From positions 64,001 to 128,000 of IMG/VR virus record IMGVR_UViG_3300037245_001077: a DNA stretch of 64,000 nt, one strand, 5' to 3'. Shown here one piece after another: positions 1-64,000 of the stretch. The position numbers were made by a program, and so were the translations under genes. The notes below the pieces were generated by a model. That model was not told where the DNA came from. It saw only the letters and a list, made by a program, of their open reading frames with translations, and did not search any database. Numbering within the stretch: position 1 is the first letter of the stretch; each line of letters starts with the position of its first letter. Source of the stretch: a virus.

Positions 1-29
1 AGGTGTAATGGATTAGGGAAAGTGGAAGA

Positions 30-428
30 ATGAAAGCTTTAGTGTGTGGTGGGCGTCACTACGTGAATGGTAATCACGTGTCCTCTGTGCTCGACAAGTT
101 TGACCCTAATGAAGTAGTATGCGGGGGTGCGAGTGGAGCGGACGACCTTGCGGTGGAGTGGGCCAAGAGGCACGGGAAGGTCGTTCACATCTACTTCCCT
201 GACTGGGACAAAGAAGGAAGCGCAGCGGGGCCACTGAGGAATCAGAAGATGTTGGATGGGGAAAAGCCTGATGTTGTGATAGCTTTCCCCGGTGGCAGGG
301 GTACGGACGATACGATTAGAAGGGCGCATAAGGCAGGCATTTGCGTATGGGTGTCGAAGGATCCCTCGAAAGAGACATGGGACTTCACGCCCACTTGGAG
401 TAACTATGAGAAGGATCCTAAGCAATAA
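30..428 (+). CDS. DUF2493/YspA-like SLOG family protein
   Basis: Motifs VCGGR, GGASGAD, W..G..AGP.RN..ML and AFPGGRGT. Confidence 0.8.
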   Translation: MKALVCGGRHYVNGNHVSSVLDKFDPNEVVCGGASGADDLAVEWAKRHGKVVHIYFPDWDKEGSAAGPLRNQKMLDGEKPDVVIAFPGGRGTDDTIRRAHKAGICVWVSKDPSKETWDFTPTWSNYEKDPKQ

Positions 429-624
429 GGCACAGTGTCTCCGTTGTGGAGACATTATTGAGTCCAAGCACCGTCACGATTTCGTGTGGTGCTCTTGTAA
501 GGGTATCGCTGTTGATGGCGGTAGGGACTACTTGCGTAGGGTGGCTAGTGATATGGCCCTCCTCAAAGACTTGAGTGAAGAAGAAGTGTACTTTGAGGAG
601 GGTGAGGATGACAGTCGAGATTAG
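406..624 (+). CDS. Conserved small Cys-rich phage protein
   Basis: C..CGDIIES.HRHDFV.CSC...AVDGG.DYLRR; start moved to ATG 406 after GGAG. Confidence 0.65.
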   Translation: MRRILSNKAQCLRCGDIIESKHRHDFVWCSCKGIAVDGGRDYLRRVASDMALLKDLSEEEVYFEEGEDDSRD

Positions 625-862
625 TCTTATAGGTCTTTCGGCGGTTTTGCTAGTTATAGCCTTTTTTATCAGTTACTTACTGTATCTTGTAAGGGCTAAC
701 CAGCATAGGTTTAACAAGGAGCGTCGTGTAATGACAGACCGTCATATAAGAGATCTTCTAATCCTTTCGAAGGAGTATTCGCGGGTGTTGAAGAAGAGTA
801 GAGCGTGGAAGCAGACTGCCAAAAAGTATTGCAACCTATACAAGGAGAAAGCCAATGTTTGA
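608..862 (+). CDS. Hypothetical membrane protein
   Basis: N-terminal hydrophobic helix, in a tightly packed operon. Confidence 0.5.
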   Translation: MTVEISLIGLSAVLLVIAFFISYLLYLVRANQHRFNKERRVMTDRHIRDLLILSKEYSRVLKKSRAWKQTAKKYCNLYKEKANV

Positions 863-1421
863 AGAGATGGATGACGTGTTCGACGTAGAGCATGACTTGA
901 GTGATCTGGAGAATGAGGCACGGGAAGAAGAGGGCAGCATCATTGTTTCTGCTCGTGTTCTGGAGAACTTACTAGAACAGATTCGGTTGGTTCAAGAAGA
1001 GCTGAACGACTACCATATCAGGGATGCCGAAACGGAGGGATGGGTGTCTCTCCCGAGGAATAGGTATCTGCGACTCTTAGGTCTTGATTTGGAAAATCGT
1101 GATCTTATTCGTAAGAATGAAGAGTTGACAGAAGAACTTGAGGACTGGGGTCAACCTGATCAATTCATCGAGCAACCTCCTTCCCAGGAAGAGATTGAGT
1201 TTGATGGACCGTTAGGTACCTTTGATACTACTAGTGTGTCTTCACAGATGGACCCTAACAAGTACAGAGTGTATAGCCCTATGGGGCATGTAGATGCGAG
1301 TGGTTTGGGCATGGGTGTTAATACTCCACCTCTGTTGTGGAAAGATACCTCTATGCTTGGTGAAAAGGATATTCAGATAATTGTTGACGAGGTGATGCGT
1401 AAACTGGGTAGGAGGGAATAA
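855..1421 (+). CDS. Hypothetical acidic protein
   Basis: SD AAGGAG; overlaps neighbouring stops/starts. Confidence 0.6.
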   Translation: MFEEMDDVFDVEHDLSDLENEAREEEGSIIVSARVLENLLEQIRLVQEELNDYHIRDAETEGWVSLPRNRYLRLLGLDLENRDLIRKNEELTEELEDWGQPDQFIEQPPSQEEIEFDGPLGTFDTTSVSSQMDPNKYRVYSPMGHVDASGLGMGVNTPPLLWKDTSMLGEKDIQIIVDEVMRKLGRRE

Positions 1422-1684
1422 TGGTTGAATTTGCTGGTATGACTGAGGAGCGGTACGAACAATTACTTGAGAGTAGCCCACTTGAGCGTAGGGGAGCCTC
1501 TGAGGAGATCTGGGCTGACCTCAAGCGCGTGCGTGGGGTGCTCACCGAGATCCGTAGGGCACACTATCTGCCTTTGGACTGGCCGATCAAAGAGGATAAT
1601 CCGGAGATTACGGACGAGGAGTATACCAACCGGGTGTTCCATTACCGGGAACGTGGTATTGCTTGTGTAGGAGACTTGAGGTAG
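1421..1684 (+). CDS. Hypothetical protein
   Basis: TAATG coupling to upstream gene, SD GGAGG. Confidence 0.55.
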   Translation: MVEFAGMTEERYEQLLESSPLERRGASEEIWADLKRVRGVLTEIRRAHYLPLDWPIKEDNPEITDEEYTNRVFHYRERGIACVGDLR

Positions 1685-1691
1685 GAACTCG

Positions 1692-1720
1692 TTGACATTA
1701 CCTAGGACTTCTGGTACTGT
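1692..1720 (+). promoter_or_regulatory. sigma70-type promoter
   Basis: TTGACA-17 nt-TACTGT with TG extension, followed by SD AGGAGGT and ATG 1738. Confidence 0.7.
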
Positions 1721-4700
1721 AAAACGTAGGAGGTAAGATGACGGTTGATGAACTAAGAGAAGCCCTCATGTACATGGACTCGGACGCAGAGGTGTTACTG
1801 ACTGATGGTGTTCATTTCCTGCGTAGATTTGCTATTGACCGAATGGAAACAGATAACGCTAATTCTGTGCATAAAGTCCCTCCTGTTGTCCTTGTGGCTA
1901 AAGAACCTCCTGAAGTCCCTTGGTGGGATGAAGCTCATCGGGAAGAGCATGGATATTAACACCTTCGATGATGTGGAGAAGTTCTTGGATAAGTTCCAAG
2001 ATCCCACACGTGAGGAAGAACTCATCCTAGAGACATTAGGTATCGATCCTACTGGAATTCAGATTTATTTCATGCGTAGACTACTAATGAAGACTTACCG
2101 TTATGGTAAAGAGCATGGATATGCTGGATCGTTGGATGTGATACGGAGGAGATGATGATGGGTTGGGATAGACTAGAAAACAGATATAGGGCAATAGTGT
2201 TGGCCGTAGTAGTTGTGCTCGGGGGAGCTAGTATACTTGTAGCTATCGCCATGACGTTCAACTGGCACCTACACAGGGCTTCTGTAGAGGAGTTCATGGC
2301 TAAGGAAGCGGGTGAGCACCAGAAGCTTATTGCAGAGCATGAGGTTGACTGTCCTGCTCTAAAGGGTGATACTCATTACGTTATCTTGACGGAAGAGGAG
2401 ATAGCTTTGAGGAATACTGCCAGGGTAAAGCGAGTAGAGTTTATTCGGCACGCTAGTGAGGCTTTGGGGGCTGAGTGGGAGGAACCTGACGTGAGGAGAT
2501 TTATCATGTATGGAGAACCGTTAGAATAATGACTACAATCATTATAACCCTGTTGGTAGTGTTCGTTCTTGGGGTTGCATTAATAAGTGTTGGTAAACAA
2601 TTACTTACGAGCCTTGTAACCGCGATCATACACATCAGGGAGGAACGAAAGTGAGCGATCTACCAGAGCTGTTACAGATAGTGTGGGAAGACTTTAAGGC
2701 ATCAGACGACTCGTATATGTGGCGTGTGGTGCTTTTTGGCGTTTTAGTAATTTCGGTCATAGGGATAGTGGGGTTAGCTATTTATGCCGCATAAAGATGG
2801 GAAATGGTATATCATGGGGCGCGAGGGTGTTGAGGTCTCAGGCACGCGAGGTAAGTCAAAGGATGAGACCACAAGTAAGCTCTGCGAGCAGATGGATATG
2901 CTGGATGGTATCCATCACGATTGGATCTTCTGGAGTAAGCGAGGGTATAAGCTCCGAAAGGACTAGTATGAAGCTGACACTCAACAGGCTATGGTTCTAC
3001 GCGGAGATTGCAGACGAGTGTAGATACCTGGCCGAAGACTTCAATAACGTCGTTAAACGGTACGACATAGACTTCAGGGTTAGTGATACTGAAGATGTCT
3101 TTGTGAACATGAAAGACAAGCTCATAGAGATCACTGGGAGCTATACGACGTATAACTCAGGTGGGTACGCCGACTACCAAGATTACACCATTCAGATCCC
3201 TTTTGGGTTTATTGAAGACCCAATAGAGTGGCAAGATGAATGGGAAGAGAAGCAGCATCAGGAGATGCTGGATAAGATCCAGAAAAAGGTTGAGGACAAG
3301 CGGAAGAAAGAAGATAGCCTTGAGGCCCACGACAGGGCCGAGTATGAGCGTTTGAGGGAGAAGTATGAAGATCTATGAGGGAGTACCTAAACATGTTGAT
3401 GAGTTGGTGGCTATGACGTGTGATAGGTGTGGTCGTAAAGCAAAGGTTAGTGATGTCGCGCTGATCAACAACTTTCAGACCATCACGGCTGTAGGGGCCT
3501 ACGGCTCTGAGCTGATTGGAGACCTAAGGAAGGTGGAAGTAGACTTATGTGAGAGCTGCTTTGACGCTACTCTTGGCCCTTACTGGAAAGTGGTTGAAGA
3601 GTGTGTGGACATGGGAGGGATATGAGAATTGCAGAACGTCAGATCTGGTATCTGTTGAATACCCTTAGAGATACGTTGACTATCGAGGGGGGGATATTTT
3701 CGGTCTCTCGGGAGTCACGGTTGGCTCTTTACAACGATATCATCAACCAACAGCCCAACGTAATCAGGGAATTTGTTGACAATACCGAGCTTTGTGTGGT
3801 ACAACAAGAGGGTGATGAAAAAGGAGAGTCCAATGCAGTTACAGAAGACGACCAATAAGGCTAAGATTGTGAACGTGAAGCCTTTGAAGAAGGGCACCAA
3901 GGTCCAGTGGTCCTCACAGGCCGGTGGTATGCGTACCACGAAGACCGGGACCATTGTATGCGTGTTGAAGAAGGACACGAACTACTACGGGGGTAATAGC
4001 TTTCCGCAGAACTTCATGATCCCGTTTTTCCGTGAGCGCCATAATGACACTATTGCAGAAGCACAAGTGCAATTTGCCGAGGGGAATGTGTGGAAGAATG
4101 AGTGGGCGATGCAATCCGTGTATCGCATGAAGTTTGACCTTCGTGGTGAGATGTATCGTAATACCGTGCATTATCTTGTAGCTGTAGAGCAAGGTCACGG
4201 ACAGAAGCCGCATTTGTATCACCCGGCGAATTACACGGCGCTCAAGGTTGTGAAGTAGTTGTTCCTTCTTTGATTCCTTCCTTTTCGAGGAACACTTCTT
4301 CGGCCCGCACGGGCGTTATGACCTCGTGCGGGTTTTTGTTAAGGAGACAAGGTGACCAATTACCACTATCGCAAGTATGAAGGCGCTCCTCATAGTGAGA
4401 AGAAGCGCCACGCCGCTCAACCCCCCTCCAAGCTGGGTCCGAGAAAGACTTCACATGATCGTCCTGTTCGACACATTAAGAGTCTCTCCTCTCTAGCCCC
4501 TCATGATAGTCGATGGTGGTGGTCGTCGCGTAAACGCTCCTCCCCCATCAATCCTCATGTAGGCTACCCGCTATCCACCTATCAGCTCTACAGCGCAGCA
4601 GAGCACGTTATACGTCGCCTGAAGGCTAATTTGATAGAGGACACTACTCTTAAGATCTATTGGGTAGAGGCGCAGGCTACTCATGCTCAACTCACTCCAG

Positions 4701-5152
4701 TCTTTCATAATTTCACAGGTATAGTTAGTTGGTTGTTATACGAGGGCTTATCCCGAGGGTGGCTTACAGTAGAAACCTACTGGACTCCCAAGTCCACTTG
4801 GAGGGGTAAGGTTCACCCTGCCGAGCACCTCGCAAAGCTCAATAAGCGGTGATGACAAGATGCTTTTGCGCTTGATTAAGTGTGTGGTATTTTTTCCTGT
4901 TTTAGCAGGAGCACAAAGGCAATATGCAGTTAGGACAAATCATGAGTATACGACCTTCCAAACAAATACGGGAGCAAGTACGAGTTGCTTTCGAATCCAA
5001 TCCTACGCACGGTTATAAGCCTGCCGAGTTAGTAGCAAAGGTGGGGTTACAAGCAGGAACAGTAGCCATGGCAGTTTGGGATCTAATAGATGCAGGGGAA
5101 ATTTTCATCAACAAAGAGAAGAGGATGGAACTTACCACTGATGAGACGTTGA

Positions 5153-5353
5153 ATGCCTCTCTATCCGTATAAATGTGAACGGTGTGGGGGAATGAAAGAG
5201 GAAATTCAGCCAGTGGGGGCTGCTCCTCTTGTCTGTTGCGGTGTAGACATGCAACGGGTTATTTGTGCGCCTGCTATTAAGTTTCTTGGTAGTGGTTGGT
5301 ATGTTAATGATTCGCAGCCGACAGAGGTAGCCCTAGAGCAGGAGGACGTATGA
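5153..5353 (+). CDS. FmdB-family zinc-ribbon protein
   Basis: MPLY.YKC..CG...E....CCG..M.R.I..PAIKF.GSGWY.ND signature. Confidence 0.8.
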   Translation: MPLYPYKCERCGGMKEEIQPVGAAPLVCCGVDMQRVICAPAIKFLGSGWYVNDSQPTEVALEQEDV

Positions 5354-5557
5354 AGAGAGAGCTATTAGACCGTGTTTACGCTTTTCTGAACGAAGTGACT
5401 CCTGTTACTACCAAATCAACTACGGGTAGGGTTACGCAGAATATGCCTGCTGTCTCAGCTAGAGGTAGCTCTGAGGCGAGTAAGCATGGTAAGTCTGCCA
5501 ATACCATGACCCGGAGAGCACTTAATGTGAAACCAGTGGCCGGTATAGGAGAATAGG

Positions 5558-5914
5558 ATGGATGTTTTCATGTCGGATGACCCAGAAGTACTGGTCTTCC
5601 ACAACCCTATCTTTAGGGAACATGACCTAAACACCACCGTTCGCCCAGGTACGGAGTTGGCTGCCAAGCTAGAGCTTGGAATGGCATTGCGTGTTGAGGA
5701 TGGAACGGGTGAGTTAGTAGGGACGGCAAACGTGGAGGGCATTTTAATAACTCACGTAGAGACAGTGCCGAGTAGTTGGTTGTTGTGTGACCATGACCCT
5801 TTGTGCAGAGATCTATCAGGGTTGATACGTGAAATGCGTAGGTGTTACGGCAACCGCAGTGTTATTGACCCAGTAACAGTAATTCTGTTCACATATACTC
5901 CTGAAGGAGAGTAA
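5558..5914 (+). CDS. Possible ASCH/PUA-like domain protein
   Basis: TTVR motif and C-terminal 'L...M...Y....VTVI.F' pattern. Confidence 0.4.
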   Translation: MDVFMSDDPEVLVFHNPIFREHDLNTTVRPGTELAAKLELGMALRVEDGTGELVGTANVEGILITHVETVPSSWLLCDHDPLCRDLSGLIREMRRCYGNRSVIDPVTVILFTYTPEGE

Positions 5915-6261
5915 AGTGTACGACGACAATAGCCGTATGGGGCTACATTTTCACATGTACTTCATTCCGTATATGCCACCTGCCGAGGTGACTAATCTAA
6001 TTATTGAGCAAATGGCTAAGGAGTATCGTAACCTTCAGATAAAGTGCAAAGCTTTTGATGATGCCTTAGCTGATCTGGAAGACCGTTATGCCGAAGAGAT
6101 GTATCCCAATCCAGATTGGGAAGAGAAAGATCTGTCAGAGAGGGACCAGGACTTGGTTTCCCGCATTAAAGGACAGACCGTTAGACTAGCTTGTGAGAAG
6201 CTCCGAAAGACTGCTGAGGAGCTGTGCAAGGCCAACGGGGTTATAAAAAGCTGAAAAACAC

Positions 6262-6290
6262 TTGACTACATCCGCATCTTCATGTACCGT
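6262..6290 (+). promoter_or_regulatory. sigma70-type promoter
   Basis: TTGACT-17 nt-TACCGT. Confidence 0.5.
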
Positions 6291-8683
6291 GGTACCTGGA
6301 GATGTGGAGTTGTGCCATGAGTGATTTCAAAGGAACCCTTGTTGTGACTATGCGATTCGACATACCTGTGCGTGCAGGTATGTACCAAACGGTGTTGAAG
6401 GAGAAGGGCGTAGTAACGCCTGACGATATCATTCGCATCGAAGAGCAGAATTACCTGGACAATGCGGACGACTACCTTGAGATCATGGGGGATCATGTGT
6501 CTGAAGTGTCATTTGATTTTCTGCCAGAGTCGAAAGGGGTAAAGCGTGAGTGACGATCTGTTGATTGACGATGATGAGTTGCTACCGGGTGAACTTGCTT
6601 TCACTTCTGCGGATCTCGAACGGCAAATAACAGACTTAACTGCGGTTTTGAAAAGGAAAGACGAGGAAGCCGAGCGTAGCTTGACTCAACTTCAACTCGA
6701 CGCTAACGCTGAGTATAAGCTGATAGTGAAAGAGCGACAGATGATTGAGGAGGAGCTAAATACTCTCAAAACCAACTTTGGGCGGTTAGAGGTAGAGGGC
6801 GAGAATATAAGTCTCGAAGGTAAACAGGTATTTGACCGTCTCGTGGAATTGGATAAAGAACGCATGATTGGGGTTCTGGCTATCCGCTTTCTCGCTCGAC
6901 GGATATCTGATGGTTTGATTTCTGTAGGTGCCTTACCCAATATCGACAAGAATATCTATGTGGCTCTTAGGGCGTGGGCAGAGAAAGCCACACCCCCCTT
7001 CTTTGAGGATGGCTGGCCCGAGGACAAGGCTCTTGGTGAGATACTAATGGAGATGTTTAAGGTTACTGGTACAACAGGTTCATATGCAAACATGTCTGGA
7101 AGGATCCAAGAGCTATTGACAGAGGATGAGAGCGAAGACTTCCAGAAGTACATGGACAAGGTACCGATTATTGACCCTCTTGGTATTACGAGTAAGACGG
7201 CTAGGCTGTACGCGAAGATTTCCCCTGAACTGGCAGGTGTCATACCTAAAGCACAAAGCTGGAAGCCTAGGGGGGCAGATGATATTTGAATGTGCAACTG
7301 ATGGATGTACAACTAAAACAGAGCGTAGAAGCCCTAGGCACAAGTACTGTGATGTATGTGCAACTAAAAGGAAGACCGACTATAATAAGGTTTGGTATGA
7401 AACTATTGGTGCTGAATGGAAGAGGATAAACTACTTAGAGAGCCGAGGGGGTATCCTTGTTACACCTAGAACACCGGAAGCTAAAGAGAAGACTAGACAA
7501 AGAGCTTTGAAAAGACACAGAGAGTACCAACAGCGGCCTGAGGTTAGAGAAAGACGTAAAAAATATGAGCAGCGGGCTAAAGTAGAGGAGCGTAATATTG
7601 GTTTGAGGGCAGAAATTATTGTTCTCCGCAGAGAACGCCGTCTTCAAGAGGAACGTGACGGTGGGAGACGTTTTTTTAGACGAAGAGCTAAAATTAGTGA
7701 GCCATATCTGCCAAAGCACCTTATATGGGGAAAGCCAGAAGAGGATGAAGTATCGTGAGCAAATCACAGGTTAGTAAGGAGCAGGTGGAGCACTTACATA
7801 AGAGTTGGCGCGGTAGGGGTGGGCGCAGTTCTCTGTATAACCTTGCTAAGAGACATGGAATAACCCTCAATGAAGCTTACGTGATTTTGAGTAGTCCCTT
7901 GCACGCTGCCACGAAGAGAGTGGAGATGGGGAAGAAGTTCGTGTCCTACAGGGAGAGATAATGCGAATCAAGGTCAATTGGTTTGTACGCTTCGTGGCTA
8001 AGGTGGCTAGAGTTGATCTTGATAGCTACGCCTGTGAGGACAAGAAGGACAAGAAGAGAGGCAGTGTAGACTTCAGTAAGGTAATGGCACAGCCGTTGCT
8101 ACCTCCCCGGCTTCAGTCAGACCTTAAGAGGATCATAGAGGAACAAGCAGAGCTAGCTGAGAAAATCACGGGGGTTAACCAACCACATACGGGAAGATCA
8201 CTAACGCAGGCTGGACAATGGAATGAAACAACCTTCACGGTTGGTACGGCTGAGGATCCCCAAGAGCTGTTAGAGAACATCTACTGGCCTGTGACTAAGG
8301 GTAATGGCCCTGGTGAGGTTACAGTAGACCCGTTGTCACAGGCGCGTGAGGATGCCCTTGAGGAGATCAATAGGCAGTACGCTATCCCTAAGGAGCTATG
8401 GGATAAGTTCAGGACTGAGGAGCAGATGGGGAAGTACTACCGGGAGCAGTTAGAGGAGTACATCCTTGCTAACGCACAGTCCGATGCCCCTCCACGTACT
8501 ACAGCGAAAGAGTATGCCGAGGTGGTGTATAGAGCCTTACAGAGAATGAGTGGTGTAGAGACTCCTCCCCGGCTTCAGTTCTCCCCCACACAGGACAAGC
8601 TGATAATCAGCCCTCCTCCGCCTGATCTAGAAGATGATTTGGGCGTAGATGGATGCGAGATACCAGAAGAGATGTTTGATTAG

Positions 8684-9010
8684 TATTATGTTATGTATAC
8701 ACATGACATAGTTATTAACTATAGAACTTCTTTGTTTTCAGCCACTTACAAAAAGCCATGTCAGTTTTGTATATAAACGTACTTGCAGTATGTCCAATTT
8801 ACCGAGGTTACCCGGCGTTATAAGGGTATTTTATTACATAAAATGCATTTAATGTTATTATGTGTATGAGTTACAATGATTATAATCTGTAAGTTCTTTA
8901 GAATCAAGAGGTTAAAAAGTAATAAATACTACATTTAAGATACATAAGGTTTATAAGCCCGGATAACCTACATAGTTATCGTTCATTAGATGCTTTTAGT
9001 GCGAATCAAA
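8684..9010. other. AT-rich non-coding region
   Basis: No ORF, clearly more AT-rich than flanks, with degenerate inverted repeats. Confidence 0.6.
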
Positions 9011-9017
9011 AATGAGT

Positions 9018-9091
9018 ACCCCTGTAGCTCAATGGTAGAGCGTGGTCCTTATAAGGCCGTGACCCGAGTTCAACTCTCGGCAGGGGTACCA
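9018..9091 (+). tRNA. tRNA-Ile(TAT)
   Basis: Cloverleaf ACCCCTG/CAGGGGT, anticodon loop CT-TAT-AA, encoded CCA. Confidence 0.9.
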
Positions 9092-9092
9092 C

Positions 9093-9122
9093 TTGACAAC
9101 TTCGATACTTAGGTGGTATCGT
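9093..9122 (+). promoter_or_regulatory. sigma70-type promoter for tmRNA
   Basis: TTGACA-18 nt-TATCGT with TG extension. Confidence 0.55.
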
Positions 9123-9144
9123 GTTCCTAGCTTATACAGCACGA

Positions 9145-9175
9145 GGGAGGAAGGACGCGATGCGACCAACCTCCC
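9145..9175 (+). repeat. Conserved hairpin motif, copy 1
   Basis: GGGAGG-[AAGGACGCGATGCGACCAA]-CCTCCC; loop nearly identical to the copy at 10897. Confidence 0.7.
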
Positions 9176-9195
9176 GCCATGGTCTTTCAAAATAT

Positions 9196-9536
9196 GGGGG
9201 CGCACTGGTTTTGACAGGGATGTTTGACGAGAGGGAGAAGCGTGTCGTGTTTGCTTTCGGCGTTAACGAAGGCTACTCGTTTAGTTGACGAATTTGAACA
9301 ACTACCCTTAGCGGCATAGTTCCGCTAACGTGGTCCTAGAAACTCCACCTATCTGGAGACCACGCTATTAGGTGGGCTGAGGTTTCCGTGCTCCATTTGC
9401 AGAGGAAGGCGTAAAGCTCATGTAGGTTAACTTCCTCATCTTAAAAGTAGGGCTTGCTTGAGCCTATCAAGCTACACACGTAGAAGGCTCTTAGATCCTT
9501 CCTTGGACGTGGGTTCGATTCCCACCGCCTCCACCA
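9196..9536 (+). ncRNA. ssrA: tmRNA, tag (A)DEFEQLPLAA*
   Basis: 5' GGGGGCG pairs with 3' CGCCTCC-ACCA (G3.U70), T-arm GGTTCGATTCC, tag ORF 9287-9319 ending LAA-stop. Confidence 0.95.
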
Positions 9537-9554
9537 ATTTTTTAAGGAGACAAG

Positions 9555-9872
9555 ATGAAGTTAATCACACAAATTCCCGAGGTAGGTATCCTTCCGAATG
9601 GTTTGTGGTGGAAGTATGTCCCCGTAAGGGATGATTTTTTTCATTTCGCTATAGGTTTTTGTTGGCGTTGGGGGAAACCCTACTACGATGAGTTTGATAT
9701 GAAGGAGAAGGACTTCTCCAGAGGGTTTCGCACGTCTTTACGATTGGTGAAAAAAGGTAGAGAGTATCGACTTATTCCTGAGCTTTTCTTTTGGGAAGAA
9801 GGCCAACAGTATGGGACGAAGCAGTGGTTTGATCGTAAGCTTTGGAGAACGACCGAAAAAATATCGGATTAG
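9555..9872 (+). CDS. Hypothetical protein
   Basis: SD AAGGAG, aromatic-rich 105 aa. Confidence 0.6.
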   Translation: MKLITQIPEVGILPNGLWWKYVPVRDDFFHFAIGFCWRWGKPYYDEFDMKEKDFSRGFRTSLRLVKKGREYRLIPELFFWEEGQQYGTKQWFDRKLWRTTEKISD

Positions 9873-9875
9873 GGG

Positions 9876-9904
9876 TTGACAAATCCTAAAACATATCCGA
9901 TACT
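9876..9904 (+). promoter_or_regulatory. sigma70-type promoter for the large ncRNA
   Basis: TTGACA-17 nt-GATACT, followed by boxA-like GATCTTTGACA. Confidence 0.65.
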
Positions 9905-9949
9905 AACTACCTTGCATGTAAATGCAACGATCTTTGACATTCAGGATAT

Positions 9950-10815
9950 GGCCACATGGGGTCATTAAGGAAACAGGGGAGTAATCCCCTGGAAGGGGTA
10001 ACGAGAGTGTTACGCTCGCCCACCTATCTTCGGGTAGGCCCATCCATGAGAATCGCGGGTAGCCCGAGCCACGGGTGGGTACGTGTGCCCTAACCTGAGG
10101 AGCAAGGTGATTGTACGGTGGTGCTAGATAAGGGACAAACCGGGTCTTCGGGCCACAAGGTAGCTCTTATCGATTCCTAGCAGGGATGCTAGGTAATCAT
10201 CGATCCAATTGTGAATCAGGCCACTCCTAAGCGATAGATACCTTAGTCCGAGGAAATGGCAAACCTAGGGCGGGGTAGCAGTACCATTGAGGTTTGGGCG
10301 GAATTCCCAAAAATCAAGAAGTACGGGTAAAGGGACAGCTAGTCTCGAATGCCAGGGCGCGTGTTGTATTTTGTGGCTCAAAAGGCTACGAAGCGATGGA
10401 CAGGGCACGAACCCAGTGACATTATCACCGTGAAATTCGCCTAATAGCAAGGCGTTTGGCCTTAGGACCAAAAGATGAGGGTGCAATTCCTTCATTTCAC
10501 TTCAAAACGATAAGGAAAGTCCCTGTCGGTCGCTAAGCGAAAGGGGCCTAAGCCTCTCCCCGCAAGGGAAGGGAGGCCACCGAAGCTCCCAAGGCTGAAA
10601 GTGGTCAATGTGGAAATGAAGACCTTGAGACGGCCATCTCAGGACGGACTGGAAACATCGAGTCGCGGAGCGATGACGAAGGAAATGCTACCTTCTTAAA
10701 AAAGCGGTCCTGGTCGAATACTGGAGAGATCCGGTGGATAAGTTGTTAACTGAAGGATGGAACCTTAGGGTACGGCAACAAAAGGTTGACCACAATAATG
10801 GGTAGTCTCACCATT
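9950..10815 (+). ncRNA. Large structured ncRNA, probably GOLLD family
   Basis: ~860 nt with no credible ORF, many GNRA/UUCG hairpins, own promoter, tRNA-array context and nested tRNA-like domain. Segments GTGTTGTATTTTGTGGCTCAAAAGG and terminal GTAGTCTCA resemble GOLLD as I recall it. Ends approximate. Confidence 0.7.
10430..10501 (+). ncRNA. tRNA-like domain nested in the large ncRNA
   Basis: Acceptor GTGAAAT/ATTTCAC, D-stem GCCT/AGGC, anticodon stem TTTGG/CCAAA with 8-nt loop CCTTAGGA, T-arm GAGGG-TGCAATT-CCTTC, no CCA. Confidence 0.75.
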
Positions 10816-10896
10816 TTCTTTTATTCTCTACCAGTGGTAGGGAATCTTCAAAGGCTCGGTGGTGCCCGCCTGGACGAAACCACCCTATTTTGTCCC

Positions 10897-10929
10897 TAGC
10901 GGGAAGAACGCGATGCGCCTAACCCGCTA
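10897..10929 (+). repeat. Conserved hairpin motif, copy 2
   Basis: TAGCGGG-[AAGAACGCGATGCGCCTAA]-CCCGCTA. Confidence 0.7.
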
Positions 10930-10946
10930 AATTTTGGTTGTAGTGT

Positions 10947-11021
10947 CGCGGAGTGTAGCAGCGGTAGCTAAGCTGGCTCATAACCAGATGGTCGGGGGTT
11001 CGAATCCCCCCTCCGCAACCA
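10947..11021 (+). tRNA. tRNA-Met(CAT), initiator-like
   Basis: Loop CT-CAT-AA, C1xA72 mismatch, CCA; only two of the three initiator G-C anticodon-stem pairs. Confidence 0.9.
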
Positions 11022-11070
11022 AGTTTAGGGGGTGTTCTTTCACCCCTTTTCTTTATTGTCTGGAGAGAGT

Positions 11071-11223
11071 ATGACCCGCAACGCTTTGATCCAGGCTATT
11101 ATCGAGATGGTTACATCTTCTTTACCCAAGAAGATAACGTTGACCAAGAAGATTGGCAAGGATTTGTGGGTAACGGATACGAAGAGAATGCTCGCCCTTA
11201 TGAAGAAGAAGAGGAAGAAGTAA
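11071..11223 (+). CDS. Basic protein, MTREE-motif family
   Basis: MTRNALIQAIIE start after GGAG; Lys-rich body. Confidence 0.65.
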   Translation: MTRNALIQAIIEMVTSSLPKKITLTKKIGKDLWVTDTKRMLALMKKKRKK

Positions 11224-11224
11224 C

Positions 11225-11590
11225 ATGACCCGCGAAGAGCTTACCGAAGCCATTGTTGAAGCAGTTATCGGTTCGCACGAGGCGGGTGTAGCTATCAATA
11301 CCATGTACAACCAGCATCCAAAGCTCTTTAAGAAAATAAACAAGTGGGAATCAGGGAAACGACGGCGTTTGCAGGTTATGAGAAAATTACGGTTGTCTAA
11401 GGATGACGATTTTGATATTAATGATAAGGCGGTAAGCCACTCTACACGCAAAGCGCATAAGTGGTTGTCTAAACGAAAGAATCCGTTAAATCGGACGTTT
11501 CAGGATCGGGTAAAGGCCGTAACTCGTAAGCCTTCAAAGCAAGTAGCGAAGGACGCGCATTACAATATGCGTTCTAGAATGACTTATTAG
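11225..11590 (+). CDS. Basic protein, MTREE-motif family
   Basis: MTREELTEAIVE then K/R-rich body. Confidence 0.75.
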   Translation: MTREELTEAIVEAVIGSHEAGVAINTMYNQHPKLFKKINKWESGKRRRLQVMRKLRLSKDDDFDINDKAVSHSTRKAHKWLSKRKNPLNRTFQDRVKAVTRKPSKQVAKDAHYNMRSRMTY

Positions 11591-11600
11591 AGGAAATAAC

Positions 11601-11642
11601 ATGTTCGTGACAACGATTAAAACCGAGGAGGAAAAGATCTAG
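11601..11642 (+). CDS. Attenuator leader peptide 1 MFVTTIKTEEEKI
   Basis: SD GAGGA; 10 of 12 non-start codons are Thr/Ile/Lys/Glu, the amino acids of the downstream tRNAs. Confidence 0.85.
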   Translation: MFVTTIKTEEEKI

Positions 11643-11647
11643 GATAG

Positions 11648-11698
11648 CCCTGGACATACCTTCGGTGTATCTCCAGGGACCGTAAGGTCTCTTTTTTT
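11648..11698 (+). terminator. Attenuator 1: antiterminator CCCTGGA/TCCAGGG overlapping terminator GGGACC-GTAA-GGTCTC-T7
   Basis: Both hairpins need GGG 11676-11678. Confidence 0.8.
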
Positions 11699-11708
11699 GT
11701 GTCTATGA

Positions 11709-11782
11709 GCCGGTGTAGCATAATGGCAATGCGCGTCTCTTGTAAAGACGGAGATCCAGTTCAACTCTGGCATCCGGCTCCA
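11709..11782 (+). tRNA. tRNA-Thr(TGT)
   Basis: CGTCT-CT-TGT-AA-AGACG, CCA; slightly irregular acceptor/T junction. Confidence 0.85.
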
Positions 11783-11787
11783 ATATT

Positions 11788-11862
11788 CACCCTGTAGAAC
11801 AATGGTCAGTTTACCGGGCTTTCAACCCGATGATCGGGGTTCAACTCCCCGCAGGGTGACCA
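11788..11862 (+). tRNA. tRNA-Glu(TTC)
   Basis: Loop CT-TTC-AA, CACCCTG/CAGGGTG, CCA. Confidence 0.9.
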
Positions 11863-11866
11863 ACTT

Positions 11867-11942
11867 GGCGGTGTCTGCTAACGGTTAGGCAACATGGTTC
11901 TCACCCATGAAATGGCGGGTTCGATTCCCCCCACCGTCACCA
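11867..11942 (+). tRNA. tRNA-Glu(CTC)
   Basis: CATGG-TT-CTC-AC-CCATG, CCA. Confidence 0.9.
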
Positions 11943-11954
11943 TAGGAGATCAAC

Positions 11955-12107
11955 ATGAACGGCGACCGAAACGACAAGATGTCCGAACTCATGCGAGCAA
12001 TTCGCTGGGGGTGGGACTGTATGTACCCTGTCCGTATCAAGGGTAGTGAGAAACGTCGTTTGCGTCGAAAATACCGTCACGATGCTAAACGTGAGATAGC
12101 CCTGTAG
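11955..12107 (+). CDS. 50-aa basic ORF inside tRNA operon 1
   Basis: SD AGGAG; MNGDRNDKMSELMRAIRWGWDC...; stop codon lies inside the 5' end of tRNA-Ile. Confidence 0.5.
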   Translation: MNGDRNDKMSELMRAIRWGWDCMYPVRIKGSEKRRLRRKYRHDAKREIAL

Positions 12108-12172
12108 CTCAGTGGTAGAGCAGAGGGTCGATAACCCTCGTGTCCGTGGTTCGAATCCACGTGGGGCTACCA
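12098..12172 (+). tRNA. tRNA-Ile(GAT)
   Basis: GAGGG-TC-GAT-AA-CCCTC, CCA. Confidence 0.92.
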
Positions 12173-12179
12173 TTTACAC

Positions 12180-12255
12180 ACCCCCATGACGCAACTGGCA
12201 GCGTAGCTGGCTCTTAACCAGTATGTTGAAGGTTCGACTCCTTCTGGGGGTACCA
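12180..12255 (+). tRNA. tRNA-Lys(CTT)
   Basis: Loop CT-CTT-AA, CCA. Confidence 0.92.
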
Positions 12256-12258
12256 TGT

Positions 12259-12333
12259 GGGATCGTGGCGCAATGGAAGCGCAACAGGCTTTTAACCTGA
12301 ATGTTGAGAGTTCGAGTCTCTCCGGTCCCACCA
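12259..12333 (+). tRNA. tRNA-Lys(TTT)
   Basis: Loop CT-TTT-AA, CCA. Confidence 0.92.
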
Positions 12334-12365
12334 CCTTCTTCCTTCTTTATTTCTTGGGAGATGCT

Positions 12366-12599
12366 ATGACCCGAGAAGAACTTATTGAAGCCATTGTTGA
12401 AGTGATGCAGCGAAGTAAACATCCTCTAACGGGTGGTCATTTCAGTTTTCCTCCTCCTATGAAAACAAGAGCAGGGCAGTGGACAAGACGGAAGCGTTTG
12501 AGGGTTGTTTCTGGTGCTATGACAGGTAAAGACCCTAGCATAACGAAATCTATGGCTTTTGCTTCTGAAATAGCTCGAAGAAAACGAGCAAACAAATAG
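12366..12599 (+). CDS. Basic protein, MTREE-motif family
   Basis: MTREELIEAIVE; start re-assigned to 12366 (SD GGGAG). Confidence 0.75.
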   Translation: MTREELIEAIVEVMQRSKHPLTGGHFSFPPPMKTRAGQWTRRKRLRVVSGAMTGKDPSITKSMAFASEIARRKRANK

Positions 12600-12610
12600 A
12601 GGATTAAAAT

Positions 12611-12844
12611 ATGACCCGTGAAGAGATTATTGAAGCCATTATCCTTACTGAGTTCGAGCCTTTGACTATGATTGCTGCTGGTGCGGCTACTGGTTACGCG
12701 GCTAGAAAGTTGAGAAACCGTTATAGCGTTAAAGGAGCCACAGGTGCGGCTAAGAGAAGTTCGGCTATCTCGAAGGCATATGCGAAGAAGGCTGAGCGGC
12801 ATACCGCAAGGGCAAAGTTCCTTACTGCTAGAAAGAACGCATAA
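12611..12844 (+). CDS. Basic protein, MTREE-motif family
   Basis: MTREEIIEAIILTE, Ala/Gly segment, basic tail. Confidence 0.75.
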   Translation: MTREEIIEAIILTEFEPLTMIAAGAATGYAARKLRNRYSVKGATGAAKRSSAISKAYAKKAERHTARAKFLTARKNA

Positions 12845-13944
12845 TGACCCGAGATAAGATTATTGAAGATATTGTTGAAGGCTACGTCAAAGATGTGCTC
12901 ACTTACGATTTGAGTAAGCATCATCCTAGACCCCATGAGCGCTTCCGCTTCAACAACGCAGCCCGTAAAGCCAAAGAGAAGGCACGGGAAGTGTTTAGGA
13001 ACAAAGCCAAGAGCGCACATGATACTCAACCTATTGACGTTTCCAAGTTTGTATCCAAATCTACAGCTCGTAGGGCACCGGGGATCAAAGTCCCCAAAAG
13101 CTATCGCCCTAAACTTAAGATGAGTTCAGCTAGGCGAAAGGGTCCAACCGTTCGCCAACAGCAGGGCAGAAAAGCAGTGTTGGGTGCAGCGGCAGCTATT
13201 GGTGCGGGTATGGTGGCTCATAAGGCGTACAAGTACCATAAGGCCAAAAAGAAAAGAGAGATGCGTGAAGGCTTGATTGAGGCCCTTTCTACTCATAAGG
13301 TCTACAAGGCTAGGATGTTTTCAAAGAAGCCACAATCTTATGCTAAAACAATGACTTATTGGCAAACTCCAGAACAGAAGAGTTTAAAAGCTGTTAAGAA
13401 AAAGATTCCCGTGGTTTCTTTAGAGTTAAGGAGTAAAAAGGATAAGTCTACCCATCAGGTGTCGCTTGCTCCAGATCCTCGTAAGAGGCTTTGGGGGAAA
13501 TTGGCAAAGATGCAGGGGTTTGACCCTAAATCAAAGAAAGCAACGCTTAAACGACGGGCGTTTTATCGTTTGCGTAAGAACAAGTACAAGGTTGTTGAGG
13601 GTGACCTAGGGGACTTCGCTGTAGCCCCAACCGCAGCCGTAGACGCTTCCCCGATCCATAAAGAGCAGAGGGATCGGTATTGGATGATCAAGAACCGTAA
13701 GAAGATCAAGAACATGATAGTGAAAGAGGTTTTTGACGACACCTATGGTTCGAGCGTGCTTGACCGAGCAGCACGGGTGGAAAAATCTACAAACTTTATT
13801 GCTAAGGCGAAAAAGCTTAAAAGCCTTGTTGGTAAGGCGAGAAAGCTTACTAAGGATTATGAGCTTGGTATGTACCACGGTGCGGGCAAAATGTCTAAGA
13901 TGAATATCTCTTTGGGTAACAAAAAATTTGGGAAGATAGGGTAG
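12844..13944 (+). CDS. Long basic protein, MTREE-motif family
   Basis: MTRDKIIEDIVE plus internal MREGLIEAL. Confidence 0.75.
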   Translation: MTRDKIIEDIVEGYVKDVLTYDLSKHHPRPHERFRFNNAARKAKEKAREVFRNKAKSAHDTQPIDVSKFVSKSTARRAPGIKVPKSYRPKLKMSSARRKGPTVRQQQGRKAVLGAAAAIGAGMVAHKAYKYHKAKKKREMREGLIEALSTHKVYKARMFSKKPQSYAKTMTYWQTPEQKSLKAVKKKIPVVSLELRSKKDKSTHQVSLAPDPRKRLWGKLAKMQGFDPKSKKATLKRRAFYRLRKNKYKVVEGDLGDFAVAPTAAVDASPIHKEQRDRYWMIKNRKKIKNMIVKEVFDDTYGSSVLDRAARVEKSTNFIAKAKKLKSLVGKARKLTKDYELGMYHGAGKMSKMNISLGNKKFGKIG

Positions 13945-13952
13945 GGGTTAAC

Positions 13953-14225
13953 ATGACACGCGAAGAAGTGATTGAAGCCATTGTATACGAGATGACGCAA
14001 GAGAAAAAAGATAAGTGGAAGTCTCGTGCCAAGAAAACTGCAATCGGGGCTGGTATAATTGGAGTAGGTGTTCTTGCTACGAAAGCTCCTAAAGCTAAGC
14101 GTTATCATGCTTTAGGTAAAAAGGTGTCTTCTACGGTGGATAGTAGCGCTTACAGACAAGCTTTGGTTTCTAAGAACAAATATGGATTGCATGTTGACAA
14201 ATACTATGGTTCTTCTTCTTTTTAA
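13953..14225 (+). CDS. Basic protein, MTREE-motif family
   Basis: MTREEVIEAIVYE. Confidence 0.75.
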   Translation: MTREEVIEAIVYEMTQEKKDKWKSRAKKTAIGAGIIGVGVLATKAPKAKRYHALGKKVSSTVDSSAYRQALVSKNKYGLHVDKYYGSSSF

Positions 14226-14228
14226 GGC

Positions 14229-14257
14229 TTGACAACGGTAACAAAAGATGCCATACT
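14229..14257 (+). promoter_or_regulatory. sigma70-type promoter of tRNA operon 2
   Basis: TTGACA-17 nt-CATACT with TG extension. Confidence 0.75.
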
Positions 14258-14266
14258 AAATCAGTA

Positions 14267-14326
14267 ATGAAGAATTTTCTATATACCCTCGTTGATTGTG
14301 TAGCCCACTTTGATAGTTGGCTTTAG
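14267..14326 (+). CDS. Attenuator leader peptide 2 MKNFLYTLVDCVAHFDSWL
   Basis: Contains all 8 amino acids (D,L,A,H,C,Y,F,V) of the downstream tRNAs; ATG 9 nt after the -10 box. Confidence 0.85.
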   Translation: MKNFLYTLVDCVAHFDSWL

Positions 14327-14377
14327 GGGGGTTTTTGTCTTTTCGTCTTTGACACCCCCTGCACAAGGGGGTTTTTT
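14325..14377 (+). terminator. Attenuator 2: antiterminator AGGGGG..TGTC/GACACCCCCT versus terminator ACCCCCT-GCACA-AGGGGGT-T5
   Basis: The C-run 14355-14359 can pair with either G-run. Confidence 0.8.
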
Positions 14378-14384
14378 AGTATTC

Positions 14385-14461
14385 GGGGGTGTAGTCTAGT
14401 AGAGTAAGGCCCTGGATTGTCAGTCCAGTGATCGCCGGTTCGAGTCCGGTCACTCCCGCCA
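14385..14461 (+). tRNA. tRNA-Asp(GTC)
   Basis: CTGGA-TT-GTC-AG-TCCAG, G73, CCA. Confidence 0.92.
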
Positions 14462-14481
14462 AGTTCTTTGAAAATTAGTGT

Positions 14482-14566
14482 GCTGAGGTGGCGAAGTTGG
14501 TAGACGCGCTGGTCTTAGGAACCAGTGTCTTCGGGCGTGTGGGTTCGAATCCCTCCCTCAGCACCA
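14482..14566 (+). tRNA. tRNA-Leu(TAG)
   Basis: CTGGT-CT-TAG-GA-ACCAG, long variable arm, CCA. Confidence 0.92.
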
Positions 14567-14577
14567 AAATATCGTGT

Positions 14578-14653
14578 GGGCTGTCATGTTCCAAGGGGGC
14601 GAGGAGCACTTGCAATGCACCTGTGGAGGGTTCGATTCCCTTGCGGTCCACCA
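14578..14653 (+). tRNA. tRNA-Ala(TGC)
   Basis: Loop CT-TGC-AA, G3.U70, atypical D arm, CCA. Confidence 0.85.
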
Positions 14654-14657
14654 AGTT

Positions 14658-14731
14658 GTGAGGGTAGTGTAATGGCAGCACGAGAGTTTGTGGCACTCTC
14701 AGAGCGGATTCAAATTCCGTCCCTCACCCCA
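14658..14731 (+). tRNA. tRNA-His(GTG)
   Basis: AGAGT-TT-GTG-GC-ACTCT, C73, CCA; G-1 not encoded. Confidence 0.88.
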
Positions 14732-14811
14732 GTTTCGGTTTTGGGGGTCCGACACAGTGTTACAAGCTACCTCAGAGGTAGTTCAAGGGCACTCTACAAA
14801 ATCCCCATTTG

Positions 14812-14885
14812 AGGGTGGTGGCCGAGAGGCTAGGCAGGGGACTGCAAATCCTTTTACGCGGGTTCAAATCCCGCCCACCTTTCCA
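14812..14885 (+). tRNA. tRNA-Cys(GCA)
   Basis: Loop CT-GCA-AA, U73, CCA. Confidence 0.92.
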
Positions 14886-14886
14886 T

Positions 14887-14972
14887 GCCAGTATAGACCT
14901 CTATGGAGGGGGGACGGGTTGTAGCCCCGTTGTTGCAAGGCCCGCAAGGTTCGATTCCTTGTACTGGCACCA
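14887..14972 (+). tRNA. tRNA-Tyr(GTA)
   Basis: ACGGG-TT-GTA-GC-CCCGT, long variable arm, CCA. Confidence 0.88.
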
Positions 14973-14975
14973 TTT

Positions 14976-15051
14976 GCCTCTGTAGCTCAGGTAGTAGAGC
15001 GCGAGACTGAAGATCTCGGCGTCGGGGGTGCAAGTCCTCCTGGGGGCACCA
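14976..15051 (+). tRNA. tRNA-Phe(GAA)
   Basis: CGAGA-CT-GAA-GA-TCTCG, CCA. Confidence 0.9.
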
Positions 15052-15054
15052 TTT

Positions 15055-15130
15055 AGGCAGGTAGCTCAGTTGGTAGAGTTGCTGGTTTACACCCAGTCTG
15101 TCATCGGTTCGAATCCGGTCCTGCCTACCA
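15055..15130 (+). tRNA. tRNA-Val(TAC)
   Basis: Loop TT-TAC-AC, CCA. Confidence 0.92.
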
Positions 15131-15192
15131 TTCACTTTATTGTTTGGGGTATGTATGTTTCGTGAAGATTATTTTATAAAACGGGATAAAAT

Positions 15193-16068
15193 ATGACGGA
15201 TAGAAATTTAGATTATGACTATGCTGCAAAGCAACGAGATATTACTCGTGAGCAGTATGCTAAAGGAACATATATTTATGCTGGTTATAGTCCTGCAACA
15301 CCTTTAGTGTGGAATGTTGAGGATCAGCCGATTGGCTCAGGTGCTCCGGCAAACGTGTTTGACGCCTGGGGCGAGGACTTGGAGGTCCGGGCGATCCCTG
15401 TGGATGGGAAAGAGCCGCTGACGCCGTTCACCAAGGAGCTTCATGCAAAAACAGGGAACCCTGGATATCTCTATGGGCTGTACTTCACATTATTGCTCGA
15501 TGGTTTTGATATTGATTTGAATAATGGTAAATTCCGGGTTGAAATTGTGGCTCGGCATGTTGTCCCAGATCCAGAATTTCAGCCCGGTCAATACTTACAG
15601 CTTGGTGAGGACGACTATTACCCAGAATGGGATACGTGGCGCATGTTCAAAGCCGGGTTTCTTTCTGAAGAGTCCGGCGAAAGTGATGTTCAATCTTGGC
15701 ATTGGGAGTTTGGTGGTGAACTATATAATTCGTTCTATGACTACAAGGTAAACTGGGAGTTCGGAACACCAATTGTCGGATACACTATCCACCAGATCGA
15801 GGTGGATTTCCAAGCTGGCGTGTTCGAGCAACGCATCGTTGGTCATTGGGCAGGAGATCAAGGAGAGCAATCATCTTGGTGGGTTAAGGCTCCTCGCGCC
15901 GCTGAATTTCCGGCTGGAGAACAGTCAGCACAGACGCTCATATTATGGCTTCAAGATAAAAACAGCGGAGAGGCGATGGTTACTCAGCTTTGGCTTGGCC
16001 CAATTACTGACCCATTCCCAAATGGCGCGGTTTTGACATCGAATATCGGGTTTGGAAATAGTTCTTGA
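15193..16068 (+). CDS. Hypothetical aromatic-rich protein (possible virion/lectin-like)
   Basis: 291-aa ORF between tRNA operons, W/Y/F-rich. Confidence 0.6.
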   Translation: MTDRNLDYDYAAKQRDITREQYAKGTYIYAGYSPATPLVWNVEDQPIGSGAPANVFDAWGEDLEVRAIPVDGKEPLTPFTKELHAKTGNPGYLYGLYFTLLLDGFDIDLNNGKFRVEIVARHVVPDPEFQPGQYLQLGEDDYYPEWDTWRMFKAGFLSEESGESDVQSWHWEFGGELYNSFYDYKVNWEFGTPIVGYTIHQIEVDFQAGVFEQRIVGHWAGDQGEQSSWWVKAPRAAEFPAGEQSAQTLILWLQDKNSGEAMVTQLWLGPITDPFPNGAVLTSNIGFGNSS

Positions 16069-16093
16069 CAAGCCCTTTATTGGGTGTTAGAGT
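16065..16093 (+). promoter_or_regulatory. sigma70-type promoter of tRNA operon 3
   Basis: TTGACA-17 nt-TAGAGT with TG extension. Confidence 0.75.
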
Positions 16094-16102
16094 GATTAAG
16101 TT

Positions 16103-16171
16103 ATGAAGAGATTATCCTCAAGGTTGTGGCAACAGAGCGGCTCGAATCCGAGTCGCCCAGGAGAGCTGTAA
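16103..16171 (+). CDS. Attenuator leader peptide 3 MKRLSSRLWQQSGSNPSRPGEL
   Basis: Has a codon readable by each of the 12 downstream tRNAs; all 21 non-start sense codons differ. Confidence 0.9.
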   Translation: MKRLSSRLWQQSGSNPSRPGEL

Positions 16172-16236
16172 CTAAGGGGTAAAGATGCCAATTCGCCCGT
16201 TCCGTTCTTACCCCCTAGTACAGTAGGGGGTTTTTT
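16172..16236 (+). terminator. Attenuator 3: antiterminator CTAAGGGGTAAAGA/TCTTACCCCCTAG versus terminator ACCCCCTA-GTACAG-TAGGGGGT-T5
   Basis: Shared C-run 16211-16215. Confidence 0.85.
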
Positions 16237-16246
16237 ATTGATCTAA

Positions 16247-16258
16247 GTTCTTTGAAAA
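16247..16258 (+). promoter_or_regulatory. boxA-like antitermination site
   Basis: GTTCTTTGAAAA; identical copy at 14463-14474. Confidence 0.6.
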
Positions 16259-16271
16259 CAAAAAGTTATGT

Positions 16272-16348
16272 CCGAGAATGGCGCAGTTTGGCAGCGCACT
16301 TGGTTTGGGACCAAGGTGTCGAAGGTTCAAATCCTTCTTCTCGGACCA
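16272..16348 (+). tRNA. tRNA-Pro(TGG)
   Basis: CTTGG-TT-TGG-GA-CCAAG, CCA. Confidence 0.92.
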
Positions 16349-16349
16349 T

Positions 16350-16434
16350 GGAAGGTACCGTCTATGGAGACAAGCGGTTTTGAACACCGTAGGCACGTGT
16401 AAGCGCGGGGGTTCGATTCCTCTACCTTCCTCCA
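16350..16434 (+). tRNA. tRNA-Ser(TGA)
   Basis: Loop TT-TGA-AC, long variable arm, CCA. Confidence 0.88.
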
Positions 16435-16444
16435 AGTTGTGTGT

Positions 16445-16519
16445 TCGGGCATGGTGTTAGTGGTAGCATACGAGGTTTCCACCCTCTGGGGCCGGGTTCG
16501 AGTCCTGGTGCCCGAACCA
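16445..16519 (+). tRNA. tRNA-Gly(TCC)
   Basis: Loop TT-TCC-AC, CCA. Confidence 0.88.
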
Positions 16520-16529
16520 AAATTTATGT

Positions 16530-16603
16530 AGGGGTATAGTGAAATGGTATCACGGCAGATTCCAGACCTGCTTTTCCGGGTTCAAATCCTGGTACCTCTG
16601 CCA
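16530..16603 (+). tRNA. tRNA-Trp(CCA)
   Basis: Loop TT-CCA-GA, G73, CCA. Confidence 0.88.
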
Positions 16604-16609
16604 AAGATT

Positions 16610-16698
16610 GGAAGGGTGGCTGAGTGGTAACAGCGCCGGGTTGCTAACCCGAGGCCGCGCTTCGGCGTGCGAGGGTTCGATCCCCTCTCCTTCCTCCA
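16610..16698 (+). tRNA. tRNA-Ser(GCT)
   Basis: Loop TT-GCT-AA, long variable arm, CCA. Confidence 0.92.
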
Positions 16699-16704
16699 AG
16701 TGTT

Positions 16705-16808
16705 GAACGGTGTGGCGTGGCAGCGTCAGGTTTTCCGTTAAGGAGATCATCCCTCCACTGCCTAATCGGAGAATGATGGGAGCTGGGTGGGGAATCCAGC
16801 CACCGTTC
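16705..16808 (+). ncRNA. Putative ~105-nt structured RNA of unknown class
   Basis: Closed by GAACGGTG/CACCGTTC, occupies a slot between two tRNAs. Confidence 0.5.
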
Positions 16809-16818
16809 ACTTTTTTGA

Positions 16819-16895
16819 GGCCCTGTAGCTCAGCGAACAGAGCATATGGCTACGAACCATAGTTGTCGGGGGTTTGAATCCCTCCAGGGCTTCCA
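16819..16895 (+). tRNA. tRNA-Arg(ACG)
   Basis: TATGG-CT-ACG-AA-CCATA, CCA. Confidence 0.92.
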
Positions 16896-16898
16896 TTT

Positions 16899-16974
16899 GC
16901 ACCCGTGGTCTAATGGCAAAGGCACTGCGTTTCTACCGCAGCAGATGTGGGTTCGACTCCTACCGGGTGTTCCA
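16899..16974 (+). tRNA. tRNA-Arg(TCT)
   Basis: CTGCG-TT-TCT-AC-CGCAG, CCA. Confidence 0.92.
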
Positions 16975-16984
16975 AAACTTATTC

Positions 16985-17063
16985 GGCACGGTAGCTTAGC
17001 ATGGCCTAAAGCAGTAGTTTGTTAAACTAATGATCGTAGGTTCAAATCCTACCTGTGCCGCCA
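16985..17063 (+). tRNA. tRNA-Asn(GTT)
   Basis: Loop TT-GTT-AA, G73, CCA. Confidence 0.9.
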
Positions 17064-17069
17064 AATTTT

Positions 17070-17156
17070 GCTGGAGTGGCTGGAATTGGTATACGCAGGG
17101 GACTTAAAATCCCTGGCCGAAAGGTCGTGTGGGTTCGACTCCCACCTCCAGCACCA
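17070..17156 (+). tRNA. tRNA-Leu(TAA)
   Basis: Loop CT-TAA-AA, long variable arm, CCA. Confidence 0.92.
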
Positions 17157-17161
17157 GCTAT

Positions 17162-17238
17162 GCCGCTCTGGGCCAATTGGTAGAGTCGGGGGTCTCAAAA
17201 GCCCTTTGTTCCGAGTTCGAATCTCGGGGGCGGCACCA
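17162..17238 (+). tRNA. tRNA-Leu(CAA), short variable loop
   Basis: Loop CT-CAA-AA, A73, CCA, only a 5-nt variable region. Confidence 0.85.
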
Positions 17239-17241
17239 TTT

Positions 17242-17317
17242 AGCGGAGTAGCTCAATTGGTAGAGCACTGGACTCTGAATTCAGTTGTTGTAGGTTCAAA
17301 CCCTACCTCCGCTGCCA
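17242..17317 (+). tRNA. tRNA-Gln(CTG)
   Basis: Loop CT-CTG-AA, CCA. Confidence 0.92.
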
Positions 17318-17392
17318 TTTTGATTGCAGAAACTGACACTTTTTGGTAGGTTACGCGAATGAAAAGCACTGTTTGTGGTCATAATGACTACT

Positions 17393-17468
17393 AGGGGAGT
17401 AGCTCAATTGGTGGAGCAACAGGCTTTGAACCTGTTGGATGTGAGTTCGAACCTCACCTCCCCTTCCA
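17393..17468 (+). tRNA. tRNA-Gln(TTG)
   Basis: ACAGG-CT-TTG-AA-CCTGT, CCA. Confidence 0.92.
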
Positions 17469-17693
17469 TGTATACTTTATTGAAGGCCATGTGTGCTATG
17501 GACACTTTTATCGTTTTGCTAATTGGGGTTGTCGCTTTGATAGCGATTGCTATGGGGTTGAGTGACCGATACTCTCCTCCTTGTCCGAAATGTGGAAAGG
17601 GTCTTAAGATTCTAGGAGCAGACTATCTATGTATCTCGTGTGACAGGGTTTACTCAGAGGATGAAATTCCAACTTAGTTGTGGCTGCAAAGGC

Positions 17694-17722
17694 TTGACAA
17701 ACAACCCTACACCATCTATGAT
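17694..17722 (+). promoter_or_regulatory. sigma70-type promoter
   Basis: TTGACA-17 nt-TATGAT. Confidence 0.75.
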
Positions 17723-17810
17723 TCTAGTGCTATGACAACTGGAATTCTTCACCAATCTATTCATTTGCCCGCCTCTTTAGGTGGGCCTTGCTGTTTAAGG
17801 AGGAAAAACA

Positions 17811-18194
17811 ATGAAGTTGTATGTTTTGTTTGAGCAACCGGATGAAACGTATCCGGGGCAGTATGCGCCGTTAGCCGTTACGGTACTCGATGAGTACACT
17901 GTGGATAATTCCGGAAGATCGCTTCACGAGGCTCAGGAGGCAGAACTTGCTCGTCTTTCTATGAAGGAAGGGTTTGATCCTACAGATGCTAAGTGGGCCT
18001 GGGTTGAGGTGGATCTTGGTGTGACTGAACAGTTGATCCGAGATGCTATTCTTCAGCCTGCCCTCGCTGTCCAAGGTGTAGTAGCAGTTCCGGCTGCTCC
18101 TCAAGGGCAGAAACACCCTTCTTATCAGGCCATTACCGTGACTAGAGGAAGGCCAGGAGCAGGAAGAATTGTTGACGATGAAATTGTGGAGTAA
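17811..18194 (+). CDS. Hypothetical protein
   Basis: Strong SD TAAGGAGG. Confidence 0.7.
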   Translation: MKLYVLFEQPDETYPGQYAPLAVTVLDEYTVDNSGRSLHEAQEAELARLSMKEGFDPTDAKWAWVEVDLGVTEQLIRDAILQPALAVQGVVAVPAAPQGQKHPSYQAITVTRGRPGAGRIVDDEIVE

Positions 18195-18197
18195 CCC

Positions 18198-18500
18198 ATG
18201 CCCAAGTATAAACGTTATGGGTATGTGGTGGTGGAAAGGTTCTCAAAGCCTTTCGGATTAGTGGCATGTACAAATGTTGGCTTTCACCTTAATCCCCAAA
18301 AAGCGCAGGAACAGGTTGATGCTATAATCGAGTCCGCTGGAGAGGGTAAAGTCGTTGCAGATGAAACAGTTACAGGCAAAGACGATTTTGTCCCCTCTAT
18401 CCGTCGTCATGTCTTAATTGAATACCCTGGTCACGAGACTCTCCAGGTTCTCATCCAGCGATGGTATGTGGAGGTTGGGAGAGATCGCCATGGGGGATAG
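18198..18500 (+). CDS. Hypothetical protein
   Basis: SD GGAG, operon position. Confidence 0.6.
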   Translation: MPKYKRYGYVVVERFSKPFGLVACTNVGFHLNPQKAQEQVDAIIESAGEGKVVADETVTGKDDFVPSIRRHVLIEYPGHETLQVLIQRWYVEVGRDRHGG

Positions 18501-18888
18501 CTATTATGAGAGTGCGCTGTTACGTCTTCGAAGGGTAGCTGCCTACTTGTCCTTGCGGTATGGCGACGTTGTCAAACACAAAGGTCTTACCCCAGTTCAG
18601 TATGAGGTTTTACTCTACGTGGATTCGTGCTTTCCCTTTTGTTCGGTGTCTGAAGTAGCGCAATTTATGGTGGTAGATAAGTCCACCTCGTCACGGGTGC
18701 TACGTGGGATCGAAGGAAAGGGACTCATACGTATTGTTCACGATACCGAAGATCGTAGAAAACGCCAAGTCATATTGACGAATGAAGGAACAGGCGTTGT
18801 GGACGATTGTCGTAAAGCGTGGATGGTGGTTGAGAAGGATGTTAGGACTAAATACGACGATGCCATTGAGCATCTGGAAATCACTTAG
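18490..18888 (+). CDS. MarR-family winged-helix regulator
   Basis: GLTPVQY.VL...SVSEVA....VDKST.SR.L...E.KGLI......DRR...V.LT..G. Confidence 0.9.
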   Translation: MGDSYYESALLRLRRVAAYLSLRYGDVVKHKGLTPVQYEVLLYVDSCFPFCSVSEVAQFMVVDKSTSSRVLRGIEGKGLIRIVHDTEDRRKRQVILTNEGTGVVDDCRKAWMVVEKDVRTKYDDAIEHLEIT

Positions 18889-19413
18889 GGGGTAGAGCAC
18901 GTGGCGCATAAGGTAACTTTCGAAAAAAAGGTGGGCGGTGACTGGAAACCTATTCCTTCGGTTGAGCTTCGAGCGGGGGACGTAACACGGATGATAGAAA
19001 ACGGGGCTATTCTAACAGCAGAAGATGGGCGTACTACCGAGTACCGCGTTGCTAAGTTGAACGGGGTGGACCCTGATAGCCACCGGTCTTTTGACTTGGG
19101 CTTAGAACCTATTATTACCTAGGAGGAAATTTTGGACGCAGTTGTAGATGTGGTTAGAGAAAAGTATGGTGATGAGGCGGCAGAAAGGCTGGCAGAAGCT
19201 TTAAAGTCGTCAGGGGGAACGCCAATCTCCCCGCAGTCCAGTCTCGACACGAGGGTAGTTCTTGCTATTCTCGCCTCGTGTGCTTTACTGATTGGGAAAG
19301 ATCCTGCGACTGTGGACGTAGAGGACATCGCAGAGGTAGCGTTCTCCCTTAGCAATAGAATGCTTGATCCATATGGTAAAACTAAAGAGTAAACTTTTAG
19401 GAAAGAGTACTTT

Positions 19414-19446
19414 GGAGCCGGGTTTTTGACCCGGCTTCTTTATTTT
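19414..19446 (+). terminator. Intrinsic terminator
   Basis: GAGCCGGGT-loop-ACCCGGCTT followed by a T-rich tract. Confidence 0.7.
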
Positions 19447-19462
19447 CTGATAGGAGATTATT

Positions 19463-19783
19463 ATGAGTAGTAAATATGCTGGTGCGATGTTGAAAGCAAC
19501 CAAAGTTGGTGGTAGGCGTTACACCACGGTAAAATCTTTGAATAAGGCTAGAGCACTTGTTCAGGCTGCTGAGAAAGCTTCTCATGGTAAGGTTATCCAA
19601 GCCAGTGAGATTTACCGTGATGACCTTATTGAAGTTCTTGTGGACACACTTATGGAGAAGGATAAGTGTGATGACAAGAAGGACGACAAGGACGACAAGA
19701 AAGACAAGAAAGACAAGAAAGAGAATCCCTTCGCTAAGTTCAAGAAAAAGAAGAAGAAAGATGACGAAGAGGATGACGATTAA
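19463..19783 (+). CDS. Highly charged protein with an internal RDDLIEVLVD motif
   Basis: SD AGGAG; DDKKD low-complexity tail. Confidence 0.7.
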   Translation: MSSKYAGAMLKATKVGGRRYTTVKSLNKARALVQAAEKASHGKVIQASEIYRDDLIEVLVDTLMEKDKCDDKKDDKDDKKDKKDKKENPFAKFKKKKKKDDEEDDD

Positions 19784-19986
19784 TGAATCGTGAAGAGTTA
19801 ATCGAGCTGTTGGTGGAAGAAGCTCTCAAAGACTTCCCTGGTAATGACAAAGAATCAAAGTACAAACGTATGAAGCTTCATATCATGGCAAGTGCCCGTA
19901 AAGGTCGTAAGAGTGGAAAAGACTTTAAGGCTTACGTGTACGGAGCAATGAGAAATCGTGGGTGGAAGCCCACAAGAGAGAGGTAA
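19783..19986 (+). CDS. Basic protein, MTREE-motif family
   Basis: MNREELIELLVEE. Confidence 0.7.
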   Translation: MNREELIELLVEEALKDFPGNDKESKYKRMKLHIMASARKGRKSGKDFKAYVYGAMRNRGWKPTRER

Positions 19987-19989
19987 GTT

Positions 19990-20652
19990 ATGCCCTTCCA
20001 ATCAGATTTTGAAAAAAGCCCTATTGATGTACTGGCAACCCATTATGGCCCTAAGCCTTTTGGTCCTTGGACTAGTCTTATCAGCACCCAGCTTTCTGTG
20101 TTAACGTCAGCTAAGACGCTCTCTGAGCTTCTTGCGGCGAATGACACCGATGTAGTGAACGAGGTCGTAGTAGCGGCTGACGGCACTACAATGAGCTTCT
20201 CAGGCACATTGGCCCCACATACTACTATTCCCCGTACTTCGAACATCGAAGACGGTGATTCAGTGACTTTTACAGCGACCGTGAGTTCGGGTGGTGTGGA
20301 TATCACAGATGCTGCTACTCCTGGTATTCTTGCGGGTACCAACTGCACAGGAACTATCGACTACATCACAGGTGAGTGGACCTTGGTGTTTACGGTTACT
20401 GCTCCTGATAACGCTACGAATATTGTAGTGGATTACACGTGGTTCTTTGTCCTTCCTGATACGATACAAGGCTTGTGGATGTATCCTGCTGGAGATATTA
20501 GAGCTACCTTTTCGGAAAACGGTGTTCCTACGGCTGCAACAGGTATGCTTATAGGTGAGGCTATTTTCCTAGCGGGGCAACGAGGGCTTATAGCCAACGC
20601 ATCGTTTATTGCAGGATCGACCACATTGTTAGACGTTGAAGTCATGGTGTAG
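19990..20652 (+). CDS. Virion structural protein
   Basis: GTIDYITGEWTLVF..AP.....I.VDY motif common in tail sheath/baseplate-associated domains. Confidence 0.6.
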   Translation: MPFQSDFEKSPIDVLATHYGPKPFGPWTSLISTQLSVLTSAKTLSELLAANDTDVVNEVVVAADGTTMSFSGTLAPHTTIPRTSNIEDGDSVTFTATVSSGGVDITDAATPGILAGTNCTGTIDYITGEWTLVFTVTAPDNATNIVVDYTWFFVLPDTIQGLWMYPAGDIRATFSENGVPTAATGMLIGEAIFLAGQRGLIANASFIAGSTTLLDVEVMV

Positions 20653-20655
20653 CCC

Positions 20656-21504
20656 GTGGGCACTAGACTCCATCTCCCGTCTTATCCTTCAGCGGAAGTT
20701 GGCGGGTTACAGACTGCTTTTCGTCAGAATCCTGGTGGAGGTGAAATTCTGGGGTTTGAGGCGTTTCAGTTCGACTTCAACGATCTGACGGCAGACGCGC
20801 CACCACCGAACGGCTCGATCCCGACGAAGTTCGGGGTGGCCCCGCTGGTCTCAATCGTGATGAAACAGCAGAGTAAGTACCTAACTGGCGGTCCCTGGAA
20901 TCGAACCCTCAATTTTCCGCAACCGGGCGAGACCGGCTTCGAGAATTCGACAGGCTGGGCGTTCGACGCTCGTGACTACGGCAACGGCGTGGACCTGCCA
21001 TTCGAGGGCTGGAAGTGTCAATTCTACTGGGGCTGTTATCAGACTGGCGGGCAGGATATGAGGTGGGGCCAGTTCAATATGTACGCTGGCACAATGACCG
21101 ACCTAGACGTTTCGAATCCAGGCGCGGGATACAGATGTCTTCTCAGCGTGGGCACCACGAACGTCCGGCACTACAACCGGCATCTGATCGACAATGTGCA
21201 GATCCATCTCTCAGATCTCCAGCCCGCTGGCGCGTCTCAAACGAACTATTTCGTGTGGCAAGAAATCGTGGCCGACTACACCAACCGAACAATTCAATCA
21301 ACCATCCACGATCTACAGCAGGCCGGGGAAACAACTAGCGGTGTCATCTCGATCTCAGATGTGGAGACGTTCCCGCTGGTCGCCTACAGGTATTTCGGTT
21401 TCCACTCCGGGGCCGACGCAAACAACTGTGGAGTGAAACTACATCACGGATGGTTCGGCAAACTGTCGGATGACTTCCCAGCACATCTGTCGCTGACTAC
21501 ATAG
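20656..21504 (+). CDS. Putative virion accessory/lectin-like protein, paralogue A
   Basis: N-terminus shared with the next ORF. Confidence 0.55.
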   Translation: MGTRLHLPSYPSAEVGGLQTAFRQNPGGGEILGFEAFQFDFNDLTADAPPPNGSIPTKFGVAPLVSIVMKQQSKYLTGGPWNRTLNFPQPGETGFENSTGWAFDARDYGNGVDLPFEGWKCQFYWGCYQTGGQDMRWGQFNMYAGTMTDLDVSNPGAGYRCLLSVGTTNVRHYNRHLIDNVQIHLSDLQPAGASQTNYFVWQEIVADYTNRTIQSTIHDLQQAGETTSGVISISDVETFPLVAYRYFGFHSGADANNCGVKLHHGWFGKLSDDFPAHLSLTT

Positions 21505-21514
21505 ATGAAAGACC

Positions 21515-22300
21515 ATGATTACTAAACTTTATTTCCCATTTTATCCTTCAATGAGTGACGGTGGGTTGCAGCCTGCTTTCCGTCAATACCCTGGTGATGG
21601 TGGGGGTGGTAATTTTCTAAGTTTGCCCGTTTACCACCACTGGAACGGTGAAACAGTTGGAGAAATCCCATCATACAGCACAAAGCCGGATTCGGTTCCA
21701 GCACTCCTGATTCATGGGGATCATCCGACAAATTGGACTCACTGTGCGAGGGGGCCGACTGTAGCTGCCGCTGACGGTCTGCTTGTAGACCTCGGTGGAA
21801 CACTTTCTCCAAACATGTCTGGAATAAGGGTGCTCACACTCCACCGGACGCAGGGTACGGCGTTAATGTGGTGTGATGTCCAGCTCACAGCGGGACCGAC
21901 AGATCTTTTTGGTAATGATTATGTGTTCTGGGAGATTGCAGAGAATGTCAGCCCGGACGAGCGTGTTCATAGAAGGATTATTGGCGGTGTCGAAGATTTC
22001 AACGAAGTTTACACCGGGCACGGAGAGAACAGAGCCAAAGGAAATAGCTGGAGATATGTGTTCTACGAGCAACTGAAGAACGGCGACACAACCTGGAGTG
22101 TTTACAATGAGAGTGGAACCCTGGATTATACTGGGTCTCGGGCGTACCAGGGAACAGCCGAGGTGTTTCCTGAGAACATGCGGTATCTCGGACTCAGGAG
22201 TTGGAATAACGGTTCAGAGTTTGCCCAAATCTGGGTTGGTACGAGTGATGATGCTTGGCCGAGTCTGCCGATGACCCCGATTTCTAATCTAGGTATATAA
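21515..22300 (+). CDS. Putative virion accessory/lectin-like protein, paralogue B
   Basis: L..P.YPS...GGLQ.AFRQ.PG.G N-terminus. Confidence 0.55.
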   Translation: MITKLYFPFYPSMSDGGLQPAFRQYPGDGGGGNFLSLPVYHHWNGETVGEIPSYSTKPDSVPALLIHGDHPTNWTHCARGPTVAAADGLLVDLGGTLSPNMSGIRVLTLHRTQGTALMWCDVQLTAGPTDLFGNDYVFWEIAENVSPDERVHRRIIGGVEDFNEVYTGHGENRAKGNSWRYVFYEQLKNGDTTWSVYNESGTLDYTGSRAYQGTAEVFPENMRYLGLRSWNNGSEFAQIWVGTSDDAWPSLPMTPISNLGI

Positions 22301-22336
22301 CTTGACACCCTACATTATAAGAGTATGATAAGATTC

Positions 22337-24439
22337 ATGAAGAATGTTGTTGTTCTTGCTGTTCCGGTTCTAGCATTAACTTTGATAATTGCAGCCTTCA
22401 GTTGTGGAGGGAACGGTACACCTCCCCCTAACGCAACGAAGACACCTACAGCTATCATTTCACCGACTGCTACTGCAATCCCTCCGACCGAAACCCCTGT
22501 GCCACAGCCTATTCCTGAGCTTATCCCTCCTTTTCCGAAGGTGATGGGAATGGTTCAGCTTGGAGATATGGCAGATCCTCTTGACACTAATACCTATAAC
22601 TTCCAGTCGAATGCGGAGACTGCTAATCAGCTATTGGCAAACGGATTTCAAGCTATCCAAATTTGGCCGCACGAGAGAGTTATGTCCCAAGATGTAGGGT
22701 TAGTTATCTGCAATCCAGGTATCAAGGTTATTGCTATTCGTCCACTGGCTCGTGTGTCTATGGATTCAGGTACTTGTATAGAGGGTACGCAGAATCCAAC
22801 TTGGGAGAATGCTGACTTTGGTCAGATTGCGTATGATCTTCTTGAGCAGTATGGAGATCTATCGTGCCGAGGTGGAGAACCCTTGGATATCATCTTGAAT
22901 AACTGGGAGATCGACTGGCAGTACAAAGGACCGTTTTGCCGAGAAGCTACTCCTACTCCTTATCGTTATCAAAAAGTTACTGAGATGTTGAAGACTCGTC
23001 AGATGGGGGTTGAGTGGGCAAGATCGGTCTTTCCTGATGCCTTATTGAGAGTCCTCCATGGTATTGTGGTTAACCATCATGAAGCAACTTACGCCTTTAG
23101 TTTTAGCCGAGATGTGTTGCCAGGGCTTATTGCTGATGGGTATGGACCACACGTTATTGGTATCTCTTTCTATACTAAGCAGTGGACTTTCACACAGGTT
23201 GTAGAGGTTCTCAAACTTCGTACAGGGTACCCGGTAAGCCGGATGTATGTTGCTGAGCATGGTGAAAATGAGAAGTGGCCTGGAAGACAGCGCGGTAGAT
23301 TTGAGCAAACGCTTCCTCGCATGGATGCTGCGGGTATCCGTGTTGTTTTCATGTGGACATGGAAGCAATTTTGGCCGGGAAGTATAGCAGAGGATGGTTC
23401 CCGTACTGGTGGGTGGCATGGTTTATGGGAAGTTGACGAGAATTTGGGACTTCCAATCCAGCGTAGTTTTACAGGTAGATGGACTTCAGGTTTACGTTTT
23501 GTTCAAGAGTTCAGAATGCGCTTTGACGAGCCACCACTACCTGCTATAACGCCACCAGTAGGAAATACGCCGGTACCTAGTCCGACACCACCAGGAGGAG
23601 GAGCTACACCTACGCCTACACCCACGTCTGTCCCCCCTACTGAGACGCCTAAGCCACCTCCAACAGGGACGCCTATGCCACCTACACCAACGTTTGTACC
23701 CCCTACTGAGACGCCCGTAGATACTCCTACTCCTCCAGTAGCTACTGAGACTCCTATCCCACCACCAGTCTACACATTTACTCCTACTCCTGATCCTTGT
23801 GCAGATTGTCCTATACCTGGGACTATTTGGTGTGATATGTACCCCGAGGTGTGTGCTCAGTGTTGGGAAGACTGTGGTCAGCCGATGAGTACTCCTACTC
23901 CTGGGCCTCCAACTAATACTCCTACTAAGACGCCTACTCCTGGGGCACCAACACCTACTCCTACTTCTGTACCGGAAGATTGTGATGGCTGCCCGCTACC
24001 TGGGACGCTGTGGTGCGAGATGGCACCGGACGCTTGCTATCAGTGCTGGGAAGACTGTGGTGAACCGCTACCTACACGTACTCCTACGCCAATCCCTACT
24101 ATTACACCAACGCCTACTCCTCCTTGGTCAAATAATCCAACGTTTTCAGTATACCCAGACGCTACTCCAACACATTGTGTGTGGGTTTTCACGCATGATG
24201 AGTCTGGTACTGTTATTTCTGAAGAAGTTGCTCTCTGTGCGGACATGAACCAGACGTTTGGCTTAGAGGGTTGGTGGACTATAGAGATAATGACACATTA
24301 TAATCATGGGGCTGTAGGGATTCAGACTGAGCCGAATGGCGATAAGCATGGAGACCTTGATGGTGACGGTATGTACGAGTATTGGCATAGTCAACCGTTA
24401 GAAGTCTTACCCAAACCGGCTGTTCCTATTTTCATTTAG
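22337..24439 (+). CDS. Exported (lipo)protein with putative glycoside-hydrolase-like domain, Pro/Thr linkers and two Cys-rich repeats
   Basis: Signal peptide ending AFS-C, NNWE and VAEHG motifs, PT repeats; promoter TTGACA/TATGAT at 22302-22329 favours ATG 22337. Confidence 0.6.
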   Translation: MKNVVVLAVPVLALTLIIAAFSCGGNGTPPPNATKTPTAIISPTATAIPPTETPVPQPIPELIPPFPKVMGMVQLGDMADPLDTNTYNFQSNAETANQLLANGFQAIQIWPHERVMSQDVGLVICNPGIKVIAIRPLARVSMDSGTCIEGTQNPTWENADFGQIAYDLLEQYGDLSCRGGEPLDIILNNWEIDWQYKGPFCREATPTPYRYQKVTEMLKTRQMGVEWARSVFPDALLRVLHGIVVNHHEATYAFSFSRDVLPGLIADGYGPHVIGISFYTKQWTFTQVVEVLKLRTGYPVSRMYVAEHGENEKWPGRQRGRFEQTLPRMDAAGIRVVFMWTWKQFWPGSIAEDGSRTGGWHGLWEVDENLGLPIQRSFTGRWTSGLRFVQEFRMRFDEPPLPAITPPVGNTPVPSPTPPGGGATPTPTPTSVPPTETPKPPPTGTPMPPTPTFVPPTETPVDTPTPPVATETPIPPPVYTFTPTPDPCADCPIPGTIWCDMYPEVCAQCWEDCGQPMSTPTPGPPTNTPTKTPTPGAPTPTPTSVPEDCDGCPLPGTLWCEMAPDACYQCWEDCGEPLPTRTPTPIPTITPTPTPPWSNNPTFSVYPDATPTHCVWVFTHDESGTVISEEVALCADMNQTFGLEGWWTIEIMTHYNHGAVGIQTEPNGDKHGDLDGDGMYEYWHSQPLEVLPKPAVPIFI

Positions 24440-24691
24440 GAGTGTGCATGTCAGCTAGAGAAGCAGTAGAGGCGTATATTGATGCGCTAAGAGATGTGGG
24501 CGCAGATATCCTAAAGTACCAATTTCGGGTAATAGATGGCAAGATCTGTTTGGGTCATGTCTGGGGTGTAGGGTTAGATGAGATTCAGTGGGCCATGATA
24601 TGGCATACCCCTGAAGAATTTTCTAAGATGGCGAGAATGCGTCGGTTGGATTCCCGTCCTACCAGTAAAATAGGAAATCGTTTTGTAGAGG

Positions 24692-24720
24692 TTGACAAAG
24701 GAACCTCTTGATGGTATCCT
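24692..24720 (+). promoter_or_regulatory. sigma70-type promoter
   Basis: TTGACA-17 nt-TATCCT with TG extension. Confidence 0.65.
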
Positions 24721-24735
24721 TGAGTTCGGAGGTAA

Positions 24736-26354
24736 TTGATGGTTAACCCAGTACGACAACCAACGTCTAGATTTGAGAAGTTCCTAATGGGGCTTAAAGT
24801 TATTGTCCAGGCTCAGCCTGGAGCGCAGATGGACTTTGGAGCTAGGGGAGCTTTCCTCGTGGGCAACACCGAAGATCCATTCGTGACCAAGGGGATGAGG
24901 GACTATCTCTCCGGGCTAGGTTTCAGTGTGGATAGTGACAAGGAGATGTTCTCTTTCCAAGTTAAAAATGAGTAAGCAGGTAAAGCTAAAGCGTAACGCG
25001 CAACGGATTCATTTCAGGCGCAGGGTGTTTGAACGGTTGGGTTACGAAATCCGCCCTGAAGAAGTAGGGAGAATTAAGCAGGAGATCCGGAGTGGAACGG
25101 GGGAACTTCTTACCCGCCCAAATAAACGCTTATCACTTTGGCGCATAGAGGTTGGAAACCGAAAGGGGTTTGTGGTAGTATATGACGCTGAAACGGAAGA
25201 ACTGGTTACCTTAATGACAGATAGTATCTGGCAAGAACAAGACATGTGTAATTCACCTCACGTATCTGATAGTGCTGAGCTTAAAGGTAGCCTGTCAGAT
25301 CATCGTGGGGCTGAATCTTTGTTGGAGTTACGGAAGAAAATCGTATGAAAGGAGTATGTAATGGCGAGGAAAGCAGATGATATCAAAAAAGAGTTAGCTC
25401 GTCGTTCTTTAGAGCGAAAAGAAAGTGCTAGTAAACCTGACGTAGTAGAGAACGGTGAGGTCGAAGAGCTAGAGACAGAAATGCTTACAGATATGGAAGA
25501 GGTTCTTGAAGAGGGGGAGGAAGATTACGAAGACATCGGAGATTTCGATGCTTTAATTGATCTAGCCCACGAGGAGGGTTACGGTGCTTACTACGAGGGG
25601 CAAGAGGTAACGTCCAATCCCTACACGATGTTTGAAGATGAGGATGCTGACGCTCACAACCTGTACGTTGCTGCTTGGGAAGAGGGTTGGGTGGACGCAC
25701 ATCGAGAAGGTTGTCTCACTGACGTAGTTGTCGCTGCATACAAGCTTGTAAAGGCAGGGACAGAGGAAGAAGCCACTAAGATGTTTTCCCACTTGGAGGA
25801 AAGTCTTACTGCTCTCGGGGAAGTTTCAAATCTTGATGAGCTGGAAGAGTCTTGGGGCGAGTGAACACCTTTGAGGTTAGTAGGATAAAGACGCCTCTAG
25901 GCGTCTTTATTTTTGTGAGGAGACATGGCTCATGAGTGACGAATACACTTCGCAACAATTGCTTACACGAGCTTTGGAGCTGCTCTCGGATCAGTACAAC
26001 ATTGATATGGATACCTTTTTCTTGATCGTCACGAAGGACGCTAAGAAAGAGGATGATGGCCTACCGGGTACCCAGATTGTAGTTGGAGAGTTGGAAACCC
26101 GTGCTGTTTTGACCTTCATTATTCATGCTATCCAGCAGCTTAGTTCCGTGAATGGAGTTCCACCGTATGTGTTTATAAGCCGCCATATCCTTGGTCATTT
26201 CATCGACGAGGAAAAACAAGCTATTACTATGGCCCTTAACGCAGATACTTTTAGTGAAGATGGGCCAGAAATTAGCTTGGAAGACGAAAGAGTGGAAGCG
26301 GCTATACCCAATATGCTTGTCTACGATAAGAAGCTGATGGACAACGAAAACTAG
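24736..26354 (+). other. Hypothetical ORFs 24736-24975, 24968-25348, 25361-25864 (acidic), 25932-26354
   Basis: Co-directional ORFs with SDs; terminator hairpin at ~25886-25914. Confidence 0.55.
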
Positions 26355-26426
26355 TCTCTTATTTTTGTACCGGAGTATCTAGCAGCTCGAAAGGGCTGCT
26401 TCTGTTTATTCAATGGAGAGAACTAG

Positions 26427-28007
26427 ATGGCCGTAACCGTAACAGCAAATCTGGCATTAGCTTCTGATGCTGACACCGAGGACTCTCAAGGTTCTTGGGT
26501 TGGTAACTCTGGGGATACTGATCCTGAGGTTTATATCCAGGGTAACGGCTCCTATACCTGGCAAGCGAGTAAAAACGCTCGTACTGACTGTACATTCACT
26601 CCTACAACCAACCTAAATATGAGCGCAGCGGGCACCCACCTGTATTGGTGGGCGCAAAACGCTGTAGCAGCCTTCATGGAGCCAAAGGTTGAGACAGGAA
26701 ATGACCCCGGTTACACCCTTCGACTGACGGATGGTTCTGGAAATTACGTGGAGTGGTACGTTGCCGGAAGTGATACTTGGGGTGGTGAGTGGCGGTGTTT
26801 TGTTATAGATGTGAACGACACCACTGACATTTATGCCAGTAGCGGCACGTTACAACTGAATGATATTGCTGAGATTATGTGGCAGGTGGACATTAGTAAC
26901 TCTGGTCAAATCCGAATTATTGACAACCAATGGAACGATGTAGTCCGTTTTGGTACTGGACTAACGGCTACGGGTACAGACTTTGATCTCACAGATATAG
27001 CTGATGACGATGAATTGGACGCTAATAAATATGGCATCTTAGAGATTAAAGATGGTGTATTGTTTTGTCAGGGACAGCTTCAAGTTGGAGACGGTGCAAC
27101 AACTACCACGTTCACGAGTGCTGATGAAGTATTGGTATTTAAGGATCGTAATGCTAACGGCTCTGGAATGGTGGCATCAGGCTTCTATAAGCTCTTGTTT
27201 ACCGGTTCAGGGTTAACCGCAGATGTTGATGGGTTGGTAGCTAAGGGCGCGGGAATCCCTGATACCACTCGTTTTATCTTCGATGCGAGCGATACAGATA
27301 TAACCTCGGATATCGCTGGTTCAACGTTTATTCGGGCCTCTGCTGTTACTTTTGCTGCGGGTGACTCAATTACTAACTCGGTGTTTAACAACTGTGGGCA
27401 GGTAGTTCCGAGTACTTCCATATTTGCTAACAACACGCTGTCAAATTATGTAGGCTTAGAGGGTGGAGCATTGCTTTTCCCCACTGACGACACAAATATT
27501 GGTAGTATCACCTTCATCAATAATGATGATGGTGTTGAGTATGATGGCACTAGCGATTCTACAACTCCGACGTTTAACAATTTCAACTTTGATGACGTTG
27601 GTGGGAAGTACGATGTCAACAACACGTCTGGTGGTGCGGAGACAATTTCGATTGTTAACACCCCAACAGGTGGCGCGAACTCATACAACCCAGGTGGTGA
27701 TGTAGTTACCTTTAGTGCTGATGTGGCCTTAGTAGTCACGGTTGTGGATACTGGTGGTATTGCAGTAGTTGCGGCACAGACGGCAATTTATACGGTATCT
27801 GGTGATACTGAGCTTATGAACAAGGATACGATTGCTGGGGGTATCGCGCAAACATCATATAACTATGCTGGTGAGACTCCTGTGTATATCCGGGTTAGAA
27901 AAAGTAGTACAGGAGACACGCGATATAAGAACGCTTTTGCAGGTGGAACAATTACTGGAGATGGACTTAATGTAAGAATTACTCTCACTGAAGAGGGCGT
28001 GTCGTAA
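26427..28007 (+). CDS. Tail-associated structural protein with beta-helix-like segment
   Basis: T/G/D/N-rich, repeated 'T.S.F.NC/N' pattern. Confidence 0.6.
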   Translation: MAVTVTANLALASDADTEDSQGSWVGNSGDTDPEVYIQGNGSYTWQASKNARTDCTFTPTTNLNMSAAGTHLYWWAQNAVAAFMEPKVETGNDPGYTLRLTDGSGNYVEWYVAGSDTWGGEWRCFVIDVNDTTDIYASSGTLQLNDIAEIMWQVDISNSGQIRIIDNQWNDVVRFGTGLTATGTDFDLTDIADDDELDANKYGILEIKDGVLFCQGQLQVGDGATTTTFTSADEVLVFKDRNANGSGMVASGFYKLLFTGSGLTADVDGLVAKGAGIPDTTRFIFDASDTDITSDIAGSTFIRASAVTFAAGDSITNSVFNNCGQVVPSTSIFANNTLSNYVGLEGGALLFPTDDTNIGSITFINNDDGVEYDGTSDSTTPTFNNFNFDDVGGKYDVNNTSGGAETISIVNTPTGGANSYNPGGDVVTFSADVALVVTVVDTGGIAVVAAQTAIYTVSGDTELMNKDTIAGGIAQTSYNYAGETPVYIRVRKSSTGDTRYKNAFAGGTITGDGLNVRITLTEEGVS

Positions 28008-28087
28008 AAACAGAGGCTTAATGGCTTTATTTCATGATATGAATCGGCGTGCCCGTGCGCCATTACTAAGAACATAGGGAGGTTCCA

Positions 28088-30499
28088 ATGGCTGGAACAA
28101 TTTTGAGTGATGATTTCACCCTCTATCACAAGAGTGAAAATCGTCAGATGCGAATTGTGTGGACAGGTGGCACAGGTGAGACTGATACTCGTACCATGAA
28201 AGAGTGGTATTTAGCGTTGCAGGATTACTTCGATGAGCCTGGACGAATGGTTGAAGGCGAGCCGATGTCAGCGCAGACGCCTACTGATTACACCCTTGGG
28301 ATCATTGATCCCTTCGAGGTTGAGCCTTGGTTTGTAGATCGAACTACTATGGAGCACCTAACAGGTGGTGCGCTCCAGACTGCTAGTTGGAAGCGTACTG
28401 TGGATTCGAACACAGGAGTTATCAAGTTAACGGTGGATAATACTGACATTGTTACTGGTGATATCGGGGAAACAATCACCGGAGATGCAGACTCTGATGA
28501 AGGTGTTCTGCTTGATGTGCAGGGAACTGGTTCGGGTTCGGAGCTTTGGGTGCGACCGCTGACTAGTGCGATTGGGAATAGCTTCGACAATAATACACAG
28601 GCTCTTACGTGTAATACGAATACGGCTGTTCAGGAAGCAGATCCAGAAGATGGTGAGACTCTGTGGGCTGGTGTTTTCACGCAGGGCAACTTGGAAGATC
28701 TTACCCACATTTACGTGTACCAGGATGGTACTCGTTTGACTGAGTACAAGGATGCTTCTCCGGTTGAGGACTGGTGGGAAGATGGCCACATTGACAAACT
28801 ATACTTAGTCAAAGAGGTGGATACCCTTATTGACGAGGGCTTCATCACTGTGTTGGCGCGTCAGTTCACTACCCTTTATGCATATTGGGAAGTGGATCTT
28901 TCCGCTGGTGGAAGAAACGCGGTCCCGGTTACGACCGGACCCGACATTAACAACCTCGTTGGCTACAAGATCATTACAACTGACGCCGATCATACTGGAC
29001 CGTTCACAATCGGTGAGGAGATCACTGGCGGAACGTCGTTTGCTCGTGGGGTGGTCACTGCCTTCGTGGACGATGCGTCGATTTCTTACTACCTGATTGG
29101 TGAGTCGATTACGGTGGACTTCCAGTCTGGTGAGGTGATCACCGGGACGGATTCAACCTTCTGGGCCACTTCGAATGGTGCTCCAGGGGACGCTGGACCG
29201 GCTTCTCTTTCTGGTCTGTCGATCACACACGCTAGTAACAACACGTTTGACATTGATGAGGATGGTAACGACGAGTACTACTCTATTGTCATTGATGTTT
29301 CGAATGAGTTGGTTACATTGGCTTACCCGTGGTCGCAGTATATCCAGATGCGTGGTCAAACTGGTACAACCGATACGGATGGTGTGCCCGCTGAGGCGTA
29401 CCTGGGTACTGATTACCGGCTAGGTTACACTACACTGTCTGGATCTATTGCTGAGGGTTCTGTGGTTATTGGCGCGGAGAGTGGCGCGACCGCTACTGTA
29501 GTTGCTCACCACTTGACTCCGAAGATTCTTATTCTTCGGAATACTCGTGGAGACTTTAACCCGGCTGAGCAGGTTGATGAGGGTGGTAACAACGTGAGTA
29601 ACGTGGTACCCACCAAGCTTACTCCGGTTTCAGTTGCTCCATATGGCACCTTTGCTGGTGGCACGTGGTACTGTGCTCCTGGTGTAGTGCTTGATAACGT
29701 CAACACTAACGACACTAATAAGTGGAATACTACGGATGACGAAGGGTTCGCTAAGCAGCGTCCGACTAAGGTTCCTATTGAAATCACCAACACTCGTATT
29801 GGTGACTGGCTTGCTCTGTGGCGTTTGAAGGGTTCTGGTCTTGACATCGATATCGACGAGTACACCATTGATGGGACTCAGGGTGCAGCTCCGCAGACTA
29901 CTGTTAAAGTGGACCCGGCTATCACGCCGGATACCCCGGCAGCAGGACGAATTGTTCTGCGGGACATCTCGACTGGTGTTGAGTACATTCATCGCTACAC
30001 CTCGTGGACAGGTGATGAGTTCACCCTGTTTGGTGCAGCTTCGACTACGAATGAAAGCGCAGATGAGAATAGCATTACGGATACCGGAGCTTTCGGTTCG
30101 ACCTTGGTTGGAGATCTTGTCTGCAACACTGACCGTTCGAATCAGGTGGCCTATGTCACCGAGGTGACTTCGGCTAATGAGGTGCAGATCGCACCGCCGA
30201 TTACTGGTCAGACTAATGGGGATGCCTACGTGCTCGGCTACACAGCGGATTACACCGCTCTTGCTGTCGAGGATTACGCCTACGTTCCGTTCATGTTGGT
30301 CTATGAGACCACTGGTACTGATGGTTCACCTGGGACTGAAAGCACTGAGATAACGTACTCTGGTTCAATTCCGGTTCTGCTTCGTGCTCGTAACGCCGCA
30401 GGAACTGGTTACAACATTAAACCTTTCGCCACTGAGGTTGCTATCGGTGGAGGTGGTCTAGCTCAGGGTGTTATTCGTAACCCGGAGACAATTTCATAA
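28088..30499 (+). CDS. Large tail/baseplate structural protein
   Basis: Repeated F..GE.ITG.TS.A.A motifs; acidic and T/G-rich. Confidence 0.65.
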   Translation: MAGTILSDDFTLYHKSENRQMRIVWTGGTGETDTRTMKEWYLALQDYFDEPGRMVEGEPMSAQTPTDYTLGIIDPFEVEPWFVDRTTMEHLTGGALQTASWKRTVDSNTGVIKLTVDNTDIVTGDIGETITGDADSDEGVLLDVQGTGSGSELWVRPLTSAIGNSFDNNTQALTCNTNTAVQEADPEDGETLWAGVFTQGNLEDLTHIYVYQDGTRLTEYKDASPVEDWWEDGHIDKLYLVKEVDTLIDEGFITVLARQFTTLYAYWEVDLSAGGRNAVPVTTGPDINNLVGYKIITTDADHTGPFTIGEEITGGTSFARGVVTAFVDDASISYYLIGESITVDFQSGEVITGTDSTFWATSNGAPGDAGPASLSGLSITHASNNTFDIDEDGNDEYYSIVIDVSNELVTLAYPWSQYIQMRGQTGTTDTDGVPAEAYLGTDYRLGYTTLSGSIAEGSVVIGAESGATATVVAHHLTPKILILRNTRGDFNPAEQVDEGGNNVSNVVPTKLTPVSVAPYGTFAGGTWYCAPGVVLDNVNTNDTNKWNTTDDEGFAKQRPTKVPIEITNTRIGDWLALWRLKGSGLDIDIDEYTIDGTQGAAPQTTVKVDPAITPDTPAAGRIVLRDISTGVEYIHRYTSWTGDEFTLFGAASTTNESADENSITDTGAFGSTLVGDLVCNTDRSNQVAYVTEVTSANEVQIAPPITGQTNGDAYVLGYTADYTALAVEDYAYVPFMLVYETTGTDGSPGTESTEITYSGSIPVLLRARNAAGTGYNIKPFATEVAIGGGGLAQGVIRNPETIS

Positions 30500-30981
30500 T
30501 GAGTAGAACTACTTATGATGCTGTTGAAGCTCGTACAGTTAAAGTCTGCCGTGATGGTCATGACATTAAACTGTACTTTCGACACACTGGAATGCTCCAG
30601 GTGTTTCATAACGGTGAAATGGTTCTAGAAGATGGCCCACGTGATTACTCGGTAGCCTTGGCAAAGATCAAGGCTATCGGGATGCAATCAGAGCCTAAAC
30701 TTGAGCCTAACGATAGTGTCACGGATAGGTCCGTGCGTCGTGGGAAGAAGACTAGAACTAAGAAGGCTGTTGCGGAAAAAGCAGCGACTATGAGAGAAAT
30801 TGAGAATTGAGGTGAGGACTAATGCCTGATGAAGATGGATACACAATTGAAGACATGGAAAAATGGCAAGAAAAATCAGAATCGAATATCGCTCGGCTAG
30901 AAGAAGGAATCGAGCGTGAGCGTGAAGCCCATCGCCGCGCTCAGATCATAATTGACGATTTGAAGGCGAAGAAGGCTGAAA

Positions 30982-31719
30982 GTGACAGTTCGGAATGATA
31001 TTTGGATCGACTGGAAGGTGTCTCCTAGAATCATAACGGTGGGGGCACCTTCTGTTTTAGTCGATATCCAAGATCTTTCCGACACTATCAGAATGTTGGA
31101 AGGGTTGCGGGTTTGGGCTTTAACCCGAGATTATATTCTCGACAATGAGGGTAAATTCGATCTCGGGGCTAAGCTAACCGGTATCTCTTTGCGTCTTGTC
31201 AACGCCAAGCTTGCATTTGAGGCTCGGCTTGGTCCTGATTGGGCCGAGTGTCAAGTTTCTGGTGGCAACCTTGCAGCTACAGACAGTGGTGGTTCTGCTG
31301 TTTGGCCTATCGAATTCACCAACTACACTTCAGTAACCTTTGAGTCCGATGTTTCGGCTGCGCTGATTCCGGGCACGGGCGGTCTTACGCCTGAGCAGGA
31401 AATCGAGCTGACGACCGCTGCAACGGAGTCTACCGGTGCCCATACCGAGGCCACAGCTTCAGCCATAGACGCAGCCACAGCCGCTACAGAGGCCACAGGA
31501 GCGCATACTGAGGCTACAGCGGCTGCTATCGACGCTGCTACCGCAGCAACCCAAGCAGCTATTGCGGCTGTTGAAGCTACCCTTGCCCGAAAACTCGACT
31601 CCAACAAAGCGATTGTCTCCCTAGACGACCTTACGGCTACCATCTACGACGATGATGGCAACACAGAGCTTATTGTGTTTGATATCTCAATAGACAAGCG
31701 TCAAAGGATACCCCAATAA
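30982..31719 (+). CDS. Structural protein with Ala/Thr coiled-coil repeat
   Basis: Two 21-aa repeats TAATE.TGAHTEATA.AIDAA. Confidence 0.6.
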   Translation: MTVRNDIWIDWKVSPRIITVGAPSVLVDIQDLSDTIRMLEGLRVWALTRDYILDNEGKFDLGAKLTGISLRLVNAKLAFEARLGPDWAECQVSGGNLAATDSGGSAVWPIEFTNYTSVTFESDVSAALIPGTGGLTPEQEIELTTAATESTGAHTEATASAIDAATAATEATGAHTEATAAAIDAATAATQAAIAAVEATLARKLDSNKAIVSLDDLTATIYDDDGNTELIVFDISIDKRQRIPQ

Positions 31720-34111
31720 TGCTGCCTGGAGCTTATCCTCATTGGTTGATGGGTACGCCTAGTGTGCTACCTGAGTGGCTAGGTGTATACCGCGATGAGA
31801 TAGAAGAGGGGATACGTCTTGTCGAAGGGTACATTGTGGACCCTTGGGGCAGACCAGTTAACGGGCGGGTGACTTTCAAAAGACTGCTTCGTCAGTACCC
31901 CCCTAACGTTTATCCGGTTGAGTATGAGGCAGAGGTGGTGGCTGGTTACTACTCTATCGAGTTAGCCGATGACCGGTGGTACGACATCCTAGTTGTGGAT
32001 AAGTATGAGGAGACTATCTGGAACTACGAGGCTCCTCTTAACCCAGAGACAGATGAAGATCCAGGGTCTATTACTATAGCGGAGATGTGGATACAGTCCG
32101 GTAAATCCCCATACAACCCGGAGCTGTAGGAGAAAATATGGCTATTATTTATCGTAACATTATTGGGCTGGTTACCGATCCTCAAGGCGAATTGGCCAAT
32201 GGGGTCTTGAAAGCTAAGTTGTTACGCCCATTAGTGGATAACCTAACTTTTATCTCCCCTGAAGAGCTTCGAGTGGATATCGTGGATGGGGCGTTCACTT
32301 TGGTGTTAGCTGCACCCGCCATATACGACTTCGAGGTTATTGATACAGAGGGACAGACGTGGTGGAATTTTCAGGCTCCCCTTAACAACGATTCCGCAGC
32401 CGATATCTCGTTGGCCGAGTTGTTCTTGTTGTCAGGGGACTACGTTGAACAAACTTTTGAGACTCCTCTTCTCTCCTTCAAGGAGCTGTTAGATACACCA
32501 GGAAGTTTTATCGGGTTTGATAATCACTTCTTTGTAGCGAATGAGACTACAGGGGAAATTGATTTTCTCCTTGGGAGTTGGGAAGACCTACGGTTTCCGT
32601 TGATGGGAGAAAATGCGTACACGGTTGGTGGGCGCATTGACTATGACTATGACGAAGTGGCTTTATCCTTCCAAGATAACGCCCGGTACCCTGAAGACCC
32701 AGCGTGTGCTAGTGCTCAGTTTTCCCATGCGTGGGTGGAAGGCACTAACGTAGAGGCACATTTGCACTGGCTTCAGACAAGTGATGATGACCCCAACTGG
32801 TTACTCCAGTACCGATATTTACCCGATGGACAGGCTCCTACAGGGTGGCAACTTGCGATTCCTGATATTCCTCGGGTTTTCACCTATGTCTCAGGAACCT
32901 TGTGTCAGATAACTGCGTGGCCCACCATTAATATGACGGGTTATCTAATCAGCGACACGGTTCAATTTAGACTTTTCCGAGACACCGCAGATACAAGTAC
33001 TTTGTTCGGAGCGTCAGATATTTACACAGGAAATGCGTTGGCGATAGAGTTTGACGTGCATCACCTGAGAAATAGTTTTGGCAGCGAAACCCAGTGGACG
33101 AAATAATCGAGATGTTGAATGGCTATCGTAACAAGGCAGATAACTGGACCGATTGAGACCCCGGAGCATGAAGTTGTTACCACGGGCCTTATGCGGGTCA
33201 AGCTGTTGTATCCCATTGCAGAAGGGGATATTTTCGTCGCGCCTTTCAAACTCGAATACAACATCACGGATGGCGACCTCCCTATTACCTGTAAGCTAGC
33301 CACTCCTGGTTGGTACCAATTCAAAATTTTTGATCTTGTAGATGAGAGGGTATGGACCTTTCAAGTAATGGTCTACCCGAATGCAGGGTCTTCAATTTCT
33401 ATAGCAGAGCTTTGGTTACTTTCTCGCCTTGAGGATGGCCCGGATACCGATATCCCTCCAGAGCAAATCGATCTCTCTTTGTTTGGTTCTGATGGGGCCG
33501 CAGAAGATGAAGTGTTGACTGCTACGGGGGATGGTGGAACTGAATGGCGAATAGTGTCGGGTACTGGTTTGGGCGACATGCTCAAGTCCGTTTACGACAC
33601 AGACGATGATGGAACTGTAGACCTCGCAGAGCGAGCAACCGTAGCTGACGACTCTGACTTATTAGGCGGGATAAGTGCTGACGGGTATCAAGAGAAGTTA
33701 GACCCCGCACTGAACGAAGGTACTGTTCTGACTTGGGATGTAGCAGATACTGAGTATACCCCCAATGAAAATTTCCAGATTGCGGCTGACGGATCAATAG
33801 AAATTGGGGGTCTTGTTCTAACGGGACCGTGGTTCGGTAATGTTTTTGTGATGAATCAGGTTTATTACTTGGTAGACGCAGAGACGCATGTACTTGTGGC
33901 TCAACAAGCTGATGTCGAACTTCGTGTCCCCGACCCCGCGTTGAACGAGGGTCGAGTAATTGAGATCAAGAAGGCATCGGATGATGGTTTCGTAGTAACA
34001 ATAACGGTGGTAAATAACGCCCCAATTGATGGACAATCGACATATGAACTTACTTTTAAATACGAAGCTATCACTCTCTTAGCCGCAAATGATGAGTGGT
34101 GGATTTACTAG
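31719..34111 (+). other. Three paralogous fibre-adaptor-like ORFs (31719-32129, 32138-33106, 33119-34111)
   Basis: Shared domain G...DP.G....G....KLL.P......P.......I..G...L.....Y.F.V.D......W.F.A.......I..AEL. Confidence 0.65.
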
Positions 34112-34128
34112 AAACTTAGGAGGACGCG

Positions 34129-36066
34129 ATGTCTCATATCAAACATGTCCCAATTCCATGGGACGACTTTCTTTCTCTGGAAGATACACCAGGCAGTTGG
34201 GGGTCAGTAGGGGAGTTTGTACGGATAAATACAGGTCCAAATGGATTAGAGTTTACGTCTGACGTGGTTCAAAAGACCGGGTCTACAATGACCGACTTCT
34301 TGACACTCCATGCAGATCCGACTTCGAATTTGCACGCAGCTACCAAACAGTATGTTGATGGCGTAGCTCAGGGACTGGATATTAAAGAGTCGGTGGTAGC
34401 AGCTACAACCGCTGCTATTACCCTTGAGGATGAACAAACCATTGATGGTGTGGGAGTTGTAGAGGGTGATCGGGTTTTGGTCAAGGACCAAGATCCGGGT
34501 AACCCTCATGCTGCTAACGGTATCTACATCTGTGTTGATTCTGGCGCATGGACTCGTTCCCCGGATGCTGATACGGATGAGGAAGTTACCTCGGGTATGT
34601 TCTGTTTCGTTGAAGAAGGAACTGCCAACGGGGACACGGGTTGGGTGCTAACAACTAATGATCCGATTACGGTTGGTACAACCGCGATTGAGTTCACCCA
34701 ATTCTCGGGCGCAGGAACCTACACCAATGGTGCTGGTCTGTTGCTGTCTGGTAACGAATTTGCAGTAGACTTTGAGGATACCAACGGTAATATCGCTCCT
34801 ATTGGTACTCAGGACTCTGGTTCAAGCGACAAGGTTGCTCGGGCTGATCACGTTCACGCACACGGTGATCAAGCGGGTGGTTCACTTCACTCTGATGTTG
34901 TTGCGGCTGGTGCTGATGGTTTCATGACCGGGTCTGACAAGACCAAGTTAGATAGCATTGATACAGATGCTGAAGTCAATCAGTTTGCCTTCTCTAACGT
35001 TGATGTAGACGCGGCTACCACAGTTCTTGCTGCTGAAGCCAAAACCGATACTTTGTATGTCACAGGTGGTGCAGGAATAACCCTTACAGGTACTGAGGGT
35101 ACTGACACCTTAGATATTAAGATGACTACAGGTACCGAAGACTATGTAATGATTATGGGGGCTTCTGACCCAGGTTGGGTAGCGCACTCTTTCTTGCTTA
35201 TGTCTGACACTCCAAGTTCTTGGAATGATAATTACCGCGTTAAGGTGAATGGTACTGCTCTTGAGTTTGTAAACGATACGATTTCAAATCTTGAGGATGT
35301 TGATTCTCTTGTTGCAGACGCTTTTGCGGTTGTTAACGGGGCTGGAAACGCTGTTACGTTTGTTCCGGCTACCTCTACTCAGGGCGATATCATGTACTTC
35401 AATGGTACCACCTGGGCTGGTCTAGGTATTGGTACCGAAGACCATGTTCTGACATCGAATGGTGGGGCCGCAAATCCTGAATGGAAAACCAATCCTGCTG
35501 GTGTGACTACCTGGATCGCCCTGTCGGACGTTGACGAGGCGGACTATTCTGGGCACGGGAATTGGTTGGTTCGGGTTAATAACGGGGGCACTCCAGACGG
35601 TCTTGAGTTTGTTGATATGACGGGTGCTCCGTCCTCAGCTACGAATAACCAGACCCTCTATTGGAATGGTTCTGCCTGGACCGCGAGCAGCATTATCTAT
35701 AACGATCATGGAAACGCTGAGGTTGGTATCAATACGGCAACTCCGAACGCTACGTTGCATGTCAACGGTTCGATTTCGGCCAAGTTGATCACTCAGACTG
35801 GTGACTACGATTTGGACACGGGTACGAATAGCGATGTCTATACTATCCTGCACAATAACACTGGTCAAGATAACACCATTACTCTTCCGGCTGTGGCAAC
35901 TTACTCTGAGCGTATCTACAATATTAAGAAGATCAGTGGTCCGACCTTCAAGACTATCATTGCTACGACAGATGGGACTATTGATGGTGCTTCTACTTAC
36001 GACCTTGACCAGCAGTATGAATCGGTTACAGTTGTGAGTGATGGATCGAACTGGCACATCGTATAA
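34129..36066 (+). CDS. Tail fibre protein
   Basis: AATKQYVD, QTIDGV..GDRVLVKDQ..NGIY..GAWTR..DAD domain, GINTATP..TLHVNG. Confidence 0.8.
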   Translation: MSHIKHVPIPWDDFLSLEDTPGSWGSVGEFVRINTGPNGLEFTSDVVQKTGSTMTDFLTLHADPTSNLHAATKQYVDGVAQGLDIKESVVAATTAAITLEDEQTIDGVGVVEGDRVLVKDQDPGNPHAANGIYICVDSGAWTRSPDADTDEEVTSGMFCFVEEGTANGDTGWVLTTNDPITVGTTAIEFTQFSGAGTYTNGAGLLLSGNEFAVDFEDTNGNIAPIGTQDSGSSDKVARADHVHAHGDQAGGSLHSDVVAAGADGFMTGSDKTKLDSIDTDAEVNQFAFSNVDVDAATTVLAAEAKTDTLYVTGGAGITLTGTEGTDTLDIKMTTGTEDYVMIMGASDPGWVAHSFLLMSDTPSSWNDNYRVKVNGTALEFVNDTISNLEDVDSLVADAFAVVNGAGNAVTFVPATSTQGDIMYFNGTTWAGLGIGTEDHVLTSNGGAANPEWKTNPAGVTTWIALSDVDEADYSGHGNWLVRVNNGGTPDGLEFVDMTGAPSSATNNQTLYWNGSAWTASSIIYNDHGNAEVGINTATPNATLHVNGSISAKLITQTGDYDLDTGTNSDVYTILHNNTGQDNTITLPAVATYSERIYNIKKISGPTFKTIIATTDGTIDGASTYDLDQQYESVTVVSDGSNWHIV

Positions 36067-36078
36067 TCGGAGAGCTGT

Positions 36079-38361
36079 GTGAGCCATATTCTAGAATTTC
36101 TAGACTTAGTAGACGTTCCGAATTCTTATTCCGGGGCAGATAACTACCGACTGAAAATTGATGGCACGGCGGTGGAGTTTGTTGATGACACTGTTCTCAA
36201 CTTAAATGACACTCCGGCCACTTTTTCAGGATATCCGTCTGCGTATGTGAAAGTAAATTCTGGGTCTTCGGCCCTGGAGTTTGTGACGGATGATACTCTT
36301 CATTTTACTGTAGATGGTGAGATTAGTGCGCTTGATGTTGCTTCACCAGCAGCTACAGATGTTCTTGTTATAGAAGATGCTTCTGACACTTGGAGTAAGA
36401 AGAAGGTTACAGCTCAAAGCATTGCAGATTTAGGTGGGGGTGGCACAGATGATGATGCTATCCACGATAACGTAGCAAACGAAATTACCGCTATTGCAAA
36501 TAAGATTTCAGTAGCCGACGCTGATGAGTTTATCATTGAGGACGGTGAAGCGTCTTATATTAAGAAAGCTGTAACAGCAAAGAATTTTGGTGCTTATGTT
36601 GAAGCTAGTATGGGTGGTCCGTTTTTGGCGGCAGATGGATCTGTTCCTTTAACGGCTGATTGGGATGCTGGTTCTTTTGAAATAAGAGCAGATCAGTTTT
36701 ATGCGGACGGGACAGGAGCACCTTTTATTGTTTCATCATCAGTTCAAGTTTCTAATCTTAATGCAGACTACCTAGATGGTGTTCATCTTGATGGCATTGA
36801 TTACTCAGTAATAACCACAAATGATGCCTCTACTAATATAGTTGCTGAGGAATTAGAGGAGCTTTCAGATGGAAGTTCTACTACACTCCACACTCATGCA
36901 AATATTGGGAATGGCCCCTTCCTTCCTTTAACGGGAGGTAATTTAAGCGGTAATCTGTATATTGATACCGCTACGACTCCTGCGCTTCAGGTTCGTCCGA
37001 GTGGTGGAGCAGTCGATAGACTGGTAATCAGTGCTGCTGCGGGGATCACTTCGATATCGAAATACGATGACACGGGTCAGACAATTATTAGGATTGATCC
37101 GATCCCGTCAGATGGTACAAGCGCAGCATTGTTTCAGCTTTTTCGTACCACAAGCACCTCTGGTACTCGTACACTCACCATGTATGAGGGTGATGGTACT
37201 GCTACTGTCCAACACGAATTTAATTTAGGAACAGGAGCTGTTAGTCTGTGCCAGCAAGCTGGGGATTTGACTGTTGGTGGTCATTTAGGGCTAAAATCTG
37301 TTCCTACAGACCCAGGTGCCACAACAGAAGTTCGGGTAGGCTTAGGTACTGGTGGGTCATTTAGAGTACAAACAGATCTCGCATATTTGGATATAGGACC
37401 ACAGACTAGCGCATGGTGCCATATGACTACAAGTGCATCAAGTGGTTTCTATTTTTCTAATCCAGTAAGGATGTCTCAGCTTTTAACTTGCGGAGATGCT
37501 TGGGGTAGCGCGTTATGGACCCGTGGCGTGATTAAGATTGATAATAATGTTTGGGGTGGAATGGGCTACATGAATGCTGCTCCCATACTTTATCTCGCGG
37601 ATAACAACACCGGAGCATTACAATTTCTACTTGGCACTTTTTCTCAAGCTCGGACGTACAATTTTACTATTCGAGGGACAAACTGGTATAACACTAGAAA
37701 ACCGTGGGAAATTATTTGTACTGTTCAGGTTGGTACAGGGCCGGGTGCTGCTGAGCTTTACGCAGAGGTGGTCGCTGGTTTCCCGCCATTTGATGTAGTA
37801 AGTATTGCTAAAGACGGTTCAGGTAACGAGTGTATTATTTTTGGTGACGAGTCTTCCACTGTTCTTGGGTACTACTGTAACATTACTGTCCCTCACTTTA
37901 CATCTAGTGGTAATCCTGGGATAGGTGCGGTTGATGATTTTACTCTCACTAGAATCACAAGTGTTTCTGGGTACGTCTTTTATCAAACAGATGTAGCCAT
38001 TAGCAATCCCCATCAAGCTCCTAGCACAACCGCAGTTACTCGGCATGGTGCGGCTAATGCTGTTGCGGGGTATAGCTATTACACTATTGTGGATCTGAGT
38101 GCTGGACCGTATATGGTTTGTTTGATTATGAACAATGATTCGATAGAATCTATGAGATTTAGGGTTACGTGTGATGGCACAGTTACTTGGTTAAGCCCTA
38201 GTAATATTCTCATCGGGCAGGTAGATACTGGTCCCGGTGCAGCTCTTAATGTTGCACCCATCTTTGCCCGTAAGTCATTAAAAATAGAAAAATACAACCC
38301 GTATTCAACAACTAAGACACTCACTCACCTGCTTGTATATCACACACTGAGTTTTAACTAA
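36079..38361 (+). CDS. Tail fibre / receptor-binding protein
   Basis: L.D.P.SY repeats, V.NLNAD.LDG and FLPLTGG.L.G.L fibre motifs. Confidence 0.8.
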   Translation: MSHILEFLDLVDVPNSYSGADNYRLKIDGTAVEFVDDTVLNLNDTPATFSGYPSAYVKVNSGSSALEFVTDDTLHFTVDGEISALDVASPAATDVLVIEDASDTWSKKKVTAQSIADLGGGGTDDDAIHDNVANEITAIANKISVADADEFIIEDGEASYIKKAVTAKNFGAYVEASMGGPFLAADGSVPLTADWDAGSFEIRADQFYADGTGAPFIVSSSVQVSNLNADYLDGVHLDGIDYSVITTNDASTNIVAEELEELSDGSSTTLHTHANIGNGPFLPLTGGNLSGNLYIDTATTPALQVRPSGGAVDRLVISAAAGITSISKYDDTGQTIIRIDPIPSDGTSAALFQLFRTTSTSGTRTLTMYEGDGTATVQHEFNLGTGAVSLCQQAGDLTVGGHLGLKSVPTDPGATTEVRVGLGTGGSFRVQTDLAYLDIGPQTSAWCHMTTSASSGFYFSNPVRMSQLLTCGDAWGSALWTRGVIKIDNNVWGGMGYMNAAPILYLADNNTGALQFLLGTFSQARTYNFTIRGTNWYNTRKPWEIICTVQVGTGPGAAELYAEVVAGFPPFDVVSIAKDGSGNECIIFGDESSTVLGYYCNITVPHFTSSGNPGIGAVDDFTLTRITSVSGYVFYQTDVAISNPHQAPSTTAVTRHGAANAVAGYSYYTIVDLSAGPYMVCLIMNNDSIESMRFRVTCDGTVTWLSPSNILIGQVDTGPGAALNVAPIFARKSLKIEKYNPYSTTKTLTHLLVYHTLSFN

Positions 38362-40150
38362 TGGCTAATCCACCACAAGGATCTGATGTTTTACAGGGAC
38401 ACTGGACCTTACCTCTTTTTGCCACTATGGTGTACGGTAACATGCGACATGGAGCACCCCAAACAACCTCTCAAGTTCGTTTAGATTATCAAGCGGGGTC
38501 TAATTCTACTACTTATGTAACAGAAATAGACTACAGCGGTATTGGAGTTGTAACAGCTCTTTCAACTAATCCTAATTCAATCTACTCTGGTGCTTATAGA
38601 CTTACTATTGATGGAGTAGTATTAATTGATGGAACAGTGTCTGCTCCAGGTGACTGGTTGATTGGAATGATTTGGTTAGTAGATATTAAGCTTTCGTGTA
38701 TAGGACCATTATTTTTTAGGGATTCTTTTAAGCTCGAATCTAAACGTGTAAGTCCGAGTTTTCCTTTCTATTGGAATTGTATTTACACAAAAATGGCTTG
38801 GTAGGAGAGTAGGATGACGATTAGAAATATTGATGTTGATACAAACTATGGGGATCTTGTTCAAGGGACCATAGCTGAAATCACAGGGTTCTTTTTCGAA
38901 ATGGACCCTCTGACAAAAGATTCTGTGCTTAAGATTAACTGGAGCGTGTATACTACTCTTACTGATGCTGTAGCGGGGTCTACCGCAGTACGGCTGCAAA
39001 TGCAAGAGCACGTTGGGAAACCAGGAGACCCAGAGTTCCCTATGACTCAGATTGAATTTGACAAACTACGAAATTGGTTGTATGACCAAATTCTTACTGA
39101 CCCAGAATACGCTGGTGGAACAAAGCATCTTGACTAATTTCCATTTTTCTAGTAATGTACTAATCCTTAGGAGGATAGACAATGTCTCACACGAAGATCA
39201 AAGATCCAAAGAAAACTGAATCGGTCCCGGCACCTCCGGGGAATGTCCCTATGCCCACACTAGGTACTTCGAAAGAAGACCTTATTGCTGAGTATAAGAA
39301 GTTAGACGCTTTGCTAACTACCGTGAATCTGAACATCAAAATAGAGAATGAGAAGGCTGTTGCCGCTCAACAGCAGGTTGAAGGCTACCGTAACCAAGGG
39401 CTTCAGGTGGTTGGACAGGCCAATGTTATTGGTCGTATGTTGAATGGGATGGGCATTGATGCCCGTACTTTGAAGGCCGAAACCGGTCCAAACGAGCCGA
39501 ATTTGGCTCCTTTTTCTGTCCCTGAATTGGAAAATGAGGCCGAAGTCCCTGAACCTAAAGAGTTTACCCCTGTTTCGGGGATCAGAAACCGTTTTGCCGG
39601 TCGTTAGTACCTTCCTCGCTTTATTAGATGTGCGGGCGGTTTAGCCGCTGACAACTAAAAAAGCCCTGGATAAGAACCTAGGAGGTATATGATGGGTAGC
39701 GAGTTTGATTACACGTTTGAAGAAAGAGACCGGGATGTTAACGCGGGTCTCTACCAGAAATTTTACATTGAAACACCTATTGGTGACATGGAGTTCACTA
39801 TTGGTGCAGAGGAAACTGAAGTTATTGAGGTTCAGGCCCAAATGGTGGATCCTGCGGGTGACCCCATGGGGGTGGAGTATGTTCTCAACTTCCAATGCAC
39901 GTCTGATGCGACAGGGGAAACTCCGGCTGCACCATCAGGTATTACGATTGCCGCAACAACTGGAACCATTCTTGGAAATTATCCTGGTTATGCGGCTAAC
40001 GCATCGTTCCAGGTTATCACAGACGAAACTGGTCTAGCGGTGTTCACCTTTACCGATGCTTCTACAGGTACTCTGACTATGTACCTTGCTTGCGCCCTTC
40101 CGAATGGTGCATTCGTGGTTAGTGATGCCATCACTTTTGAGAACCCTTAA
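38361..40150 (+). other. Fibre-associated small ORFs (38361-38804, 38814-39137, 39182-39607, 39689-40150)
   Basis: Directly downstream of the fibre genes, SD-bearing. Confidence 0.5.
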
Positions 40151-40244
40151 TCCTTCTGTATAGGATGAACGCACATGGGGACGGATTGCCGTCCCCATTT
40201 GTTTATTGACTGGAAGAGTTAACGGGTAAGACGATGGAGGTGTT

Positions 40245-40706
40245 ATGGACCCGAGTTTGATACAAACAGGCTTTGGGCTAGCAGTAGTTGTGCTTGTCCT
40301 TGAGCGTGTATACGCTATTATAAAGATTACTCTCGACAGCAGGGGAAGTAGTAAAACGTCTAATGGTAATGCCGAAGTTGCACGTACCCTGTTGGAGATT
40401 ATTCAGGAAATGCAGCATCAAATTGGTGATCTTCATGAGTGGCATAAGAAGGAAGACAGTGATGGCCGTAAGATTTGGTACGGGCATAGTGGGGTTGATA
40501 AAGCCCTAGAGCATCTTGCCACCAGCCATCTAGCACAAACAAAACTATTGGAGCATTTGGTAAGATCTTCTGAGGTTCAGGGAACTTCTATAGATGATAT
40601 ACACCGTACCCTAGCAGATTTGTATTCGAATATTTCTAGCTATAGGGAGACAATATGTCCATTTCGGGAATCTACAAAACAGTCAAAGCCAAGGAATCAA
40701 AGTTGA
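40245..40706 (+). CDS. Single-TM protein, holin-like candidate
   Basis: N-terminal TM helix plus helical tail, after the tail module. Confidence 0.4.
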   Translation: MDPSLIQTGFGLAVVVLVLERVYAIIKITLDSRGSSKTSNGNAEVARTLLEIIQEMQHQIGDLHEWHKKEDSDGRKIWYGHSGVDKALEHLATSHLAQTKLLEHLVRSSEVQGTSIDDIHRTLADLYSNISSYRETICPFRESTKQSKPRNQS

Positions 40707-40817
40707 ATATTTTAAGCTCCTTTTCGAGTTAAACCCTGAGTTACTGGACACTAGCCGCCTGCGCAATTTGTGTGAAAAAATTTGCGCATTAAAAAAAGAA
40801 TTACGCGAATATAAGTG

Positions 40818-40846
40818 TTGACAAACAAACAACCTACGAGTATACT
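40818..40846 (+). promoter_or_regulatory. sigma70-type promoter
   Basis: TTGACA-17 nt-TATACT. Confidence 0.8.
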
Positions 40847-40865
40847 CAAACAGGTTGGAGGGTGA

Positions 40866-41633
40866 ATGTCATCAGGATGGTTTGCAGATTTGGGTTGGTG
40901 GGATCAACATGCGGCTTATGCCGCCTTCGATTCTTACAGATCCGATCCTACCTTAGACCAGTTCGATAATGCTATTACCCTTTCCCTCCCCATTATCCGC
41001 GTAGTTTATTCCACTCAAAAATTCAAAGTATCTTATGCAGGAGATGAAGATGATCTTATCTCCCATGCTGCGTTAACAATCACTAAAGCGTTACCAAAGA
41101 TGATTGAAAAACCTGTAGAAAAGCTTGATAATGACAAGAAGTATATGCGTTATTTGTTCACATGTGTCATCAATGCCTTTTATAGAGAGTACGATATCCT
41201 TCATGGTAAGCAGAATAAGCTCACAAGAAAAATTCTTGAAGAACACGAACCCGAAGAAACATACGCCGAAGCACGTAACGTGAAGGCCCTGGAAGCCAGT
41301 CTCACCCTTAAACGCATCCCCCGGCAGCTATTAACATTTGCTATGGAATGTGTCCGGTTTGAGGATGGCTCCAGAAAAGTGTGTAAGTACATCCTAGAAC
41401 AAATGATTGATGGTCGTGAAATTGCTAAGTCGGTCCTCCAGCTTATGGGTTGCAAGGACCGACATTTCTTTATCCACTATTGTGAGAGTATCTTGCTTCA
41501 GGCATTTCTTCTTCTTCGTAAGAGGAAGCCTTTGGTTGGAGGAACAACCTTTGAGGGGCAAGTCTCTCATGAAGACTCTGAGAGTTCTTTTGACCTTGGG
41601 TACTTCATGGATGAAGGTTACATGGGTGCATAG
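40866..41633 (+). CDS. Possible divergent sigma factor
   Basis: DEDDLIS.A.L.I.KAL...YL...VINAF resembles sigma region 2. Confidence 0.4.
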   Translation: MSSGWFADLGWWDQHAAYAAFDSYRSDPTLDQFDNAITLSLPIIRVVYSTQKFKVSYAGDEDDLISHAALTITKALPKMIEKPVEKLDNDKKYMRYLFTCVINAFYREYDILHGKQNKLTRKILEEHEPEETYAEARNVKALEASLTLKRIPRQLLTFAMECVRFEDGSRKVCKYILEQMIDGREIAKSVLQLMGCKDRHFFIHYCESILLQAFLLLRKRKPLVGGTTFEGQVSHEDSESSFDLGYFMDEGYMGA

Positions 41634-41785
41634 ATGTTGAGTTATAGTGCCCCGAATAAGGACATTGTGTAACTGGTGCTCTGAAACTTGTAATACACTC
41701 GGGATACACCGGGGAACATTAAACCAAGAACGTTGAGAACCACTACATGATGCGAGCCTGTTTGGGGCACTTTTTAAGGTGCTAA

Positions 41786-42037
41786 ATGGACAACCCTAAT
41801 ATACTTCCTCCCATTTTCGGGGAGCTTATATCTTTAGCTGATAAAGTAGAGCAAATAGATGGAAAGGTTATCGAGGCGTATTGTTTGAGCCTTGATGACG
41901 AGGAATCTTTTATGCCTGAACTTGTTGGTATTATCGGTCCTATGGCGTTCCAGATGCTAGTATGCTACTATGGTGGTCAGTCAATGCGGATTCCTTGCCC
42001 AGAGGATATTTTGGCTAAGCTGAAGGAGAATTCATGA
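41786..42037 (+). CDS. Mor/C-like activator N-terminal domain protein
   Basis: LVGIIG......L...YGG....IP motif. Confidence 0.55.
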   Translation: MDNPNILPPIFGELISLADKVEQIDGKVIEAYCLSLDDEESFMPELVGIIGPMAFQMLVCYYGGQSMRIPCPEDILAKLKENS

Positions 42038-42561
42038 GGCAAGACGGTATTGATATTGTTCACGAATTATCGGGAGAGTTACTAGAAGCGGTGATGACCG
42101 GGGGCAAAGTCAGTGCCGAATTAATTGGACTTGCCGAAAACGTTATCCATGCACATCAGGTGTATGTGCAATTACTCTACGTTGGAATGGTTGTAGGTCA
42201 AATTACTGAGCTAGCCAATTTCCTTGACGCACTAGACAACCTAGTAGCTGACGTAGACAGAGAAGATCTTGCAGAAGCAACTACTGCGGAGAAGATCCGG
42301 GGTGTTACCGCCTTCAACCAAGCAATCAAAACCAAAGTCGAAATCATCTCTAATATGATGGCGTCGAAGGACGCTATTGGTATGTTGACTTCTTCGTTGA
42401 AGGAAACCTTCGGAGATTCTGAAACTCTTCTGGAAGAGGGTGGAGCGGATAGCAACATGCTGAAGAAGCTTAAGGACATGCCTCCTGAGGCACGCCAACG
42501 AATCTTGGGTTCTGCTGTGGCTAAATTACGTGAATCAATGACTGGAGCTGAAGATGAATGA
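42034..42561 (+). CDS. Hypothetical helical protein (small terminase candidate by position only)
   Basis: All-helical, upstream of the large terminase. Confidence 0.35.
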   Translation: MRQDGIDIVHELSGELLEAVMTGGKVSAELIGLAENVIHAHQVYVQLLYVGMVVGQITELANFLDALDNLVADVDREDLAEATTAEKIRGVTAFNQAIKTKVEIISNMMASKDAIGMLTSSLKETFGDSETLLEEGGADSNMLKKLKDMPPEARQRILGSAVAKLRESMTGAEDE

Positions 42562-42907
42562 CGACGAGCTGATTAAAAAAAAGGCTAATCGGATACGGTA
42601 TGTAGGATTGACGGGTACTATCCACACAATCGTTAAAAACAGAAAATATGGAGATGCTGTTCGTAAGACCGTTGAAATCCTAAGGGTGTTATACCCTGAA
42701 GGAATTCGCCCTGACCAGTATTCAGATCTTTTGCTGCTGGTACGGGTTCAGGATAAGATGGTGCGGATTGCTTCGTACACTCCAGAGCGTCGTAAGAAAG
42801 ACGATGAGAGTCCTTGGGCAGATATTCGTGGTTACGGGACTTTAGGTGAAGAGAAAGATCTCGATCCTAATGAGGAGGGGATTCCTCCAGGGGAGTACCA
42901 TCTCTAA
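42554..42907 (+). CDS. DUF1599/DUF6378-like nucleotide-modification-associated protein
   Basis: KN..YGD...DK..RI....W.DI.GY..L. Confidence 0.65.
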   Translation: MNDDELIKKKANRIRYVGLTGTIHTIVKNRKYGDAVRKTVEILRVLYPEGIRPDQYSDLLLLVRVQDKMVRIASYTPERRKKDDESPWADIRGYGTLGEEKDLDPNEEGIPPGEYHL

Positions 42908-43183
42908 TGTGGTCTACAATATTAGTAATGTTTCTTGTGCTATTTATAGTCAACACAGCCGTTACGTTTTTGCTATTTTGGTTGATGAGAAGGTTTTATG
43001 CTGCTCGGTTTGACCGTTTTGCTGTAATTGTGCAGGAGGCTATGGCTCTTCGAGATGCTCAGATAGCTAAGTTTGAAGCTCAGTTTGCAGATGCTTTAAT
43101 CAAAGACACTAAGATCATCGACGATTTACTAGACGATTACTCTGATATTGTGGATACCGAAATTAAGGAAGAGGGAGAAGCCG

Positions 43184-44275
43184 ATGAACGTGAAGGAGAA
43201 GATAGCTAAAGAGTTAGACGCTCTTGTCTTGCTTATTGCTGAAGCTTACAATGAGCTAGTTACAGGAGAAATCTCAGACCAAGAGTTCAAGGAAGCAGTA
43301 GACAAGGTTGCTCTGGCCAGGGATAAGACGGCGGATAACTTCTTAGTAATAATAAAAGAGGTCGTTCAAGACACTGTGGAATCTGTGGCTGTTGAAAATA
43401 CGGCAAACAAGGAAATGCAGTTAAGCAAACTCACTCCTTCTCCAGTTGTTTCTGACACACCCACCTACACTCGTGTTCCTGATCCAACTAAGCCTGTAAT
43501 GCTAGGAGAGTCTCAACCCCTTCCACGTACTACTGAAGATCCTGTAGATCTTTACGCGGGGAAACATCAGCTTCCTAATACGCCTCCTCCTGCTATGCCG
43601 ACTCCTGCTGTGCCGAATGCTCCTAGTCGTATTTTAGAAACTGCTAGTGTGGTGGACATAGACCCCGGTGAGGTAGATCACCCAACCATGGGGCTAACGC
43701 TTGAGCAAGAGAAACGTCAAGAAGCTGGGTTGCCTATTAAACCCTACCGTCCTACGATCCACATTGATTACCAAGGGTCACAGGAAGAGCTATTCAACAA
43801 GGATGCAGTATCACTTGCTCCTCCTACGCCTACCCTTCCTATCCCTGAACCGGCTCCCAAAGTAGAGCCTGCTCCTAAGGTTGAGCCAAAACCGCTTACG
43901 GTATCAGAGAAGGGTGCTCTGCACCAAATTCAGGATATAATGATTCCTTACAGGGAGGATGCCGATAAAACTCTCGCTACGCTGGCCTGTAGCGTCCTTA
44001 CGGTGATATCCGCAGCCTTGGCCCAAGAAGGAGACACAACGCGGTACAGCGGCATGGAGATGCTCTGGGGGGCACTGACGAGTGCTATCCAGAAGCTCCG
44101 TAAACTCGATAAAGAAGTCAAGTTCCAGGGGGATGTTCTGGAGCTTAGGGAAACGGTAGCAGCAGCAGTTGAGGACATCCTCACTACAGTAGCTACTTAC
44201 CCTTTACCGGACGAGGCTCCCACAGAGGAGCCGATAGTTTCCGAGGAAAAGATGGAGAAGAAGGATGGCGACTAA
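43184..44275 (+). CDS. Hypothetical acidic, Pro-rich protein
   Basis: Long ORF with SD; EPAPKV repeat. Confidence 0.6.
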   Translation: MNVKEKIAKELDALVLLIAEAYNELVTGEISDQEFKEAVDKVALARDKTADNFLVIIKEVVQDTVESVAVENTANKEMQLSKLTPSPVVSDTPTYTRVPDPTKPVMLGESQPLPRTTEDPVDLYAGKHQLPNTPPPAMPTPAVPNAPSRILETASVVDIDPGEVDHPTMGLTLEQEKRQEAGLPIKPYRPTIHIDYQGSQEELFNKDAVSLAPPTPTLPIPEPAPKVEPAPKVEPKPLTVSEKGALHQIQDIMIPYREDADKTLATLACSVLTVISAALAQEGDTTRYSGMEMLWGALTSAIQKLRKLDKEVKFQGDVLELRETVAAAVEDILTTVATYPLPDEAPTEEPIVSEEKMEKKDGD

Positions 44276-44595
44276 AGAAGTTCTTTCAGCCTATCTTGTC
44301 TTGGTTAGAGTTAATTTACTGGGGGGAAAAGAGGTCGTAGCTGTTGATGCTTTCCGGGCAGAAGACGCGGACACAGCTTTGAACTACGCCCGGAACATGT
44401 TTCTTCGGAGTGGGGGAGAGGCAGTTGTTTATGGACAGGCTTCTTTTTTTAACGGGACCGTTGGTGCAGTAGAAGCTGAAGTTATCGGGATCTTGGATGA
44501 GGAGCATGAAATAAACGCTAAGTGGAGGACTTCCATGGATGTGTTCGATGAATTTCTTGAACGCGAGGAACTCAGGGACCAGCTAAAACAACGAT

Positions 44596-46674
44596 ATGAC
44601 GAGAAGTAAGACTGATATTTCGAGGCTCTTACCCACAGTTAAATACGAAGATTTAACTGAAGTTGACAGTGCGATGGTTAAAGAGCTATTAGAATACCTA
44701 GAAGCTACAGGAGACTCTGGGGTATTAGAGGATATCTTTGCGCTCGATTATGATACTACGCCTGTTACTCCTTACGAATTTCTGACCTCTAGACACTATA
44801 TGGGTCCGTTTACTGATGCGTTGTATCCTAAATGGCGTGAAGAGCTATTCTATGTCCTTGACCCTAAACACCAAATCAATGAATGGATCATTTATGGGTC
44901 AATTGGAACAGGGAAGACCTCAGCCGCTTGTGTTGCTCAGCTTTACAAGTTGTACTGGTTAACGTGCATGAAGTCTCCTCAGCGGATCTTTGGGTTGGCT
45001 GAGCACTTCCCCGTGTACTTTGCCTTCTTTTCTATTACTAAGGGTAAGGCAGAGGACGCAATCAACGCGAAGTTCCAGGGCATGATGAACCTGAGTCCTT
45101 ACTTCCGTGAACGGCTCCCCAAGAACCCTAGGAAGGTATTCCTTCAGGGCGCAGCAAACCTTTTCGGTGCGGGGTACAAAGAGCACCCTAAGAAAGATGA
45201 TCTTTTTGAACTTGTGTTACCTCACAACCTTCACCTACTCTTTGGTTCCCAAACCCAGCACGCTCTTTCACTCGATGTGTTCTCGGCTACTTTGGATGAG
45301 ATGAACTTCCGTGGTAAGAAGTCTGTTAGTGAAGAAGAGGATGAGAATAGTGCCCAGAAGCTCTACCATCAGGTGCGTACTCGTATTGAATCCCGGTTCA
45401 AGAACGCAGGTTATAACCCCGGATTAGTTATCAATATCTCTTCTGCCAGGTCTTCTGATTCTTTTGTGGAACAACGGATTCAAGAGGTTCGGCAGAACAA
45501 TATTTCCAACGTACATGTCTCGGATTTTGCTCTATGGGATGTTAAGCCGGGGCGGTATGGTTCTAAAACCTTTAAGATTTTCGTTAGTTCTGGTTTCCGT
45601 TCTTCTCGTATTTTAGAAGAGGATGAGGTAGTCCTTGATCTTCGTGAAGGCGAACAAATTATTGATGTACCAGAGTCTTTCCGGTCTTCATTTGAATCTG
45701 GGTTGGACCCGGCTATTCGGGATATTGCGGGTGTGCCTACCGCAGCGATCAACAAGTTGTTCAAACGTAGAGAAATTATCTTGGAGGCCAATGGGAAGTA
45801 TGTCAATCCTATCCAACCTGAAACCCTTGAGATTGGGCTTCAGAGTGGATTAGAGGTTTCGGACTTCTTTGATGTTGATTCAGTTAGTCGATACGACAAC
45901 ATGCAACGCTACCTACTACATTACCCACGTGCGGGTAGGTTCGTACACGTAGACTTGGCCCGGAATGGAGATTGTGCAGGTATAACGGGGCTATGTATCC
46001 CATTCTACTACTACAAGAACCTCCCTCATACAGATGATAACCGTGAAAAAGTCACACTAAAATTACCTTTCGTTTTCGTGGATTTCCATTGTCGGATTAA
46101 AGCTCCTAAGCTGGATGAAATTGCTTTTGAGAAAGTGCGACAATTTGTAGTTTGGCTTCGAGATAACATGAATTATTCAATTGTCCGGGTGTCTTATGAC
46201 TCCTGGCAATCTGTTCATTCAATGCAGCTCTTGAAAGAAAATGGGTTCGAGGTAGAGACTATTTCGGTGGATAGGACTGATGAGCCGTACATGGAACTGC
46301 TTAGTGCCTTTGTGGAAAAGCGTATTATGAAGCCCCCCTTCTCTTTTGTTGATAAGGAGCTGAGGGATTTAGAGCACGATCTTTCTGCGGCCAAGGGTTC
46401 GGTAGACCACCCTCGTAACAGTTCAAAGGATGTTTCGGATTCATTAGCTGGGGCATATGCTAATGCCCTAGAGTGGATTCACAAACACGGCTTTGGGGCA
46501 ATTGGGGCATACTTAATTCAAGAGGAAGTACTCCCCACTATTTTCCTAAAAAGCCCTAAGGAAATCAGGGTGGCAAGACTTTCTAAGGAGATGGGTTACG
46601 ATGAACCAGTGTTCTTGGAAAGTGGATACGAAGGACACTTCCAAAGGACGACACGCCTTGCTTCAAGGGGATAG
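44596..46674 (+). CDS. terL: Terminase large subunit
   Basis: Walker A GSIGTGKT, Walker B ATLDE, ISS coupling motif, nuclease HVDLA, YDSWQS, DHP..SKDVSD. Confidence 0.92.
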   Translation: MTRSKTDISRLLPTVKYEDLTEVDSAMVKELLEYLEATGDSGVLEDIFALDYDTTPVTPYEFLTSRHYMGPFTDALYPKWREELFYVLDPKHQINEWIIYGSIGTGKTSAACVAQLYKLYWLTCMKSPQRIFGLAEHFPVYFAFFSITKGKAEDAINAKFQGMMNLSPYFRERLPKNPRKVFLQGAANLFGAGYKEHPKKDDLFELVLPHNLHLLFGSQTQHALSLDVFSATLDEMNFRGKKSVSEEEDENSAQKLYHQVRTRIESRFKNAGYNPGLVINISSARSSDSFVEQRIQEVRQNNISNVHVSDFALWDVKPGRYGSKTFKIFVSSGFRSSRILEEDEVVLDLREGEQIIDVPESFRSSFESGLDPAIRDIAGVPTAAINKLFKRREIILEANGKYVNPIQPETLEIGLQSGLEVSDFFDVDSVSRYDNMQRYLLHYPRAGRFVHVDLARNGDCAGITGLCIPFYYYKNLPHTDDNREKVTLKLPFVFVDFHCRIKAPKLDEIAFEKVRQFVVWLRDNMNYSIVRVSYDSWQSVHSMQLLKENGFEVETISVDRTDEPYMELLSAFVEKRIMKPPFSFVDKELRDLEHDLSAAKGSVDHPRNSSKDVSDSLAGAYANALEWIHKHGFGAIGAYLIQEEVLPTIFLKSPKEIRVARLSKEMGYDEPVFLESGYEGHFQRTTRLASRG

Positions 46675-46722
46675 GCGTAATCCTGCTTTATTACAGTGAC
46701 TTGACAAGTCGGAGGACTAGCT

Positions 46723-47076
46723 ATGAGCTTTCGTGAAAAAGTAGACGAACATATCGAAGAGACATTGATGGAAGGCGTTCTTCCGGACGTAGACGACGTT
46801 CTGGAGATAGAAGTGCCTAACCAGAAATCGGGACCACAGGCGAGTGGTGATGGAGGCGGGCCAAAGAGTGCTCGGGCTAGAGAAGCCACCTTCACTGACC
46901 ATACTGCACCCCCGAATTTTGGTGGAGCTAGCCGGGATAAGAAGTTCCCGTGCCCGCCTTTCAGTAATGCCAACAGAAGCATTCCACCTGCGAAATTCGG
47001 TGGTGCTGCCAAGATCAAAGAAGAGGCTATTCAAGCCGTTCTTGCTGACTTGGAAGCTATGCAGGATGCCGAATAA
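46723..47076 (+). CDS. Hypothetical protein
   Basis: SD GGAGG; PP..FGGA duplicated. Confidence 0.6.
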   Translation: MSFREKVDEHIEETLMEGVLPDVDDVLEIEVPNQKSGPQASGDGGGPKSARAREATFTDHTAPPNFGGASRDKKFPCPPFSNANRSIPPAKFGGAAKIKEEAIQAVLADLEAMQDAE

Positions 47077-47081
47077 GGGGG

Positions 47082-48185
47082 TTGCCAATGGCAACCCTTA
47101 AGGGTCGCGCCCAGCAAAGTTTATTTGCTGTTAAGAAAAGGGTGCGGTTGAGTCCTTTAACTGTAGGCGATGCTACGGCAATCGCTTTTACGGTTGTACG
47201 TTCTTCACCGCACGCTTTGCTGCGTGCAGCATATGCTTCTAAGGAAGCTAAAACCTTCCCTAAGAACCCCAATCAACGGGTGTTCTACAACGCGGTTAAT
47301 TCTGTTGTAGACCATCGTAAGGGGAGCCTATACGCTGCTTTCGTGACCTCTGTAGATGTGCGTGGGGTGTACAATGCAGACCGTTTTGCTACCTCATTGA
47401 AGCGTCTAGGTATTCTGGATGACCTTAAGGTAAAACTGACCGCAGATGGTTTTGGGGAAGCAGCTACGCTTATCTCAAACAAGGCTCCTTTCTTCTGGGC
47501 TGATCTAACAAGTCGGGAGATAGATACTGTTCGTAAAGAAGTGTCGGGTGTTGTACAACGAGTGGTCTCTAGGTTTAAAGAAGACATCGATGAAAAAGAT
47601 ATCGATGAGTTGATCGAGGCACAGGTATTTCGGTTAAAGCCCTCGACTCTCAGTCCTCGTGCTCAACTTCTTCATGGTGCAAGTCAGCTAGATGTTGGTG
47701 GGGGCTACCAAAGTATCTTCTTAAACCTTTTTCGTAAACTAGCACAAAATTCTAGGGTAACGTTACTAAACCAAAACAGTAGCCTAGAGGCCACTTTTGA
47801 GTCTTTCCATCAGCACTTGATGACTAATGCTTCGGCCTTACAACGGTTGTTACCTAAGGCAAAATTTGGGAAACAATCTTTAACGCCACAACAGCTTCAG
47901 CGATTGTTTCGTGATTCACAATTCACTCGCCAAATGAAGAAGGCGTTTGAGGCATCTTACGATAGCAAACAACACGCAATTCGAGTAGATGCTCTTTACC
48001 GGGGTATGCGCCGTTATCACGTTATGGTTGATCTACAACGAGCAGCAAAGTCGAAGCTAAGAAAAAATCTAAATGATGACGCAGTATCTGGTATACTAAG
48101 CAGCGTTGTCGGATTGTTTTTCGCCTTTGCAGGGGATACTAAAGGTCAATCATTCCCTGCTATGAAGTCAATAGCAAAGGGGTAA
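47082..48185 (+). CDS. Hypothetical basic head-module protein
   Basis: Between terminase and portal. Confidence 0.6.
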   Translation: MPMATLKGRAQQSLFAVKKRVRLSPLTVGDATAIAFTVVRSSPHALLRAAYASKEAKTFPKNPNQRVFYNAVNSVVDHRKGSLYAAFVTSVDVRGVYNADRFATSLKRLGILDDLKVKLTADGFGEAATLISNKAPFFWADLTSREIDTVRKEVSGVVQRVVSRFKEDIDEKDIDELIEAQVFRLKPSTLSPRAQLLHGASQLDVGGGYQSIFLNLFRKLAQNSRVTLLNQNSSLEATFESFHQHLMTNASALQRLLPKAKFGKQSLTPQQLQRLFRDSQFTRQMKKAFEASYDSKQHAIRVDALYRGMRRYHVMVDLQRAAKSKLRKNLNDDAVSGILSSVVGLFFAFAGDTKGQSFPAMKSIAKG

Positions 48186-48188
48186 TTC

Positions 48189-50006
48189 ATGCCTGAAAAT
48201 AAATTGATTCAGGGCTTTATGCGTATGACTGGGCTGGATAAGGTTATTCAGCGTGAAGTAGCTCTACGCGCACAGCTCGGGGGTATCCAAACTCAATTCG
48301 CTGGTGGTGATGACCTTGTTGGGGATTTGGCTACTATTGAAGAGGCCCTAAGTCAGTTCAATATGATTACCCGGATGCATCGTGAACGTAGGATGCGTTA
48401 TCGGGATTACGAAGCGATGGACAACTACGGAGACGTATCCGTAGCTTTAGATATCTATGCGGAAGAGGCTACTCAGACTGATCTCGTTAAGGACGAGAAC
48501 CTCTGGGTAACGGGTGACGATGCTCGTGCAGTAGAAGAGGTGCAAAAATTTCTTGTTAAGCACCGTATGCATACCCTGATCCAGGGGTTTGCTCGGAATC
48601 TTGCTAAGTATGGAGACATGTTCCTATCCTTGAGGTATACGTATGAGGGGATTGATCGTATTCTCTATCTTCCCCCGGACTATATCCACCGTATTGGCCC
48701 TAGTCTGGATCAGATTAAGCACTTCAAGCTGGAGCACCAGCTTGCCAAGGTTTCTCCCCGTCAAGATGGGCTGTTGCTCCCTTGGGAGTGTGTCCATTTA
48801 AGATTGCTTTCGTTCGGGTTCTCCACTCTTTATGGGCGTTCTATGATTGAGCCTGCACGTAAGCGTTGGTTGCACCTAAAACTTCTTGAAGATGCGGTTG
48901 CTATCTACCGTTTGAATCGGGCTGTTGAGCGGATCGTTTTCTACATCGATGTGGGTTCTGCTTCACCTTCTGAGTCTCTGCGGATTGTAAACACCTACAA
49001 ACGGAAGTTTGGAAATAAGCGTTCTTACATTGATCCGTCGCAGGGTACATTCGAGCAGCAGTATGACCCCCACAACATGTTGGAAAACATCTACTGGCCT
49101 GTGAATAGTGCTACTGAGCGATCTCGCATCGAGAAGCTGAACCCTCCGCCTGAGCAGGGACAACTTCAGGATCTTGATCACTTCAACGAGAAACTTTATG
49201 TGGCTCTAGGTATTCCGCGTGATTACCTAACTGGAGAAACTTCAGGAAGCTGGAATAGCCGGGAAGCTTTGGCTCTTCAAGATGTTCGATTCTCCCGTAA
49301 GCTACATATGCTTCAGATTGCTCTCCTAGAGGGCCTGGAGACCCTGTGCCGCTTCCACCTTGCTGTCCTGTGGGGCGATCCTGACAGAGCGGTAGCAGCT
49401 CGGTTTAATCTCCATCTAGCGGATATCTCTAAGGTAGCTCGCCAACAGTACGACACCGTTATGCTTAATCGTATCCAGCTCTTGACCATGATGAATGATC
49501 TTGGTACTCAAATGAGCTTTAACCGGGACGTGTGGGTACCGTTTGTTGTTGAGAACTTCTTCCCTGATATTCCGAAAGAAATGATTTCGCAGTTGATCAT
49601 CCCTGATGAAGAGTTGGCTGCGGCAGGAGATGAGTTAGACGCTATGAGAAATCCTCCTCCTGCTGCGGCAGCAGCTAAGAAACCTGCTGCGGCAGCAGCC
49701 AAGAAACCTGCTGCGGCAGCAGCCAAGAAACCTGCTGCTAAAAAGAAGAAGACTACTACTGAGGTTATCCGGCACACGATCATGAATGATTTGTTGAGCC
49801 GTAATCTCGTAGAAGATAAGGACAAAAAACTTTTAGAAGATCTCCTTGCTGTAAGTGGGACCATACAGGGTCCACAGGATTTCTCTTTTACTTTAGACCA
49901 CCCTGTAGAAATTCCACGGAAAGTTTTACAAGAGTTGGTGAAGCAACATTCGAGGAAGAAGAAGCCTAATAGTGTCCTCGTGGAGACAACCAATGGGGGT
50001 AAGTAG
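48189..50006 (+). CDS. Portal protein (T4 gp20-like)
   Basis: LLEDAVAIYRLNRAVER.VFYIDVG, KLY.AL.IP, DVRFSR motifs. Confidence 0.95.
   Translation: MPENKLIQGFMRMTGLDKVIQREVALRAQLGGIQTQFAGGDDLVGDLATIEEALSQFNMITRMHRERRMRYRDYEAMDNYGDVSVALDIYAEEATQTDLVKDENLWVTGDDARAVEEVQKFLVKHRMHTLIQGFARNLAKYGDMFLSLRYTYEGIDRILYLPPDYIHRIGPSLDQIKHFKLEHQLAKVSPRQDGLLLPWECVHLRLLSFGFSTLYGRSMIEPARKRWLHLKLLEDAVAIYRLNRAVERIVFYIDVGSASPSESLRIVNTYKRKFGNKRSYIDPSQGTFEQQYDPHNMLENIYWPVNSATERSRIEKLNPPPEQGQLQDLDHFNEKLYVALGIPRDYLTGETSGSWNSREALALQDVRFSRKLHMLQIALLEGLETLCRFHLAVLWGDPDRAVAARFNLHLADISKVARQQYDTVMLNRIQLLTMMNDLGTQMSFNRDVWVPFVVENFFPDIPKEMISQLIIPDEELAAAGDELDAMRNPPPAAAAAKKPAAAAAKKPAAAAAKKPAAKKKKTTTEVIRHTIMNDLLSRNLVEDKDKKLLEDLLAVSGTIQGPQDFSFTLDHPVEIPRKVLQELVKQHSRKKKPNSVLVETTNGGK
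49659..49739 (+). repeat. 24-nt tandem repeat (PAAAAAKK x3 plus partial) in the portal gene
   Basis: CCTGCTGCGGCAGCAGCYAAGAAA. Confidence 0.9.
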
Positions 50007-50338
50007 TGTCAGTAACCTATCAGAAGTTGGCCGGTCGAATTCAGAATGACCCAAAGGCCCTAGACTACACACAAACGCAGCTCATGATCCTGATGAACAG
50101 GGTTTTCTTTCACATTGGGGATGCGCTAGCTTCCGGTGAAGACGTATACCTTGAAGGCTTTGGTCGGTTTTACCCAGACTGTAAACCCCCAAGAAAGATC
50201 AAGTCGGGGTTAACGTCAGAAGAGCACTTGACAGAGTTCAAAGTATTTGTTAAGTTCAATGCGTTTAAACAGTTAAATATCCAAGTGCAAGAATTGATGA
50301 AACGCTTGGGTATAGAAGATTACCCAGAAGGAGAGTAA
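50006..50338 (+). CDS. HU/IHF-family DNA-binding protein
   Basis: I.DALASGEDV.LEGFG.F....R.......VKF...K.L. Confidence 0.8.
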   Translation: MSVTYQKLAGRIQNDPKALDYTQTQLMILMNRVFFHIGDALASGEDVYLEGFGRFYPDCKPPRKIKSGLTSEEHLTEFKVFVKFNAFKQLNIQVQELMKRLGIEDYPEGE

Positions 50339-50439
50339 AATGCTTCCGCACCAAAAGAACCCACAAAAAGAAGAAGAGCCGTTTACCACTATGGATAGAG
50401 AGATGGCTAAGGTCTACAAAGAGACCCATCCTCATTACG

Positions 50440-51264
50440 ATGAAGAAGATTACTACGGTACCAAAGCTGCACTTGAGCCGGATACTGAAGACGACGATGA
50501 CAAAGAAACTGCATGAAGCCAAGAATATTGGCGGTCATGCTGCGACAAAGAGTCCATGGCGACATCATGCGATAGTTGCCACTGTAAGTGCGGCCCTTCG
50601 CCCAGGTAGATCTCAAGCCCTACACGATGTAGGGCAGCGGATGATGTTCCCTCGTTTTGCTAGGCTTGAGGCCGAATTCCGTAGACAATTGACGGATACC
50701 TTCAAGACTATCACCACAAACGGGGAGATGAGCAACCGGAAGATAAAAAAGATCTTCCGGATTTTCTATACCCAAGCTTTTCAAATGGGGCAAGCTGTTT
50801 CCAAAGGGGGAATTAGCCAGAAGCTTCCTCCACTTAACAAGGAGGATAAGCGGTGGTTAGAAACCTACCTGCGGAAAGAGTTTGATCTGTGGAAAAAGTT
50901 CATGGGCGATGTCCGGGCCAAAAAAGGAAAGATGGATTACGACCAGCGTAAGGAGTTGTATGTTCAAAGCCTGAGATCCATGTATCACAGTTCTCGGGTG
51001 ATTGCTACACCACCTATGACATTGTTCTATTGGATGACCACTCCAGCGGAGCACTGTCCACATTGTTTGTACTTGCAGGCGAAAAGCCCGTACATAAAGG
51101 AAAATCTCCCTACGGTTCCCGCAAGTGGAGATACGCAATGCCAGAGCAATTGTCGCTGTCATCTACGGGCAGTTCAAGTTACCATCGTGGAATATCTTAG
51201 GGTCAAACAAAAAGCCCCGACTCGTCAGGAGCTTCTTCGGGGAATGCGTGCCCTCACCAGATAA
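50440..51264 (+). CDS. Head morphogenesis protein (Mu gpF/SPP1 gp7-like C-terminus)
   Basis: W.....EHCPHC...LP.VP.SG.TQC.SNCRCHL; next to the portal; start uncertain. Confidence 0.65.
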   Translation: MKKITTVPKLHLSRILKTTMTKKLHEAKNIGGHAATKSPWRHHAIVATVSAALRPGRSQALHDVGQRMMFPRFARLEAEFRRQLTDTFKTITTNGEMSNRKIKKIFRIFYTQAFQMGQAVSKGGISQKLPPLNKEDKRWLETYLRKEFDLWKKFMGDVRAKKGKMDYDQRKELYVQSLRSMYHSSRVIATPPMTLFYWMTTPAEHCPHCLYLQAKSPYIKENLPTVPASGDTQCQSNCRCHLRAVQVTIVEYLRVKQKAPTRQELLRGMRALTR

Positions 51265-51291
51265 GCTGCGGTATTCATTAACTGGTAGGAG

Positions 51292-51771
51292 TTGGATATG
51301 AATTTGGTTGAAAAGCTAGACGCCTTCCTCACAGACATGTTGGGGAAAGGGTTTTCTGGGGGTGAGATTGCGGAACTACTCCTATTTGAAGATTTTCAAT
51401 TATCGGAGACCGTAAAGCGTGTTCGCCGTAAAGTAAGTGGGATCAACGTTACTATACGTAAAGTGGGGCGTCCTAACCCCCTTAGATCTCAAAAAGCTAA
51501 GAGAGCTGCACGTGCCCACAGAGCTACTCGGGCAGCCGCTTCGCGTAGGTTCCAACGGTCTCCTAAGGCCAAGCAGATGCGTCGAGTGATGTCTCGGGTA
51601 CGGAAGACTAAGCCTAAGCGTCTTAGCCGTCCTAAGCGTCCAGCAATGCGGCGTCCTAAGCGTCCAGCAACCCGGCGTCCTAAGCGTATAGCGACACGGC
51701 GTCCTAAGCGTTCAGCGACACGGCGTCCTAGAGTGAAGCGGTATGGTCCTCCTCGTCGGCGTAGGCGGTAA
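51292..51771 (+). CDS. Protamine-like Arg-rich protein with acidic N-terminus
   Basis: RRPKR.A 7-aa (21-nt) repeats. Confidence 0.7.
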   Translation: MDMNLVEKLDAFLTDMLGKGFSGGEIAELLLFEDFQLSETVKRVRRKVSGINVTIRKVGRPNPLRSQKAKRAARAHRATRAAASRRFQRSPKAKQMRRVMSRVRKTKPKRLSRPKRPAMRRPKRPATRRPKRIATRRPKRSATRRPRVKRYGPPRRRRR

Positions 51772-51774
51772 ATT

Positions 51775-54700
51775 ATGAGAGTTGGGGACACTTTTCCTTC
51801 TAATGTTCGTTGGCGTTTCTATGACATCATGGAAATTGACCAAAAAGAATTTAGAAAACGCAGCAACCACAACGGTATTACCAAGTTGATGTGGCATGGC
51901 CTCTTCGGGGGCAATTCTAAAACTTTGCCCATGGTGTATGTCAACGGTATTCCCGCAGAAGAAACTCCTGACCGGGAGAAGTATCTCGTACTTCGCCCAA
52001 AGGGGAGAGAGGGGCTACTTTCGGCTACTGCCCTAGCAACTAAGCACGGGCATCTTCCTCGTAGCTTTTCTGCTTATCTTGTAGCGCCTTCTCCCGAGTT
52101 CTTTGAAAGTTTGTCAGTAAAAGCATATGGGCTTTGGCAGGACGTTGCAGATAGGAAAATAACTGCGAAAGCTGCTGAAGGAAAAATAGAAGACTTCGTT
52201 AACAGAGAAGCCGATAAGATTGTTTTAGGGCGAATAGTTATCCGGGCGAATAGCCGATCAACCAAAAGAGAGTGGACCTCCTTCCAGGTGAGCGCGGATA
52301 TGGGTAGCCGGGAAGTCATGCGTTGGGGAGGATTGGCTGTTGGTACAAGTAATTTTCCTGCACAAGAGAAAGCAAAGCTTACAACAGGGATTAGCCCCAG
52401 TAACCGAGAGCTAGATGTTCGTTCAGCGGTTACTCTAAACTATTATGCTGGGGCTTGGAAACTGTTCCAAAAGTTTGTGACCAGTCCTAGAACATCAGAG
52501 GGGCCTATAGCTCAACTCCATAAAGCTTTGAACGCTGGTTCGGTACGCGAAGGTTATGACACAGCAGACACGCCACACAAAAGAAAGCCTGAAGGGACGC
52601 CTGAGGTTCCTAAAGAAGAAGACAAGCCCACTTTCCGTAGACAAGAGTACAACCGCAGTAAGGTTGTTCCCTCTCGTCCCGTGACAGGTGGTGGGGATGC
52701 CGCTAATTTTGTCACCGCGAAAACGAGTGAAAAAGTATGGCAAAATGCCCAAGGGGTGTACATAGTCCCTAAGGATATGAACAGAAGGTCGATGGGGAGG
52801 CTACAGCCTGTTAGCACAGTGGCTCCTTTGGTTGAGACAAGTGAGTTCAAGGTAATCTTTGGGATTGTGTATGACCACCCACTGTTTAACTCTAGACTCA
52901 AAGACCAAATTTGGTGGTACTCTAACCGAAACCAGTTTATTGCTTCTGCCAAAGAATACGCCATGATGTTTGGAGATCAAGCGCACTTGGCCTATCGGAT
53001 TATCCCAAAAAGAGGGAAATTGGCCAATACGTACATCTCCAAGAACGTGTTTTCTTCACAGTTTACTAGCCCGGAAGTGAATGAAACTACGATTGAGCTA
53101 GGGCGTTTGGTACAATCTTTCATTCGAGCAGGGAAAGAGGGCCAACGGCAATACCCCGTTATAGTCCAAAAACGGTTAGGTATCACGGAAAAGGATATAC
53201 GTAACACGGACAAGGATGAGCGTCCAGAATCAGTTACTCCTGAAGCTTGGGTTCACTACTTACGTTGGGTTCGTAGGCAGACCAGAGGTGTTTTGGGGCT
53301 TAACATTATGGCCTCAATTCCTAAGAAGTATGTGGACCTTGATACTGGAAAACTCAAGCCTCTTCAATTCTCTCGGTATGACCAGAAAGCGCGTATTGGG
53401 CGTAAGAGAACAGAGCAGTTCACAGGAGAAAAAGACGCTAAGGGTAAGGCTATTGAGCCTTGGGGCCTTTACTTGATCCAGTACCTACTAGCTTACAAAG
53501 CCAACCGATCAATGTCGGGGGCTACGTTTATGATCCCGCTCAATGTTTTACGTGCTACTAAGGTAGAATTGTCTCCGCGTAATAGCTTAAAACGAATTGA
53601 TGCAATCTCGTTGAAGAAGCTATTACGAGAGCACTACAATAAATACCGTTTTCTGTCTAGTGGGAATTGGCATTTCATCAAAGCTGAAACACATCTTCAT
53701 TTTCCATTTGCACGATTGATTCGACCTATGGTTGTTGTTAGTAAGGAAAAACTGGATAAGATCAACCAAAAGATTAGCTATCCAGGGATCAGACGTACTC
53801 ATCATGGGTACGTAATTGATGGGATTGAGTACTCAGCTTACGCTATGGTAGTGGCTATGCCCCCATCAGTGGCTGACAAAGAGTTTGGGCTGTTGAATCG
53901 CCACGCATACGCACGCCAGATTATTGACGAACCAGAGATGGTGTATCGTCTACGGCGTACTATCCGAGGCCACCGCCAATCAATGCGGGACATGGGGTTA
54001 ACCAACGTTTATCTTAAGCTCCAAGGGTTAACAGATGAAGATCCAGATGTTATGATGGGTAAAAGCCCTGGTGTATCTTTCCACACGAAGAAGTCACTTG
54101 CCGGTACAGATCCTATAGACGTACTTGGGAAAACTTCAACGATTCTTCCTACGGATTACTACGCTAAGTTTAACGAAATTGGGAAGAGATGGGAACCTAT
54201 TATTAAATCGGTTCTTGATAGAGCAGGTAACGTTGTTAAACGTACTGTTATGGGGTACCAAAGTACTAATGATCTTGCACAAAAACACTCAGCATACATA
54301 CAGTACATCGAGGAAGTGATTAAACTTAACCCAGCAGTGCGTGGTTATCTCAAACGGTATCTTGCGGATCTGGCACGAGTAAGGGCTACTCCTGGGACAG
54401 AACAAGGGGAAATGGCTGCTGCTGCCGATATTTTTGTTAAGTATTTGGAGCGAGAAGTTAATCCTGGTTCAGGGAAACATTACCGGGTACCTACACTCAT
54501 TAACCGCTTAGGACTTACAGAGTACCACGCTCCTTGGGGTTCGGTACATGGTTCTTCTCAAATGATGACCACAAAAGCTCCTTCTGAAGATGTGGCAAAA
54601 TTGATTATTCTGCACCGACTACTTCGTCGTTCTGCTCAGAACAAAGCCGTAGGTCGGGTAATGAACGTGACGAGATTTAGGGGAAGAGGGAAATTGTTTC

Positions 54701-54885
54701 CTGATCTCCATGGACGTATTTTGGCACAATGGGCTTCGGCTAAGTTTATGGTGGTCGCAAGTCATGATCCTAAAGGAGTGCGTCGGATTGAACAACGGAG
54801 ATTCTATAGCGCCCGATCAAGAGAAGTTCAGCAGGCTGCCCCCATGGGAGACCATCGTTACGCTAAGATGCTACGGACAGATTAA
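51775..54885 (+). CDS. Large basic hypothetical protein (1036 aa)
   Basis: Long ORF, no recognised motif. Confidence 0.75.
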   Translation: MRVGDTFPSNVRWRFYDIMEIDQKEFRKRSNHNGITKLMWHGLFGGNSKTLPMVYVNGIPAEETPDREKYLVLRPKGREGLLSATALATKHGHLPRSFSAYLVAPSPEFFESLSVKAYGLWQDVADRKITAKAAEGKIEDFVNREADKIVLGRIVIRANSRSTKREWTSFQVSADMGSREVMRWGGLAVGTSNFPAQEKAKLTTGISPSNRELDVRSAVTLNYYAGAWKLFQKFVTSPRTSEGPIAQLHKALNAGSVREGYDTADTPHKRKPEGTPEVPKEEDKPTFRRQEYNRSKVVPSRPVTGGGDAANFVTAKTSEKVWQNAQGVYIVPKDMNRRSMGRLQPVSTVAPLVETSEFKVIFGIVYDHPLFNSRLKDQIWWYSNRNQFIASAKEYAMMFGDQAHLAYRIIPKRGKLANTYISKNVFSSQFTSPEVNETTIELGRLVQSFIRAGKEGQRQYPVIVQKRLGITEKDIRNTDKDERPESVTPEAWVHYLRWVRRQTRGVLGLNIMASIPKKYVDLDTGKLKPLQFSRYDQKARIGRKRTEQFTGEKDAKGKAIEPWGLYLIQYLLAYKANRSMSGATFMIPLNVLRATKVELSPRNSLKRIDAISLKKLLREHYNKYRFLSSGNWHFIKAETHLHFPFARLIRPMVVVSKEKLDKINQKISYPGIRRTHHGYVIDGIEYSAYAMVVAMPPSVADKEFGLLNRHAYARQIIDEPEMVYRLRRTIRGHRQSMRDMGLTNVYLKLQGLTDEDPDVMMGKSPGVSFHTKKSLAGTDPIDVLGKTSTILPTDYYAKFNEIGKRWEPIIKSVLDRAGNVVKRTVMGYQSTNDLAQKHSAYIQYIEEVIKLNPAVRGYLKRYLADLARVRATPGTEQGEMAAAADIFVKYLEREVNPGSGKHYRVPTLINRLGLTEYHAPWGSVHGSSQMMTTKAPSEDVAKLIILHRLLRRSAQNKAVGRVMNVTRFRGRGKLFPDLHGRILAQWASAKFMVVASHDPKGVRRIEQRRFYSARSREVQQAAPMGDHRYAKMLRTD

Positions 54886-55934
54886 TGGGTTTTTTGGTTA
54901 TCGAACGTCACGTATTTTACGCAGAGGGGAAAGAATATGCTGACCCGCGTTCTGCTGGGCAGACTCATCTCTTTTTGCGTCACCAACGTGTGCCTTGGGA
55001 AAATAGTTTCTACAAGAGCGTGGTATACCTTTCTGGTGCTCAGTTGTCTACTCCTCCTTCTAGTGGAGGACGTTCGGCTGGAATCGAAACCATGCGTGAG
55101 TACTTTTTGGGGAGTAAGAAATATGCTCACCCAAGACTTATCGTGGGGGATATCCATTCATCTAATGAAATTATGTCCAAGAGTCAGATCGGGCAACTTT
55201 TAGTAGGGTCATACGCTCGCCGGTACAGTGCTTTCGCTAGAGAACACACAATCCGAAAGCCTAAAGACAGAGGGAATGAGGGGTGGTTTGTTTTTGACCC
55301 CTCTCAACCTGGACGGAAAGCGTTGAAGCGGGATACCTACTTACGGTTGGCTAGAGCAGTAGTCAAGAAGATGTCTCCTAACAAAACTACGCGCCCTAAA
55401 ATGTACACAGGTAAAGATGGTCGTCGTCGGCGTTATGACACGGACAAGATTATTGTTTTGGGTATGGGGTATCGGTTAGCTTACTACCACGGTCCAACTT
55501 CTGAGTTGGCGGATATGGGAGCCGATAACAAGCTGCAACGTCGAGTTAACCAGTTCTTAAGTAAGCAAGCAGGCTCTGTAGGTGAAGCAGGGAAAGAACA
55601 GTGGTTCGTACTTGGGAAGTTCAAGACCGCGTATGCGAGTGTTCGTGCGCGTCCTACTCCTCATGGTAGACAGATGAAGGTTTTAACTTACCGTCAGGGT
55701 AAGGGTTTACGCCCAGTAGCTAGAGAAGAAAGTACAGCCATTAGGCCCCTGTTCATTGTTAACGCTAGGACAGAACAAGAAGCTAAAGAGGAGGCTCAAA
55801 AGCGTTTTTCGCAGATGATGGGTACAGATTCGGTCCAACGTCGGCAAGCTGTACTTCAACAGGAGAAGTGGGTTGATAGCGGAGAAGCTGTCATCCCGCG
55901 TAGAATATGGAACATGCACCGCTCAAACCATTAG
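54885..55934 (+). CDS. Basic hypothetical protein
   Basis: TAATG-coupled. Confidence 0.7.
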   Translation: MGFLVIERHVFYAEGKEYADPRSAGQTHLFLRHQRVPWENSFYKSVVYLSGAQLSTPPSSGGRSAGIETMREYFLGSKKYAHPRLIVGDIHSSNEIMSKSQIGQLLVGSYARRYSAFAREHTIRKPKDRGNEGWFVFDPSQPGRKALKRDTYLRLARAVVKKMSPNKTTRPKMYTGKDGRRRRYDTDKIIVLGMGYRLAYYHGPTSELADMGADNKLQRRVNQFLSKQAGSVGEAGKEQWFVLGKFKTAYASVRARPTPHGRQMKVLTYRQGKGLRPVAREESTAIRPLFIVNARTEQEAKEEAQKRFSQMMGTDSVQRRQAVLQQEKWVDSGEAVIPRRIWNMHRSNH

Positions 55935-56008
55935 AGGACTTCTCTTAAAAAGTTTGGTTCCTGAGGGTTTATTGTGTGTGGATGCATAGATTTGATAGGA
56001 GGATTGAC

Positions 56009-57228
56009 ATGAATCGCCCAATAGACACGCTCTACTATCAGTGGGTTGCTAATGAAGAAGACAAGCAGATCCCAACTGTGTTTGAAGAGATTACTGAAAT
56101 GGAAGACGCTGAGAAGTTCGATGACCTTCTAAGCGTGTATGCTGATGCCGTTGCTGCCCTGATCGAAGGGGAAGTAGCACATCGTGCGCTGATCGAAGAG
56201 TACATCACCCAGGCCACTTGTGACGAAGCATTGCAGGAAGCTGGCCAAGAAGAAATTGCCCAAGCCATCCAAGAGATGGAAGACGTTCAAGAGAGTGAAC
56301 AAGACGTAACCGCTTGCAGGAATTCTTTGGATATCCTGCACACTAGCCTCGTGAAAACGTTTGCTCGGGGCGAGTAAAACTGATGAATAAGAAACCGTTA
56401 GTTCGGGCGTCACAGATCACCAATGCTGAGGCTGTACGTGAGGCTCTAAATCGGCTACTATACGGCGACGATGAAGCGCCTAGAGACACGAAAGCTTACG
56501 GTTGGAACAAGCTCCACTATGATGAGGGGAGAGACGACATGAAGATGTGGTACGAAGAATTGCAGGACATTGATAAGGTCATTTCGGAAGCTGAAGAGGT
56601 TAACCCTACAGACCTACCCACGGGTGGGTTAGTAGAGAAGCTGGATGTCGCAGCAGAGAAATTGAGTAGTTGGTACGCAGCGGCTGTGCCTATTTACCAA
56701 AAGCGCATTCTCCATATTCGTTATGACGAGTTGGCAGAGCTTGCTGGTGACCTTCGTTCTGGAAAGATTAACTCGGCAGAAGCTCAAGCACGTTTTGACG
56801 ATGTGATGGCAGACGTTAGTGAGATTGTAGACTTTTCGAAGTTCATGGAGGGTTAAGCCATGCCGACCCTATCGTTTGATGGGTCGGTCTACTACTCTAG
56901 CGAGGTTGATCGTAGGGAGCTAGTAAGGCTTGCCCCGTCGTATGATGTTGATGTGCTCATGCAACGTGCTCGGTCTACTATCGTGGCCGCTGACGTTCAT
57001 GAAATCAACTTTACTGATTTGCCTAACAACAAGGCTACCAACATTCTTCTCTCTGTAGCAGAGGGGGATGTTGATGTGGCTATTACGGATGATAATTCCG
57101 TTGTCAGTACGTATAACCTAAAACCGTCAGGTATGATAATCTTGATGAATACGCTTGTTACGGACCTCACTATTACGGCTATTGCCGACTCCGTGTATGA
57201 CTTGATCGCTGCTGGGAAAGCATCATAA
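56009..57228 (+). other. Three small acidic ORFs (56009-56377, 56383-56856, 56860-57228)
   Basis: SD-bearing, in the head module. Confidence 0.6.
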
Positions 57229-59408
57229 TGCGATTTCCAAAGATACCTTCTGTACCTGAGCTAGGGCTATTTTATGGGGATCAGGGGGGACCGGGAACGA
57301 GTCTCCCTTCTTCTGATGCCCATAAGCTATGTCCTTTTTTAGCTGGGGAAGACAAGGCGTTTTGCTCGTTGGATGGGGCCTTGTGCCCTTTCATCGGGTT
57401 TAACTACCGTAGGTGTAAGAAGTACACCAACAACATGGCTAAGGGTACTTTGCAAGCCAATGACAGGGTTTCAGGTTCCAGTAAACCCCCCCGCATGGAG
57501 GCCCTCACAGAAGCGGCCAAAAAAAGGGGGTCCGCAAGTGAAGAAGACGTTACCAAAGCCTTAGATAGTCTTGAAGCTAAAGACATTAAGTCAGGGCTGT
57601 TTGCTGCTTTCGCTACTGACTTAGGAGTTCTAGCGGATGAAGGTGCGTCTCCAGAGGAATTAAAATCTCTCCAAGCAGAAATTGAACAGCAACTGTTGGC
57701 TTTTAAGCTTGTAACTCCCCCTATCATTGGGGAACCTGAGCCTGGAGAAACTGCGAAAGAGCGTAAAACAAGAGAAAAATTCGCAAGTAAGAGGATCAAC
57801 GCTCAAAAATTTCAACTTGAAAGAAAAAGAAAACTTGTAAACGCTTACATTGTTCGTACACTGGGTAGTATAGATGACAGTGGACGTAGGGCGAATGTTC
57901 AGATTGCCGCTGATGCTTTGTTCGATTTTGCCACTATGAGTGTGGAACAAGGTGTTCCAGATATAACACACTACCAAACACGACAAACCAATATCCGTCA
58001 TCATGATGCAGGAAACACGGAAGATCTGTTTTTCGGTAAGTACTCAGAGCGCATGAAGCACTCAGCTACATCTGCCAGTACAGAAGACCCAGACAACCGT
58101 CCCCATGAGCCACGTAAGGGACCGAATAGGGGTGCAAGTGCTCCTGATCCTAAAGGGCACCCTGGCCCAAGGCCCAGAAAGTCTTACGCTGGAGAGTCCC
58201 AAGCTAAAGCTAGAAATGCTTATGAGGCCCAAAAAAGAGCGGATAAGGCAGCAAGAAAACTTTTTAAAAAAGCCAAGAAGAAGGCTAAAAAGAAGGCTAG
58301 GGATAGACGTTTTAAAGAGCTAGAGAAAGAAGTAGCTAAAGGTGCATCTCCCGCGTATAAAGCATATAAGCGTCACCCTAGCGGACAAGCCCAAACTAGC
58401 ACGAAAGCACGTACCGCAGAGCAATTTGCTGGTTGGGCAAATGAGCTGTCTAAACATTACTCACAAGAGACTATAGACGCTGTTTTCCGTGGAGGAAATC
58501 GTGACGCAGATCAGAATATAGAGACAACAAAACAATCAGCCGAAAAACTCTATGCGAATAATGATGTTAAGAGTATTGCAGATTTACAAAAAGGACTTTT
58601 AGCAAAGTTGAGCAAGTTTGATGATATCGAGCACAAGAAAAAGGTTTTCGATTTAGAGTTTGAAGAAAATAAGAGAAAAGCACGGATACTTGACCCACGT
58701 CTAGACGAAAAGTTGAGAGCTTGGAAAACTGATCCAGAGCGATTGGGTAAAATTGCTACGATGCAAAATAAGGCCATTCGTAGACTCTATAGACTTGAAT
58801 ACCAAAAAGTAAAAATTGGTAACAGTGAGGTTATGCAAACTATTCGTAAAGCCACGGTACCTATGATGACCCGTGCAGACTATGAAGTTATTCGTATGTC
58901 TGAACAGCTTGGGTTGGCCGCAATCCAGAAGCAACATCAGTATGGACGCAAATATGGTAAATTTAACAGTTGGGTGTTGTTTGCAAAATCAATAGTTATA
59001 CCTGCTTTTGCCGCATCTCTGGGGTATACTCAGTATATCCCTATCCTTAGCCGTGCTTTCCCACAGCCCTGGTTAGACTCTTTCTACTTTGCTTACGTAG
59101 AAACACCTTTGCCCAAGTACCAAAGGTATGGGGGTAAAGATGATGGGCTGGTAATGTCTCGTGACGATAAGAGTATGATCAGCCAGCGTATGGTTTCTGG
59201 GCGTAGCAAGAAACTCATGAAGGGCTTTGATAAAGACTATGTTATGCCCCCGGATAGAGCGGTACTACACACCCAGTGGCGTCCTACCACTAAGAAGAGT
59301 TGGGGAAAAATTCGCCATAAAGAGTTGGCAAGACGGTTTCATGCTGCTAAAGTTAAGCCCCCTGCGGGTGCGGCTGATACTTGGCGTCGTGGGTTCTTAC
59401 GGAGATAA
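57228..59408 (+). CDS. Large basic protein with N-terminal Cys cluster
   Basis: CPF..C....CPF....C..Y, then Lys/Arg-rich. Confidence 0.7.
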   Translation: MRFPKIPSVPELGLFYGDQGGPGTSLPSSDAHKLCPFLAGEDKAFCSLDGALCPFIGFNYRRCKKYTNNMAKGTLQANDRVSGSSKPPRMEALTEAAKKRGSASEEDVTKALDSLEAKDIKSGLFAAFATDLGVLADEGASPEELKSLQAEIEQQLLAFKLVTPPIIGEPEPGETAKERKTREKFASKRINAQKFQLERKRKLVNAYIVRTLGSIDDSGRRANVQIAADALFDFATMSVEQGVPDITHYQTRQTNIRHHDAGNTEDLFFGKYSERMKHSATSASTEDPDNRPHEPRKGPNRGASAPDPKGHPGPRPRKSYAGESQAKARNAYEAQKRADKAARKLFKKAKKKAKKKARDRRFKELEKEVAKGASPAYKAYKRHPSGQAQTSTKARTAEQFAGWANELSKHYSQETIDAVFRGGNRDADQNIETTKQSAEKLYANNDVKSIADLQKGLLAKLSKFDDIEHKKKVFDLEFEENKRKARILDPRLDEKLRAWKTDPERLGKIATMQNKAIRRLYRLEYQKVKIGNSEVMQTIRKATVPMMTRADYEVIRMSEQLGLAAIQKQHQYGRKYGKFNSWVLFAKSIVIPAFAASLGYTQYIPILSRAFPQPWLDSFYFAYVETPLPKYQRYGGKDDGLVMSRDDKSMISQRMVSGRSKKLMKGFDKDYVMPPDRAVLHTQWRPTTKKSWGKIRHKELARRFHAAKVKPPAGAADTWRRGFLRR

Positions 59409-59410
59409 TA

Positions 59411-60889
59411 ATGGCTCGTACTACACCACGTAAGGTTACTCCTAAACTCCAGTCTGTTGGAGGTGCGCGTCCTGTTAGATTTGAGGGCGGGACAGAGATG
59501 GAGTTGCATGGGTATTTGATCCCTGAGAAGCAAGAAGCTCGGGTAGAGATACCTATTTTCCAACATGCCTTCTACCCCACGCTCAAGCATACTGACCTTG
59601 ACGTTAAGCAGAACATCACCTACCGCTCTGTAACGCTTCCCTCCTTGTCCACCCTTAGGGCACATGGTATCGAGGCTGAGAGGGCCGTTTTTGTGGCTGA
59701 GGTGGTCGTTCATCCTCGGTACATCAAACACGCAAATTATTTCCGGGGGGATTTTCCTGCGAGCATGAAGACTCTTGCCCGTCGAGAAAATATCGTTTTT
59801 CTTTTCGCAGCTAACGATATGCCCTCGGCTAGGTTAAAGCGGAAGCAGGTTTTGAACTTCTGGCGTTTATCCTTTTCTCCTCTTTTGTTGAAGGGGAGAC
59901 AGTACACCTCTGGGCGTATGAGCTTCTTTATGGTTGCGCCTCCAGAGTCTGTGTCTAAGTTTAAGAGGTCGCTTAACCTTGAGGGTGTAACTGCGGAAAA
60001 CGTTAACAAGATTTTAGAATATTACCCTGCGGTTAGCCGTACACGGAGACCAAGAAAACGTGGACCTCGTGCGAAGTACACGGTTGAAGAGCGTAGGTTG
60101 GCTAACGAGTTGGTGAAAGAAACTTCCAGTAGGTTGTCAGACCAACTACTTCCTTTGGTGACTTCAAAATTTGACATCGCACCGAACTCGTCTACAGCTA
60201 AGCAGTTGGATGCTTATTTGAGTAATCCCGCTACTAGCCGAGAACTGATAAAGGCTACAGAAGGTAAGCGTAATCGTGCTTGGGCAGTAAAGAAATGGGT
60301 GAAGTCATCCATGCTTCCCCGTGTAATAGAGATTGCCAAGGACGAAGCGGCAATGGCAGGGGAGTCTATAGTCCGTTTTGCTGTTCTTGCAACTATCACA
60401 ACAGGAGTTAATATCGCCCTAGGACAGGCACAAGCCAGTAGAATAGGTAAAAAAATTAACGCCCTTCAGAAACTTGAGTATAAGCCTTCTCGGATGGCTT
60501 CGCATACACAGGTAGGCGCAGGGACTCTGGCTTTCAAGTTCTCACCTAATGCTAAAGACTTGTCTTCTATGCAACTGCAAGTAACCAAAAAAGCGATGGC
60601 AGAAATTATGGGCAATTTTGGGCAGTGGGATTACACTTCCGCACAAGGGTCTCTTTTTGACATCACGCTGAACTTGCACAATAAAACTAAACCAATAACA
60701 GTTAAATTGGACCATGCTGCGTTAAGAGTTCACCGGGGGCAGAACAAAGAGAACTTAGGGCCTTTTGCACATAAAAGTCAAGATAACTACCTCACCCAAC
60801 ATATTCTACCCGGCGTAGAACGAGAACTGAACATGTGGTTCCAGCACGGTAGAGAGTCTGAAGAAGATAGTCTACTAGGCAATTATTAA
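59411..60889 (+). CDS. Basic hypothetical protein
   Basis: SD GGAG before ATG 59411. Confidence 0.7.
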   Translation: MARTTPRKVTPKLQSVGGARPVRFEGGTEMELHGYLIPEKQEARVEIPIFQHAFYPTLKHTDLDVKQNITYRSVTLPSLSTLRAHGIEAERAVFVAEVVVHPRYIKHANYFRGDFPASMKTLARRENIVFLFAANDMPSARLKRKQVLNFWRLSFSPLLLKGRQYTSGRMSFFMVAPPESVSKFKRSLNLEGVTAENVNKILEYYPAVSRTRRPRKRGPRAKYTVEERRLANELVKETSSRLSDQLLPLVTSKFDIAPNSSTAKQLDAYLSNPATSRELIKATEGKRNRAWAVKKWVKSSMLPRVIEIAKDEAAMAGESIVRFAVLATITTGVNIALGQAQASRIGKKINALQKLEYKPSRMASHTQVGAGTLAFKFSPNAKDLSSMQLQVTKKAMAEIMGNFGQWDYTSAQGSLFDITLNLHNKTKPITVKLDHAALRVHRGQNKENLGPFAHKSQDNYLTQHILPGVERELNMWFQHGRESEEDSLLGNY

Positions 60890-62767
60890 TGCTGTACTTA
60901 GAACAAGAAGCTGCCCTTCGTCAGGTTACAGAGGGAGTAGATGTTCTTTCTCACTTCCTAATGGAGCTGTATGATTTAGACGAGGATGATGCTCTAGACA
61001 CAGTACGAGAACTACCTGATCTTATCAATAAAATCCAAGACAATAAGCTCCGAGAATTGTTTGAGGTAGCGGCTAAGCGTGCTCGTACTAAGGTAATCAA
61101 ATTCAATCAACCAAACCCCGATGAGTTCTACCCTGGCCATCCAAAGTTCATGCCGAATATTACAACCAAGAGTACGTTTAACGAGCATATGGCTCAAGCG
61201 TTAGAGCCTTATGTCACATCTATTATGCGTAAAGTAGCTAAGGATCGTGGCCTTAAAGCTCCTGAGGAGCGTGTTGTTAAAGCAGTTATAGCCCAAACAG
61301 ATTGGGCAAGAGCCGCATACGAAGCTAAACGTATGCCCCCTAAGCCTCCTCCAAGCCAATTACGCCGGTTCTTTAGAAAGTATCTTGGTCCATTAGAACG
61401 CAAGTTATCTGGGGCTACAGGTATGTTGTTTGGAATAGCCATGTCTGCCCTTATGATGCAGATGATGTGGCAAACCTTTAAGCATTCCGCTGAAGCAGCA
61501 GGAGGAGGAGTGAAAAGTTTCATACCCTTCTCTCATGCTTCTCAGCACAGAGTGCAGAACAAGTATCAACGCAAACTGGGTATTCCTAAACGGTTCCGAA
61601 CCTTTAAGACCTTCTAATGGGGGTTAAACGGCAATGGAAGGTTATGAAGTTGAGGCAGTTGCCTATAGCTGAAGATGTCCGGGCACAGCTTGTCAAGGAT
61701 ATCATTAGGCGTAAGTGCCCTACCGTTAAACTTTATGCCTGGGACGTTCACCATGAAGGTGTTCATCTCGTTGCCAAACAAGCATTTTTCAATCAACAAC
61801 AAGCCCTAAAAGATTGGTATATCTCTAAACGGCTGTGGGAAAAAGAATCTCCTCCGGCTGGGATAGTTGTCTACGCATGGAAAACAGATGTAGATGACAT
61901 CACTAAACACGCTAAGGGTACTTCTTTGCGCGAAATTACGTTGCCTCGTAAGCGGGAGATGGATGTTGTTATCCTCCCCTCCTCTGTACAGGAGGATATA
62001 CAACGAACCCTGGAAAACCAGTCCTAAACCCTAGCTCTTATCCCTCTATATGCATAATTGATTGACTTGGGAAACCGGAGAACTTTGGTTTACCTGAAAT
62101 AAAACCATAGGAGGTAACAGATGACCTATCCGAATATGGATCTGCAATCCTTACCCGCGAATATCGATTTGCGAGTTGGGACAGATCAGGCCGAACGGAC
62201 TCTCCAGCTTTCGTACTGGCAAGTCTGGGCTGGTATCCAGTCGTTGAATATCATCGATAATCTGGGTATTCGTCCTGAAGTTGTGGTCAATGCTGGCGAT
62301 GAAGCTGCGTTCGATACAGCTCTCGGAAACTTGATTGCTGAACTTGTCGCTGCGACTGTCTATTACGACGAAATCTTTGCAATGGTTCCGTAGGATAGTG
62401 CATGGAAGCACGGCGGCTGATTGACGCAGACATCATCTTAGGGGAGTCCCTTACAAGATTCCATCTTGCGATGGACAACTCGATGTTTCCTGATAGCAGC
62501 ACCGAACTCCATGTAGCTCACCATCCGAATGGTGACCTTAGAGAACCGGCACAATGGTACAATGTTTACGAACATCCTACTGAGCACCAGCTCAAGCTAG
62601 TTCGTGAAGCACTTAATATCGATGAGGACGACTGGAGGATTGTAGAGCACATGCTCGGATCTTTTCGCTGGGTTATTTACCAGCATGTTGACCCCTCAAA
62701 ACGCGCTGAAATTCGTGTCGATGTTGCCGGTATGAAGGCCGGTGAATGGACAACAACCTACTTCTAG
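60889..62767 (+). other. Hypothetical ORFs 60889-61617, 61617-62027, 62121-62393, 62402-62767
   Basis: Coupled, co-directional. Confidence 0.6.
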
Positions 62768-62777
62768 GAGATCACTG

Positions 62778-64000
62778 ATGACTGACCTGATCGAAGTTAT
62801 GCCCTTTGAATATCAGATTGTAGAATCTGAGAATGGCGCGTTCCGCGTTGAAGGGGTTTTCCAACGGTCAGATGTCGAGAATGCTAACAAGCGTGTTTAC
62901 CCCCGTCGTATCTGGGAAAAAGAACTGGGTGAGAAGAGGGTCATGGAAGCCCTTGAAAGCCGTTCTATGTACGGTGAACTGGATCACCCGTCCGATGGGA
63001 AAACGATGTTGAAACGTGTGTCTCATGTAGTTACTAATCTTTCTCTTACTGAGGATGGAACAGTAACTGGCGGGGCAGACATTTTGCCTACACCAAATGG
63101 CCAGATCCTACGCACTCTTTTTGAGTCGGGTACCCAAGTCGGTATTAGTTCTCGGGGGTCAGGTTCCGTACAAGGCGGTGTAGTACAGGAGGATTTCAAG
63201 CTCGGTACTTTTGATTTCGTAGCGCGACCCTCCACCCCAGGTGCGCTCCCCCGCCATGCGGGGGAAATTAGCGGTAAAAAGTCCCGCACAGAAGGTGACG
63301 ATACTATCGAGAATGTTGTCGTAACAGATGCAGGGGAAATGGACTCCGATCTTTTCGACAAGCTTTGTCAAGAATTAGAAACCCTTGATGCTGGCGGCAT
63401 TGTTGATGGTAATCTAACTGAAAGTGAACTTTCTACCATGGATTTCAATGACATCGGTCACGACGTTACAGTGTTGTATAATGCTGTAATGGGAGAACAG
63501 GAGTTCTCTCCTGAATTTGTGGACGCAGTCAGTGAAGATATCCTAAATCTCGGTGGAACACTAACTCAATTAGCGGCTGACCACCCCGAACATGGAATAG
63601 TTATTTCAGATCTACTAGAAAAAGTCGAGAAAAGCCGTGGGGCTGTGATTGCACAAGTCCCACAAGAAATTGTTAAGGAGGAACCCATGGACAGGCTTCA
63701 ATTCATTAAGGACCGTCTCCAAGAGCGCTCTGACAACCAAGTTTTAAGCGCTGAGGAGGAGATCATGCAAGAAGCCGATGAGCTGCGTCAGGAGCTAGAA
63801 GAGCTTACTGATGACGAGTTGATTGACGTAGCCTTGAAAACTGGTGTTCTTGAGCCAGATGGCGTTGACGAAGACGATGACGATGACGAGCCGGAAGCGG
63901 AAGTCACCGTTCAGGATCTTTTGGATTACATCGAAGAACTTGAGAACGATCACGAAGAGGCGACAAACTTGGTTGTGGAGTTGGCGGAGGCCCTTGAAGA
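62778..64000 (+). CDS. Prohead protease (T4 gp21-like) fused to an acidic scaffold; runs off the window end
   Basis: Absent from the ORF track. Hand translation gives EGVFQ...N.NKRVYP, YGELDHP, VGISSRGSG, FDFVARPS, then an acidic coiled coil with no stop. Confidence 0.92.
   Translation, partial: MTDLIEVMPFEYQIVESENGAFRVEGVFQRSDVENANKRVYPRRIWEKELGEKRVMEALESRSMYGELDHPSDGKTMLKRVSHVVTNLSLTEDGTVTGGADILPTPNGQILRTLFESGTQVGISSRGSGSVQGGVVQEDFKLGTFDFVARPSTPGALPRHAGEISGKKSRTEGDDTIENVVVTDAGEMDSDLFDKLCQELETLDAGGIVDGNLTESELSTMDFNDIGHDVTVLYNAVMGEQEFSPEFVDAVSEDILNLGGTLTQLAADHPEHGIVISDLLEKVEKSRGAVIAQVPQEIVKEEPMDRLQFIKDRLQERSDNQVLSAEEEIMQEADELRQELEELTDDELIDVALKTGVLEPDGVDEDDDDDEPEAEVTVQDLLDYIEELENDHEEATNLVVELAEALE

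Follow-up and report, generated by a model that had tools for sequence, protein, structure and literature searches.

Introduction

L-arrays, such as the trn operon of Anabaena PCC 7120, are dense, supernumerary and mobile groups of tRNA genes that are silent normally and are induced by translational stress; they have been conceived as an inducible subset that stays silent until translation is impaired, and phages have such arrays too (PMC8421152). In Anabaena, induction of the trn operon proceeds through a protein repressor, TrcR (PMC10272220). A separate line of work concerns nuclease-insensitive phage tRNAs that would replace depleted host tRNAs, as van den Berg et al. hypothesised in 2023 (PMC10264068), with T5 tRNAs against PARIS (PMC11464382) and a phage tRNA-Tyr against retron effectors (PMC11555353) as cases in which the host and its nucleases are known.

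In amino-acid operons such as ilvGMEDA, thr, trp and his, multivalent leader-peptide attenuators combine a short ORF holding regulatory codons with an overlapping antiterminator and terminator, and they switch by ribosome position; the regulatory codons come in runs of one codon, and the output is biosynthetic enzymes. Why phages carry tRNAs has itself been debated for fifty years. Here we analyse the tRNA genes of an uncultured marine-sediment phage, which probably form a demand-gated spare set with a tmRNA and a GOLLD RNA adjoining it.

Results and discussion

The virus record measures 176.5 kb and has a completeness of 81%. Its 28 tRNA genes lie within 8.45 kb, at positions 9018–17468 of the window (the whole 64,000-nucleotide stretch of DNA analysed), crowded together on a single strand as in the L-arrays of mobile elements. 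Syntenic arrays occur at five further loci (L012, L013, L019, L023 and L025). A search for close DNA relatives among cultured phages found none, and the portal protein shares no more than 29% identity with that of any cultured phage, so no host can be inferred; nor do the window's tRNAs give a host clue, since none exceeds 84% identity to the tRNAs of about 320 arrays sampled. Portal relatives in IMG/VR had no tRNAs in the sequence parts examined. Matches to the locus among sequencing runs are DNA contigs from marine-sediment or marine metagenomes, one of which may be its source, and no RNA run is listed among them. The contigs of four sequencing runs contain mostly unrelated tRNA-like pieces, along with indel variants of two spacers, and carry no weight in what follows.

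ARAGORN at its default setting calls the tmRNA and 27 of the tRNA genes, which all lie on the plus strand and encode their own CCA. The remaining gene, tRNA-Ala(tgc) at 14578–14653, carries G3:U70, a weak D arm and C8; it is called neither by default ARAGORN nor by Rfam at E<=1, and is recovered with the relaxed threshold (-ps), which its counterparts in L012 and L019 also pass, the former at the default setting too. The sole CAU tRNA (10947–11021, plus strand, terminator at 11027–11048) has the C1xA72 mismatch typical of bacterial initiator tRNA, so that the set looks to be without a clear elongator Met. The first-pass annotation had described a complete set for 20 amino acids; all 20 are indeed covered, with the qualifications that Ala appears only at the relaxed threshold and that the single Met tRNA is initiator-like. 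If U34 reads entire four-codon boxes, the set reads 60 of the 61 sense codons, the exception being CGG, and with one U34 tRNA per four-codon box it is a near-complete and minimal decoding set.

Upstream of the operons described below lie tRNA-Ile(UAU) (9018–9091, plus strand, loop CT-TAT-AA, 96% identity in L013) and the tmRNA (9196–9536, plus strand, 111.5 bits), with a promoter-like site at 9093–9122; the tmRNA tag, DEFEQLPLAA, is the same in L013. A GOLLD RNA (RF02032) follows at 10354–10814 on the plus strand, scoring 161.5 bits against an Rfam gathering threshold of 150 (164.6 bits in L013 and 187.2 in L019). It encloses a tRNA-like cloverleaf (10430–10501; loop CCTTAGGA, no CCA) with a tRNA score of 51 bits. 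A neighbouring homing endonuclease is a further mark of mobile tRNA arrays; the two array-internal ORFs here, at 12844–13944 and 15193–16068, have no Pfam or PHROG match, and an IMG/VR search with both gave no matches. HNH-like ORFs are present inside two other arrays, L127 and L151.

The remaining 26 tRNA genes sit in three operons, all on the plus strand and each headed by a short leader ORF that is predicted to be translated. Leader 1 (11601–11642; MFVTTIKTEEEKI, then stop) precedes attenuator 1 (11648–11699), where the antiterminator (11648–11678) overlaps a terminator (11675–11692 plus T7), and six tRNA genes (11709–12333): Thr(tgt) 11709–11782, Glu(ttc) 11788–11862, Glu(ctc) 11867–11942, Ile(gat, C33) 12098–12172, Lys(ctt) 12180–12255 and Lys(ttt) 12259–12333. 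Operon 2 begins with a promoter-like site (TTGACA-17-CATACT, 14229–14257), leader 2 (14267–14326; MKNFLYTLVDCVAHFDSWL, then stop) and attenuator 2 (14324–14378), whose antiterminator (14324–14333 with 14351–14361) competes with the terminator (14354–14372 plus T6); its eight tRNA genes (14385–15130) are Asp 14385–14461, Leu(tag) 14482–14566, the Ala gene, His 14658–14731, Cys 14812–14885, Tyr 14887–14972, Phe 14976–15051 and Val 15055–15130. Operon 3 has the same layout, with a promoter-like site (TTGACA-17-TAGAGT, 16065–16093), leader 3 (16103–16171; MKRLSSRLWQQSGSNPSRPGEL, then stop) and attenuator 3 (16166–16237; antiterminator 16166–16223 overlapping terminator 16210–16231 plus T6), followed by twelve tRNA genes (16272–17468): Pro 16272–16348, Ser(tga) 16350–16434, Gly 16445–16519, Trp 16530–16603, Ser(gct) 16610–16698, Arg(acg) 16819–16895, Arg(tct) 16899–16974, Asn 16985–17063, Leu(taa) 17070–17156, Leu(caa) 17162–17238, Gln(ctg) 17242–17317 and Gln(ttg) 17393–17468. 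No strong terminator was found at the operon ends, so downstream ORFs may be co-regulated.

The leaders match their operons codon by codon. Every one of the 26 operon tRNAs has a cognate codon in its own leader (6 of 6, 8 of 8 and 12 of 12), each tRNA being sampled once or twice. Own-operon codons make up 10 of 12 in leader 1, 13 of 18 in leader 2 and 18 of 21 in leader 3 (binomial p = 2.5e-5, 2.6e-3 and 2.4e-6), and each leader ranks first by this share among the genome's 388 short ORFs. The peptides are identical or similar in five relatives: that of leader 1 is identical in L013 and L019 and that of leader 3 in L025, and the identical peptides differ at the DNA level by synonymous changes only, while identity among the tRNAs themselves is 60–98%. 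Back-translated leader patterns found chance matches or nothing in IMG/VR. Leader and operon content also covary: in L019, Gln(ctg) is absent, the remaining Gln(ttg) lies downstream of ORFs and a terminator, and leader 3 has no Gln codons. For Val in L012 the covariation is partial: one Val codon persists in the leader although the Val tRNA has left operon 2, a point against demand gating.

When the nascent transcript is folded under a ribosome mask, a switch is predicted. The antiterminator 5′ arm lies within reach of a ribosome at the stop codon, and the antiterminator and the intrinsic terminator are predicted to be mutually exclusive. With the A site at or before codon 11 (leader 1), 15 (leader 2) or 19 (leader 3) the terminator 5′ arm is sequestered, and with the ribosome at the last codons and the stop it is free; the leader codons that match no operon tRNA fall in this ineffective tail. 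The folds of L012 and L019 show the same dependence on ribosome position, and both keep the antiterminator and terminator helices despite different sequences. For the window's leaders 2 and 3 the antiterminator appears in the co-transcriptional folds only, whole-transcript MFE folds giving none, which counts against the model.

A ribosome that reaches the leader stop would thus cover the antiterminator 5′ arm, the terminator would form and transcription would stop. An earlier stall, caused by scarcity of any one cognate aminoacyl-tRNA, would leave the antiterminator intact and allow the tRNA genes to be transcribed, and the fresh tRNAs would relieve the stall and close a negative feedback loop. 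That the tRNA operons might be inducible had been proposed from the sequence, and the leader codon match, the conserved leaders and the predicted ribosome-position dependence bear this out in silico: the models support leader-peptide attenuators that open upon slow decoding of any operon codon, which makes an inducible spare set a fair reading. One difficulty is that folds without any ribosome predict read-through, so that the off state would require efficient translation of leaders 2 and 3, which appear nearly leaderless (the ATG stands 9 nt past the -10 hexamer in both, and the promoter-to-ATG spacing of operon 2 is the same in L012 and L019).

This arrangement resembles the described systems in part. 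Inducibility, described for L-arrays, is here a prediction from the attenuators. The Anabaena trn operon is controlled by a repressor, whereas the phage array consists of three codon-matched operons in a lytic-type phage genome, each of which would be controlled in cis by a leader-peptide attenuator of its own (the words 'attenuat' and 'leader' are absent from the text of PMC8421152). Unlike amino-acid operon attenuators, these have tRNAs as their output, sample many codons once or twice rather than repeating one, and in two cases appear to have a nearly leaderless start.

The predicted switch would sense the summed host and phage tRNA pool and be blind to the cause of scarcity. Any shortage of charged tRNA would open it, whether from host shut-off, codon mismatch or amino-acid starvation, and the last of these counts against a demand-gated set, because extra tRNA would then be useless. 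The wiring nevertheless suggests when the tRNAs are wanted, namely when decoding of their own codons slows, which argues for a backup role over a supplement to codon usage. NNT codons are those that U34 tRNAs read worst. The phage prefers precisely these in four-codon boxes, and we rule out codon compensation as the main role on this ground, again in favour of a backup.

The first-pass annotation had also flagged eight anticodon loops as unlike the usual bacterial ones. All eight agree letter for letter with loops taken from ARAGORN structures: Tyr TT-GTA-GC, Trp TT-CCA-GA, Phe CT-GAA-GA, Ser(tga) TT-TGA-AC, Arg(tct) TT-TCT-AC, Gly TT-TCC-AC, Asp TT-GTC-AG and Ile(gat) TC-GAT-AA. They do differ from the loops of E. 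coli K-12, a comparison background only and not the phage's host, where U33 occurs in 86/86 tRNAs, A37-A38 in all A36 and U36 tRNAs, and G38 in none. In a second background, 1479 unique tRNAs of 119 IMG/VR array loci, the window's loops were found in 0/53 Tyr, 0/55 Trp, 0/38 Ser, 0/42 Arg(tct), 0/42 Gly and 2/56 Asp genes; the Phe loop, though, is common in phages (CT-GA in 16/53 array tRNA-Phe).

If the tRNAs were redundant with those of the host and were drifting, some of them decaying, the odd loops would be meaningless. Divergence at positions 32, 37 and 38 does proceed at the rate of the tRNA body (26.4% versus 23.8% for the remaining tRNA; p=0.21, no excess), tRNA-Ala has its poor D arm and C8, and the Ser(tga) counterparts in L023 and L025 score under the ARAGORN threshold. 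We nonetheless hold such relaxed constraint to be very improbable, given the leader codon for every operon tRNA and the conservation of anticodons and gene order. Moreover, stem changes are compensated, positions 32 and 38 change jointly (TT..AC versus CT..AA), and the tertiary pair G19:C56 of Arg(acg) covaries to A:U. U33 is invariant outside Ile and is present in 27 of the 28 window tRNAs, as is a purine at position 37 in all 28, and A37 is found in 32/32 ANN decoders across the clade. Most of the tRNAs have canonical U8, GG and T-loops and bacterial identity elements; the exceptions are C33 in Ile, G55 in the T-loop of Phe, A19:U56 in Arg(acg), C8 with the weak D arm in Ala, and A8 in Ser(tga). 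Judged by these features, the window's tRNAs look functional. Selection on the loops is visible in the invariant A37 of ANN decoders and the retained C33 of Ile(GAU), and the conserved G37-C38 of His and Tyr and non-A38 of Arg(UCU), like that C33, have probably been selected as well. Most loop variants, however, differ from lineage to lineage and affect positions 32, 37 and 38.

Partial independence from host modification enzymes, such that a burst of phage tRNA works without hypermodification, would give these changes a different meaning: with G37 or C38, a UNN decoder loses the A36-A37-A38 motif required by MiaA, and the UAU anticodon replaces a lysidine-dependent CAU for AUA. A point against it is that methylation by bacterial TrmD is not expected at a G37 that follows A36. 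The motif is broken in 4 of the window's 7 UNN decoders, and G37 occurs in 8/26 UNN decoders across the clade and in about half (27/53) of phage-array tRNA-Phe genes; Ile(UAU) is present, and L025 has Arg(UCG) instead of the inosine-dependent Arg(ACG). A further point in its favour is that weak A:U pairs at codon position 1 are stabilised by modification of purine 37 (PMC5041475). Yet the strict t6A determinant 36-UAA-38 persists in 7 of 8 window ANN decoders, which therefore still depend on host modification, and the UNN decoders of L012 are all canonical at A37-A38. All told, we regard this independence as unlikely.

A dedicated counter-defence, in which host tRNAs are lost to anticodon nucleases, the attenuators respond to the loss and loop variants (C33, G37, C38, G38) escape cleavage, is a doubtful but published kind of idea with the cases cited above. 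The locus shares with those cases loops unlike the usual bacterial ones and the idea of replacing depleted host tRNAs; it differs from them in that the loops are compared here with E. coli K-12 rather than with the host, conservation is lacking for most variants, and a predicted stall sensor is linked to the tRNAs. In its favour, six of the eight flagged loops occur at <=4% even among phage-array tRNAs, and each lineage has its own pair of nucleotides at positions 37-38 of Asp (AG, GC, TG). Identities of individual tRNAs between relatives do not track phage relatedness, which suggests allele exchange among phage tRNAs. Searches of the record, 81% complete, gave no RNA_ligase, RtcB or CCA-adding enzyme; the lack of a tRNA ligase or RtcB there fits replacement rather than repair, while an Rnl1 search is uninformative, having matched no control genome. 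Several points speak against counter-defence. tRNA-Lys(UUU) is the classic anticodon nuclease target. Its loop here, CT-TTT-AA, is canonical and identical to that of E. coli, those of Thr, Asn and Met are likewise canonical or near-canonical, close relatives lack most of the odd loops, divergence at 32/37/38 shows no excess, and the sensor would answer any shortage rather than cleavage specifically. A fuller version, in which the leaders detect in real time which tRNA species a nuclease is destroying and switch on a complete replacement set, made invisible to nucleases by its loops, while the tmRNA clears stalled ribosomes, seems to us improbable; should the variants prove to block anticodon nucleases, the phage would be the first known to sense and repair tRNA depletion via one cis-encoded circuit. 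Under the demand-gated reading that we prefer, the variants would instead be functional alleles in a tRNA pool that evolves fast and recombines.

The C33 of tRNA-Ile(GAU) is a point in favour of counter-defence that deserves separate mention. U33 is among the most invariant rules of tRNA structure, and a conserved C33 violates it. The three lineages covering the gene all retain C33, on three different stems, and it recurs at 92 IMG/VR loci and 103 genome loci (locus counts, not a share of phage Ile(GAU) genes), almost always within dense tRNA arrays. A role in blocking t6A37 is ruled out for bacteria, where U33 is unrelated to t6A (PMC13276492). The recurrence of C33 in about 200 array loci makes a specific selective agent likely, and one could search for it.

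The phage and its tRNA set

The virus record, of which the window covers bases 64001-128000, is 176,533 bp long, with a G+C content of 47.8% and a CheckV completeness estimate of 81%. Nearly all large ORFs of the window lie on the + strand. Among the 20 scanned, the sole Pfam match above the cut-off is a T4-type portal (48189-50006), and two more large ORFs match tail or structural PHROGs. Compared with cultured phages, the portal shows no more than 29% identity; with its metagenome relatives it shows 60-91%. The best match in sequencing-run DNA is a marine-sediment metagenome. The phage belongs to a deep-branching, uncultured clade from sediments. Walking from array-adjacent proteins, we reached syntenic array fragments from five further lineages (metagenome pieces L013/L014, L012, L019/L020, L023, and L025), as well as a more distant relative, L024, with tRNA-Met only.

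ARAGORN identifies 27 tRNA genes and a tmRNA at 9018-17468, all on the + strand; Rfam agrees and adds two elements, a GOLLD RNA and a tRNA-like element within it. Tools at default settings report no tRNA-Ala in the window. At a relaxed threshold only, ARAGORN calls tRNA-Ala(UGC) at 14578-14653 (+ strand), a 76-nt cloverleaf with G3:U70, A73, and CCA, along with C8 and a weak D arm; counterparts are called in two relatives, in one of them at default settings. Adding this gene to the 27 gives 28, which formally cover 20 amino acids. The sole CAU tRNA carries the C1xA72 mismatch found in initiators of bacteria, which leaves the set with no evident elongator tRNA-Met. The complete 20-amino-acid set described in the first-pass annotation thus holds formally, with Ala and elongator Met as its weak points. 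If U34 is assumed to read whole four-codon boxes, 60 of the 61 sense codons are readable, CGG being the exception.

Leu-anticodon (CAA or UAA) tRNAs of only 77-78 nt, without the long variable arm of bacterial tRNA-Leu, occur in the window (17162-17238), L012 (5130-5285), and L025 (2346-2505), while the Leu(caa) of L023 is 85 nt long. The T-loop of tRNA-Phe (14976-15051) is TGCAAGT, with G55 replacing U55, as in the tRNA-like element of GOLLD. tRNA-Arg(acg) (16819-16895) has T56 and a D loop without GG, which looks like a swap of the tertiary G19:C56 pair to A:U.

Leader ORFs and predicted attenuators

A short ORF and an intrinsic terminator lie ahead of each of three tRNA blocks. Leader 1 (11601-11642, peptide MFVTTIKTEEEKI) lies ahead of genes for Thr, Glu, Glu, Ile, Lys, and Lys tRNAs (11709-12333); leader 2 (14267-14326, MKNFLYTLVDCVAHFDSWL) ahead of Asp, Leu, Ala, His, Cys, Tyr, Phe, and Val (14385-15130); and leader 3 (16103-16171, MKRLSSRLWQQSGSNPSRPGEL) ahead of Pro, Ser, Gly, Trp, Ser, Arg, Arg, Asn, Leu, Leu, Gln, and Gln (16272-17468). 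When 388 short + strand ATG ORFs of the whole genome are ranked by the fraction of codons that a given operon's tRNAs read, the leader of that operon comes first in all three cases, and each of the 26 operon tRNAs is matched by a cognate codon in the leader ahead of it.

Folds were computed for the nascent transcript, truncated at the terminator loop, with the stretch covered by the ribosome masked. An antiterminator is predicted to sequester the 5′ arm of the terminator as long as the A site has not passed codon 11, 15, or 19 (leaders 1, 2, and 3, respectively), and to free it once the ribosome arrives at the stop or the last codons before it. L012 and L019 show the same predicted dependence on ribosome position. 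Codons not read by the operon are confined to the leader tails, where a stall is predicted to have no effect. For leaders 2 and 3, MFE folding of the whole transcript gives a less clear picture. Scarcity of any operon's charged tRNA, whatever its cause, would stall the leader ribosome and open the attenuator.

Judged from sequence comparison, conservation of the leaders is strong: leader 1 encodes an identical peptide in L013 and L019, and leader 3 in L025, with synonymous changes only. In L019 the Gln(CUG) gene is missing, Gln(UUG) sits downstream of ORFs and a terminator, and no Gln codons are left in leader 3; in L012 the Val tRNA is relocated, and two Val codons of leader 2 have become Ala codons, leaving one. 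Among the papers covered by a full-text search, none ties leader peptides or attenuators to phage tRNA genes.

Leaders 2 and 3 begin exactly 9 nt past a −10 hexamer in a conserved GATTNNGTTATG context (window 14258-14269 and 16094-16105; L012 2529-2540; L019 4034-4045), so their mRNAs should be nearly leaderless. Neither has a Shine-Dalgarno sequence; leader 1 has one, and has no promoter of its own.

Role of the set

In four-codon boxes the phage prefers NNT codons (GGT 40%, CCT 43%, GCT 41%), which U34 tRNAs read worst, and it does not avoid CGG. The set is thus not adapted to the codon usage of the phage. It resembles a minimal set with full coverage, consistent with a role as backup. On balance we favor an inducible spare tRNA set as the best reading, and a reasonably probable one. 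This part of the first-pass interpretation is supported by the match between leader codons and operons, the predicted position-dependent folds, and conservation; its further proposal, that the spares are nuclease-resistant, is not among the supported parts. Among experimentally studied systems, the nearest precedent is the Anabaena L-array: it stays silent during normal growth and is switched on under translational stress (PMC8421152), via the repressor TrcR (PMC10272220). The former paper mentions neither attenuators nor leaders.

Anticodon loops

All eight anticodon loops quoted in the first-pass annotation as non-canonical are exact in the extracted structures. Our bacterial reference was the full complement of 86 tRNA genes from E. 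coli K-12, which is not the host. It has U33 in 86/86, A37-A38 in every tRNA with A36 or U36, and G38 in none; the U32...C38 combination is present there, in Ala(UGC). As a phage background we used 1479 unique tRNAs from 119 IMG/VR loci chosen solely for a canonical tRNA-Ile, out of the matches listed. Within this sample, the window loops of Tyr, Trp, Ser(UGA), Arg(UCU), and Gly are found in none of 38 to 55 tRNAs each and the Asp TT-AG loop in 2 of 56, and Phe with G37 is common (27/53). Most of the flagged loops are rare, yet assembled from ordinary parts: U32 with C38, or G37.

The C33 of tRNA-Ile(GAU), in contrast, violates a near-invariant rule; the only exceptions to it that Grosjean and Westhof name are eukaryotic initiators and a Candida tRNA-Ser (PMC5041475). 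The window, L013/L014, and L019 all retain C33, on three distinct anticodon stems. Scanning for the pattern of the C33 Ile loop returned 96 IMG/VR stretches and 107 in species-representative genomes, and ARAGORN calls tRNA-Ile(GAU) with C33 in 92 and 103 of them, respectively (counts, not frequencies). These loci almost always lie within dense tRNA arrays (median 8 tRNAs per locus in IMG/VR, 12 in genomes), and in the genome arrays C33 occurs in 207 of 1301 unique tRNAs, Gly, Thr, Tyr, and Glu included.

Divergence and selection

Across the relatives, anticodons and gene order are kept and loops mostly are not. Position 37 of Phe is G in the window and L019 and A in L012; Asp positions 37-38 are AG, GC, and TG in three lineages; and Trp G37 and the Gly TT..AC loop are confined to the window among the relatives compared. 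Over 149 orthologous pairs, 26.4% of comparisons differ at positions 32, 37, and 38 and 23.8% elsewhere in the tRNA (p=0.21), and the loop flanks therefore evolve neither faster nor more slowly than the tRNA body. Identities of single tRNAs do not track phage relatedness (Leu(UAA) is 98% identical to that of L019 and 62% to that of L025, though L025 is the closer phage), which suggests that alleles have been exchanged within a fixed gene order.

Despite the variable loops, selection on these tRNAs is visible at the sequence level. ANN decoders of the window and relatives have A37 in 32/32 cases, while UNN decoders have G37 in 8/26; positions 32 and 38 tend to change jointly, stems carry compensatory changes, and the tertiary-pair swap of Arg(ACG) adds to these signs. 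With such constraints, together with the conserved C33, pure decay of the tRNAs is unlikely. Escape from the host i6A37 pathway is a partial rival: A36-A37-A38 motifs are broken, Ile(UAU) is chosen, and Arg(UCG) is present in L025, but t6A determinants are kept, the strict one, 36-UAA-38 (PMC13276492), in 7 of 8 window ANN decoders.

That phage tRNAs may be insensitive to nucleases is a published idea (PMC10264068), with experimental cases on record (PMC11464382, PMC11555353). An arms race would fit three observations without being proved by them: C33 is conserved and recurs widely, the Asp loop is hypervariable, and alleles are shuffled. On the other hand, tRNA-Lys(UUU), the classic nuclease target, does not differ in its loop from its E. 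coli counterpart, and the attenuators would respond to every kind of charged-tRNA shortage. We consider it doubtful that the loop variants confer nuclease resistance. No tRNA repair genes were found in the 81%-complete record.

Similar leaders in other tRNA arrays

A crude screen for leaders over 460 sampled tRNA clusters gave four further matches vs 0.2 expected by permutation. As examples of these matches, the same design is seen in the arrays of L127 (about 2900-4090), L151 (flipped, about 3300-4350), L099, and L160; L127 and L099 are Acidobacteriaceae MAG contigs, and L160 is probably one as well. In these arrays, short ORFs (MMLRTFKHEIVRMTGKRVIWGVVS; MKMLSQSRLQLQSSYLSLKAPGCGM) match the tRNAs downstream and are followed by a terminator, after which comes a TCTTTGAAAA box in L127 and, past the other leader of L151, TCTTTGACAA. 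An HNH-type ORF is also found in these arrays, and several of their tRNAs have C33 (Tyr, Ile, and others).

GOLLD RNA, tmRNA, and spacers

The GOLLD RNA (10354-10814; Rfam 161.5 bits, gathering score 150) has counterparts in L013 (5444-5903) and L019 (628-1087). Its embedded tRNA-like element (10430-10501 in the window) has 8-nt anticodon loops in the window and L013 (CCTTAGGA and CTTTAGGA), without CCA; in L019 it is a high-scoring tRNA (70 bits) with CCA and the anticodon UUA, whose cognate would be the stop codon UAA. The tmRNA adjoins the tRNA set (window 9196-9536; L013 4304-4627; L019 1156-1484), and its tag peptide, DEFEQLPLAA, is the same in the window and L013. The gene order in L019 is GOLLD, tmRNA, Met.

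The boxA-resembling motif TCTTTGAAAA occurs after the leader 3 terminator (16249-16258), between Asp and Leu(tag) (14465-14474), and, with one mismatch, directly ahead of the tmRNA (9183-9192). It is at the same place in L012, L019, L025, and L023, and its whole-window count is not above chance. Two spacers, of 80 nt between His and Cys (14732-14811) and of 117 nt between Ser(gct) and Arg(acg) (16699-16818), are missing from L012 and from contigs of other runs, and may be inserted small elements or structured RNAs; a related spacer ahead of the Arg tRNA is kept in L019 and L025.

Follow-up and report, generated by a model that had tools for sequence, protein, structure and literature searches.

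Codon-matched leader ORFs suggest ribosome-mediated attenuation of three tRNA operons in a phage

Three tRNA operons with six, seven and twelve confidently called genes (25 in total) are located in the 64,000-nucleotide stretch of viral DNA analysed here (positions 64,001 to 128,000 of IMG/VR record IMGVR_UViG_3300037245_001077; henceforth 'the window'), and each of them is preceded by a leader open reading frame (ORF) of only 13, 19 and 22 codons, respectively, located 58–100 nt upstream of the first tRNA (Table 1). ORFs, promoters, terminators and overlapping hairpins, the geometry of the latter, and the partition of leader codons among the anticodons of the operons are all directly seen. 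A first-pass annotation of the window had counted 6, 8 and 12 tRNA genes: six and twelve are confirmed, and the count of eight consists of seven genes at default thresholds plus a weak tRNA-Ala(TGC) in operon 2, which is found only with a relaxed ARAGORN threshold and has no Rfam match at E<=0.1.

Table 1. Positions, in window coordinates, of the leader ORFs, hairpins, promoters and tRNA operons of the three units.
Feature	Position	Strand	Description
Shine-Dalgarno of leader 1	11590..11594	+	GAGGA; sequence inspection
Leader ORF 1	11601..11642	+	MFVTTIKTEEEKI*; 12 sense codons after ATG
Antiterminator hairpin 1	11648..11678	+	5' arm CCCTGGA, 5 nt past stop; 3' arm TCCAGGG, of which AGGG is common with terminator
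Intrinsic terminator 1	11675..11699 (hairpin 11675-11692)	+	7-bp stem, GTAA loop, T run; 10 nt to tRNA-Thr
tRNA operon 1	11709..12333	+	Thr-TGT, Glu-TTC, Glu-CTC, 50-aa ORF (11955-12107), Ile-GAT, Lys-CTT, Lys-TTT
Promoter, unit 2	14229..14257	+	TTGACA, 17 nt, TG-CATACT
Leader ORF 2	14267..14326	+	MKNFLYTLVDCVAHFDSWL*; 18 sense codons after ATG
Antiterminator 2	14326..14360	+	G run fused to stop codon pairs with ACCCCCT, the terminator 5' arm
Intrinsic terminator 2	14354..14378 (hairpin 14354-14372)	+	T run; 7 nt to tRNA-Asp
tRNA operon 2	14385..15130	+	Asp, Leu-TAG, weak Ala(TGC) 14578-14653, His, Cys, Tyr, Phe, Val-TAC
Promoter, unit 3	16065..16093	+	TTGACA, 17 nt, TG-TAGAGT
Leader ORF 3	16103..16171	+	MKRLSSRLWQQSGSNPSRPGEL*; 21 sense codons, none repeated
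Antiterminator 3	16176..16214	+	GGGGTAA:TTACCCC, overlaps terminator 5' arm
Intrinsic terminator 3	16210..16237 (hairpin 16210-16231)	+	8-bp stem and T run
tRNA operon 3	16272..17468	+	Pro, Ser-TGA, Gly, Trp, Ser-GCT, Arg-ACG, Arg-TCT, Asn, Leu-TAA, Leu-CAA, Gln-CTG, Gln-TTG

Units 2 and 3 are diverged paralogues which share promoter and terminator cores and differ in their leaders, each tracking its own tRNA set. In both, about 9–10 nt separate the end of the -10 element from the leader ATG, with equal spacing, and the mRNA of unit 2 is thus nearly leaderless. Since long genes of the same genome (700 and 195 codons) likewise start only 6–7 nt past the -10 element of other TTGACA promoters, leaderless starts appear plausible. 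For unit 1, which directly follows the stop codon of the ORF at 11225-11590, no promoter-like site of its own was found. The distance from the end of the terminator T run to the first tRNA is 7–35 nt in the three units, with no usable promoter in between, and tRNA expression hence requires read-through. Separate tRNA promoters past the terminators were considered and rejected, as the sole promoter-like site (16252-16279) runs into tRNA-Pro.

The first-pass annotation had proposed that the leaders list the codons read by the tRNAs of their own operons, and this match is borne out by Monte Carlo sampling, genome-wide ranking and permutation of the leaders. When four-codon boxes are counted, own-operon codons make up 10/12 of leader 1, 12/18 of leader 2 and 18/21 of leader 3, which reproduces the counts given earlier if the weak tRNA-Ala is admitted for leader 2 (13/18); under strict wobble, the values are 9/12, 9/18 and 16/21. 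The matching codons of leader 1 are read by the Thr, Ile-GAT, two Glu and two Lys tRNAs of operon 1. Also under strict wobble, 6/6, 7/7 and 12/12 of the tRNAs have a codon in their own leader, so that the earlier claim of complete coverage (26/26) holds for all 25 confident tRNAs, the 26th being the weak tRNA-Ala call. Considered jointly in Monte Carlo sampling against genome codon usage, match and coverage yield p 2e-5 for leader 1, about 2e-4 (1.7e-4) for leader 2 and <5e-6 for leader 3. In an unbiased scan of all ORFs <=300 nt upstream of the operons (4–7 candidate ORFs per unit) the three leaders come out best, and they rank 1st, 3rd and 1st among 1450 small ATG ORFs genome-wide, each for its own tRNA set. 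Permuting leaders against operons, a check suggested along with the original claim, leaves the own assignment ahead with 40 against <=22 for any other: leader 1 has 10 codons matching its own operon and 2 and 0 matching the other two, leader 2 has 12 versus 2 and 3, and leader 3 has 18 versus 2 and 1. A partition of this kind is predicted by sensing in cis, and not by selection for fast translation or general codon optimisation alone.

Once amino-acid composition is accounted for, the remaining signal at the level of codons is modest. If synonymous codons are resampled while the peptides are kept constant, all tRNAs are covered with a probability of 0.017, which lends only moderate support to the earlier claim that the match extends to isoacceptors; for leader 3, the probability of having 21 different codons is 0.006. 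It is true that the leaders lack ATA and internal ATG codons, as had also been pointed out, but there are too few codons for this to carry weight. Non-matching codons are concentrated at codons 2–3 and at the last 2–3 codons of the leaders (p 0.15, 0.008 and 0.008, under a post hoc definition). According to the model described below, those at the leader ends would stand where a stall would go unnoticed, since a ribosome held up there would itself mask the antiterminator.

Overlapping antiterminator and terminator hairpins had been described right behind each leader, and they are indeed present in all three units. The terminators are canonical intrinsic ones, with a GC-rich stem followed by 6–7 T. 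The antiterminator 5' arm begins 0–5 nt past the leader stop in every unit, that is, inside the footprint of a ribosome located at the stop, and the terminator 5' arm lies 27–38 nt from the stop and hence beyond ribosome reach; this arrangement fixes the polarity of the switch. Pairing with the terminator 5' arm exceeds that of shuffled sequences in unit 2 (2/500) and unit 3 (10/500); in unit 1, antiterminator pairing is by one measure not above composition-matched shuffles. Antiterminator 2 has a loop of ~20 nt and at equilibrium loses to the terminator for most stall positions, so that it could function only kinetically, as in trp. An 8-bp hairpin inside leader 3 (16140-16159) and pairings between leader-internal segments and the antiterminator region, which are seen in full-length minimum-energy folds, might represent a pause or anti-antiterminator (1:2) element that synchronises ribosome and polymerase, though without support from covariation.

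In a purely thermodynamic model, in which the leaders are folded with a ribosome footprint masked at successive positions, the antiterminator is predicted to hold the arm of the terminator until the A site reaches the last 1–4 codons or the stop. At equilibrium, the probability of the terminator in units 1 and 3 is 0.94–0.97 with the ribosome at the stop and 0.05–0.21 with a ribosome stalled mid-leader; with no ribosome it is 0.97 in unit 1 and 0.81 in unit 3. The snapshot model predicts read-through without ribosome loading, which leaves the basal state uncertain. The first-pass annotation had envisaged a multi-input OR gate opened by a stall at any listed codon: the masking logic is reproduced by the folding, but the response is not uniform across the listed codons.

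We consider it likely that the three units are ribosome-mediated (leader-peptide) transcription attenuators sensing the speed of decoding at the codons of their own operons. The attenuation reading proposed at the outset is thus supported, in that the sequence-level features of an attenuator are present in triplicate, although neither RNA nor experimental data (transcript ends, ribosome footprints or reporter assays) are at hand; that the leaders are translated, that transcription and translation are coupled, the direction of the switch, and tRNA availability as the sensed quantity are inferred. In units 2 and 3, RNA polymerase would start at a sigma-70-type promoter, and in unit 1 it would enter from upstream genes; a ribosome would translate the 13–22-codon leader during RNA synthesis. 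With fast decoding, the ribosome would advance to the final codons or to the stop and, with its footprint, cover the 5' arm of the antiterminator; the terminator would then form and stop transcription ahead of the first tRNA. If decoding is slow at any codon that a tRNA of the same operon reads, the ribosome would lag, and the antiterminator would form first and hold the 5' arm of the terminator, so that the entire tRNA operon would be transcribed. The supply of tRNA would thus be driven by demand, and the product tRNAs would feed back negatively. As the leaders contain only one or two codons, and no runs, for most of the tRNAs, the response to any single tRNA may be weak.

Leaders that track tRNA content, which the first-pass annotation had suggested to look for in related phages, recur in the unrelated huge phage LR745206.1, where five such units were found, each with a canonical intrinsic terminator. 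The own assignment of leaders to operons is the best of 120 permutations in this genome, and in 4/5 units the codon-matched core ends where the footprint begins to mask the antiterminator. The Xanthomonas phages XacN1 and Xoo-sp13 carry a partial version, that is, a Lys/Tyr-rich leader ahead of a Lys-Lys-Tyr cluster with no T-run terminator. Codon-matched leaders are absent from the tRNA-rich phages Atu_ph07, RsoM2USA and LR756511.1 and from Flavobacterium phage immuto, and none of 84 control tRNA clusters (from these four genomes and the rest of XacN1) reaches p<1e-3, the sole cluster near 1e-3 being a single Met tRNA. The leader units are, therefore, not universal among tRNA-rich phages.

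Searches of phage records, IMG/VR and relatives identified by their portal protein did not yield a close relative with the tRNA region, which precludes a covariation test of the hairpins. L001 represents the same phage (99.97% identity). Portal relatives were found at 65–80% identity, and their contigs contain neither tRNAs nor flanking-gene homologues. Megablast and blastn searches with the tRNA region against phage records returned only scattered tRNA matches, and queries for relatives with the downstream gene of 704 aa and with the 5' motif common to the MTREE paralogues found nothing. For the 291-aa gene that separates operon 2 from operon 3, neither IMG/VR nor the phage records contain relatives; its two homologues from metagenomes are found on a contig of 1.2 kb or among tail genes with no tRNAs. 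Neither Pfam nor PHROG assigns a family to the flanking proteins; the only assignment is a T4-type portal in another part of the window.

Among the alternatives, one retains the attenuator hardware and replaces its input: what is read would be the supply of amino acids (tRNA charging) or the rate of elongation overall, and the units would be switches for starvation or translation stress and not an audit of the tRNA pool. Leader-peptide attenuators such as trp and his are known to read charged tRNA, and the match resides mostly at the level of amino acids, with synonymous choice adding only the p of 0.017 given above. However, extra tRNA cannot relieve amino-acid starvation, so that the output would be unsuited to the input. 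Moreover, isoacceptor sets are represented in the leaders (both codons each for Lys, Glu and Gln, AGR and CGY for Arg, TCN and AGY for Ser), the CTN and TTR codons for Leu are divided between operons, and leader 3 does not use any of its 21 codons twice. We thus regard this alternative as unlikely, while conceding that tRNA abundance and charging cannot be told apart as the sensed signal by sequence. It is rather improbable that translation of the short ORFs acts not on termination but on how the tRNA precursor is processed or how stable it is (RNase access, 5' maturation), with the hairpins serving as processing signals. The Xanthomonas phages, in which no T-run terminator stands behind the leader and the hairpin of Xoo-sp13 takes in the 5' end of the first tRNA, would fit such a role, but all three units of the window and the five of LR745206.1 end in canonical intrinsic terminators.

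An untranslated leader RNA might instead bind tRNAs by codon-anticodon pairing, as a T-box-like riboswitch with multiple specifiers. Codons complementary to the operon anticodons exist by definition, and yet the matching triplets share one frame between an ATG with constant spacing to the promoter and a stop located 0–5 nt before the antiterminator. An acceptor-end binding bulge is not apparent, and no T-box or other riboswitch was matched at E<=0.1. We have rejected T-box-like RNA sensing on the grounds of the single frame, the ATG and stop bounds and the missing riboswitch match, and deem it very improbable. Finally, unrelated small ORFs or spurious frames might lie beside ordinary terminators by coincidence, since short ORFs are common in this genome, as the 1450 ranked above attest. 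Given the per-unit p of 2e-4 to <5e-6 with so few candidate ORFs each, the high genome-wide ranks, the return of the pattern in the unrelated genome LR745206.1 and the clean controls, chance is hardly conceivable and was rejected.

We found no description in the literature of leader-peptide attenuation of tRNA genes. A cmscan of positions 8500-18000 at E<=0.1 detected only tRNA, tmRNA, GOLLD and weak chance matches, with no Rfam leader family (Thr_leader, His_leader, Leu_leader, Trp_leader and others) and no T-box. Enterobacterial leader attenuators include the multivalent thrL (Thr/Ile) and ilvGMEDA (Ile/Val/Leu) leaders as well as trpL, hisL, pheL and leuL. Like the phage units, such attenuators combine a short translated leader rich in regulatory codons, with several amino acids per leader, and mutually exclusive antiterminator and terminator hairpins chosen by ribosome position. 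In contrast, the phage-borne units regulate tRNA genes instead of biosynthetic enzymes, one leader samples up to 12 tRNAs (8 amino acids) through mostly single, non-repeated codons and not runs, and the product feeds back directly on the decoding of its own leader. The pheM leader of E. coli pheST attenuates an aminoacyl-tRNA synthetase operon, with Phe codons as input and a protein-coding output; it likewise represents ribosome-mediated attenuation of a component of the translation machinery, yet with a single amino acid as input, no tRNA operon and no phage. In mycobacteria, leaderless polycysteine short ORFs are Cys-responsive attenuators (bioRxiv 10.1101/834739); there, the sensing ORF also comes first on a leaderless or nearly leaderless transcript, but one amino acid is sensed and Cys-related protein genes are controlled. 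T-box riboswitches equally tie translation-related genes to tRNA status via the choice between antiterminator and terminator; in their case, however, one uncharged tRNA is bound directly, without translation, and synthetase or amino-acid genes are controlled. Stringent and growth-rate control of bacterial tRNA and rRNA operons acts globally at initiation via ppGpp, DksA and Fis, and likewise fits tRNA synthesis to translational demand, but it is not codon-specific and involves neither leader ORF nor attenuator.

The usual view of phage tRNA genes is that of constitutive codon-usage helpers or of decoys against tRNA-cleaving defences, and to our knowledge, essentially nothing is known about how their expression is controlled. 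If the units work as read here, phages would set tRNA supply by demand, using a sensor of ~20 codons that samples up to a dozen tRNAs, and leader-peptide attenuation would extend from amino-acid metabolism to the tRNAs themselves. This would also explain why tRNA genes are divided into particular blocks, provide a sequence signature by which tRNA operons that are expressed, and the promoters driving them, could be located in uncultured phages, and offer natural multi-input sensors of translation speed for synthetic biology. A more far-reaching interpretation, for now only a tentative possibility which we would not favour, is that codon-checklist attenuators are a widespread phage monitor of the host tRNA pool, turning replacement operons on only if certain tRNAs of the host are absent, scarce or destroyed, e.g., by anti-phage anticodon nucleases. 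If that were true, the units would constitute an inducible circuit for counter-defence and codon adaptation, with the feedback loop closed by the tRNA product.

The agreement between the codons of the leader ORFs L1, L2 and L3, located upstream of tRNA operons 1, 2 and 3, and the tRNAs encoded in each leader's own downstream operon is real and highly non-random. Under strict wobble rules, own-operon tRNAs read 9/12 codons of L1, 9/18 of L2 and 16/21 of L3, and every own tRNA is covered (6/6, 7/7 and 12/12, respectively). Counting four-codon boxes as matches yields 10/12, 12/18 and 18/21; the first-pass annotation's figures of 10/12, 13/18 and 18/21 are reproduced in this manner, provided that a weakly supported tRNA-Ala is accepted for L2. 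Likewise, the gene counts of 6, 8 and 12 proposed there hold for operons 1 and 3, while operon 2 comprises seven genes, with the eighth, tRNA-Ala, being detected at relaxed threshold only. The non-matching codons are found at codons 2-3 and among the final two to three codons (L2: AGT, TGG; L3: GAG, CTG), the definition of such 'edges' having been made post hoc. Folding with a ribosome footprint indicates that a ribosome stalled at the non-matching codons at the end of a leader would itself mask the antiterminator, that is, the hairpin following the leader stop. L3 also contains an 8-bp hairpin with a tetraloop (16140-16159; codons Ser-Gly-Ser-Asn-Pro-Ser-Arg) which resembles a tRNA T arm in sequence and could be a polymerase pause hairpin.

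Leader ORFs, intrinsic terminators and tRNA operons
Feature	Coordinates	Strand	Remarks
Leader L1	11601-11642	+	directly 5' of operon 1; MFVTTIKTEEEKI
Intrinsic terminator 1	11675-11692	+	with 6-7 T
tRNA operon 1	11709-12333	+	6 tRNAs, ARAGORN
Leader L2	14267-14326	+	directly 5' of operon 2; MKNFLYTLVDCVAHFDSWL
Intrinsic terminator 2	14354-14372	+	with 6-7 T
tRNA operon 2	14385-15130	+	7 tRNAs, ARAGORN
tRNA-Ala(TGC)	14578-14653	+	possible eighth gene of operon 2; relaxed ARAGORN threshold only
Leader L3	16103-16171	+	directly 5' of operon 3; MKRLSSRLWQQSGSNPSRPGEL
Intrinsic terminator 3	16210-16231	+	with 6-7 T
tRNA operon 3	16272-17468	+	12 tRNAs, ARAGORN

When random codons are drawn from the long ORFs of the phage genome, the joint probability of match and coverage is 2e-5 for L1, 1.7e-4 for L2 and <5e-6 for L3. 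A blind pipeline, which clusters tRNAs, lists all ORFs of 6-45 codons within 300 nt upstream and scores each of them, selects exactly L1, L2 and L3 from 4-7 candidates per cluster. The genome has 1450 small ATG ORFs; when these are ranked for each tRNA set, L1 takes first place for set 1, L3 takes first place for set 3 and L2 comes third for set 2, and only three of these ORFs, including L3, cover all 12 tRNAs of operon 3. Tabulated by leader and operon, the matches concentrate strongly on the diagonal (10/2/0, 2/12/3, 2/1/18), and the suggested permutation of leaders against operons bears this out, with the true assignment scoring 40 and every other permutation ≤22. The further claim that the match reaches isoacceptor level receives only moderate support: when synonymous codons are redrawn for unchanged peptides, every tRNA is covered with P = 0.017, and an L3 with 21 different codons arises with P = 0.006. 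Hence, most of the signal resides in amino-acid composition.

The arrangement of the three units, each consisting of leader, antiterminator, intrinsic terminator and tRNA operon, is that of an attenuator. As described in the first-pass annotation, overlapping antiterminator and terminator hairpins directly follow the leader in 3/3 units; the former begins 0-5 nt past the leader stop, and its 3' arm overlaps the 5' arm of the terminator. Only 7-35 nt separate terminator and first tRNA, and a separate tRNA promoter downstream of the terminators was ruled out, since the sole promoter-like site present there runs into tRNA-Pro. The tRNAs can thus be produced only by read-through. Units 2 and 3 open with a TTGACA-17-(TG)NANNNT promoter, and as only 9 nt separate the end of its -10 hexamer from the ATG, their mRNAs are nearly leaderless. 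Such starts seem to be in use in this phage, since comparable spacings recur: the ATG of a third short ORF (17694-17833) lies at the same distance behind TTGACA-17-TATGAT, and the spacing is 6-7 nt at a 700-codon and a 195-codon gene. A 704-aa gene (22302-24439) appears to start 7 nt past the -10 of a TTGACA-16-TATGAT promoter, which suggests that leaderless mRNAs serve large genes as well. The ORF at 17694-17833 has 33 codons and a terminator-like hairpin (17767-17786), overlaps the start of gene 17811-18194, and may be a further translated leader that is not tRNA-related. Unit 1 possesses a Shine-Dalgarno sequence and no promoter, and comes after the stop of ORF 11225-11590. Promoter and terminator cores are common to units 2 and 3 and the leaders differ; judged from sequence, these units look like diverged duplicates in which each leader has followed its own operon.

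Two folding models address the proposed mechanism, in which stalling at any listed codon would give read-through. For the 'snapshot' model, a ribosome footprint of ~30 nt was masked at each A-site position, and the RNA was folded before the terminator 3' arm exists. The antiterminator then holds the terminator 5' arm (P 0.6-0.94) except for A-site positions within the final 1-4 codons or at the stop. The exception at the stop is clearest in unit 2, where P falls to 0.01-0.37 for the last codons and stop; in unit 1, P is 0.05 at the last sense codon and 0.44 at the stop, and in unit 3 the corresponding value is confounded by base pairs spanning the ribosome. At equilibrium, with the terminator probability computed on the full attenuator, unit 1 yields 0.97 without ribosome, 0.94 at the stop and 0.05-0.17 for stalls at codons 4-6, and unit 3 yields 0.81, 0.97 and, at codons 7-12, 0.13-0.21. 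In unit 2 the terminator prevails at most stall positions, so that this unit would have to act kinetically, as the trp attenuator does. In unit 2 (2/500) and unit 3 (10/500), the terminator arm pairs with the spacer more than in shuffled sequences; it does not in unit 1, where z = -2.5 for the entire hairpin region.

The virus record is a single contig of 176,533 bp with 47.8% G+C, of which the window represents bases 64001-128000. The window encodes a T4-type portal (Pfam Portal_T4), and the closest cultured relatives by portal protein, Flavobacterium phage immuto and Microcystis phage Mel-JY01, share only ~28-29% identity. The 27 tRNA genes all lie on the + strand within 9018-17468, as does a tmRNA. 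The tmRNA (9196-9536; tag peptide DEFEQLPLAA) lies near a promoter-like TTGACA-18-TATCGT site (9093-9122), and between it and tRNA-Met a full-length GOLLD RNA (Rfam RF02032, 161.5 bits; 10354-10814) embeds a tRNA-like element (10430-10501) to which ARAGORN assigns no anticodon. Operons 2 and 3 contain spacers of 75-120 nt without tRNA or Rfam call (14732-14811, 16699-16818, 17318-17392), and an intron-containing tRNA-Gly(CCC) is called at 16707-16808 at relaxed settings only. Within operon 1, a basic 50-aa ORF with a good Shine-Dalgarno sequence (11955-12107) lies between Glu-CTC and Ile-GAT. Six small ORFs interleaved with the operons (11072-14225; starts 11072, 11225, 12367, 12611, 12844 and 13953) have near-identical N termini (MTRxE-L/I-IEAIVE), conserved also at DNA level; they have no family matches, and the motif has no match in IMG/VR. 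CTTTATT(G/T) occurs ~5-30 nt downstream of each tRNA cluster (11051, 12345, 15135, 17475) and may be a phage promoter or processing signal; three of its five exact matches in the window lie downstream of tRNA-Met, operon 1 and operon 2, where a GG-rich ribosome-binding site and an ATG follow.

Since searches found no close relative carrying the tRNA region, the leader pipeline was applied to other tRNA-rich phages. In LR745206.1, an uncultured huge phage (634 kb), a leader and a GC-stem/T-run terminator precede all five multi-tRNA clusters scored (342-408 kb). The leader cores match their own clusters (His/Lys/Phe/Ser/Trp; Tyr/Glu; Ile/Gly; Thr/Met/Asn/Leu/Val/Ile/Arg; Pro/Gln/Asp), and of 120 permutations none scores as well as the true assignment. 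Common to the five units are CCCAGT...ACTGGG terminators and similar AT-rich motifs upstream, and in four of them the matched core ends at the codon from which the footprint masks the antiterminator; the terminator of the fifth was mis-detected by the script. The arrangement is incomplete in two cultured Xanthomonas jumbo phages. In XacN1, one of 12 clusters scored, Lys-Lys-Tyr, is preceded by a leader rich in Lys and Tyr (7/12 codons, p 5e-6), the other 11 having none, and a conserved counterpart of this short ORF follows a TTGACA-17-TAAAT promoter in Xoo-sp13 (1429-1470 and 1517-1561 of the respective extracted stretches). No T-run terminator follows the leader in either phage, so that this case may work differently; in Xoo-sp13 the downstream hairpin takes in the 5' end of the first tRNA. 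No convincing leader was obtained for RsoM2USA (25 clusters, best p 0.0065) or LR756511.1 (37 clusters, best p ~0.001 for a single Met tRNA), no ORF below p ~0.03 for Atu_ph07 (10 clusters), and no leader for the one cluster of immuto. These negatives show that the pipeline is specific and the device not universal.

We found no description of attenuation of tRNA genes in open-access papers or preprints, one in a subscription journal not being excluded; a single co-occurrence of the terms in the full texts proved to be unrelated. The huge-phage paper presumed to be the source of LR745206.1, which we take to be a member of its collection, makes no mention of leaders, attenuators or terminators. 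Based on the evidence collected, we consider it probable that the tRNA operons are controlled by leader-peptide attenuation sensing the speed of decoding at own-operon codons, with tRNA abundance and charging not being distinguished. Mechanisms of this class are already known; what appears to be hitherto undescribed is their use on tRNA genes, together with leaders of the checklist type and the occurrence in a phage.

Follow-up and report, generated by a model that had tools for sequence, protein, structure and literature searches.

Attenuation of transcription by a translated leader peptide is a classical mechanism in enterobacteria. The thrL leader has Thr and Ile codons, those of ilvGMEDA and ilvBN respond to Ile, Leu and Val, and trpL, hisL, pheL and leuL belong to the same group. 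To our knowledge all leader-peptide attenuators described up to now regulate either enzymes of amino-acid biosynthesis or a synthetase. The tRNA genes of phages are usually discussed in relation to codon usage, to decay of the host tRNAs and to escape from anticodon nucleases; as far as we know, almost nothing has been established on the control of their expression. In a full-text literature search we did not come across any account of tRNA genes controlled by leader-peptide attenuation. Here we describe a phage locus (L1) which, with a probability of roughly 80%, we consider to be a ribosome-mediated leader-peptide transcription attenuator of the trp/thr/ilv type, gating six phage tRNA genes. 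This reading depends on the sequence and on models of RNA folding.

The window, which is the whole stretch of 64,000 nucleotides that was analysed, is part of a virus genome of 176,533 bp with 47.8% GC. Its portal protein has less than 30% identity to that of any cultured phage, the nearest being Flavobacterium and Microcystis myoviruses; a blastn search of INPHARED gave only generic tRNA similarity and no cultured phage resembling the region. Positions 9,000–17,500 form an island of RNA genes, as found with ARAGORN and Rfam: it contains tRNA-Ile(UAU), a tmRNA, a GOLLD RNA, tRNA-Met and then three blocks of tRNA genes, A, B and C, all three on the + strand. Block A (11709–12333, ARAGORN) has the anticodons Thr-UGU, Glu-UUC, Glu-CUC, Ile-GAU, Lys-CUU and Lys-UUU; in both ARAGORN and Rfam the first three genes occupy 11709–11942 and the last three 12098–12333. 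Block B (14385–15130) has Asp, Leu-UAG, an atypical Ala-like gene, His, Cys, Tyr, Phe and Val. Block C (16272–17468) is the largest one, with Pro, Ser, Gly, Trp, Ser, Arg, Arg, Asn, Leu, Leu, Gln and Gln.

L1 is found just upstream of block A on the + strand. Its leader ORF (11601–11642), MFVTTIKTEEEKI*, has 13 codons and a stop: ATG TTC GTG ACA ACG ATT AAA ACC GAG GAG GAA AAG ATC TAG. As the initial annotation had claimed, it contains both Lys codons (AAA and AAG), GAG twice and GAA for Glu, ATT and ATC for Ile, and ACA, ACG and ACC for Thr. A Shine-Dalgarno sequence, GAGGA (11590–11594, + strand), can be read 6 nt upstream of the ATG, and the + strand has no predicted sigma-70-like promoter from 10425 to 14229; a Shine-Dalgarno sequence and the lack of an obvious promoter of its own had both been noted before. 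Upstream there is a 121-aa ORF, with its TAG stop at 11588–11590, and further away, after tRNA-Met, a terminator-like hairpin (11027–11048), downstream of which no promoter is seen.

Three hairpin elements follow one another on the + strand. The segment 11622–11643, from the ACCGAGG codons to the stop (UCUAGG), is in the minimum free energy structures a predicted anti-antiterminator (region 1): its partner would be the 5' arm and the loop of the antiterminator when no ribosome covers it. The antiterminator (11648–11678) has the structure CCCUGGA-CAUACC..GGUGUAU-C-UCCAGGG, where CCCTGGA (11648–11654) pairs with TCCAGGG (11672–11678). Its 5' arm begins 5 nt past the stop and its final GGG (11676–11678) is shared with the 5' arm of the terminator. 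This intrinsic terminator (11675–11698) was also found independently by a consensus scan. It has a 7-bp stem, AGGGACC-GUAA-GGUCUCU (11675–11692), followed by the run T7 (11692–11698), and tRNA-Thr starts at 11709. There is no room for a promoter between the T7 and this gene, because the gap is only 10 nt. The position of the antiterminator after the stop and the way in which it takes the GGG of the terminator agree with the initial annotation. The UUCG cap which had been placed on the antiterminator has to be given up: the best register is AUACC/GGUGU with a loop of 3 nt, and the sequence CCUUCGG is replaced by CUAUCGG and CUCUCGG in the relatives.

Two side observations concern the region upstream of the leader. 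The ORFs which start at 11072 and 11225 both begin with MTR(N/E)-L-AI. A junction GTAACATG is found upstream of the 121-aa ORF (window 11225) and of the leader of the relative L013 (minus strand, ~606), with a similar TAACATG before the leader of the window (11601). Because this short junction repeat precedes both the 121-aa ORF and the leader, the 121-aa ORF seems to be a cassette gained or lost through recombination at the repeat. No homologue of this ORF is found among 5.8 billion proteins.

The codons of the leader were assigned to the phage tRNAs by wobble rules. Every one of codons 4–13 (11610–11639) can be read by the six tRNAs downstream, which is not the case for codons 2–3 (Phe and Val); reading of the Thr codon ACC requires extended wobble by U34. 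Without the start codon, the leader thus has ten codons out of twelve that are decoded by block A, and each of the six tRNAs has a codon in it. Since the codons of block A are 0.23 of the codon usage of the phage, the binomial probability of such a match is 1.9e-5; the joint probability of the match and of the coverage of all six tRNAs is about 5e-6. As an empirical control all 7,555 ORFs of 8–40 codons in the six frames of the whole genome were scored against each block, and L1 has rank 1 for the tRNA set of block A. The same is true for the other blocks: in each case the leader directly upstream of the block comes out first, with full coverage and the highest fraction. L1 has 10 matches with block A, 2 with block B and none with block C; L2, the leader of block B, has 2, 12 and 3, respectively (13 with its own block if the Ala-like tRNA is counted); L3, the leader of block C, has 2, 1 and 18. 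The matrix is sharply diagonal, with only 0–3 codons outside the diagonal.

As a control of specificity, the same scan script was run on Bacillus phage Chewbecca, Escherichia phage Cyrano and Microbacterium phage Cece, three cultured phages which carry tRNA arrays. It found no comparable leader with a terminator in any of the three; in the genome of the window and in its relatives it recovers the leaders, each with its terminator. The leader device is not a general property of phage tRNA arrays, because the script finds nothing of the kind in these three phages.

The alternative structures were studied by folding at equilibrium, with kinetics and RNA polymerase pausing outside the model. A ribosome footprint from –15 to +12 of the A site was masked at every codon, and pair probabilities were computed up to the end of the terminator stem. 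When the RNA after the stop (11643–11700) is taken alone, it adopts the antiterminator fold (–19.1 kcal/mol) and the terminator is cut to a 4-bp stub; the fold of the hairpin region is stronger than that of shuffled sequences (z = –2.5). Masking of 11643–11655, a check suggested in the initial annotation, gives the full 7-bp terminator (–12.9 kcal/mol) instead of the antiterminator of the free RNA (–19.1 kcal/mol). The terminator depends on the mask, as that annotation had anticipated, and does not form regardless of it. In the complete leader RNA the segment 11622–11643 pairs with the antiterminator arm and the whole terminator forms.

The partition function gives the same picture codon by codon. 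The lowest pair probability of the terminator is 0.74–0.80 in the absence of a ribosome, with a ribosome on codons 2–3 or with a ribosome on the stop; it is 0.00–0.08 when the A site is on any of codons 6–12, namely AUU, AAA, ACC, GAG, GAG, GAA and AAG. Within the model these results are the truth table of a trp-type attenuator, and the two codons which do not match block A are exactly those at which a ribosome stall would not antiterminate. When folding is followed sequentially and nothing masks the RNA from the stop onward, the terminator 5' arm is engaged in pairing (–16.6 kcal/mol) ahead of the appearance of the 3' arm; with 13 nt masked it is free. The orthologues of L1 in L011 and L013 have the same masked-ribosome pattern as the window: in silico the antiterminator and the terminator are mutually exclusive in the three orthologues, with the ribosome position selecting one or the other.

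The folding evidence is at equilibrium only and the structures of the L2 type, described below, are nearly isoenergetic. L1 could in principle be a true codon sensor with another output: the processing or stability of the tRNA precursors, Rho, or a response of reversed polarity as in pyrBI-type coupling. Whatever the mechanism, RNase P would cut leader RNA that is attached to a tRNA precursor. Nevertheless we consider a different output improbable. The canonical U7 and the 7-bp GC-rich stem favour intrinsic termination, and the trp-type pattern is present in all three L1 orthologues. The stop codon lies 33 nt upstream of the terminator stem, a distance at which a terminating ribosome is physically unable to block the hairpin; a pyrBI-type mechanism was rejected on this geometry.

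The attenuator reading of L1 can be compared with related loci. Four metagenomic contigs were obtained through homologues of a 366-aa ORF found between blocks A and B, and a fifth one through the hairpin pattern. A search of IMG/VR for related loci with the 366-aa ORF and a 291-aa ORF found none. Portal relatives with 65–80% identity do exist in IMG/VR, but their contigs have no tRNAs and they were discarded as comparison loci. In pattern scans of viral contigs we did not find the L3 core, the L1 hairpins, the tmRNA tag or a degenerate L1 peptide; in genome contigs the degenerate L1 peptide and the L3 core were not found either.

L1 has two orthologues, in L011 (ENA, 8.2 kb) and L013 (JGI, 2.2 kb). 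In L011 the order is Ile-UAU, tmRNA, GOLLD, Met, two ORFs, the leader, the hairpins and Thr-Glu-Glu-Ile-Lys-Lys. L013 is a mosaic relative without GOLLD and without the 121-aa ORF. The leader peptide is identical in the window and in both relatives, with 95–100% identity of the leader ORF, and the third-codon positions are also conserved. There are only two substitutions in the leader of L011, both of them synonymous and placed in the Phe and Val codons, which are not sensing codons. Between the window and L011 the identity is 95% in the leader ORF and 89% from the stop to the T7, as compared with 60–93% in the six tRNAs of block A and 53% in the 100 nt upstream. The changes in the hairpins of the relatives either fall in loops or preserve pairing (C-G to U-G). 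In L011 the 3' arm of the terminator is GGUUCCU: a G.U pair is shifted and all 7 pairs are kept. The terminator loop may be GUAA, GAAA or GCAA. The anti-antiterminator pairing of L011 is weaker than that of the window. Both relatives have purine-rich counterparts of the Shine-Dalgarno sequence.

The L1 cassette is an island of conservation. It is found behind three different upstream genes, ORFs of 121, 95 and 63 aa, and in L013 the leader ATG lies 1 nt past the stop of the homologue of the 63-aa ORF, an arrangement which suggests reinitiation by a trailing ribosome. There are only two orthologues, one of them a mosaic close relative, and their peptide is the same, so that this is conservation without covariation of leader and tRNAs at L1.

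The tRNA bodies show a different behaviour. In L011 (6656–7121) the genes have the same anticodon and position as in the window, yet tRNA-Thr, tRNA-Glu(CUC) and both tRNA-Lys are only 60–65% identical, while tRNAs Met, Ile-UAU and Ile-GAU have 93–99% identity between relatives. This suggests that tRNA bodies have been replaced under a constant order of anticodons. The space between the tRNAs of block A is also variable. The window has a 50-aa ORF with its own Shine-Dalgarno sequence (11955–12107, + strand), which matches no Pfam family and is missing from L011. L013 and L014 have differing small protein genes with Shine-Dalgarno sequences between the tRNAs (L014 45–413 and 504–659), and L011 has none. 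In L013 the small gene is inserted after tRNA-Glu(CUC). A conserved Cys-rich protein of ~122 aa (…CMAWGFECGDGWFELIKEL…) is present in both L013 and L014.

Other genes of the island also have peculiar features. The GOLLD RNA (RF02032, 161 bits) occupies 9905–10940 of the window, between the tmRNA and tRNA-Met, with the Rfam hit at 10354–10814; it has its own predicted promoter, with TTGACA at 9876, and contains a tRNA-like cloverleaf (10430–10501) whose anticodon loop has 8 nt. It is kept in L011 and missing in L013, which has 175 nt in place of 1,410 nt. The phage tmRNA is found at 9196–9536. Its tag peptide, DEFEQLPLAA, recurs unchanged in L011 and L013 in spite of a tmRNA identity of just 79–83%. 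The Ala-like gene of block B (14577–14653), between tRNA-Leu and tRNA-His, has the anticodon loop CUUGCAA (UGC, Ala). It was missed by ARAGORN and is below the Rfam tRNA model, its top match being tRNA-Sec with 19 bits. Its orthologues in L010, L014 and L015 have a cloverleaf with an acceptor stem of 9–10 bp and compensatory changes in the anticodon stem; the gene has no G3:U70. If it is counted, the tRNA set of the phage covers all 20 amino acids. A similar case is found in L010 (3170–3268), where a tRNA-Tyr-like gene with the loop CUGUAAA, not called by ARAGORN, lies in the gap between tRNA-Cys and tRNA-Phe.

Blocks B and C have their own leaders on the + strand. L2 (14229–14378) has a promoter TTGACA/CATACT and a near-leaderless ORF (14267–14326), MKNFLYTLVDCVAHFDSWL*, in which 13 of the 18 codons match its 8 tRNAs. 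Its stop is fused to a G-run; the terminator upstream of block B, ACCCCCU-GCACA-AGGGGGU, has a T6 behind it. L3 (16065–16236) has a promoter TTGACA/TAGAGT and the ORF 16103–16171, MKRLSSRLWQQSGSNPSRPGEL*, with an orthologue in L010; 18 of its 21 codons match and all 12 of its tRNAs are covered. Its terminator (16210–16231, followed by T6) precedes these 12 tRNAs, from Pro to Gln-UUG. The distances from the U run to the first tRNA are 10, 6 and 35 nt in L1, L2 and L3, respectively. The tRNAs of blocks B and C would be made only by readthrough of the terminator, because the sole predicted promoter is upstream of the leader. In sequence the hairpins of L1 are unrelated to those of L2 and L3, as already remarked in the initial annotation.

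In L2 and L3 (14252–14269 and 16088–16105) the ATG comes exactly 9 nt after the end of the –10 hexamer, without a Shine-Dalgarno sequence; for these reasons both messages would be leaderless or nearly so. Both ORFs begin with ATG AAG A. The L3 orthologue of L010 has instead a 5' UTR of ~50 nt with a Shine-Dalgarno sequence. The equilibrium folding of L2 is ambiguous: its terminator and antiterminator are nearly isoenergetic, so that L2 would require kinetic control. The segment GGCTCGAATCC of L3 was considered as a remnant of a tRNA T-arm, and this idea was dropped because its arms do not pair as a T-arm.

The relatives give information on how these leaders change. L010, in which the homologue of the 366-aa ORF is 53% identical, keeps the leaders of blocks B and C; its tRNAs are 64–95% identical to those of the window and its L3 core is nearly invariant, with AGA and AGG swapped between two Arg positions. 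In L014, where this homologue is 31% identical, the leader of block B is MMSLCFLAAFSAYDHDLGT, with an order of residues unrelated to MKNFLYTLVDCVAHFDSWL; it covers all 7 tRNAs of its block (simulated P 1e-5) and has no Val codon, and tRNA-Val has there moved behind another gene. The leaders of block B have two Val codons in the window, one in L010 and none in L014; the tRNA-Val gene belongs to the block in the window and stands apart from it in the other two. We had also considered that V-to-A changes in the L010 leader track a gain of tRNA-Ala, an idea which was dropped when the window was seen to have the orthologous Ala-like tRNA missed by ARAGORN; the number of Val codons still follows the presence of tRNA-Val inside the block. 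The weakest leader of this type is that of L015, in which 9 codons out of 20 match and none is for Asp, though tRNA-Asp heads the block. All four B-type leaders have a G-run at the stop or at most 4 nt from it, which forms pairs with the C-run in the 5' arm of the terminator. Since composition and geometry are conserved and the peptide sequence is not, the comparison argues for a codon sensor rather than a functional peptide.

These data also bear on a simpler explanation of L1, an ordinary leaky terminator which ends the upstream protein operon, with a chance or vestigial ORF and tRNAs produced by basal readthrough. Genes commonly end in intrinsic terminators, and L1 does lie at the end of a protein-coding unit without a promoter of its own. 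Even so, a chance ORF would have to reach rank 1 of 7,555 with P about 5e-6, and the match is seen again at both other blocks and in relatives whose peptides are reshuffled. It would also have to be conserved at 95–100% between flanks at random-level identity and be followed by a second hairpin which overlaps the terminator by exactly the GGG that is needed. We find this explanation very unlikely, more so than a codon sensor with another output. Hardly any weight can be given to a functional micropeptide whose composition mirrors the tRNAs by coincidence: the same peptide is indeed found in three genomes, but in the sibling family the order of residues is not conserved and composition tracks the tRNA set (L014 and L015 as compared with the window), the third-codon positions are also conserved in L1 although a peptide function does not need them, and the peptide has only 13 residues, highly charged and without recognisable features.

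The attenuator reading of L1, which had been put forward in the initial annotation, is supported by the block-specific codon match, the mask-dependent terminator, the island of conservation and the same switch in two orthologues. Anatomy, statistics, conservation and in-silico switching have been observed directly; from them we infer translation of the leader, termination at the U run and a response to the supply of tRNA. Transcription would enter L1 from upstream, because L1 has no promoter of its own, and a ribosome synchronised with the polymerase would translate the 13-codon leader. When decoding of the Thr, Ile, Lys and Glu codons is rapid, the ribosome would reach the stop and cover the 5' arm of the antiterminator (11648–11654). 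The GGG at 11676–11678 would then be free, the 7-bp terminator would form and RNA polymerase would halt 10 nt before tRNA-Thr. When charged tRNA is scarce for any of these codons, decoding would be slow and the ribosome would stall on 11616–11636. In this position it would mask the anti-antiterminator segment of the leader and leave 11648–11678 free, so that the antiterminator would form, the terminator would be reduced to a 4-bp stub and the polymerase would proceed into the tRNA genes. Without translation, the leader RNA would pair with the antiterminator arm and termination would be the default. The net result would be a negative feedback, with an on-demand supply of precisely those tRNAs which are in the roster of the leader. 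L1 may also gate the small ORFs behind block A, because no terminator or promoter is predicted before 14229.

A more tentative idea, which we consider possible rather than probable, is that the three attenuators work together as an inducible system for tRNA replacement. The set of 26 tRNAs would be largely silent while the host tRNAs are intact, and each block would be induced by stalls on its own codons. The trigger might be host anticodon nucleases or other tRNA-depleting defences which cut tRNA-Lys, tRNA-Glu or others; alternatively, it might be a shut-off by the phage itself which degrades the host tRNAs. If this were true, each leader would be a codon-resolved damage sensor coupled to counter-defence.

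The attenuator reading of L1, if true, would account for the grouping of the tRNAs into separate blocks. It would also provide a compact and portable codon-specific sensor of decoding speed, with ~110 nt. A roster ORF with overlapping hairpins before a tRNA block would be a useful signature for the annotation of many uncultured large phages.

Among known systems, T-box riboswitches resemble L1 in sensing the status of tRNA and in having a terminator/antiterminator switch before genes related to translation. They differ in that their ligand is uncharged tRNA itself, contacted by a specifier codon and the T-box motif independently of translation. No T-box or other Rfam cis-regulatory family is found at 8500–18500 with E ≤ 0.1, which excludes L1 from the T-boxes. 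The pheM leader of E. coli pheST is close to L1 in that it attenuates a gene of the translation apparatus: it is a Phe-rich leader which controls Phe-tRNA synthetase. However, pheM controls a synthetase and senses one amino acid, whereas L1 is placed before tRNA genes. The closest resemblance is with leaders of the thrL/ilv/trpL type. They share with L1 a short leader (13–30 codons) rich in regulatory codons, and in both cases one leader can report several amino acids. They also share exclusive anti-antiterminator, antiterminator and terminator hairpins, the selection among them by the position of the ribosome, and termination as the untranslated default, which in L1 is found in silico. L1 differs from them by being phage-encoded, without sequence similarity to those leaders, and by having a roster in place of a run of a single codon: there are 1–3 codons for each of the six isoacceptors, with both codons of split boxes. 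The main difference is in the target. The genes downstream of L1 are not enzymes, as in the known class; they are six tRNAs and small ORFs without family. The loop would close on the sensed molecule itself, and L1 would be, if our reading is true, the first classic attenuation with a feedback loop acting directly on tRNA supply.

Follow-up and report, generated by a model that had tools for sequence, protein, structure and literature searches.

Leader-peptide attenuation is a textbook mechanism for amino-acid operons and for one aminoacyl-tRNA synthetase operon, pheST. In the enterobacterial amino-acid systems (thrL with its Thr and Ile codons, the ilvGMEDA leader with its Ile, Val and Leu codons, trpL, hisL and pheL) the leader is a short ORF with many regulatory codons whose stop codon adjoins region 2, mutually exclusive hairpins follow, and the U-tract of the terminator lies just before the first regulated gene. 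The pheST operon, which encodes phenylalanyl-tRNA synthetase and has the pheM leader, is likewise placed under leader-peptide control by the decoding of its own codons. T-box riboswitches likewise make read-through of an intrinsic terminator depend on the status of a tRNA, but they do so without translation, binding uncharged tRNA through a specifier loop and the T-box sequence. Our full-text literature searches found no report of leader-peptide attenuation that controls tRNA genes or that is used by phages.

Here we describe a candidate for such control of phage tRNA genes. The window that was analysed is a stretch of 64,000 nucleotides, bases 64001-128000 of the 176,533-bp IMG/VR record of an uncultured phage; a near-identical stretch is present in one marine-sediment metagenome run, and among the runs listed for this phage there is no RNA run. 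The 27 tRNA genes of the record, together with its tmRNA gene, all fall inside window positions 9018-17468, and 25 of these tRNAs are grouped in three blocks, here also called operons 1 to 3:

11709-12333: tRNA block 1, with Thr, Glu (two), Ile and Lys (two)
14385-15130, plus strand: tRNA block 2, the putatively regulated operon, with Asp-GTC, Leu-TAG, a tRNA-Ala-like element, His-GTG, Cys-GCA, Tyr-GTA, Phe-GAA and Val-TAC
14577-14650, plus strand: the tRNA-Ala-like element of block 2, scoring 19 bits with the tRNA-Sec model
16272-17468: tRNA block 3, with 12 tRNAs

ARAGORN and Rfam together give seven confident tRNAs in operon 2 (Asp, Leu-TAG, His, Cys, Tyr, Phe and Val). The remaining gene, 'Ala' at 14577-14650, is called neither by ARAGORN nor by the Rfam tRNA model; by eye it has a G3:U70 pair, a CUUGCAA anticodon loop, a good T arm and a poor or degenerate D arm. 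We treat it as tRNA-like only, and as doubtful as a tRNA. Spacers within the blocks vary among relatives: the 80 nt between tRNA-His and tRNA-Cys (14732-14811) are missing in a relative from run X2, where 14731 is joined to 14812, and the 117-nt spacer 16699-16815 is missing in relatives from three runs.

An earlier note on this DNA had proposed an attenuator ahead of operon 2, here attenuator 2, built of a promoter, a leader ORF, a G-run next to its stop codon and a terminator. Each of these elements was found in place when read from the sequence:

14229-14257, plus strand: sigma-70-type promoter, with TTGACA at 14229-14234, a 17-nt spacer and an extended -10 element TGcCATACT (CATACT at 14252-14257)
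14267-14326, plus strand: leader ORF of 19 codons encoding MKNFLYTLVDCVAHFDSWL, with ATG at 14267 and the stop codon TAG at 14324-14326
14285-14301, plus strand: region 1 (speculative), ACCCUC and UUGUGU, able to pair with the G-run or else with the terminator loop and 3' arm
14326-14339, plus strand: region 2, GGGGGGU(UUUU)GUC, the predicted 5' strand of the antiterminator (duplex -12.8 to -14.9 kcal/mol, P = 0.001-0.002)
14351-14372, plus strand: region 3/4, GAC followed by an intrinsic terminator of -12.8 kcal/mol (ACCCCCT at 14354-60, loop GCACA, AGGGGGT at 14366-72)
14372-14377, plus strand: T6 tract of the terminator

The promoter agrees with the consensus at 10 of 12 positions in addition to its extended -10 TG. 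The G6 run (14326-14331) opens with the last G of the TAG stop codon and continues into T5 and then GTC (14337-39), which an 11-nt U-rich loop separates from the complementary GAC at 14351-53. The tRNA-Asp gene starts at 14385, 7 nt past the terminator T-run, and because this gap is too short to hold a promoter, operon 2 can be expressed only by read-through of the terminator. These elements support the view that, at the level of sequence, attenuator 2 is built as a ribosome-mediated attenuator would be.

Attenuator 2 shares with the enterobacterial amino-acid attenuators its short leader enriched in regulatory codons, its stop codon beside region 2, its mutually exclusive hairpins and its U-tract just before the first gene, and the helix energies are of similar size as well. 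There are also clear differences. Those attenuators regulate biosynthetic enzymes, whereas the genes downstream of attenuator 2 are tRNAs, they are encoded by a phage, and the mRNA would be near-leaderless; and where amino-acid leaders carry runs of codons for one or two amino acids, this leader samples seven or eight tRNAs, mostly once each. The pheST system resembles attenuator 2 in that a component of the translation apparatus would be controlled, but in pheST it is a synthetase gene, answering to a single amino acid, in a cellular genome. T-boxes resemble it in linking tRNA status to a terminator, but the signal at attenuator 2 is frame-specific within an ORF (below). A T-box riboswitch was considered and rejected, as RF00230 has no match at E <= 1 in 8000-18500; Rfam likewise gave no cis-regulatory match at attenuator 2 at that threshold over that range, and the proteins encoded nearby have no Pfam or PHROG matches.

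We consider it moderately probable that attenuator 2 is a multivalent leader-peptide attenuator in the style of trp and thr, one that responds to the supply of the same tRNAs whose genes it governs. Host RNA polymerase would initiate at the sigma-70 promoter, and a ribosome would load onto the near-leaderless 19-codon ORF. A fast ribosome would reach the TAG and cover the G-run (region 2), the ACCCCCU:AGGGGGU hairpin would form, and transcription would stop 7 nt before tRNA-Asp. Were the tRNAs scarce or uncharged, the ribosome would stall at codons 4-16 and leave the G-run free to capture ACCCCCU first, which would block the terminator and allow transcription of the Asp-Leu-(Ala)-His-Cys-Tyr-Phe-Val tRNA genes. 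The new tRNAs would in turn quicken decoding of the leader and switch the operon off again. The output would in this way relieve the stall directly, closing a feedback loop on decoding capacity, whereas the loop in amino-acid operons is on amino-acid supply.

The leader codons bear directly on this proposal. The leader had been said to cover all eight amino acids of the operon; this holds for the seven confirmed tRNAs, every one of which (7/7) has a standard-wobble cognate codon among the 18 non-start codons, but the eighth is the tRNA-like element only. In a Monte Carlo test in which that element was taken as an eighth tRNA (7/8 covered), random leaders drawn with phage codon usage matched the real one in ~0.4% of trials (P ~0.004). 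We also compared the leader with every ORF in the whole genome that starts with ATG and has 10-25 non-start codons, 1468 in number: four of these cover operon 2 fully, and leader 2 has the highest cognate fraction of the four. The match is to its own operon, with 13/18 codons cognate under a family-box reading plus Ala (9/18 under strict wobble), against 1-2/18 for operon 1 and 3/18 for operon 3. It is also confined to one frame. Cognate codons number 9/18 in frame versus 4/18 and 3/18 out of frame, and tRNA coverage is 7/7 in frame versus 3/7 in each of the other two, a confinement that favours translation over RNA-level complementarity. The codons GCC, CTC and ACC are poor matches or non-matches (GCC being weak for a UGC anticodon), and the preference of the leader for U-ending codons is indistinguishable from the genome bias.

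Position within the leader matters as well. Under an assumed ribosome footprint reaching from -15 to +12 of the A-site, stalls at codons 4-16 free the G-run, while a ribosome that has reached codons 17-19 or the stop covers it. Apart from T7, each codon of the 4-16 stretch (F L Y T L V D C V A H F D) is cognate, and the non-cognate K2, N3, S17 and W18 all lie outside this stall window; the concentration of cognate codons inside it has a Fisher P of 0.015 under strict wobble and 0.008 under the family-box reading. These tests support a codon/tRNA match that is real, frame-specific and in the right stall window, and from it we infer that the ORF is translated and that ribosomes can stall within it. 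With one or two codons per tRNA, the leader may respond only weakly to any one of them.

A possible objection is that this is a chance small ORF before an ordinary leaky terminator or insulator, with the tRNAs made by constitutive partial read-through from a strong promoter. Leader 2 taken alone leaves some room for this, since its strict-wobble cognate fraction is only moderately significant (P = 0.02). The objection weakens when the phage's other two tRNA operons are considered, because each is preceded by a leader and terminator of the same architecture:

11601-11699, plus strand: sister attenuator 1, with leader MFVTTIKTEEEKI and an SD, before Thr, Glu (two), Ile and Lys (two)
11648-54 and 11672-78, plus strand: antiterminator pairing CCCTGGA/TCCAGGG of attenuator 1
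11675-11692, plus strand: terminator of attenuator 1, with T7
16065-16237, plus strand: sister attenuator 3, with a promoter and leader MKRLSSRLWQQSGSNPSRPGEL (16103-16171), before 12 tRNAs
16176-82 and 16208-14, plus strand: antiterminator pairing GGGGTAA/TTACCCC of attenuator 3
16210-16231, plus strand: terminator of attenuator 3, with T6

Leader 1 has 9/12 cognate codons (binomial P 5e-5), covers 6/6 tRNAs and includes the two codons for Glu and the two for Lys; 20 of the 1468 small ORFs equal it. The statistics are stronger at attenuator 3, whose leader has 16/21 cognate codons (binomial P 2e-6) and covers 12/12 tRNAs, the sole ORF among the 1468 to do so and a result reached by 1 in 200,000 Monte Carlo leaders. 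When the three frequencies (20/1468 x 4/1468 x 1/1468) are multiplied as a rough guide, the probability that three operon-matched leaders occur jointly comes to ~1e-8, which the chance reading does not accommodate, any more than it does the confinement of cognate codons to the productive stall window.

Pairing potential recurs along with the codons. At attenuator 2 the pairing proposed between the G-run and the CCCCC arm, extended by GUC/GAC, proved to be the minimum free energy fold of 14324-14360, at -13.3 kcal/mol. When the 20 nt that begin with the stop codon are compared with the 13 nt ending in the 5' arm of the terminator, their complementarity is significant not only here (P = 0.001-0.002) but also at attenuators 1 (P = 0.006) and 3 (P = 0.018), again against a chance ORF. 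One suggested element fared otherwise: the ACCCTC at 14285-14290, put forward as a protector strand, pairs with the G-run at chance level (P = 0.55), a point on the side of the chance reading. A further such point comes from a promoter plus ATGAAGA module pattern, which had nine IMG/VR matches, two of them directly before tRNA clusters (contigs L020 and L023), in neither of which is the codon match significant. Weighing the three sites together, we think a chance ORF very unlikely. The two modules, at 4498-4635 of L020 and 3997-4248 (reverse strand) of L023, come from unrelated phages and consist of TTGACA, a 17-nt spacer, a -10 element, 9 nt and ATGAAGA; in L023 a 44-codon ORF and a terminator come next.

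Four segments of attenuator 2 resemble each other, ACCCUC (region 1), GGGGGGU (2), ACCCCCU (3) and AGGGGGU (4), and the alternative helices that they can form are close in energy (1:2, -15.3 kcal/mol; 2:3, -13.3 kcal/mol; 3:4, -12.8 kcal/mol). In folds of the naked growing transcript the 1:2 hairpin arises before region 3 emerges; a U-run follows it, and from this modelling the hairpin may be a pause element. At equilibrium, the RNA downstream of a stalled ribosome favours the terminator at most stall positions (Pterm 0.69-0.94 for codons 7-16), and the equilibrium ribosome-mask model of attenuator 2 did not reproduce a switch. The naked RNA at equilibrium prefers read-through (Pterm 0.29), through a nested 1:4 plus 2:3 fold. 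Since the terminator dominates at equilibrium downstream of a stalled ribosome, the attenuator 2 switch would have to be kinetic, with 2:3 forming before region 4 exists. The trp attenuator is also kinetic, its antiterminator being no more stable than its terminator. We infer for attenuator 2 both the kinetic preference for the antiterminator and the regulation that would follow from it. The same ribosome-mask folding gives attenuators 1 and 3 mid-leader windows of antitermination (Pterm 0.01-0.2), with Pterm rising to 0.96-0.97 when the ribosome is at the stop codon and standing at 0.8-0.95 for the naked RNA.

That the attenuator 2 terminator is not beaten by its antiterminator at equilibrium, and that its read-through is required anyway, would also suit factor-dependent temporal control, in which the ORF is no sensor and an early terminator is later overridden by an N/Q-like protein or by a boxA/Nus complex of the rrn type, of phage or host origin. 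This reading can further point to an exact boxA-like 14-mer shared by operons 2 and 3:

14461-14474, plus strand: boxA-like AAGTTCTTTGAAAA, identical at 16245-16258

Both copies, which resemble the rrn-type boxA, lie within a tRNA operon just downstream of an attenuator (2 and 3). However, because the motifs are downstream of the terminators, a complex loaded at them could not act on the attenuator terminators. No antiterminator protein was identified, and factor-dependent control does not explain why, at three operons, codons and tRNAs match in a frame-specific way, nor why antiterminator strands adjoin the stop codons. We therefore hold it to be rather unlikely, and prefer the leader-peptide attenuator. 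The 14-mer may have a role of its own, as it could protect the untranslated tRNA operons from Rho. Weaker variants of it occur at 9181, before the tmRNA.

Translation of leader 2 would have to begin on a near-leaderless mRNA, as the ORF has no SD and its ATG lies 9 nt past the -10 element. Attenuator 3 has this same 9-nt spacing from -10 to ATG, the same start AGTNATGAAGA and no SD, while attenuator 1 has an SD. Two long ORFs of the phage have consensus sigma-70 promoters with the -10 element 6-7 nt before the ATG:

22302-22327 (promoter at 22302) and 22325 (ORF): leaderless-type gene start of a 704-aa protein
109435 in the window (173435 in the genome): leaderless-type gene start of a 195-aa protein

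Long phage genes that begin so soon after the -10 box make leaderless initiation in the host plausible.

We looked for the same arrangement in other assemblies. A contig of the same phage from an independent JGI assembly (L048) carries attenuator 2 with 100% identity, so that attenuator 2 is no assembly artefact; a contig of run X4 is ~90% identical over 14224-14455. Attenuator 1 has more informative relatives. In the Logan contigs L012 and L013 its leader carries three changes, two synonymous and the third non-synonymous; its terminator stem is kept through one compensatory A-U to G-C change and two G-U/G-C swaps, and its antiterminator stem is kept through a wobble change. Directly after leader 1, L013 has only the Thr and Glu tRNAs and then a protein gene; as the leader is almost unchanged and only these two tRNAs lie directly downstream, this contig does not show co-variation of leader and tRNAs. 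The gene itself, with a promoter, occupies L013:1240-1421, right after tRNA-Thr and tRNA-Glu where the window has more tRNAs, and encodes a Cys-rich protein beginning MKKEKFCCKCSQ, whose Pfam match is uninformative. Its position indicates that tRNA blocks are rearranged between close relatives, and many joints in run X4 agree.

Other searches were less productive. Blastn against GenBank phages for attenuator 2 relatives gave tRNA-level matches only, and exact words from the terminator and tRNA-Phe had no IMG/VR match. The 291-, 366- and 121-aa neighbour proteins found no useful relative in IMG/VR or the JGI metagenomes (homologues of the 291-aa protein were rejected for their different context, as in L002), and the 90-aa upstream protein has no homologue. 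Six relatives by portal (L003-L008) were set aside as comparison genomes, as they carry no tRNAs. As controls, the tRNA clusters of Vibrio phage VCPH and Erwinia phage pEa_SNUABM_4 were run through the same script, which found no codon-matched leader or terminator in either; the pattern is therefore neither a by-product of the method nor universal.

A third alternative is that the ~110-nt unit from promoter to terminator is an independent small gene yielding a micropeptide or small RNA, with its position before the tRNAs incidental or of use in processing. As a transcription unit it is indeed complete, running from a strong promoter to a strong terminator, and liberated attenuator RNAs are known to act in trans, rnTrpL being an example (PMC6614838, PMC7968998). 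Yet the peptide reads as a codon checklist and not as a conserved protein-like sequence, and a back-translated VDCVAHFD pattern brought up no homologous peptide context in the JGI metagenomes, its 23 matches all being rejected as unrelated proteins. Transcription of the tRNAs would moreover be left unexplained. We give little credence to an independent gene as the whole explanation. Such a gene is compatible with attenuation and does not exclude it.

If attenuator 2 does work as a leader-peptide attenuator, then phage tRNA sets would not be passive codon supplements but modules that are regulated by demand and sense the state of decoding in the infected cell; this would bear on why phages carry tRNAs and on how they answer tRNA-targeting defences, and such leaders would be compact natural sensors of individual tRNA pools. 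More tentatively, and with considerable doubt, we suggest that the three codon-checklist leaders are tRNA-depletion sensors, turning their operons on when a subset of host tRNAs is cleaved or short (for example through anticodon-nuclease defences or host shut-off). With the addition of its own tmRNA, the phage would then possess a replacement translation system that regulates itself, and the leaders would make up a class of attenuator whose regulated product is also the tRNA it senses. It had also been remarked that operon 2 holds three of the four tRNA types targeted by colicin E5. The count is right, with 3/4 Q-type tRNAs in the 7-gene block, at a marginal P of 0.047, but it has no functional support.

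Outside the three blocks, no codon-matched leader was found at the tmRNA, at the tRNA-Ile-TAT or tRNA-Met genes, or at a GOLLD RNA nearby. Strong TTGACA promoters lie ahead of the tmRNA (9093) and of the GOLLD region (9876). The GOLLD RNA (Rfam RF02032), at 10354-10814, is full length at 161.5 bits, has a tRNA-like match embedded at 10430-10501, and adjoins the tmRNA (9196-9536, tag DEFEQLPLAA), tRNA-Ile-TAT (9018-9091) and tRNA-Met (10947-11021).

Follow-up and report, generated by a model that had tools for sequence, protein, structure and literature searches.

A short open reading frame matched to the 12 tRNAs of a phage operon: a probable ribosome-mediated transcription attenuator

A codon-matched leader upstream of a 12-tRNA operon

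An operon of 12 tRNA genes in an IMG/VR virus record is preceded by a short open reading frame (ORF), named leader C herein, that probably belongs to a ribosome-mediated transcription attenuator, one that would gate the operon and report the supply of its own tRNAs. All of the sequence-level defining features of a leader-peptide attenuator are present at the locus (Table 1). Its anatomy, its codon statistics, and a pattern of conservation that includes compensated changes were observed directly and are described below.

Positions are those of the window, the whole 64,000-nucleotide stretch of DNA that was analysed (bases 64001–128000 of the virus record, which has a total length of 176,533 bp and a G+C content of 47.8%). 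ARAGORN and Rfam identified 27 tRNA genes, a tmRNA, and a GOLLD RNA within 9018–17468. All 20 amino acids are covered once an Ala-like tRNA missed by the programs is added to the set. The tRNA genes form three main blocks, A (11709–12333), B (14385–15130), and C (16272–17468).

Table 1. Features of leader C, its operon, and the two sister attenuators (window positions)
Feature	Position	Strand	Description	Evidence or note
Upstream promoter-like site	16033–16062	+	TTGACA, 18 nt, AATAGT	Consensus scan, 10/12 matches
Promoter, sigma-70-type	16065–16093	+	TTGACA, 17 nt, extended −10 (TG n TAGAGT)	Consensus scan, 10/12 matches plus TG
Leader C ORF	16103–16171	+	22 codons and stop (ATG, 21 sense codons, TAA)	
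Sensor run	16109–16162	+	18 different codons (codons 3–20)	All in boxes of operon C tRNAs
Hairpin inside ORF	16137–16156	+	8-bp stem, 4-nt loop	In every fold; invariant in the alignment of relatives
Antiterminator 5' arm	16166–16187	+		Pairs with 16202–16223 in nascent-transcript fold
G-run core	16176–16182	+	GGGGTAA	Begins 13 nt past the last sensor codon
Intrinsic terminator	16210–16237	+	8-bp stem, 6-nt loop, T-run	Terminator scan; −14.2 kcal/mol
Conserved AU-rich motif	16245–16259	+	Contains TTCTTTGAAAA	Between terminator and first tRNA gene in 7/7 versions
Operon C	16272–17468	+	12 tRNAs: Pro-TGG, Ser-TGA, Gly-TCC, Trp-CCA, Ser-GCT, Arg-ACG, Arg-TCT, Asn-GTT, Leu-TAA, Leu-CAA, Gln-CTG, Gln-TTG	Called by both ARAGORN and Rfam
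Sister attenuator A (putative)	11601–11698	+	Before Thr, Glu, Glu, Ile, Lys, and Lys tRNAs	
Sister attenuator B (putative)	14229–14377	+	Before Asp, Leu-TAG, Ala-like, His, Cys, Tyr, Phe, and Val tRNAs	

An initial annotation, made from the DNA letters alone, had placed an attenuator at 16065–16258, a span that runs from the −35 hexamer to the conserved motif past the terminator. It had listed 21 sense codons for the leader ORF, none of them repeated, and re-reading 16103–16171 returned exactly the same list. Under genome codon usage, the chance that 21 random codons are all different is 0.011. The annotation had also claimed that codons 3–20 form an unbroken run in boxes read by the downstream tRNAs, and this too was borne out. 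Matches to the 12 tRNAs were found for 18 of the 21 codons (binomial tail 4.3e-6, with a background frequency of matching codons of 0.36). The probability of the run itself, which the annotation had proposed to compute, is 1.3e-8 for 18 codons at a given position under genome codon usage. No longer run of these codons occurs anywhere in the 176.5-kb genome when all six frames are read; the next longest have 16 and 15 codons, and leader C is the only one of 6678 short ORFs in the genome to reach 18.

Under strict wobble rules the number of matching codons is 16 of 21, with TCC and GGC requiring four-box reading by a U34 tRNA. Each of the 12 operon C tRNAs has a strictly readable codon in the leader, and for 10 of the 12 the pairing is exactly Watson-Crick. 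When 18 codons are drawn from these boxes, full coverage of the 12 tRNAs is expected with P = 0.006, and full coverage in a draw without repeats with P = 2.5e-5.

Promoter, terminator, and alternative pairing

The leader ORF is short, starts just 3' of a sigma-70-type promoter, and lies 5' of the tRNA genes that it would regulate. The −35, spacer motif, and −10 of this promoter were found again in related contigs (L085, L074, L081, L082, and L076/L078). The start codon follows the −10 by 10–11 nt in five versions of the leader, and by 10 nt in leader C and in the leader of operon B. An ATG at this distance would give a message with a 5' leader of about 3 nt, which is nearly leaderless. The role of a promoter-like site further upstream is uncertain because the site is not conserved in relatives.

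In all seven versions of the leader, an intrinsic terminator is located between the ORF and the first tRNA gene, and nascent-transcript folds show that its 5' arm can be used in an alternative pairing. When the folded transcript of the window ends before the terminator 3' arm, the G-run pairs with the C-run of the terminator 5' arm. Full-length equilibrium folds yielded the terminator hairpin in nearly every modelled state, and therefore any switch must be kinetic, as in the trp leader. Folding alone is insufficient to demonstrate such a switch, and among the folds only those of nascent transcripts are informative. With the RNA masked to 13 nt past the A site of a ribosome on the last sensor codon, the antiterminator forms in 7/7 versions; with the RNA masked at the end of the ORF, it is unable to form. 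The hairpin inside the ORF is a candidate polymerase pause hairpin. The AU-rich motif past the terminator may serve as a signal for processing or belong to the termination region. The TTCTTTGAAAA motif also occurs at 14462–14475, between tRNA-Asp and tRNA-Leu in operon B.

Conservation of leader C in related contigs

The initial annotation had made its proposal depend on conservation of the ORF in related phages. The ORF is present in six other versions on related metagenomic phage contigs, giving seven versions including the window (L076 and L078 are one version). Contig L069 was reached via a homologue of a neighbouring gene (17811–18191), without using the leader sequence, and is an unbiased test because it was found independently of that sequence. 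It carries blocks B and C, with the same 12 operon C tRNAs in identical order. Identity between the window and L069 is 94.4% (51/54) in the sensor run, 76.4% in the 12 tRNA genes, 60% in the antiterminator-terminator region, and 38% in the promoter region. A 20-nt pattern from the conserved core matched L074, L076, L078, L081, L082, and L085 in metagenome contigs, together with six unrelated GC-rich sequences; since the pattern was taken from the leader, identity within the 20-mer is by construction in at least four of the six other versions. The L076 contig ends before most of its operon. Contigs L067, L068, and L070–L073 have the downstream gene and end short of the attenuator.

Changes among the versions are compensated within the reading frame. 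The frame is kept despite indels of +6 nt (L085), +3 nt (L069), and −3 nt (L076), all of which are in frame. In L069, codon 12 is AAC in place of AGC, but AGC is present again as codon 3; the positions of AGA and AGG are swapped in the same leader. TCA, TTG, and TGG are kept in rotated order in L074, L081, and L082, where AGG is replaced by CCT, a codon that is also in the set. These in-frame indels and regained codons point to translation of the leader and to selection on its codon content. One mismatch was found in L082, in which the Arg tRNA has a TCG anticodon and the leader retains CGC; L081 and L082 lack Gln-CTG yet keep CAG, which is there readable by wobble only.

Codon 2 and the codons past the last sensor codon vary freely among relatives and include codons outside the set. 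The initial annotation had taken the second and the last two codons to be uninformative for stalling, and exactly these positions vary. The geometry fits that claim as well, in that the last sensor codon, identical in all seven versions, always lies 12–15 nt before the G-run, about one ribosome footprint. The stop codon is placed before the G-run in the window, on it in L076, just after it in L081 and L085, and about 16 nt past it in L069, L074, and L082. The 25–40 nt between the G-run and the terminator 5' arm are unrelated among versions, yet the pairing is kept in 7/7. A Shine-Dalgarno-like sequence precedes the start codon in the versions with a long 5' leader (L069 and L076/L078).

Sister leaders and operon specificity

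Blocks A and B are each preceded by a leader of their own. The leader A ORF (11601–11642) has 10 of 12 codons matching its own operon (tail 1.9e-5), which is the longest such run in the genome. Contig L065, reached via a homologue of gene 7961–8680, has block A and the GOLLD RNA. Its leader A ORF is 95% identical to that of the window and its six tRNAs are 70% identical, and the leader changes affect two non-sensor codons only, both synonymously. In the leader B ORF (14267–14326), 12–13 of 18 codons match the operon that follows (tail about 1e-3), and a homologue is located at L069:2538–2597.

Leaders A, B, and C match one another's operons only 0–3 times, and each is thus specific to its own operon. 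The joint probability of the three sets of codon matches is of order 1e-13. The Leu codons of leader B, whose operon encodes Leu-TAG, are exclusively CTN, and those in the sensor run of leader C, whose operon encodes Leu-TAA and Leu-CAA, are exclusively TTR. The Ile codon ATA is absent from leader A, and operon A is without its tRNA, Ile-TAT, which lies elsewhere. This split of Leu and Ile isoacceptors among leaders has a P value of about 0.02. Because Leu codons are divided by isoacceptor and leader A avoids ATA, sensing appears to take place at the level of tRNA species.

The gene for tRNA-Val is the last of operon B in the window (15055–15130); it forms a separate unit just before attenuator C in L069 (4124–4198), L078, L082, and L085. 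In leader B of L069, two core Val codons are replaced by Ala codons and one Val codon is left near the start, which hints at covariation between leader and operon.

Controls and database searches

In a scan for upstream ORFs, the three leaders of the window had corrected P values of 8e-7, 0.011, and 9e-5; run blind on the relatives, the same scan recovered their leaders. Applied to the tRNA clusters of T5 and five other GOLLD-carrying phages, it found nothing similar (corrected P = 0.1–1). In XacN1 (L087), a cultured Xanthomonas phage, a 13-codon ORF (30429–30470) precedes genes for Lys-CTT, Lys-TTT, and Tyr-GTA tRNAs, and 7 of its 12 codons are Lys or Tyr codons (three Lys and four Tyr; corrected P = 8e-6). 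Hairpins occur downstream of this ORF, and a clear T-run or canonical terminator was not seen there. With this ORF, the same principle may be represented in a cultured phage.

A BLAST search with the locus as query returned generic tRNA similarity only among 50,697 phage records. Searches with the 291-aa, 105-aa, 127-aa, and 704-aa neighbour proteins and with a repeated small-protein family found no tRNA-carrying relative. Relatives identified by the portal protein in IMG/VR (L001–L007) have no tRNAs; reckoning from portal position, a 139-kb portal relative would be without the part of the genome expected to hold them. The leader pattern had no matches in the viral_contigs and genome_contigs databases. 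No Rfam family of any kind, T-box riboswitches included, matched 16065–16258 at E values up to 0.1. Full-text literature searches yielded no account of tRNA genes controlled by a leader peptide. A supposed Phe-rich leader upstream of Escherichia coli tRNA-Phe genes was ruled out, at least for pheV, the locus of which has a plain promoter and no leader.

Proposed mechanism and alternative explanations

In the mechanism that we propose, transcription would begin at the sigma-70-type promoter and a ribosome would initiate at the ATG, which lies only a few bases into the message. It would then have to decode 18 codons, all different, among which every one of the 12 tRNAs is represented at least once. 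After fast transit, the ribosome at the end of the ORF would cover the G-run, the terminator would form, and the tRNA genes would stay off. Slow decoding of any sensor codon would make the ribosome lag and leave the G-run free to pair with the emerging terminator 5' arm, and polymerase would read into the tRNA genes. The hairpin inside the ORF may hold polymerase until the ribosome arrives. With the switch in this presumed direction, the outcome would be negative feedback, with synthesis of the tRNA set during shortage and shut-off once the supply is sufficient. Shortage in vivo might be caused by cleavage or depletion of host tRNAs, by host tRNAs that are rare, or by heavy phage demand.

Several points weigh against the model. 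Single codons stall ribosomes more weakly than the tandem codons of classical leaders, and five of the seven versions would need translation from a 5' leader of about 3 nt. TCC and GGC are beyond strict reading by the U34 tRNAs of operon C. A ribosome also cannot tell a missing tRNA from a missing amino acid. The initial annotation had suggested that sampling one codon of each kind senses severe loss of a tRNA species and not mild amino-acid starvation; the isoacceptor split of Leu and Ile codons among the leaders is the one observation that points this way.

The same device could instead respond to amino-acid starvation or to general translation speed, with leader C sampling eight amino acids and adjusting tRNA synthesis to the charging state of the cell. 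Stalled ribosomes report a lack of charged tRNA whatever its cause, as in trp and his attenuation, and sensing of several amino acids by one leader is already known from thr and ilv. We consider starvation an unlikely signal here, given that Leu codons are divided by isoacceptor between leaders B and C and that ATA is missing from leader A; starvation feedback would also serve no purpose, because extra tRNA does not relieve amino-acid starvation. Another explanation is that the conserved 54-nt block acts at the RNA or DNA level, for example as a hairpin for pausing or processing, a substrate resembling a minihelix, or a site bound by a protein, and that the ORF in it is incidental. Such an element would leave unexplained the codon match to the operon tRNAs, including that of two unrelated leaders to their own operons, as well as the in-frame indels and the lost codons regained elsewhere, and no Rfam family is found at the locus. 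The block is more conserved than selection on the codon set alone demands, and its invariant 8-bp hairpin, with CCA after it, is similar to the acceptor/T-arm minihelix of a tRNA, but we regard this explanation as quite improbable.

Translation of the leader could also control Rho access, RNase cleavage, or maturation of the precursor, with intrinsic termination playing no part. Thermodynamic dominance of the terminator in equilibrium folds would agree with this, as would the conserved AU-rich motif past the terminator. Set against it are the hairpin and T-run, a G-run able to sequester the 5' arm, and a geometry that stays fixed while the intervening sequence turns over completely. Fixed geometry with turnover between the arms is the sequence signature of a terminator/antiterminator switch, and we give control by these other routes little credence. 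A further explanation, that leader C is a small protein-coding gene or a chance ORF beside an ordinary terminator with a coincidental codon match, draws on nothing further than the many short ORFs in any genome. It is barely credible in view of the joint probability for the three leaders and of the position of the C and A runs, each the longest of its kind in the genome and each directly 5' of its own operon. A ribosome-mediated attenuator that reports on the tRNAs of its own operon is the reading we prefer.

Comparison with known attenuators and significance

Classical leader attenuators of enterobacteria include trpL, hisL, leuL, and pheL, and some are multivalent: thrL senses Thr and Ile, and ilvL and ivbL sense Leu, Val, and Ile. 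Leader C shares with these leaders a promoter, a short ORF with regulatory codons, an intrinsic terminator, and an antiterminator that uses the terminator 5' arm. As in those leaders, the ORF ends at a point where a finishing ribosome would block the antiterminator, and a hairpin within the leader could pause polymerase. Enterobacterial leaders control biosynthetic enzymes and use tandem codon runs, whereas leader C precedes a tRNA operon and uses each codon once, covering up to 12 tRNA species (8 amino acids). It also differs from them in its phage setting and in having almost no 5' untranslated leader in most versions. The pheM leader of pheST, which encodes phenylalanyl-tRNA synthetase, is similar in that a gene of the translation apparatus is attenuated, so that the supply of charged tRNA is under feedback; pheM senses a single amino acid through repeated Phe codons and controls a synthetase, whereas leader C would control tRNA genes. 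T-box riboswitches likewise couple tRNA status to terminator read-through via an antiterminator, but bind one uncharged tRNA directly by a specifier codon, without a ribosome or an ORF. Relative to these known attenuators, the putative tRNA-gene target, the breadth of 12 species, the one-of-each codons, the phage setting, and the near-leaderless start would be new.

To our knowledge, next to nothing has been reported on the control of phage tRNA genes by the phage itself, and these genes are usually regarded as constitutive cargo for the adjustment of codon usage. Vibriophages reportedly induce tRNA degradation, with phage tRNA sets offsetting the loss of host tRNAs. Phage tRNAs are also said to evade anticodon nucleases, and the tRNA-Lys of T5 is reported to counter PARIS defence. 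Sets that offset tRNA loss offer a physiological reason for sensing a shortage of particular tRNA species. As far as we know, these studies describe the tRNAs and not a codon-matched control of their transcription.

If leader C functions as proposed, it would be the first case of leader-peptide attenuation regulating tRNA genes. With one codon listed for every tRNA of the operon, such a leader would show that an attenuator can have tRNA supply itself as its regulated variable. A textbook mechanism would thereby gain a new class of targets, and the leader would provide a compact natural sensor of individual tRNA species. A phage with such a leader would also respond automatically to specific tRNA loss, a point of relevance to current work on tRNA-cleaving defence systems. 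The element is about 170 nt long and self-contained, and could serve as a reporter of tRNA status. A broader reading, about as likely as not, is that large phages have a demand-driven tRNA homeostat, in which a checklist leader before each operon polls all of the encoded tRNA species and switches on exactly the set that the host lacks or has destroyed. Such a homeostat would act as an inbuilt sensor of defences that target tRNAs and of tRNA turnover induced by the phage. The candidate Lys/Tyr leader in XacN1 suggests that the design may be widespread.

Other features of the tRNA region

Non-canonical tRNAs missed by ARAGORN or Rfam were found at several places. These are the Ala-TGC-like tRNA of operon B (14577–14655), a Tyr-GTA-like tRNA in L069 (missed tRNAs lie at 2934–3013 and 3170–3268 of this contig), and a Ser-TGA-like tRNA in L074/L081/L082, located between Pro and Gly in L081. 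All have proper anticodon loops and acceptor ends. An interpretation of the Ala-like element of operon B as degenerate and covarying with Ala codons was dropped, as the element has a homologue in L069 for which ARAGORN reports a tRNA-Ala. XacN1 (L087) has, at 30287–30390, an unannotated tRNA-like gene that carries an insertion.

Interspersed among the tRNA operons (11071–14225 and 19783–19986) are seven small basic paralogues that have a MTREELIEAIVE-like N-terminal motif in common. They matched no protein family, and a pattern search for relatives returned none. The window also encodes a tmRNA (9196–9536), and the identical tag peptide is encoded in L065 (4304–4627). The GOLLD RNA (10354–10814, and 9876–9904; Rfam 161 bits) contains a tRNA-like insert at 10430–10501, has its own promoter 5' and tRNA-Met 3', and is 92% identical to that of L065, with only 70–76% identity in nearby tRNAs. 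Similar hairpins with a common loop motif occur directly 5' of the tmRNA (9144–9178) and of tRNA-Met (10899–10929).

Insertions were observed in and around operon C. About 400 nt with a Cys-rich ORF separate attenuator C from tRNA-Pro in L085, possibly a homing-endonuclease-like insertion. In the window, a 120-nt insert within the operon (16699–16818) is strongly folded (−43.5 kcal/mol) and has a T-run; it is absent from L069 and L081. A different insert of 112 nt with two T-loop-like hairpins is found at another position (between Trp and Ser-GCT) in L074 and L082. Such inserts may represent structured RNAs that are mobile among tRNA operons. In the ORF at 16700–16741, 6 of 12 codons fit the seven tRNAs downstream (P = 0.009).
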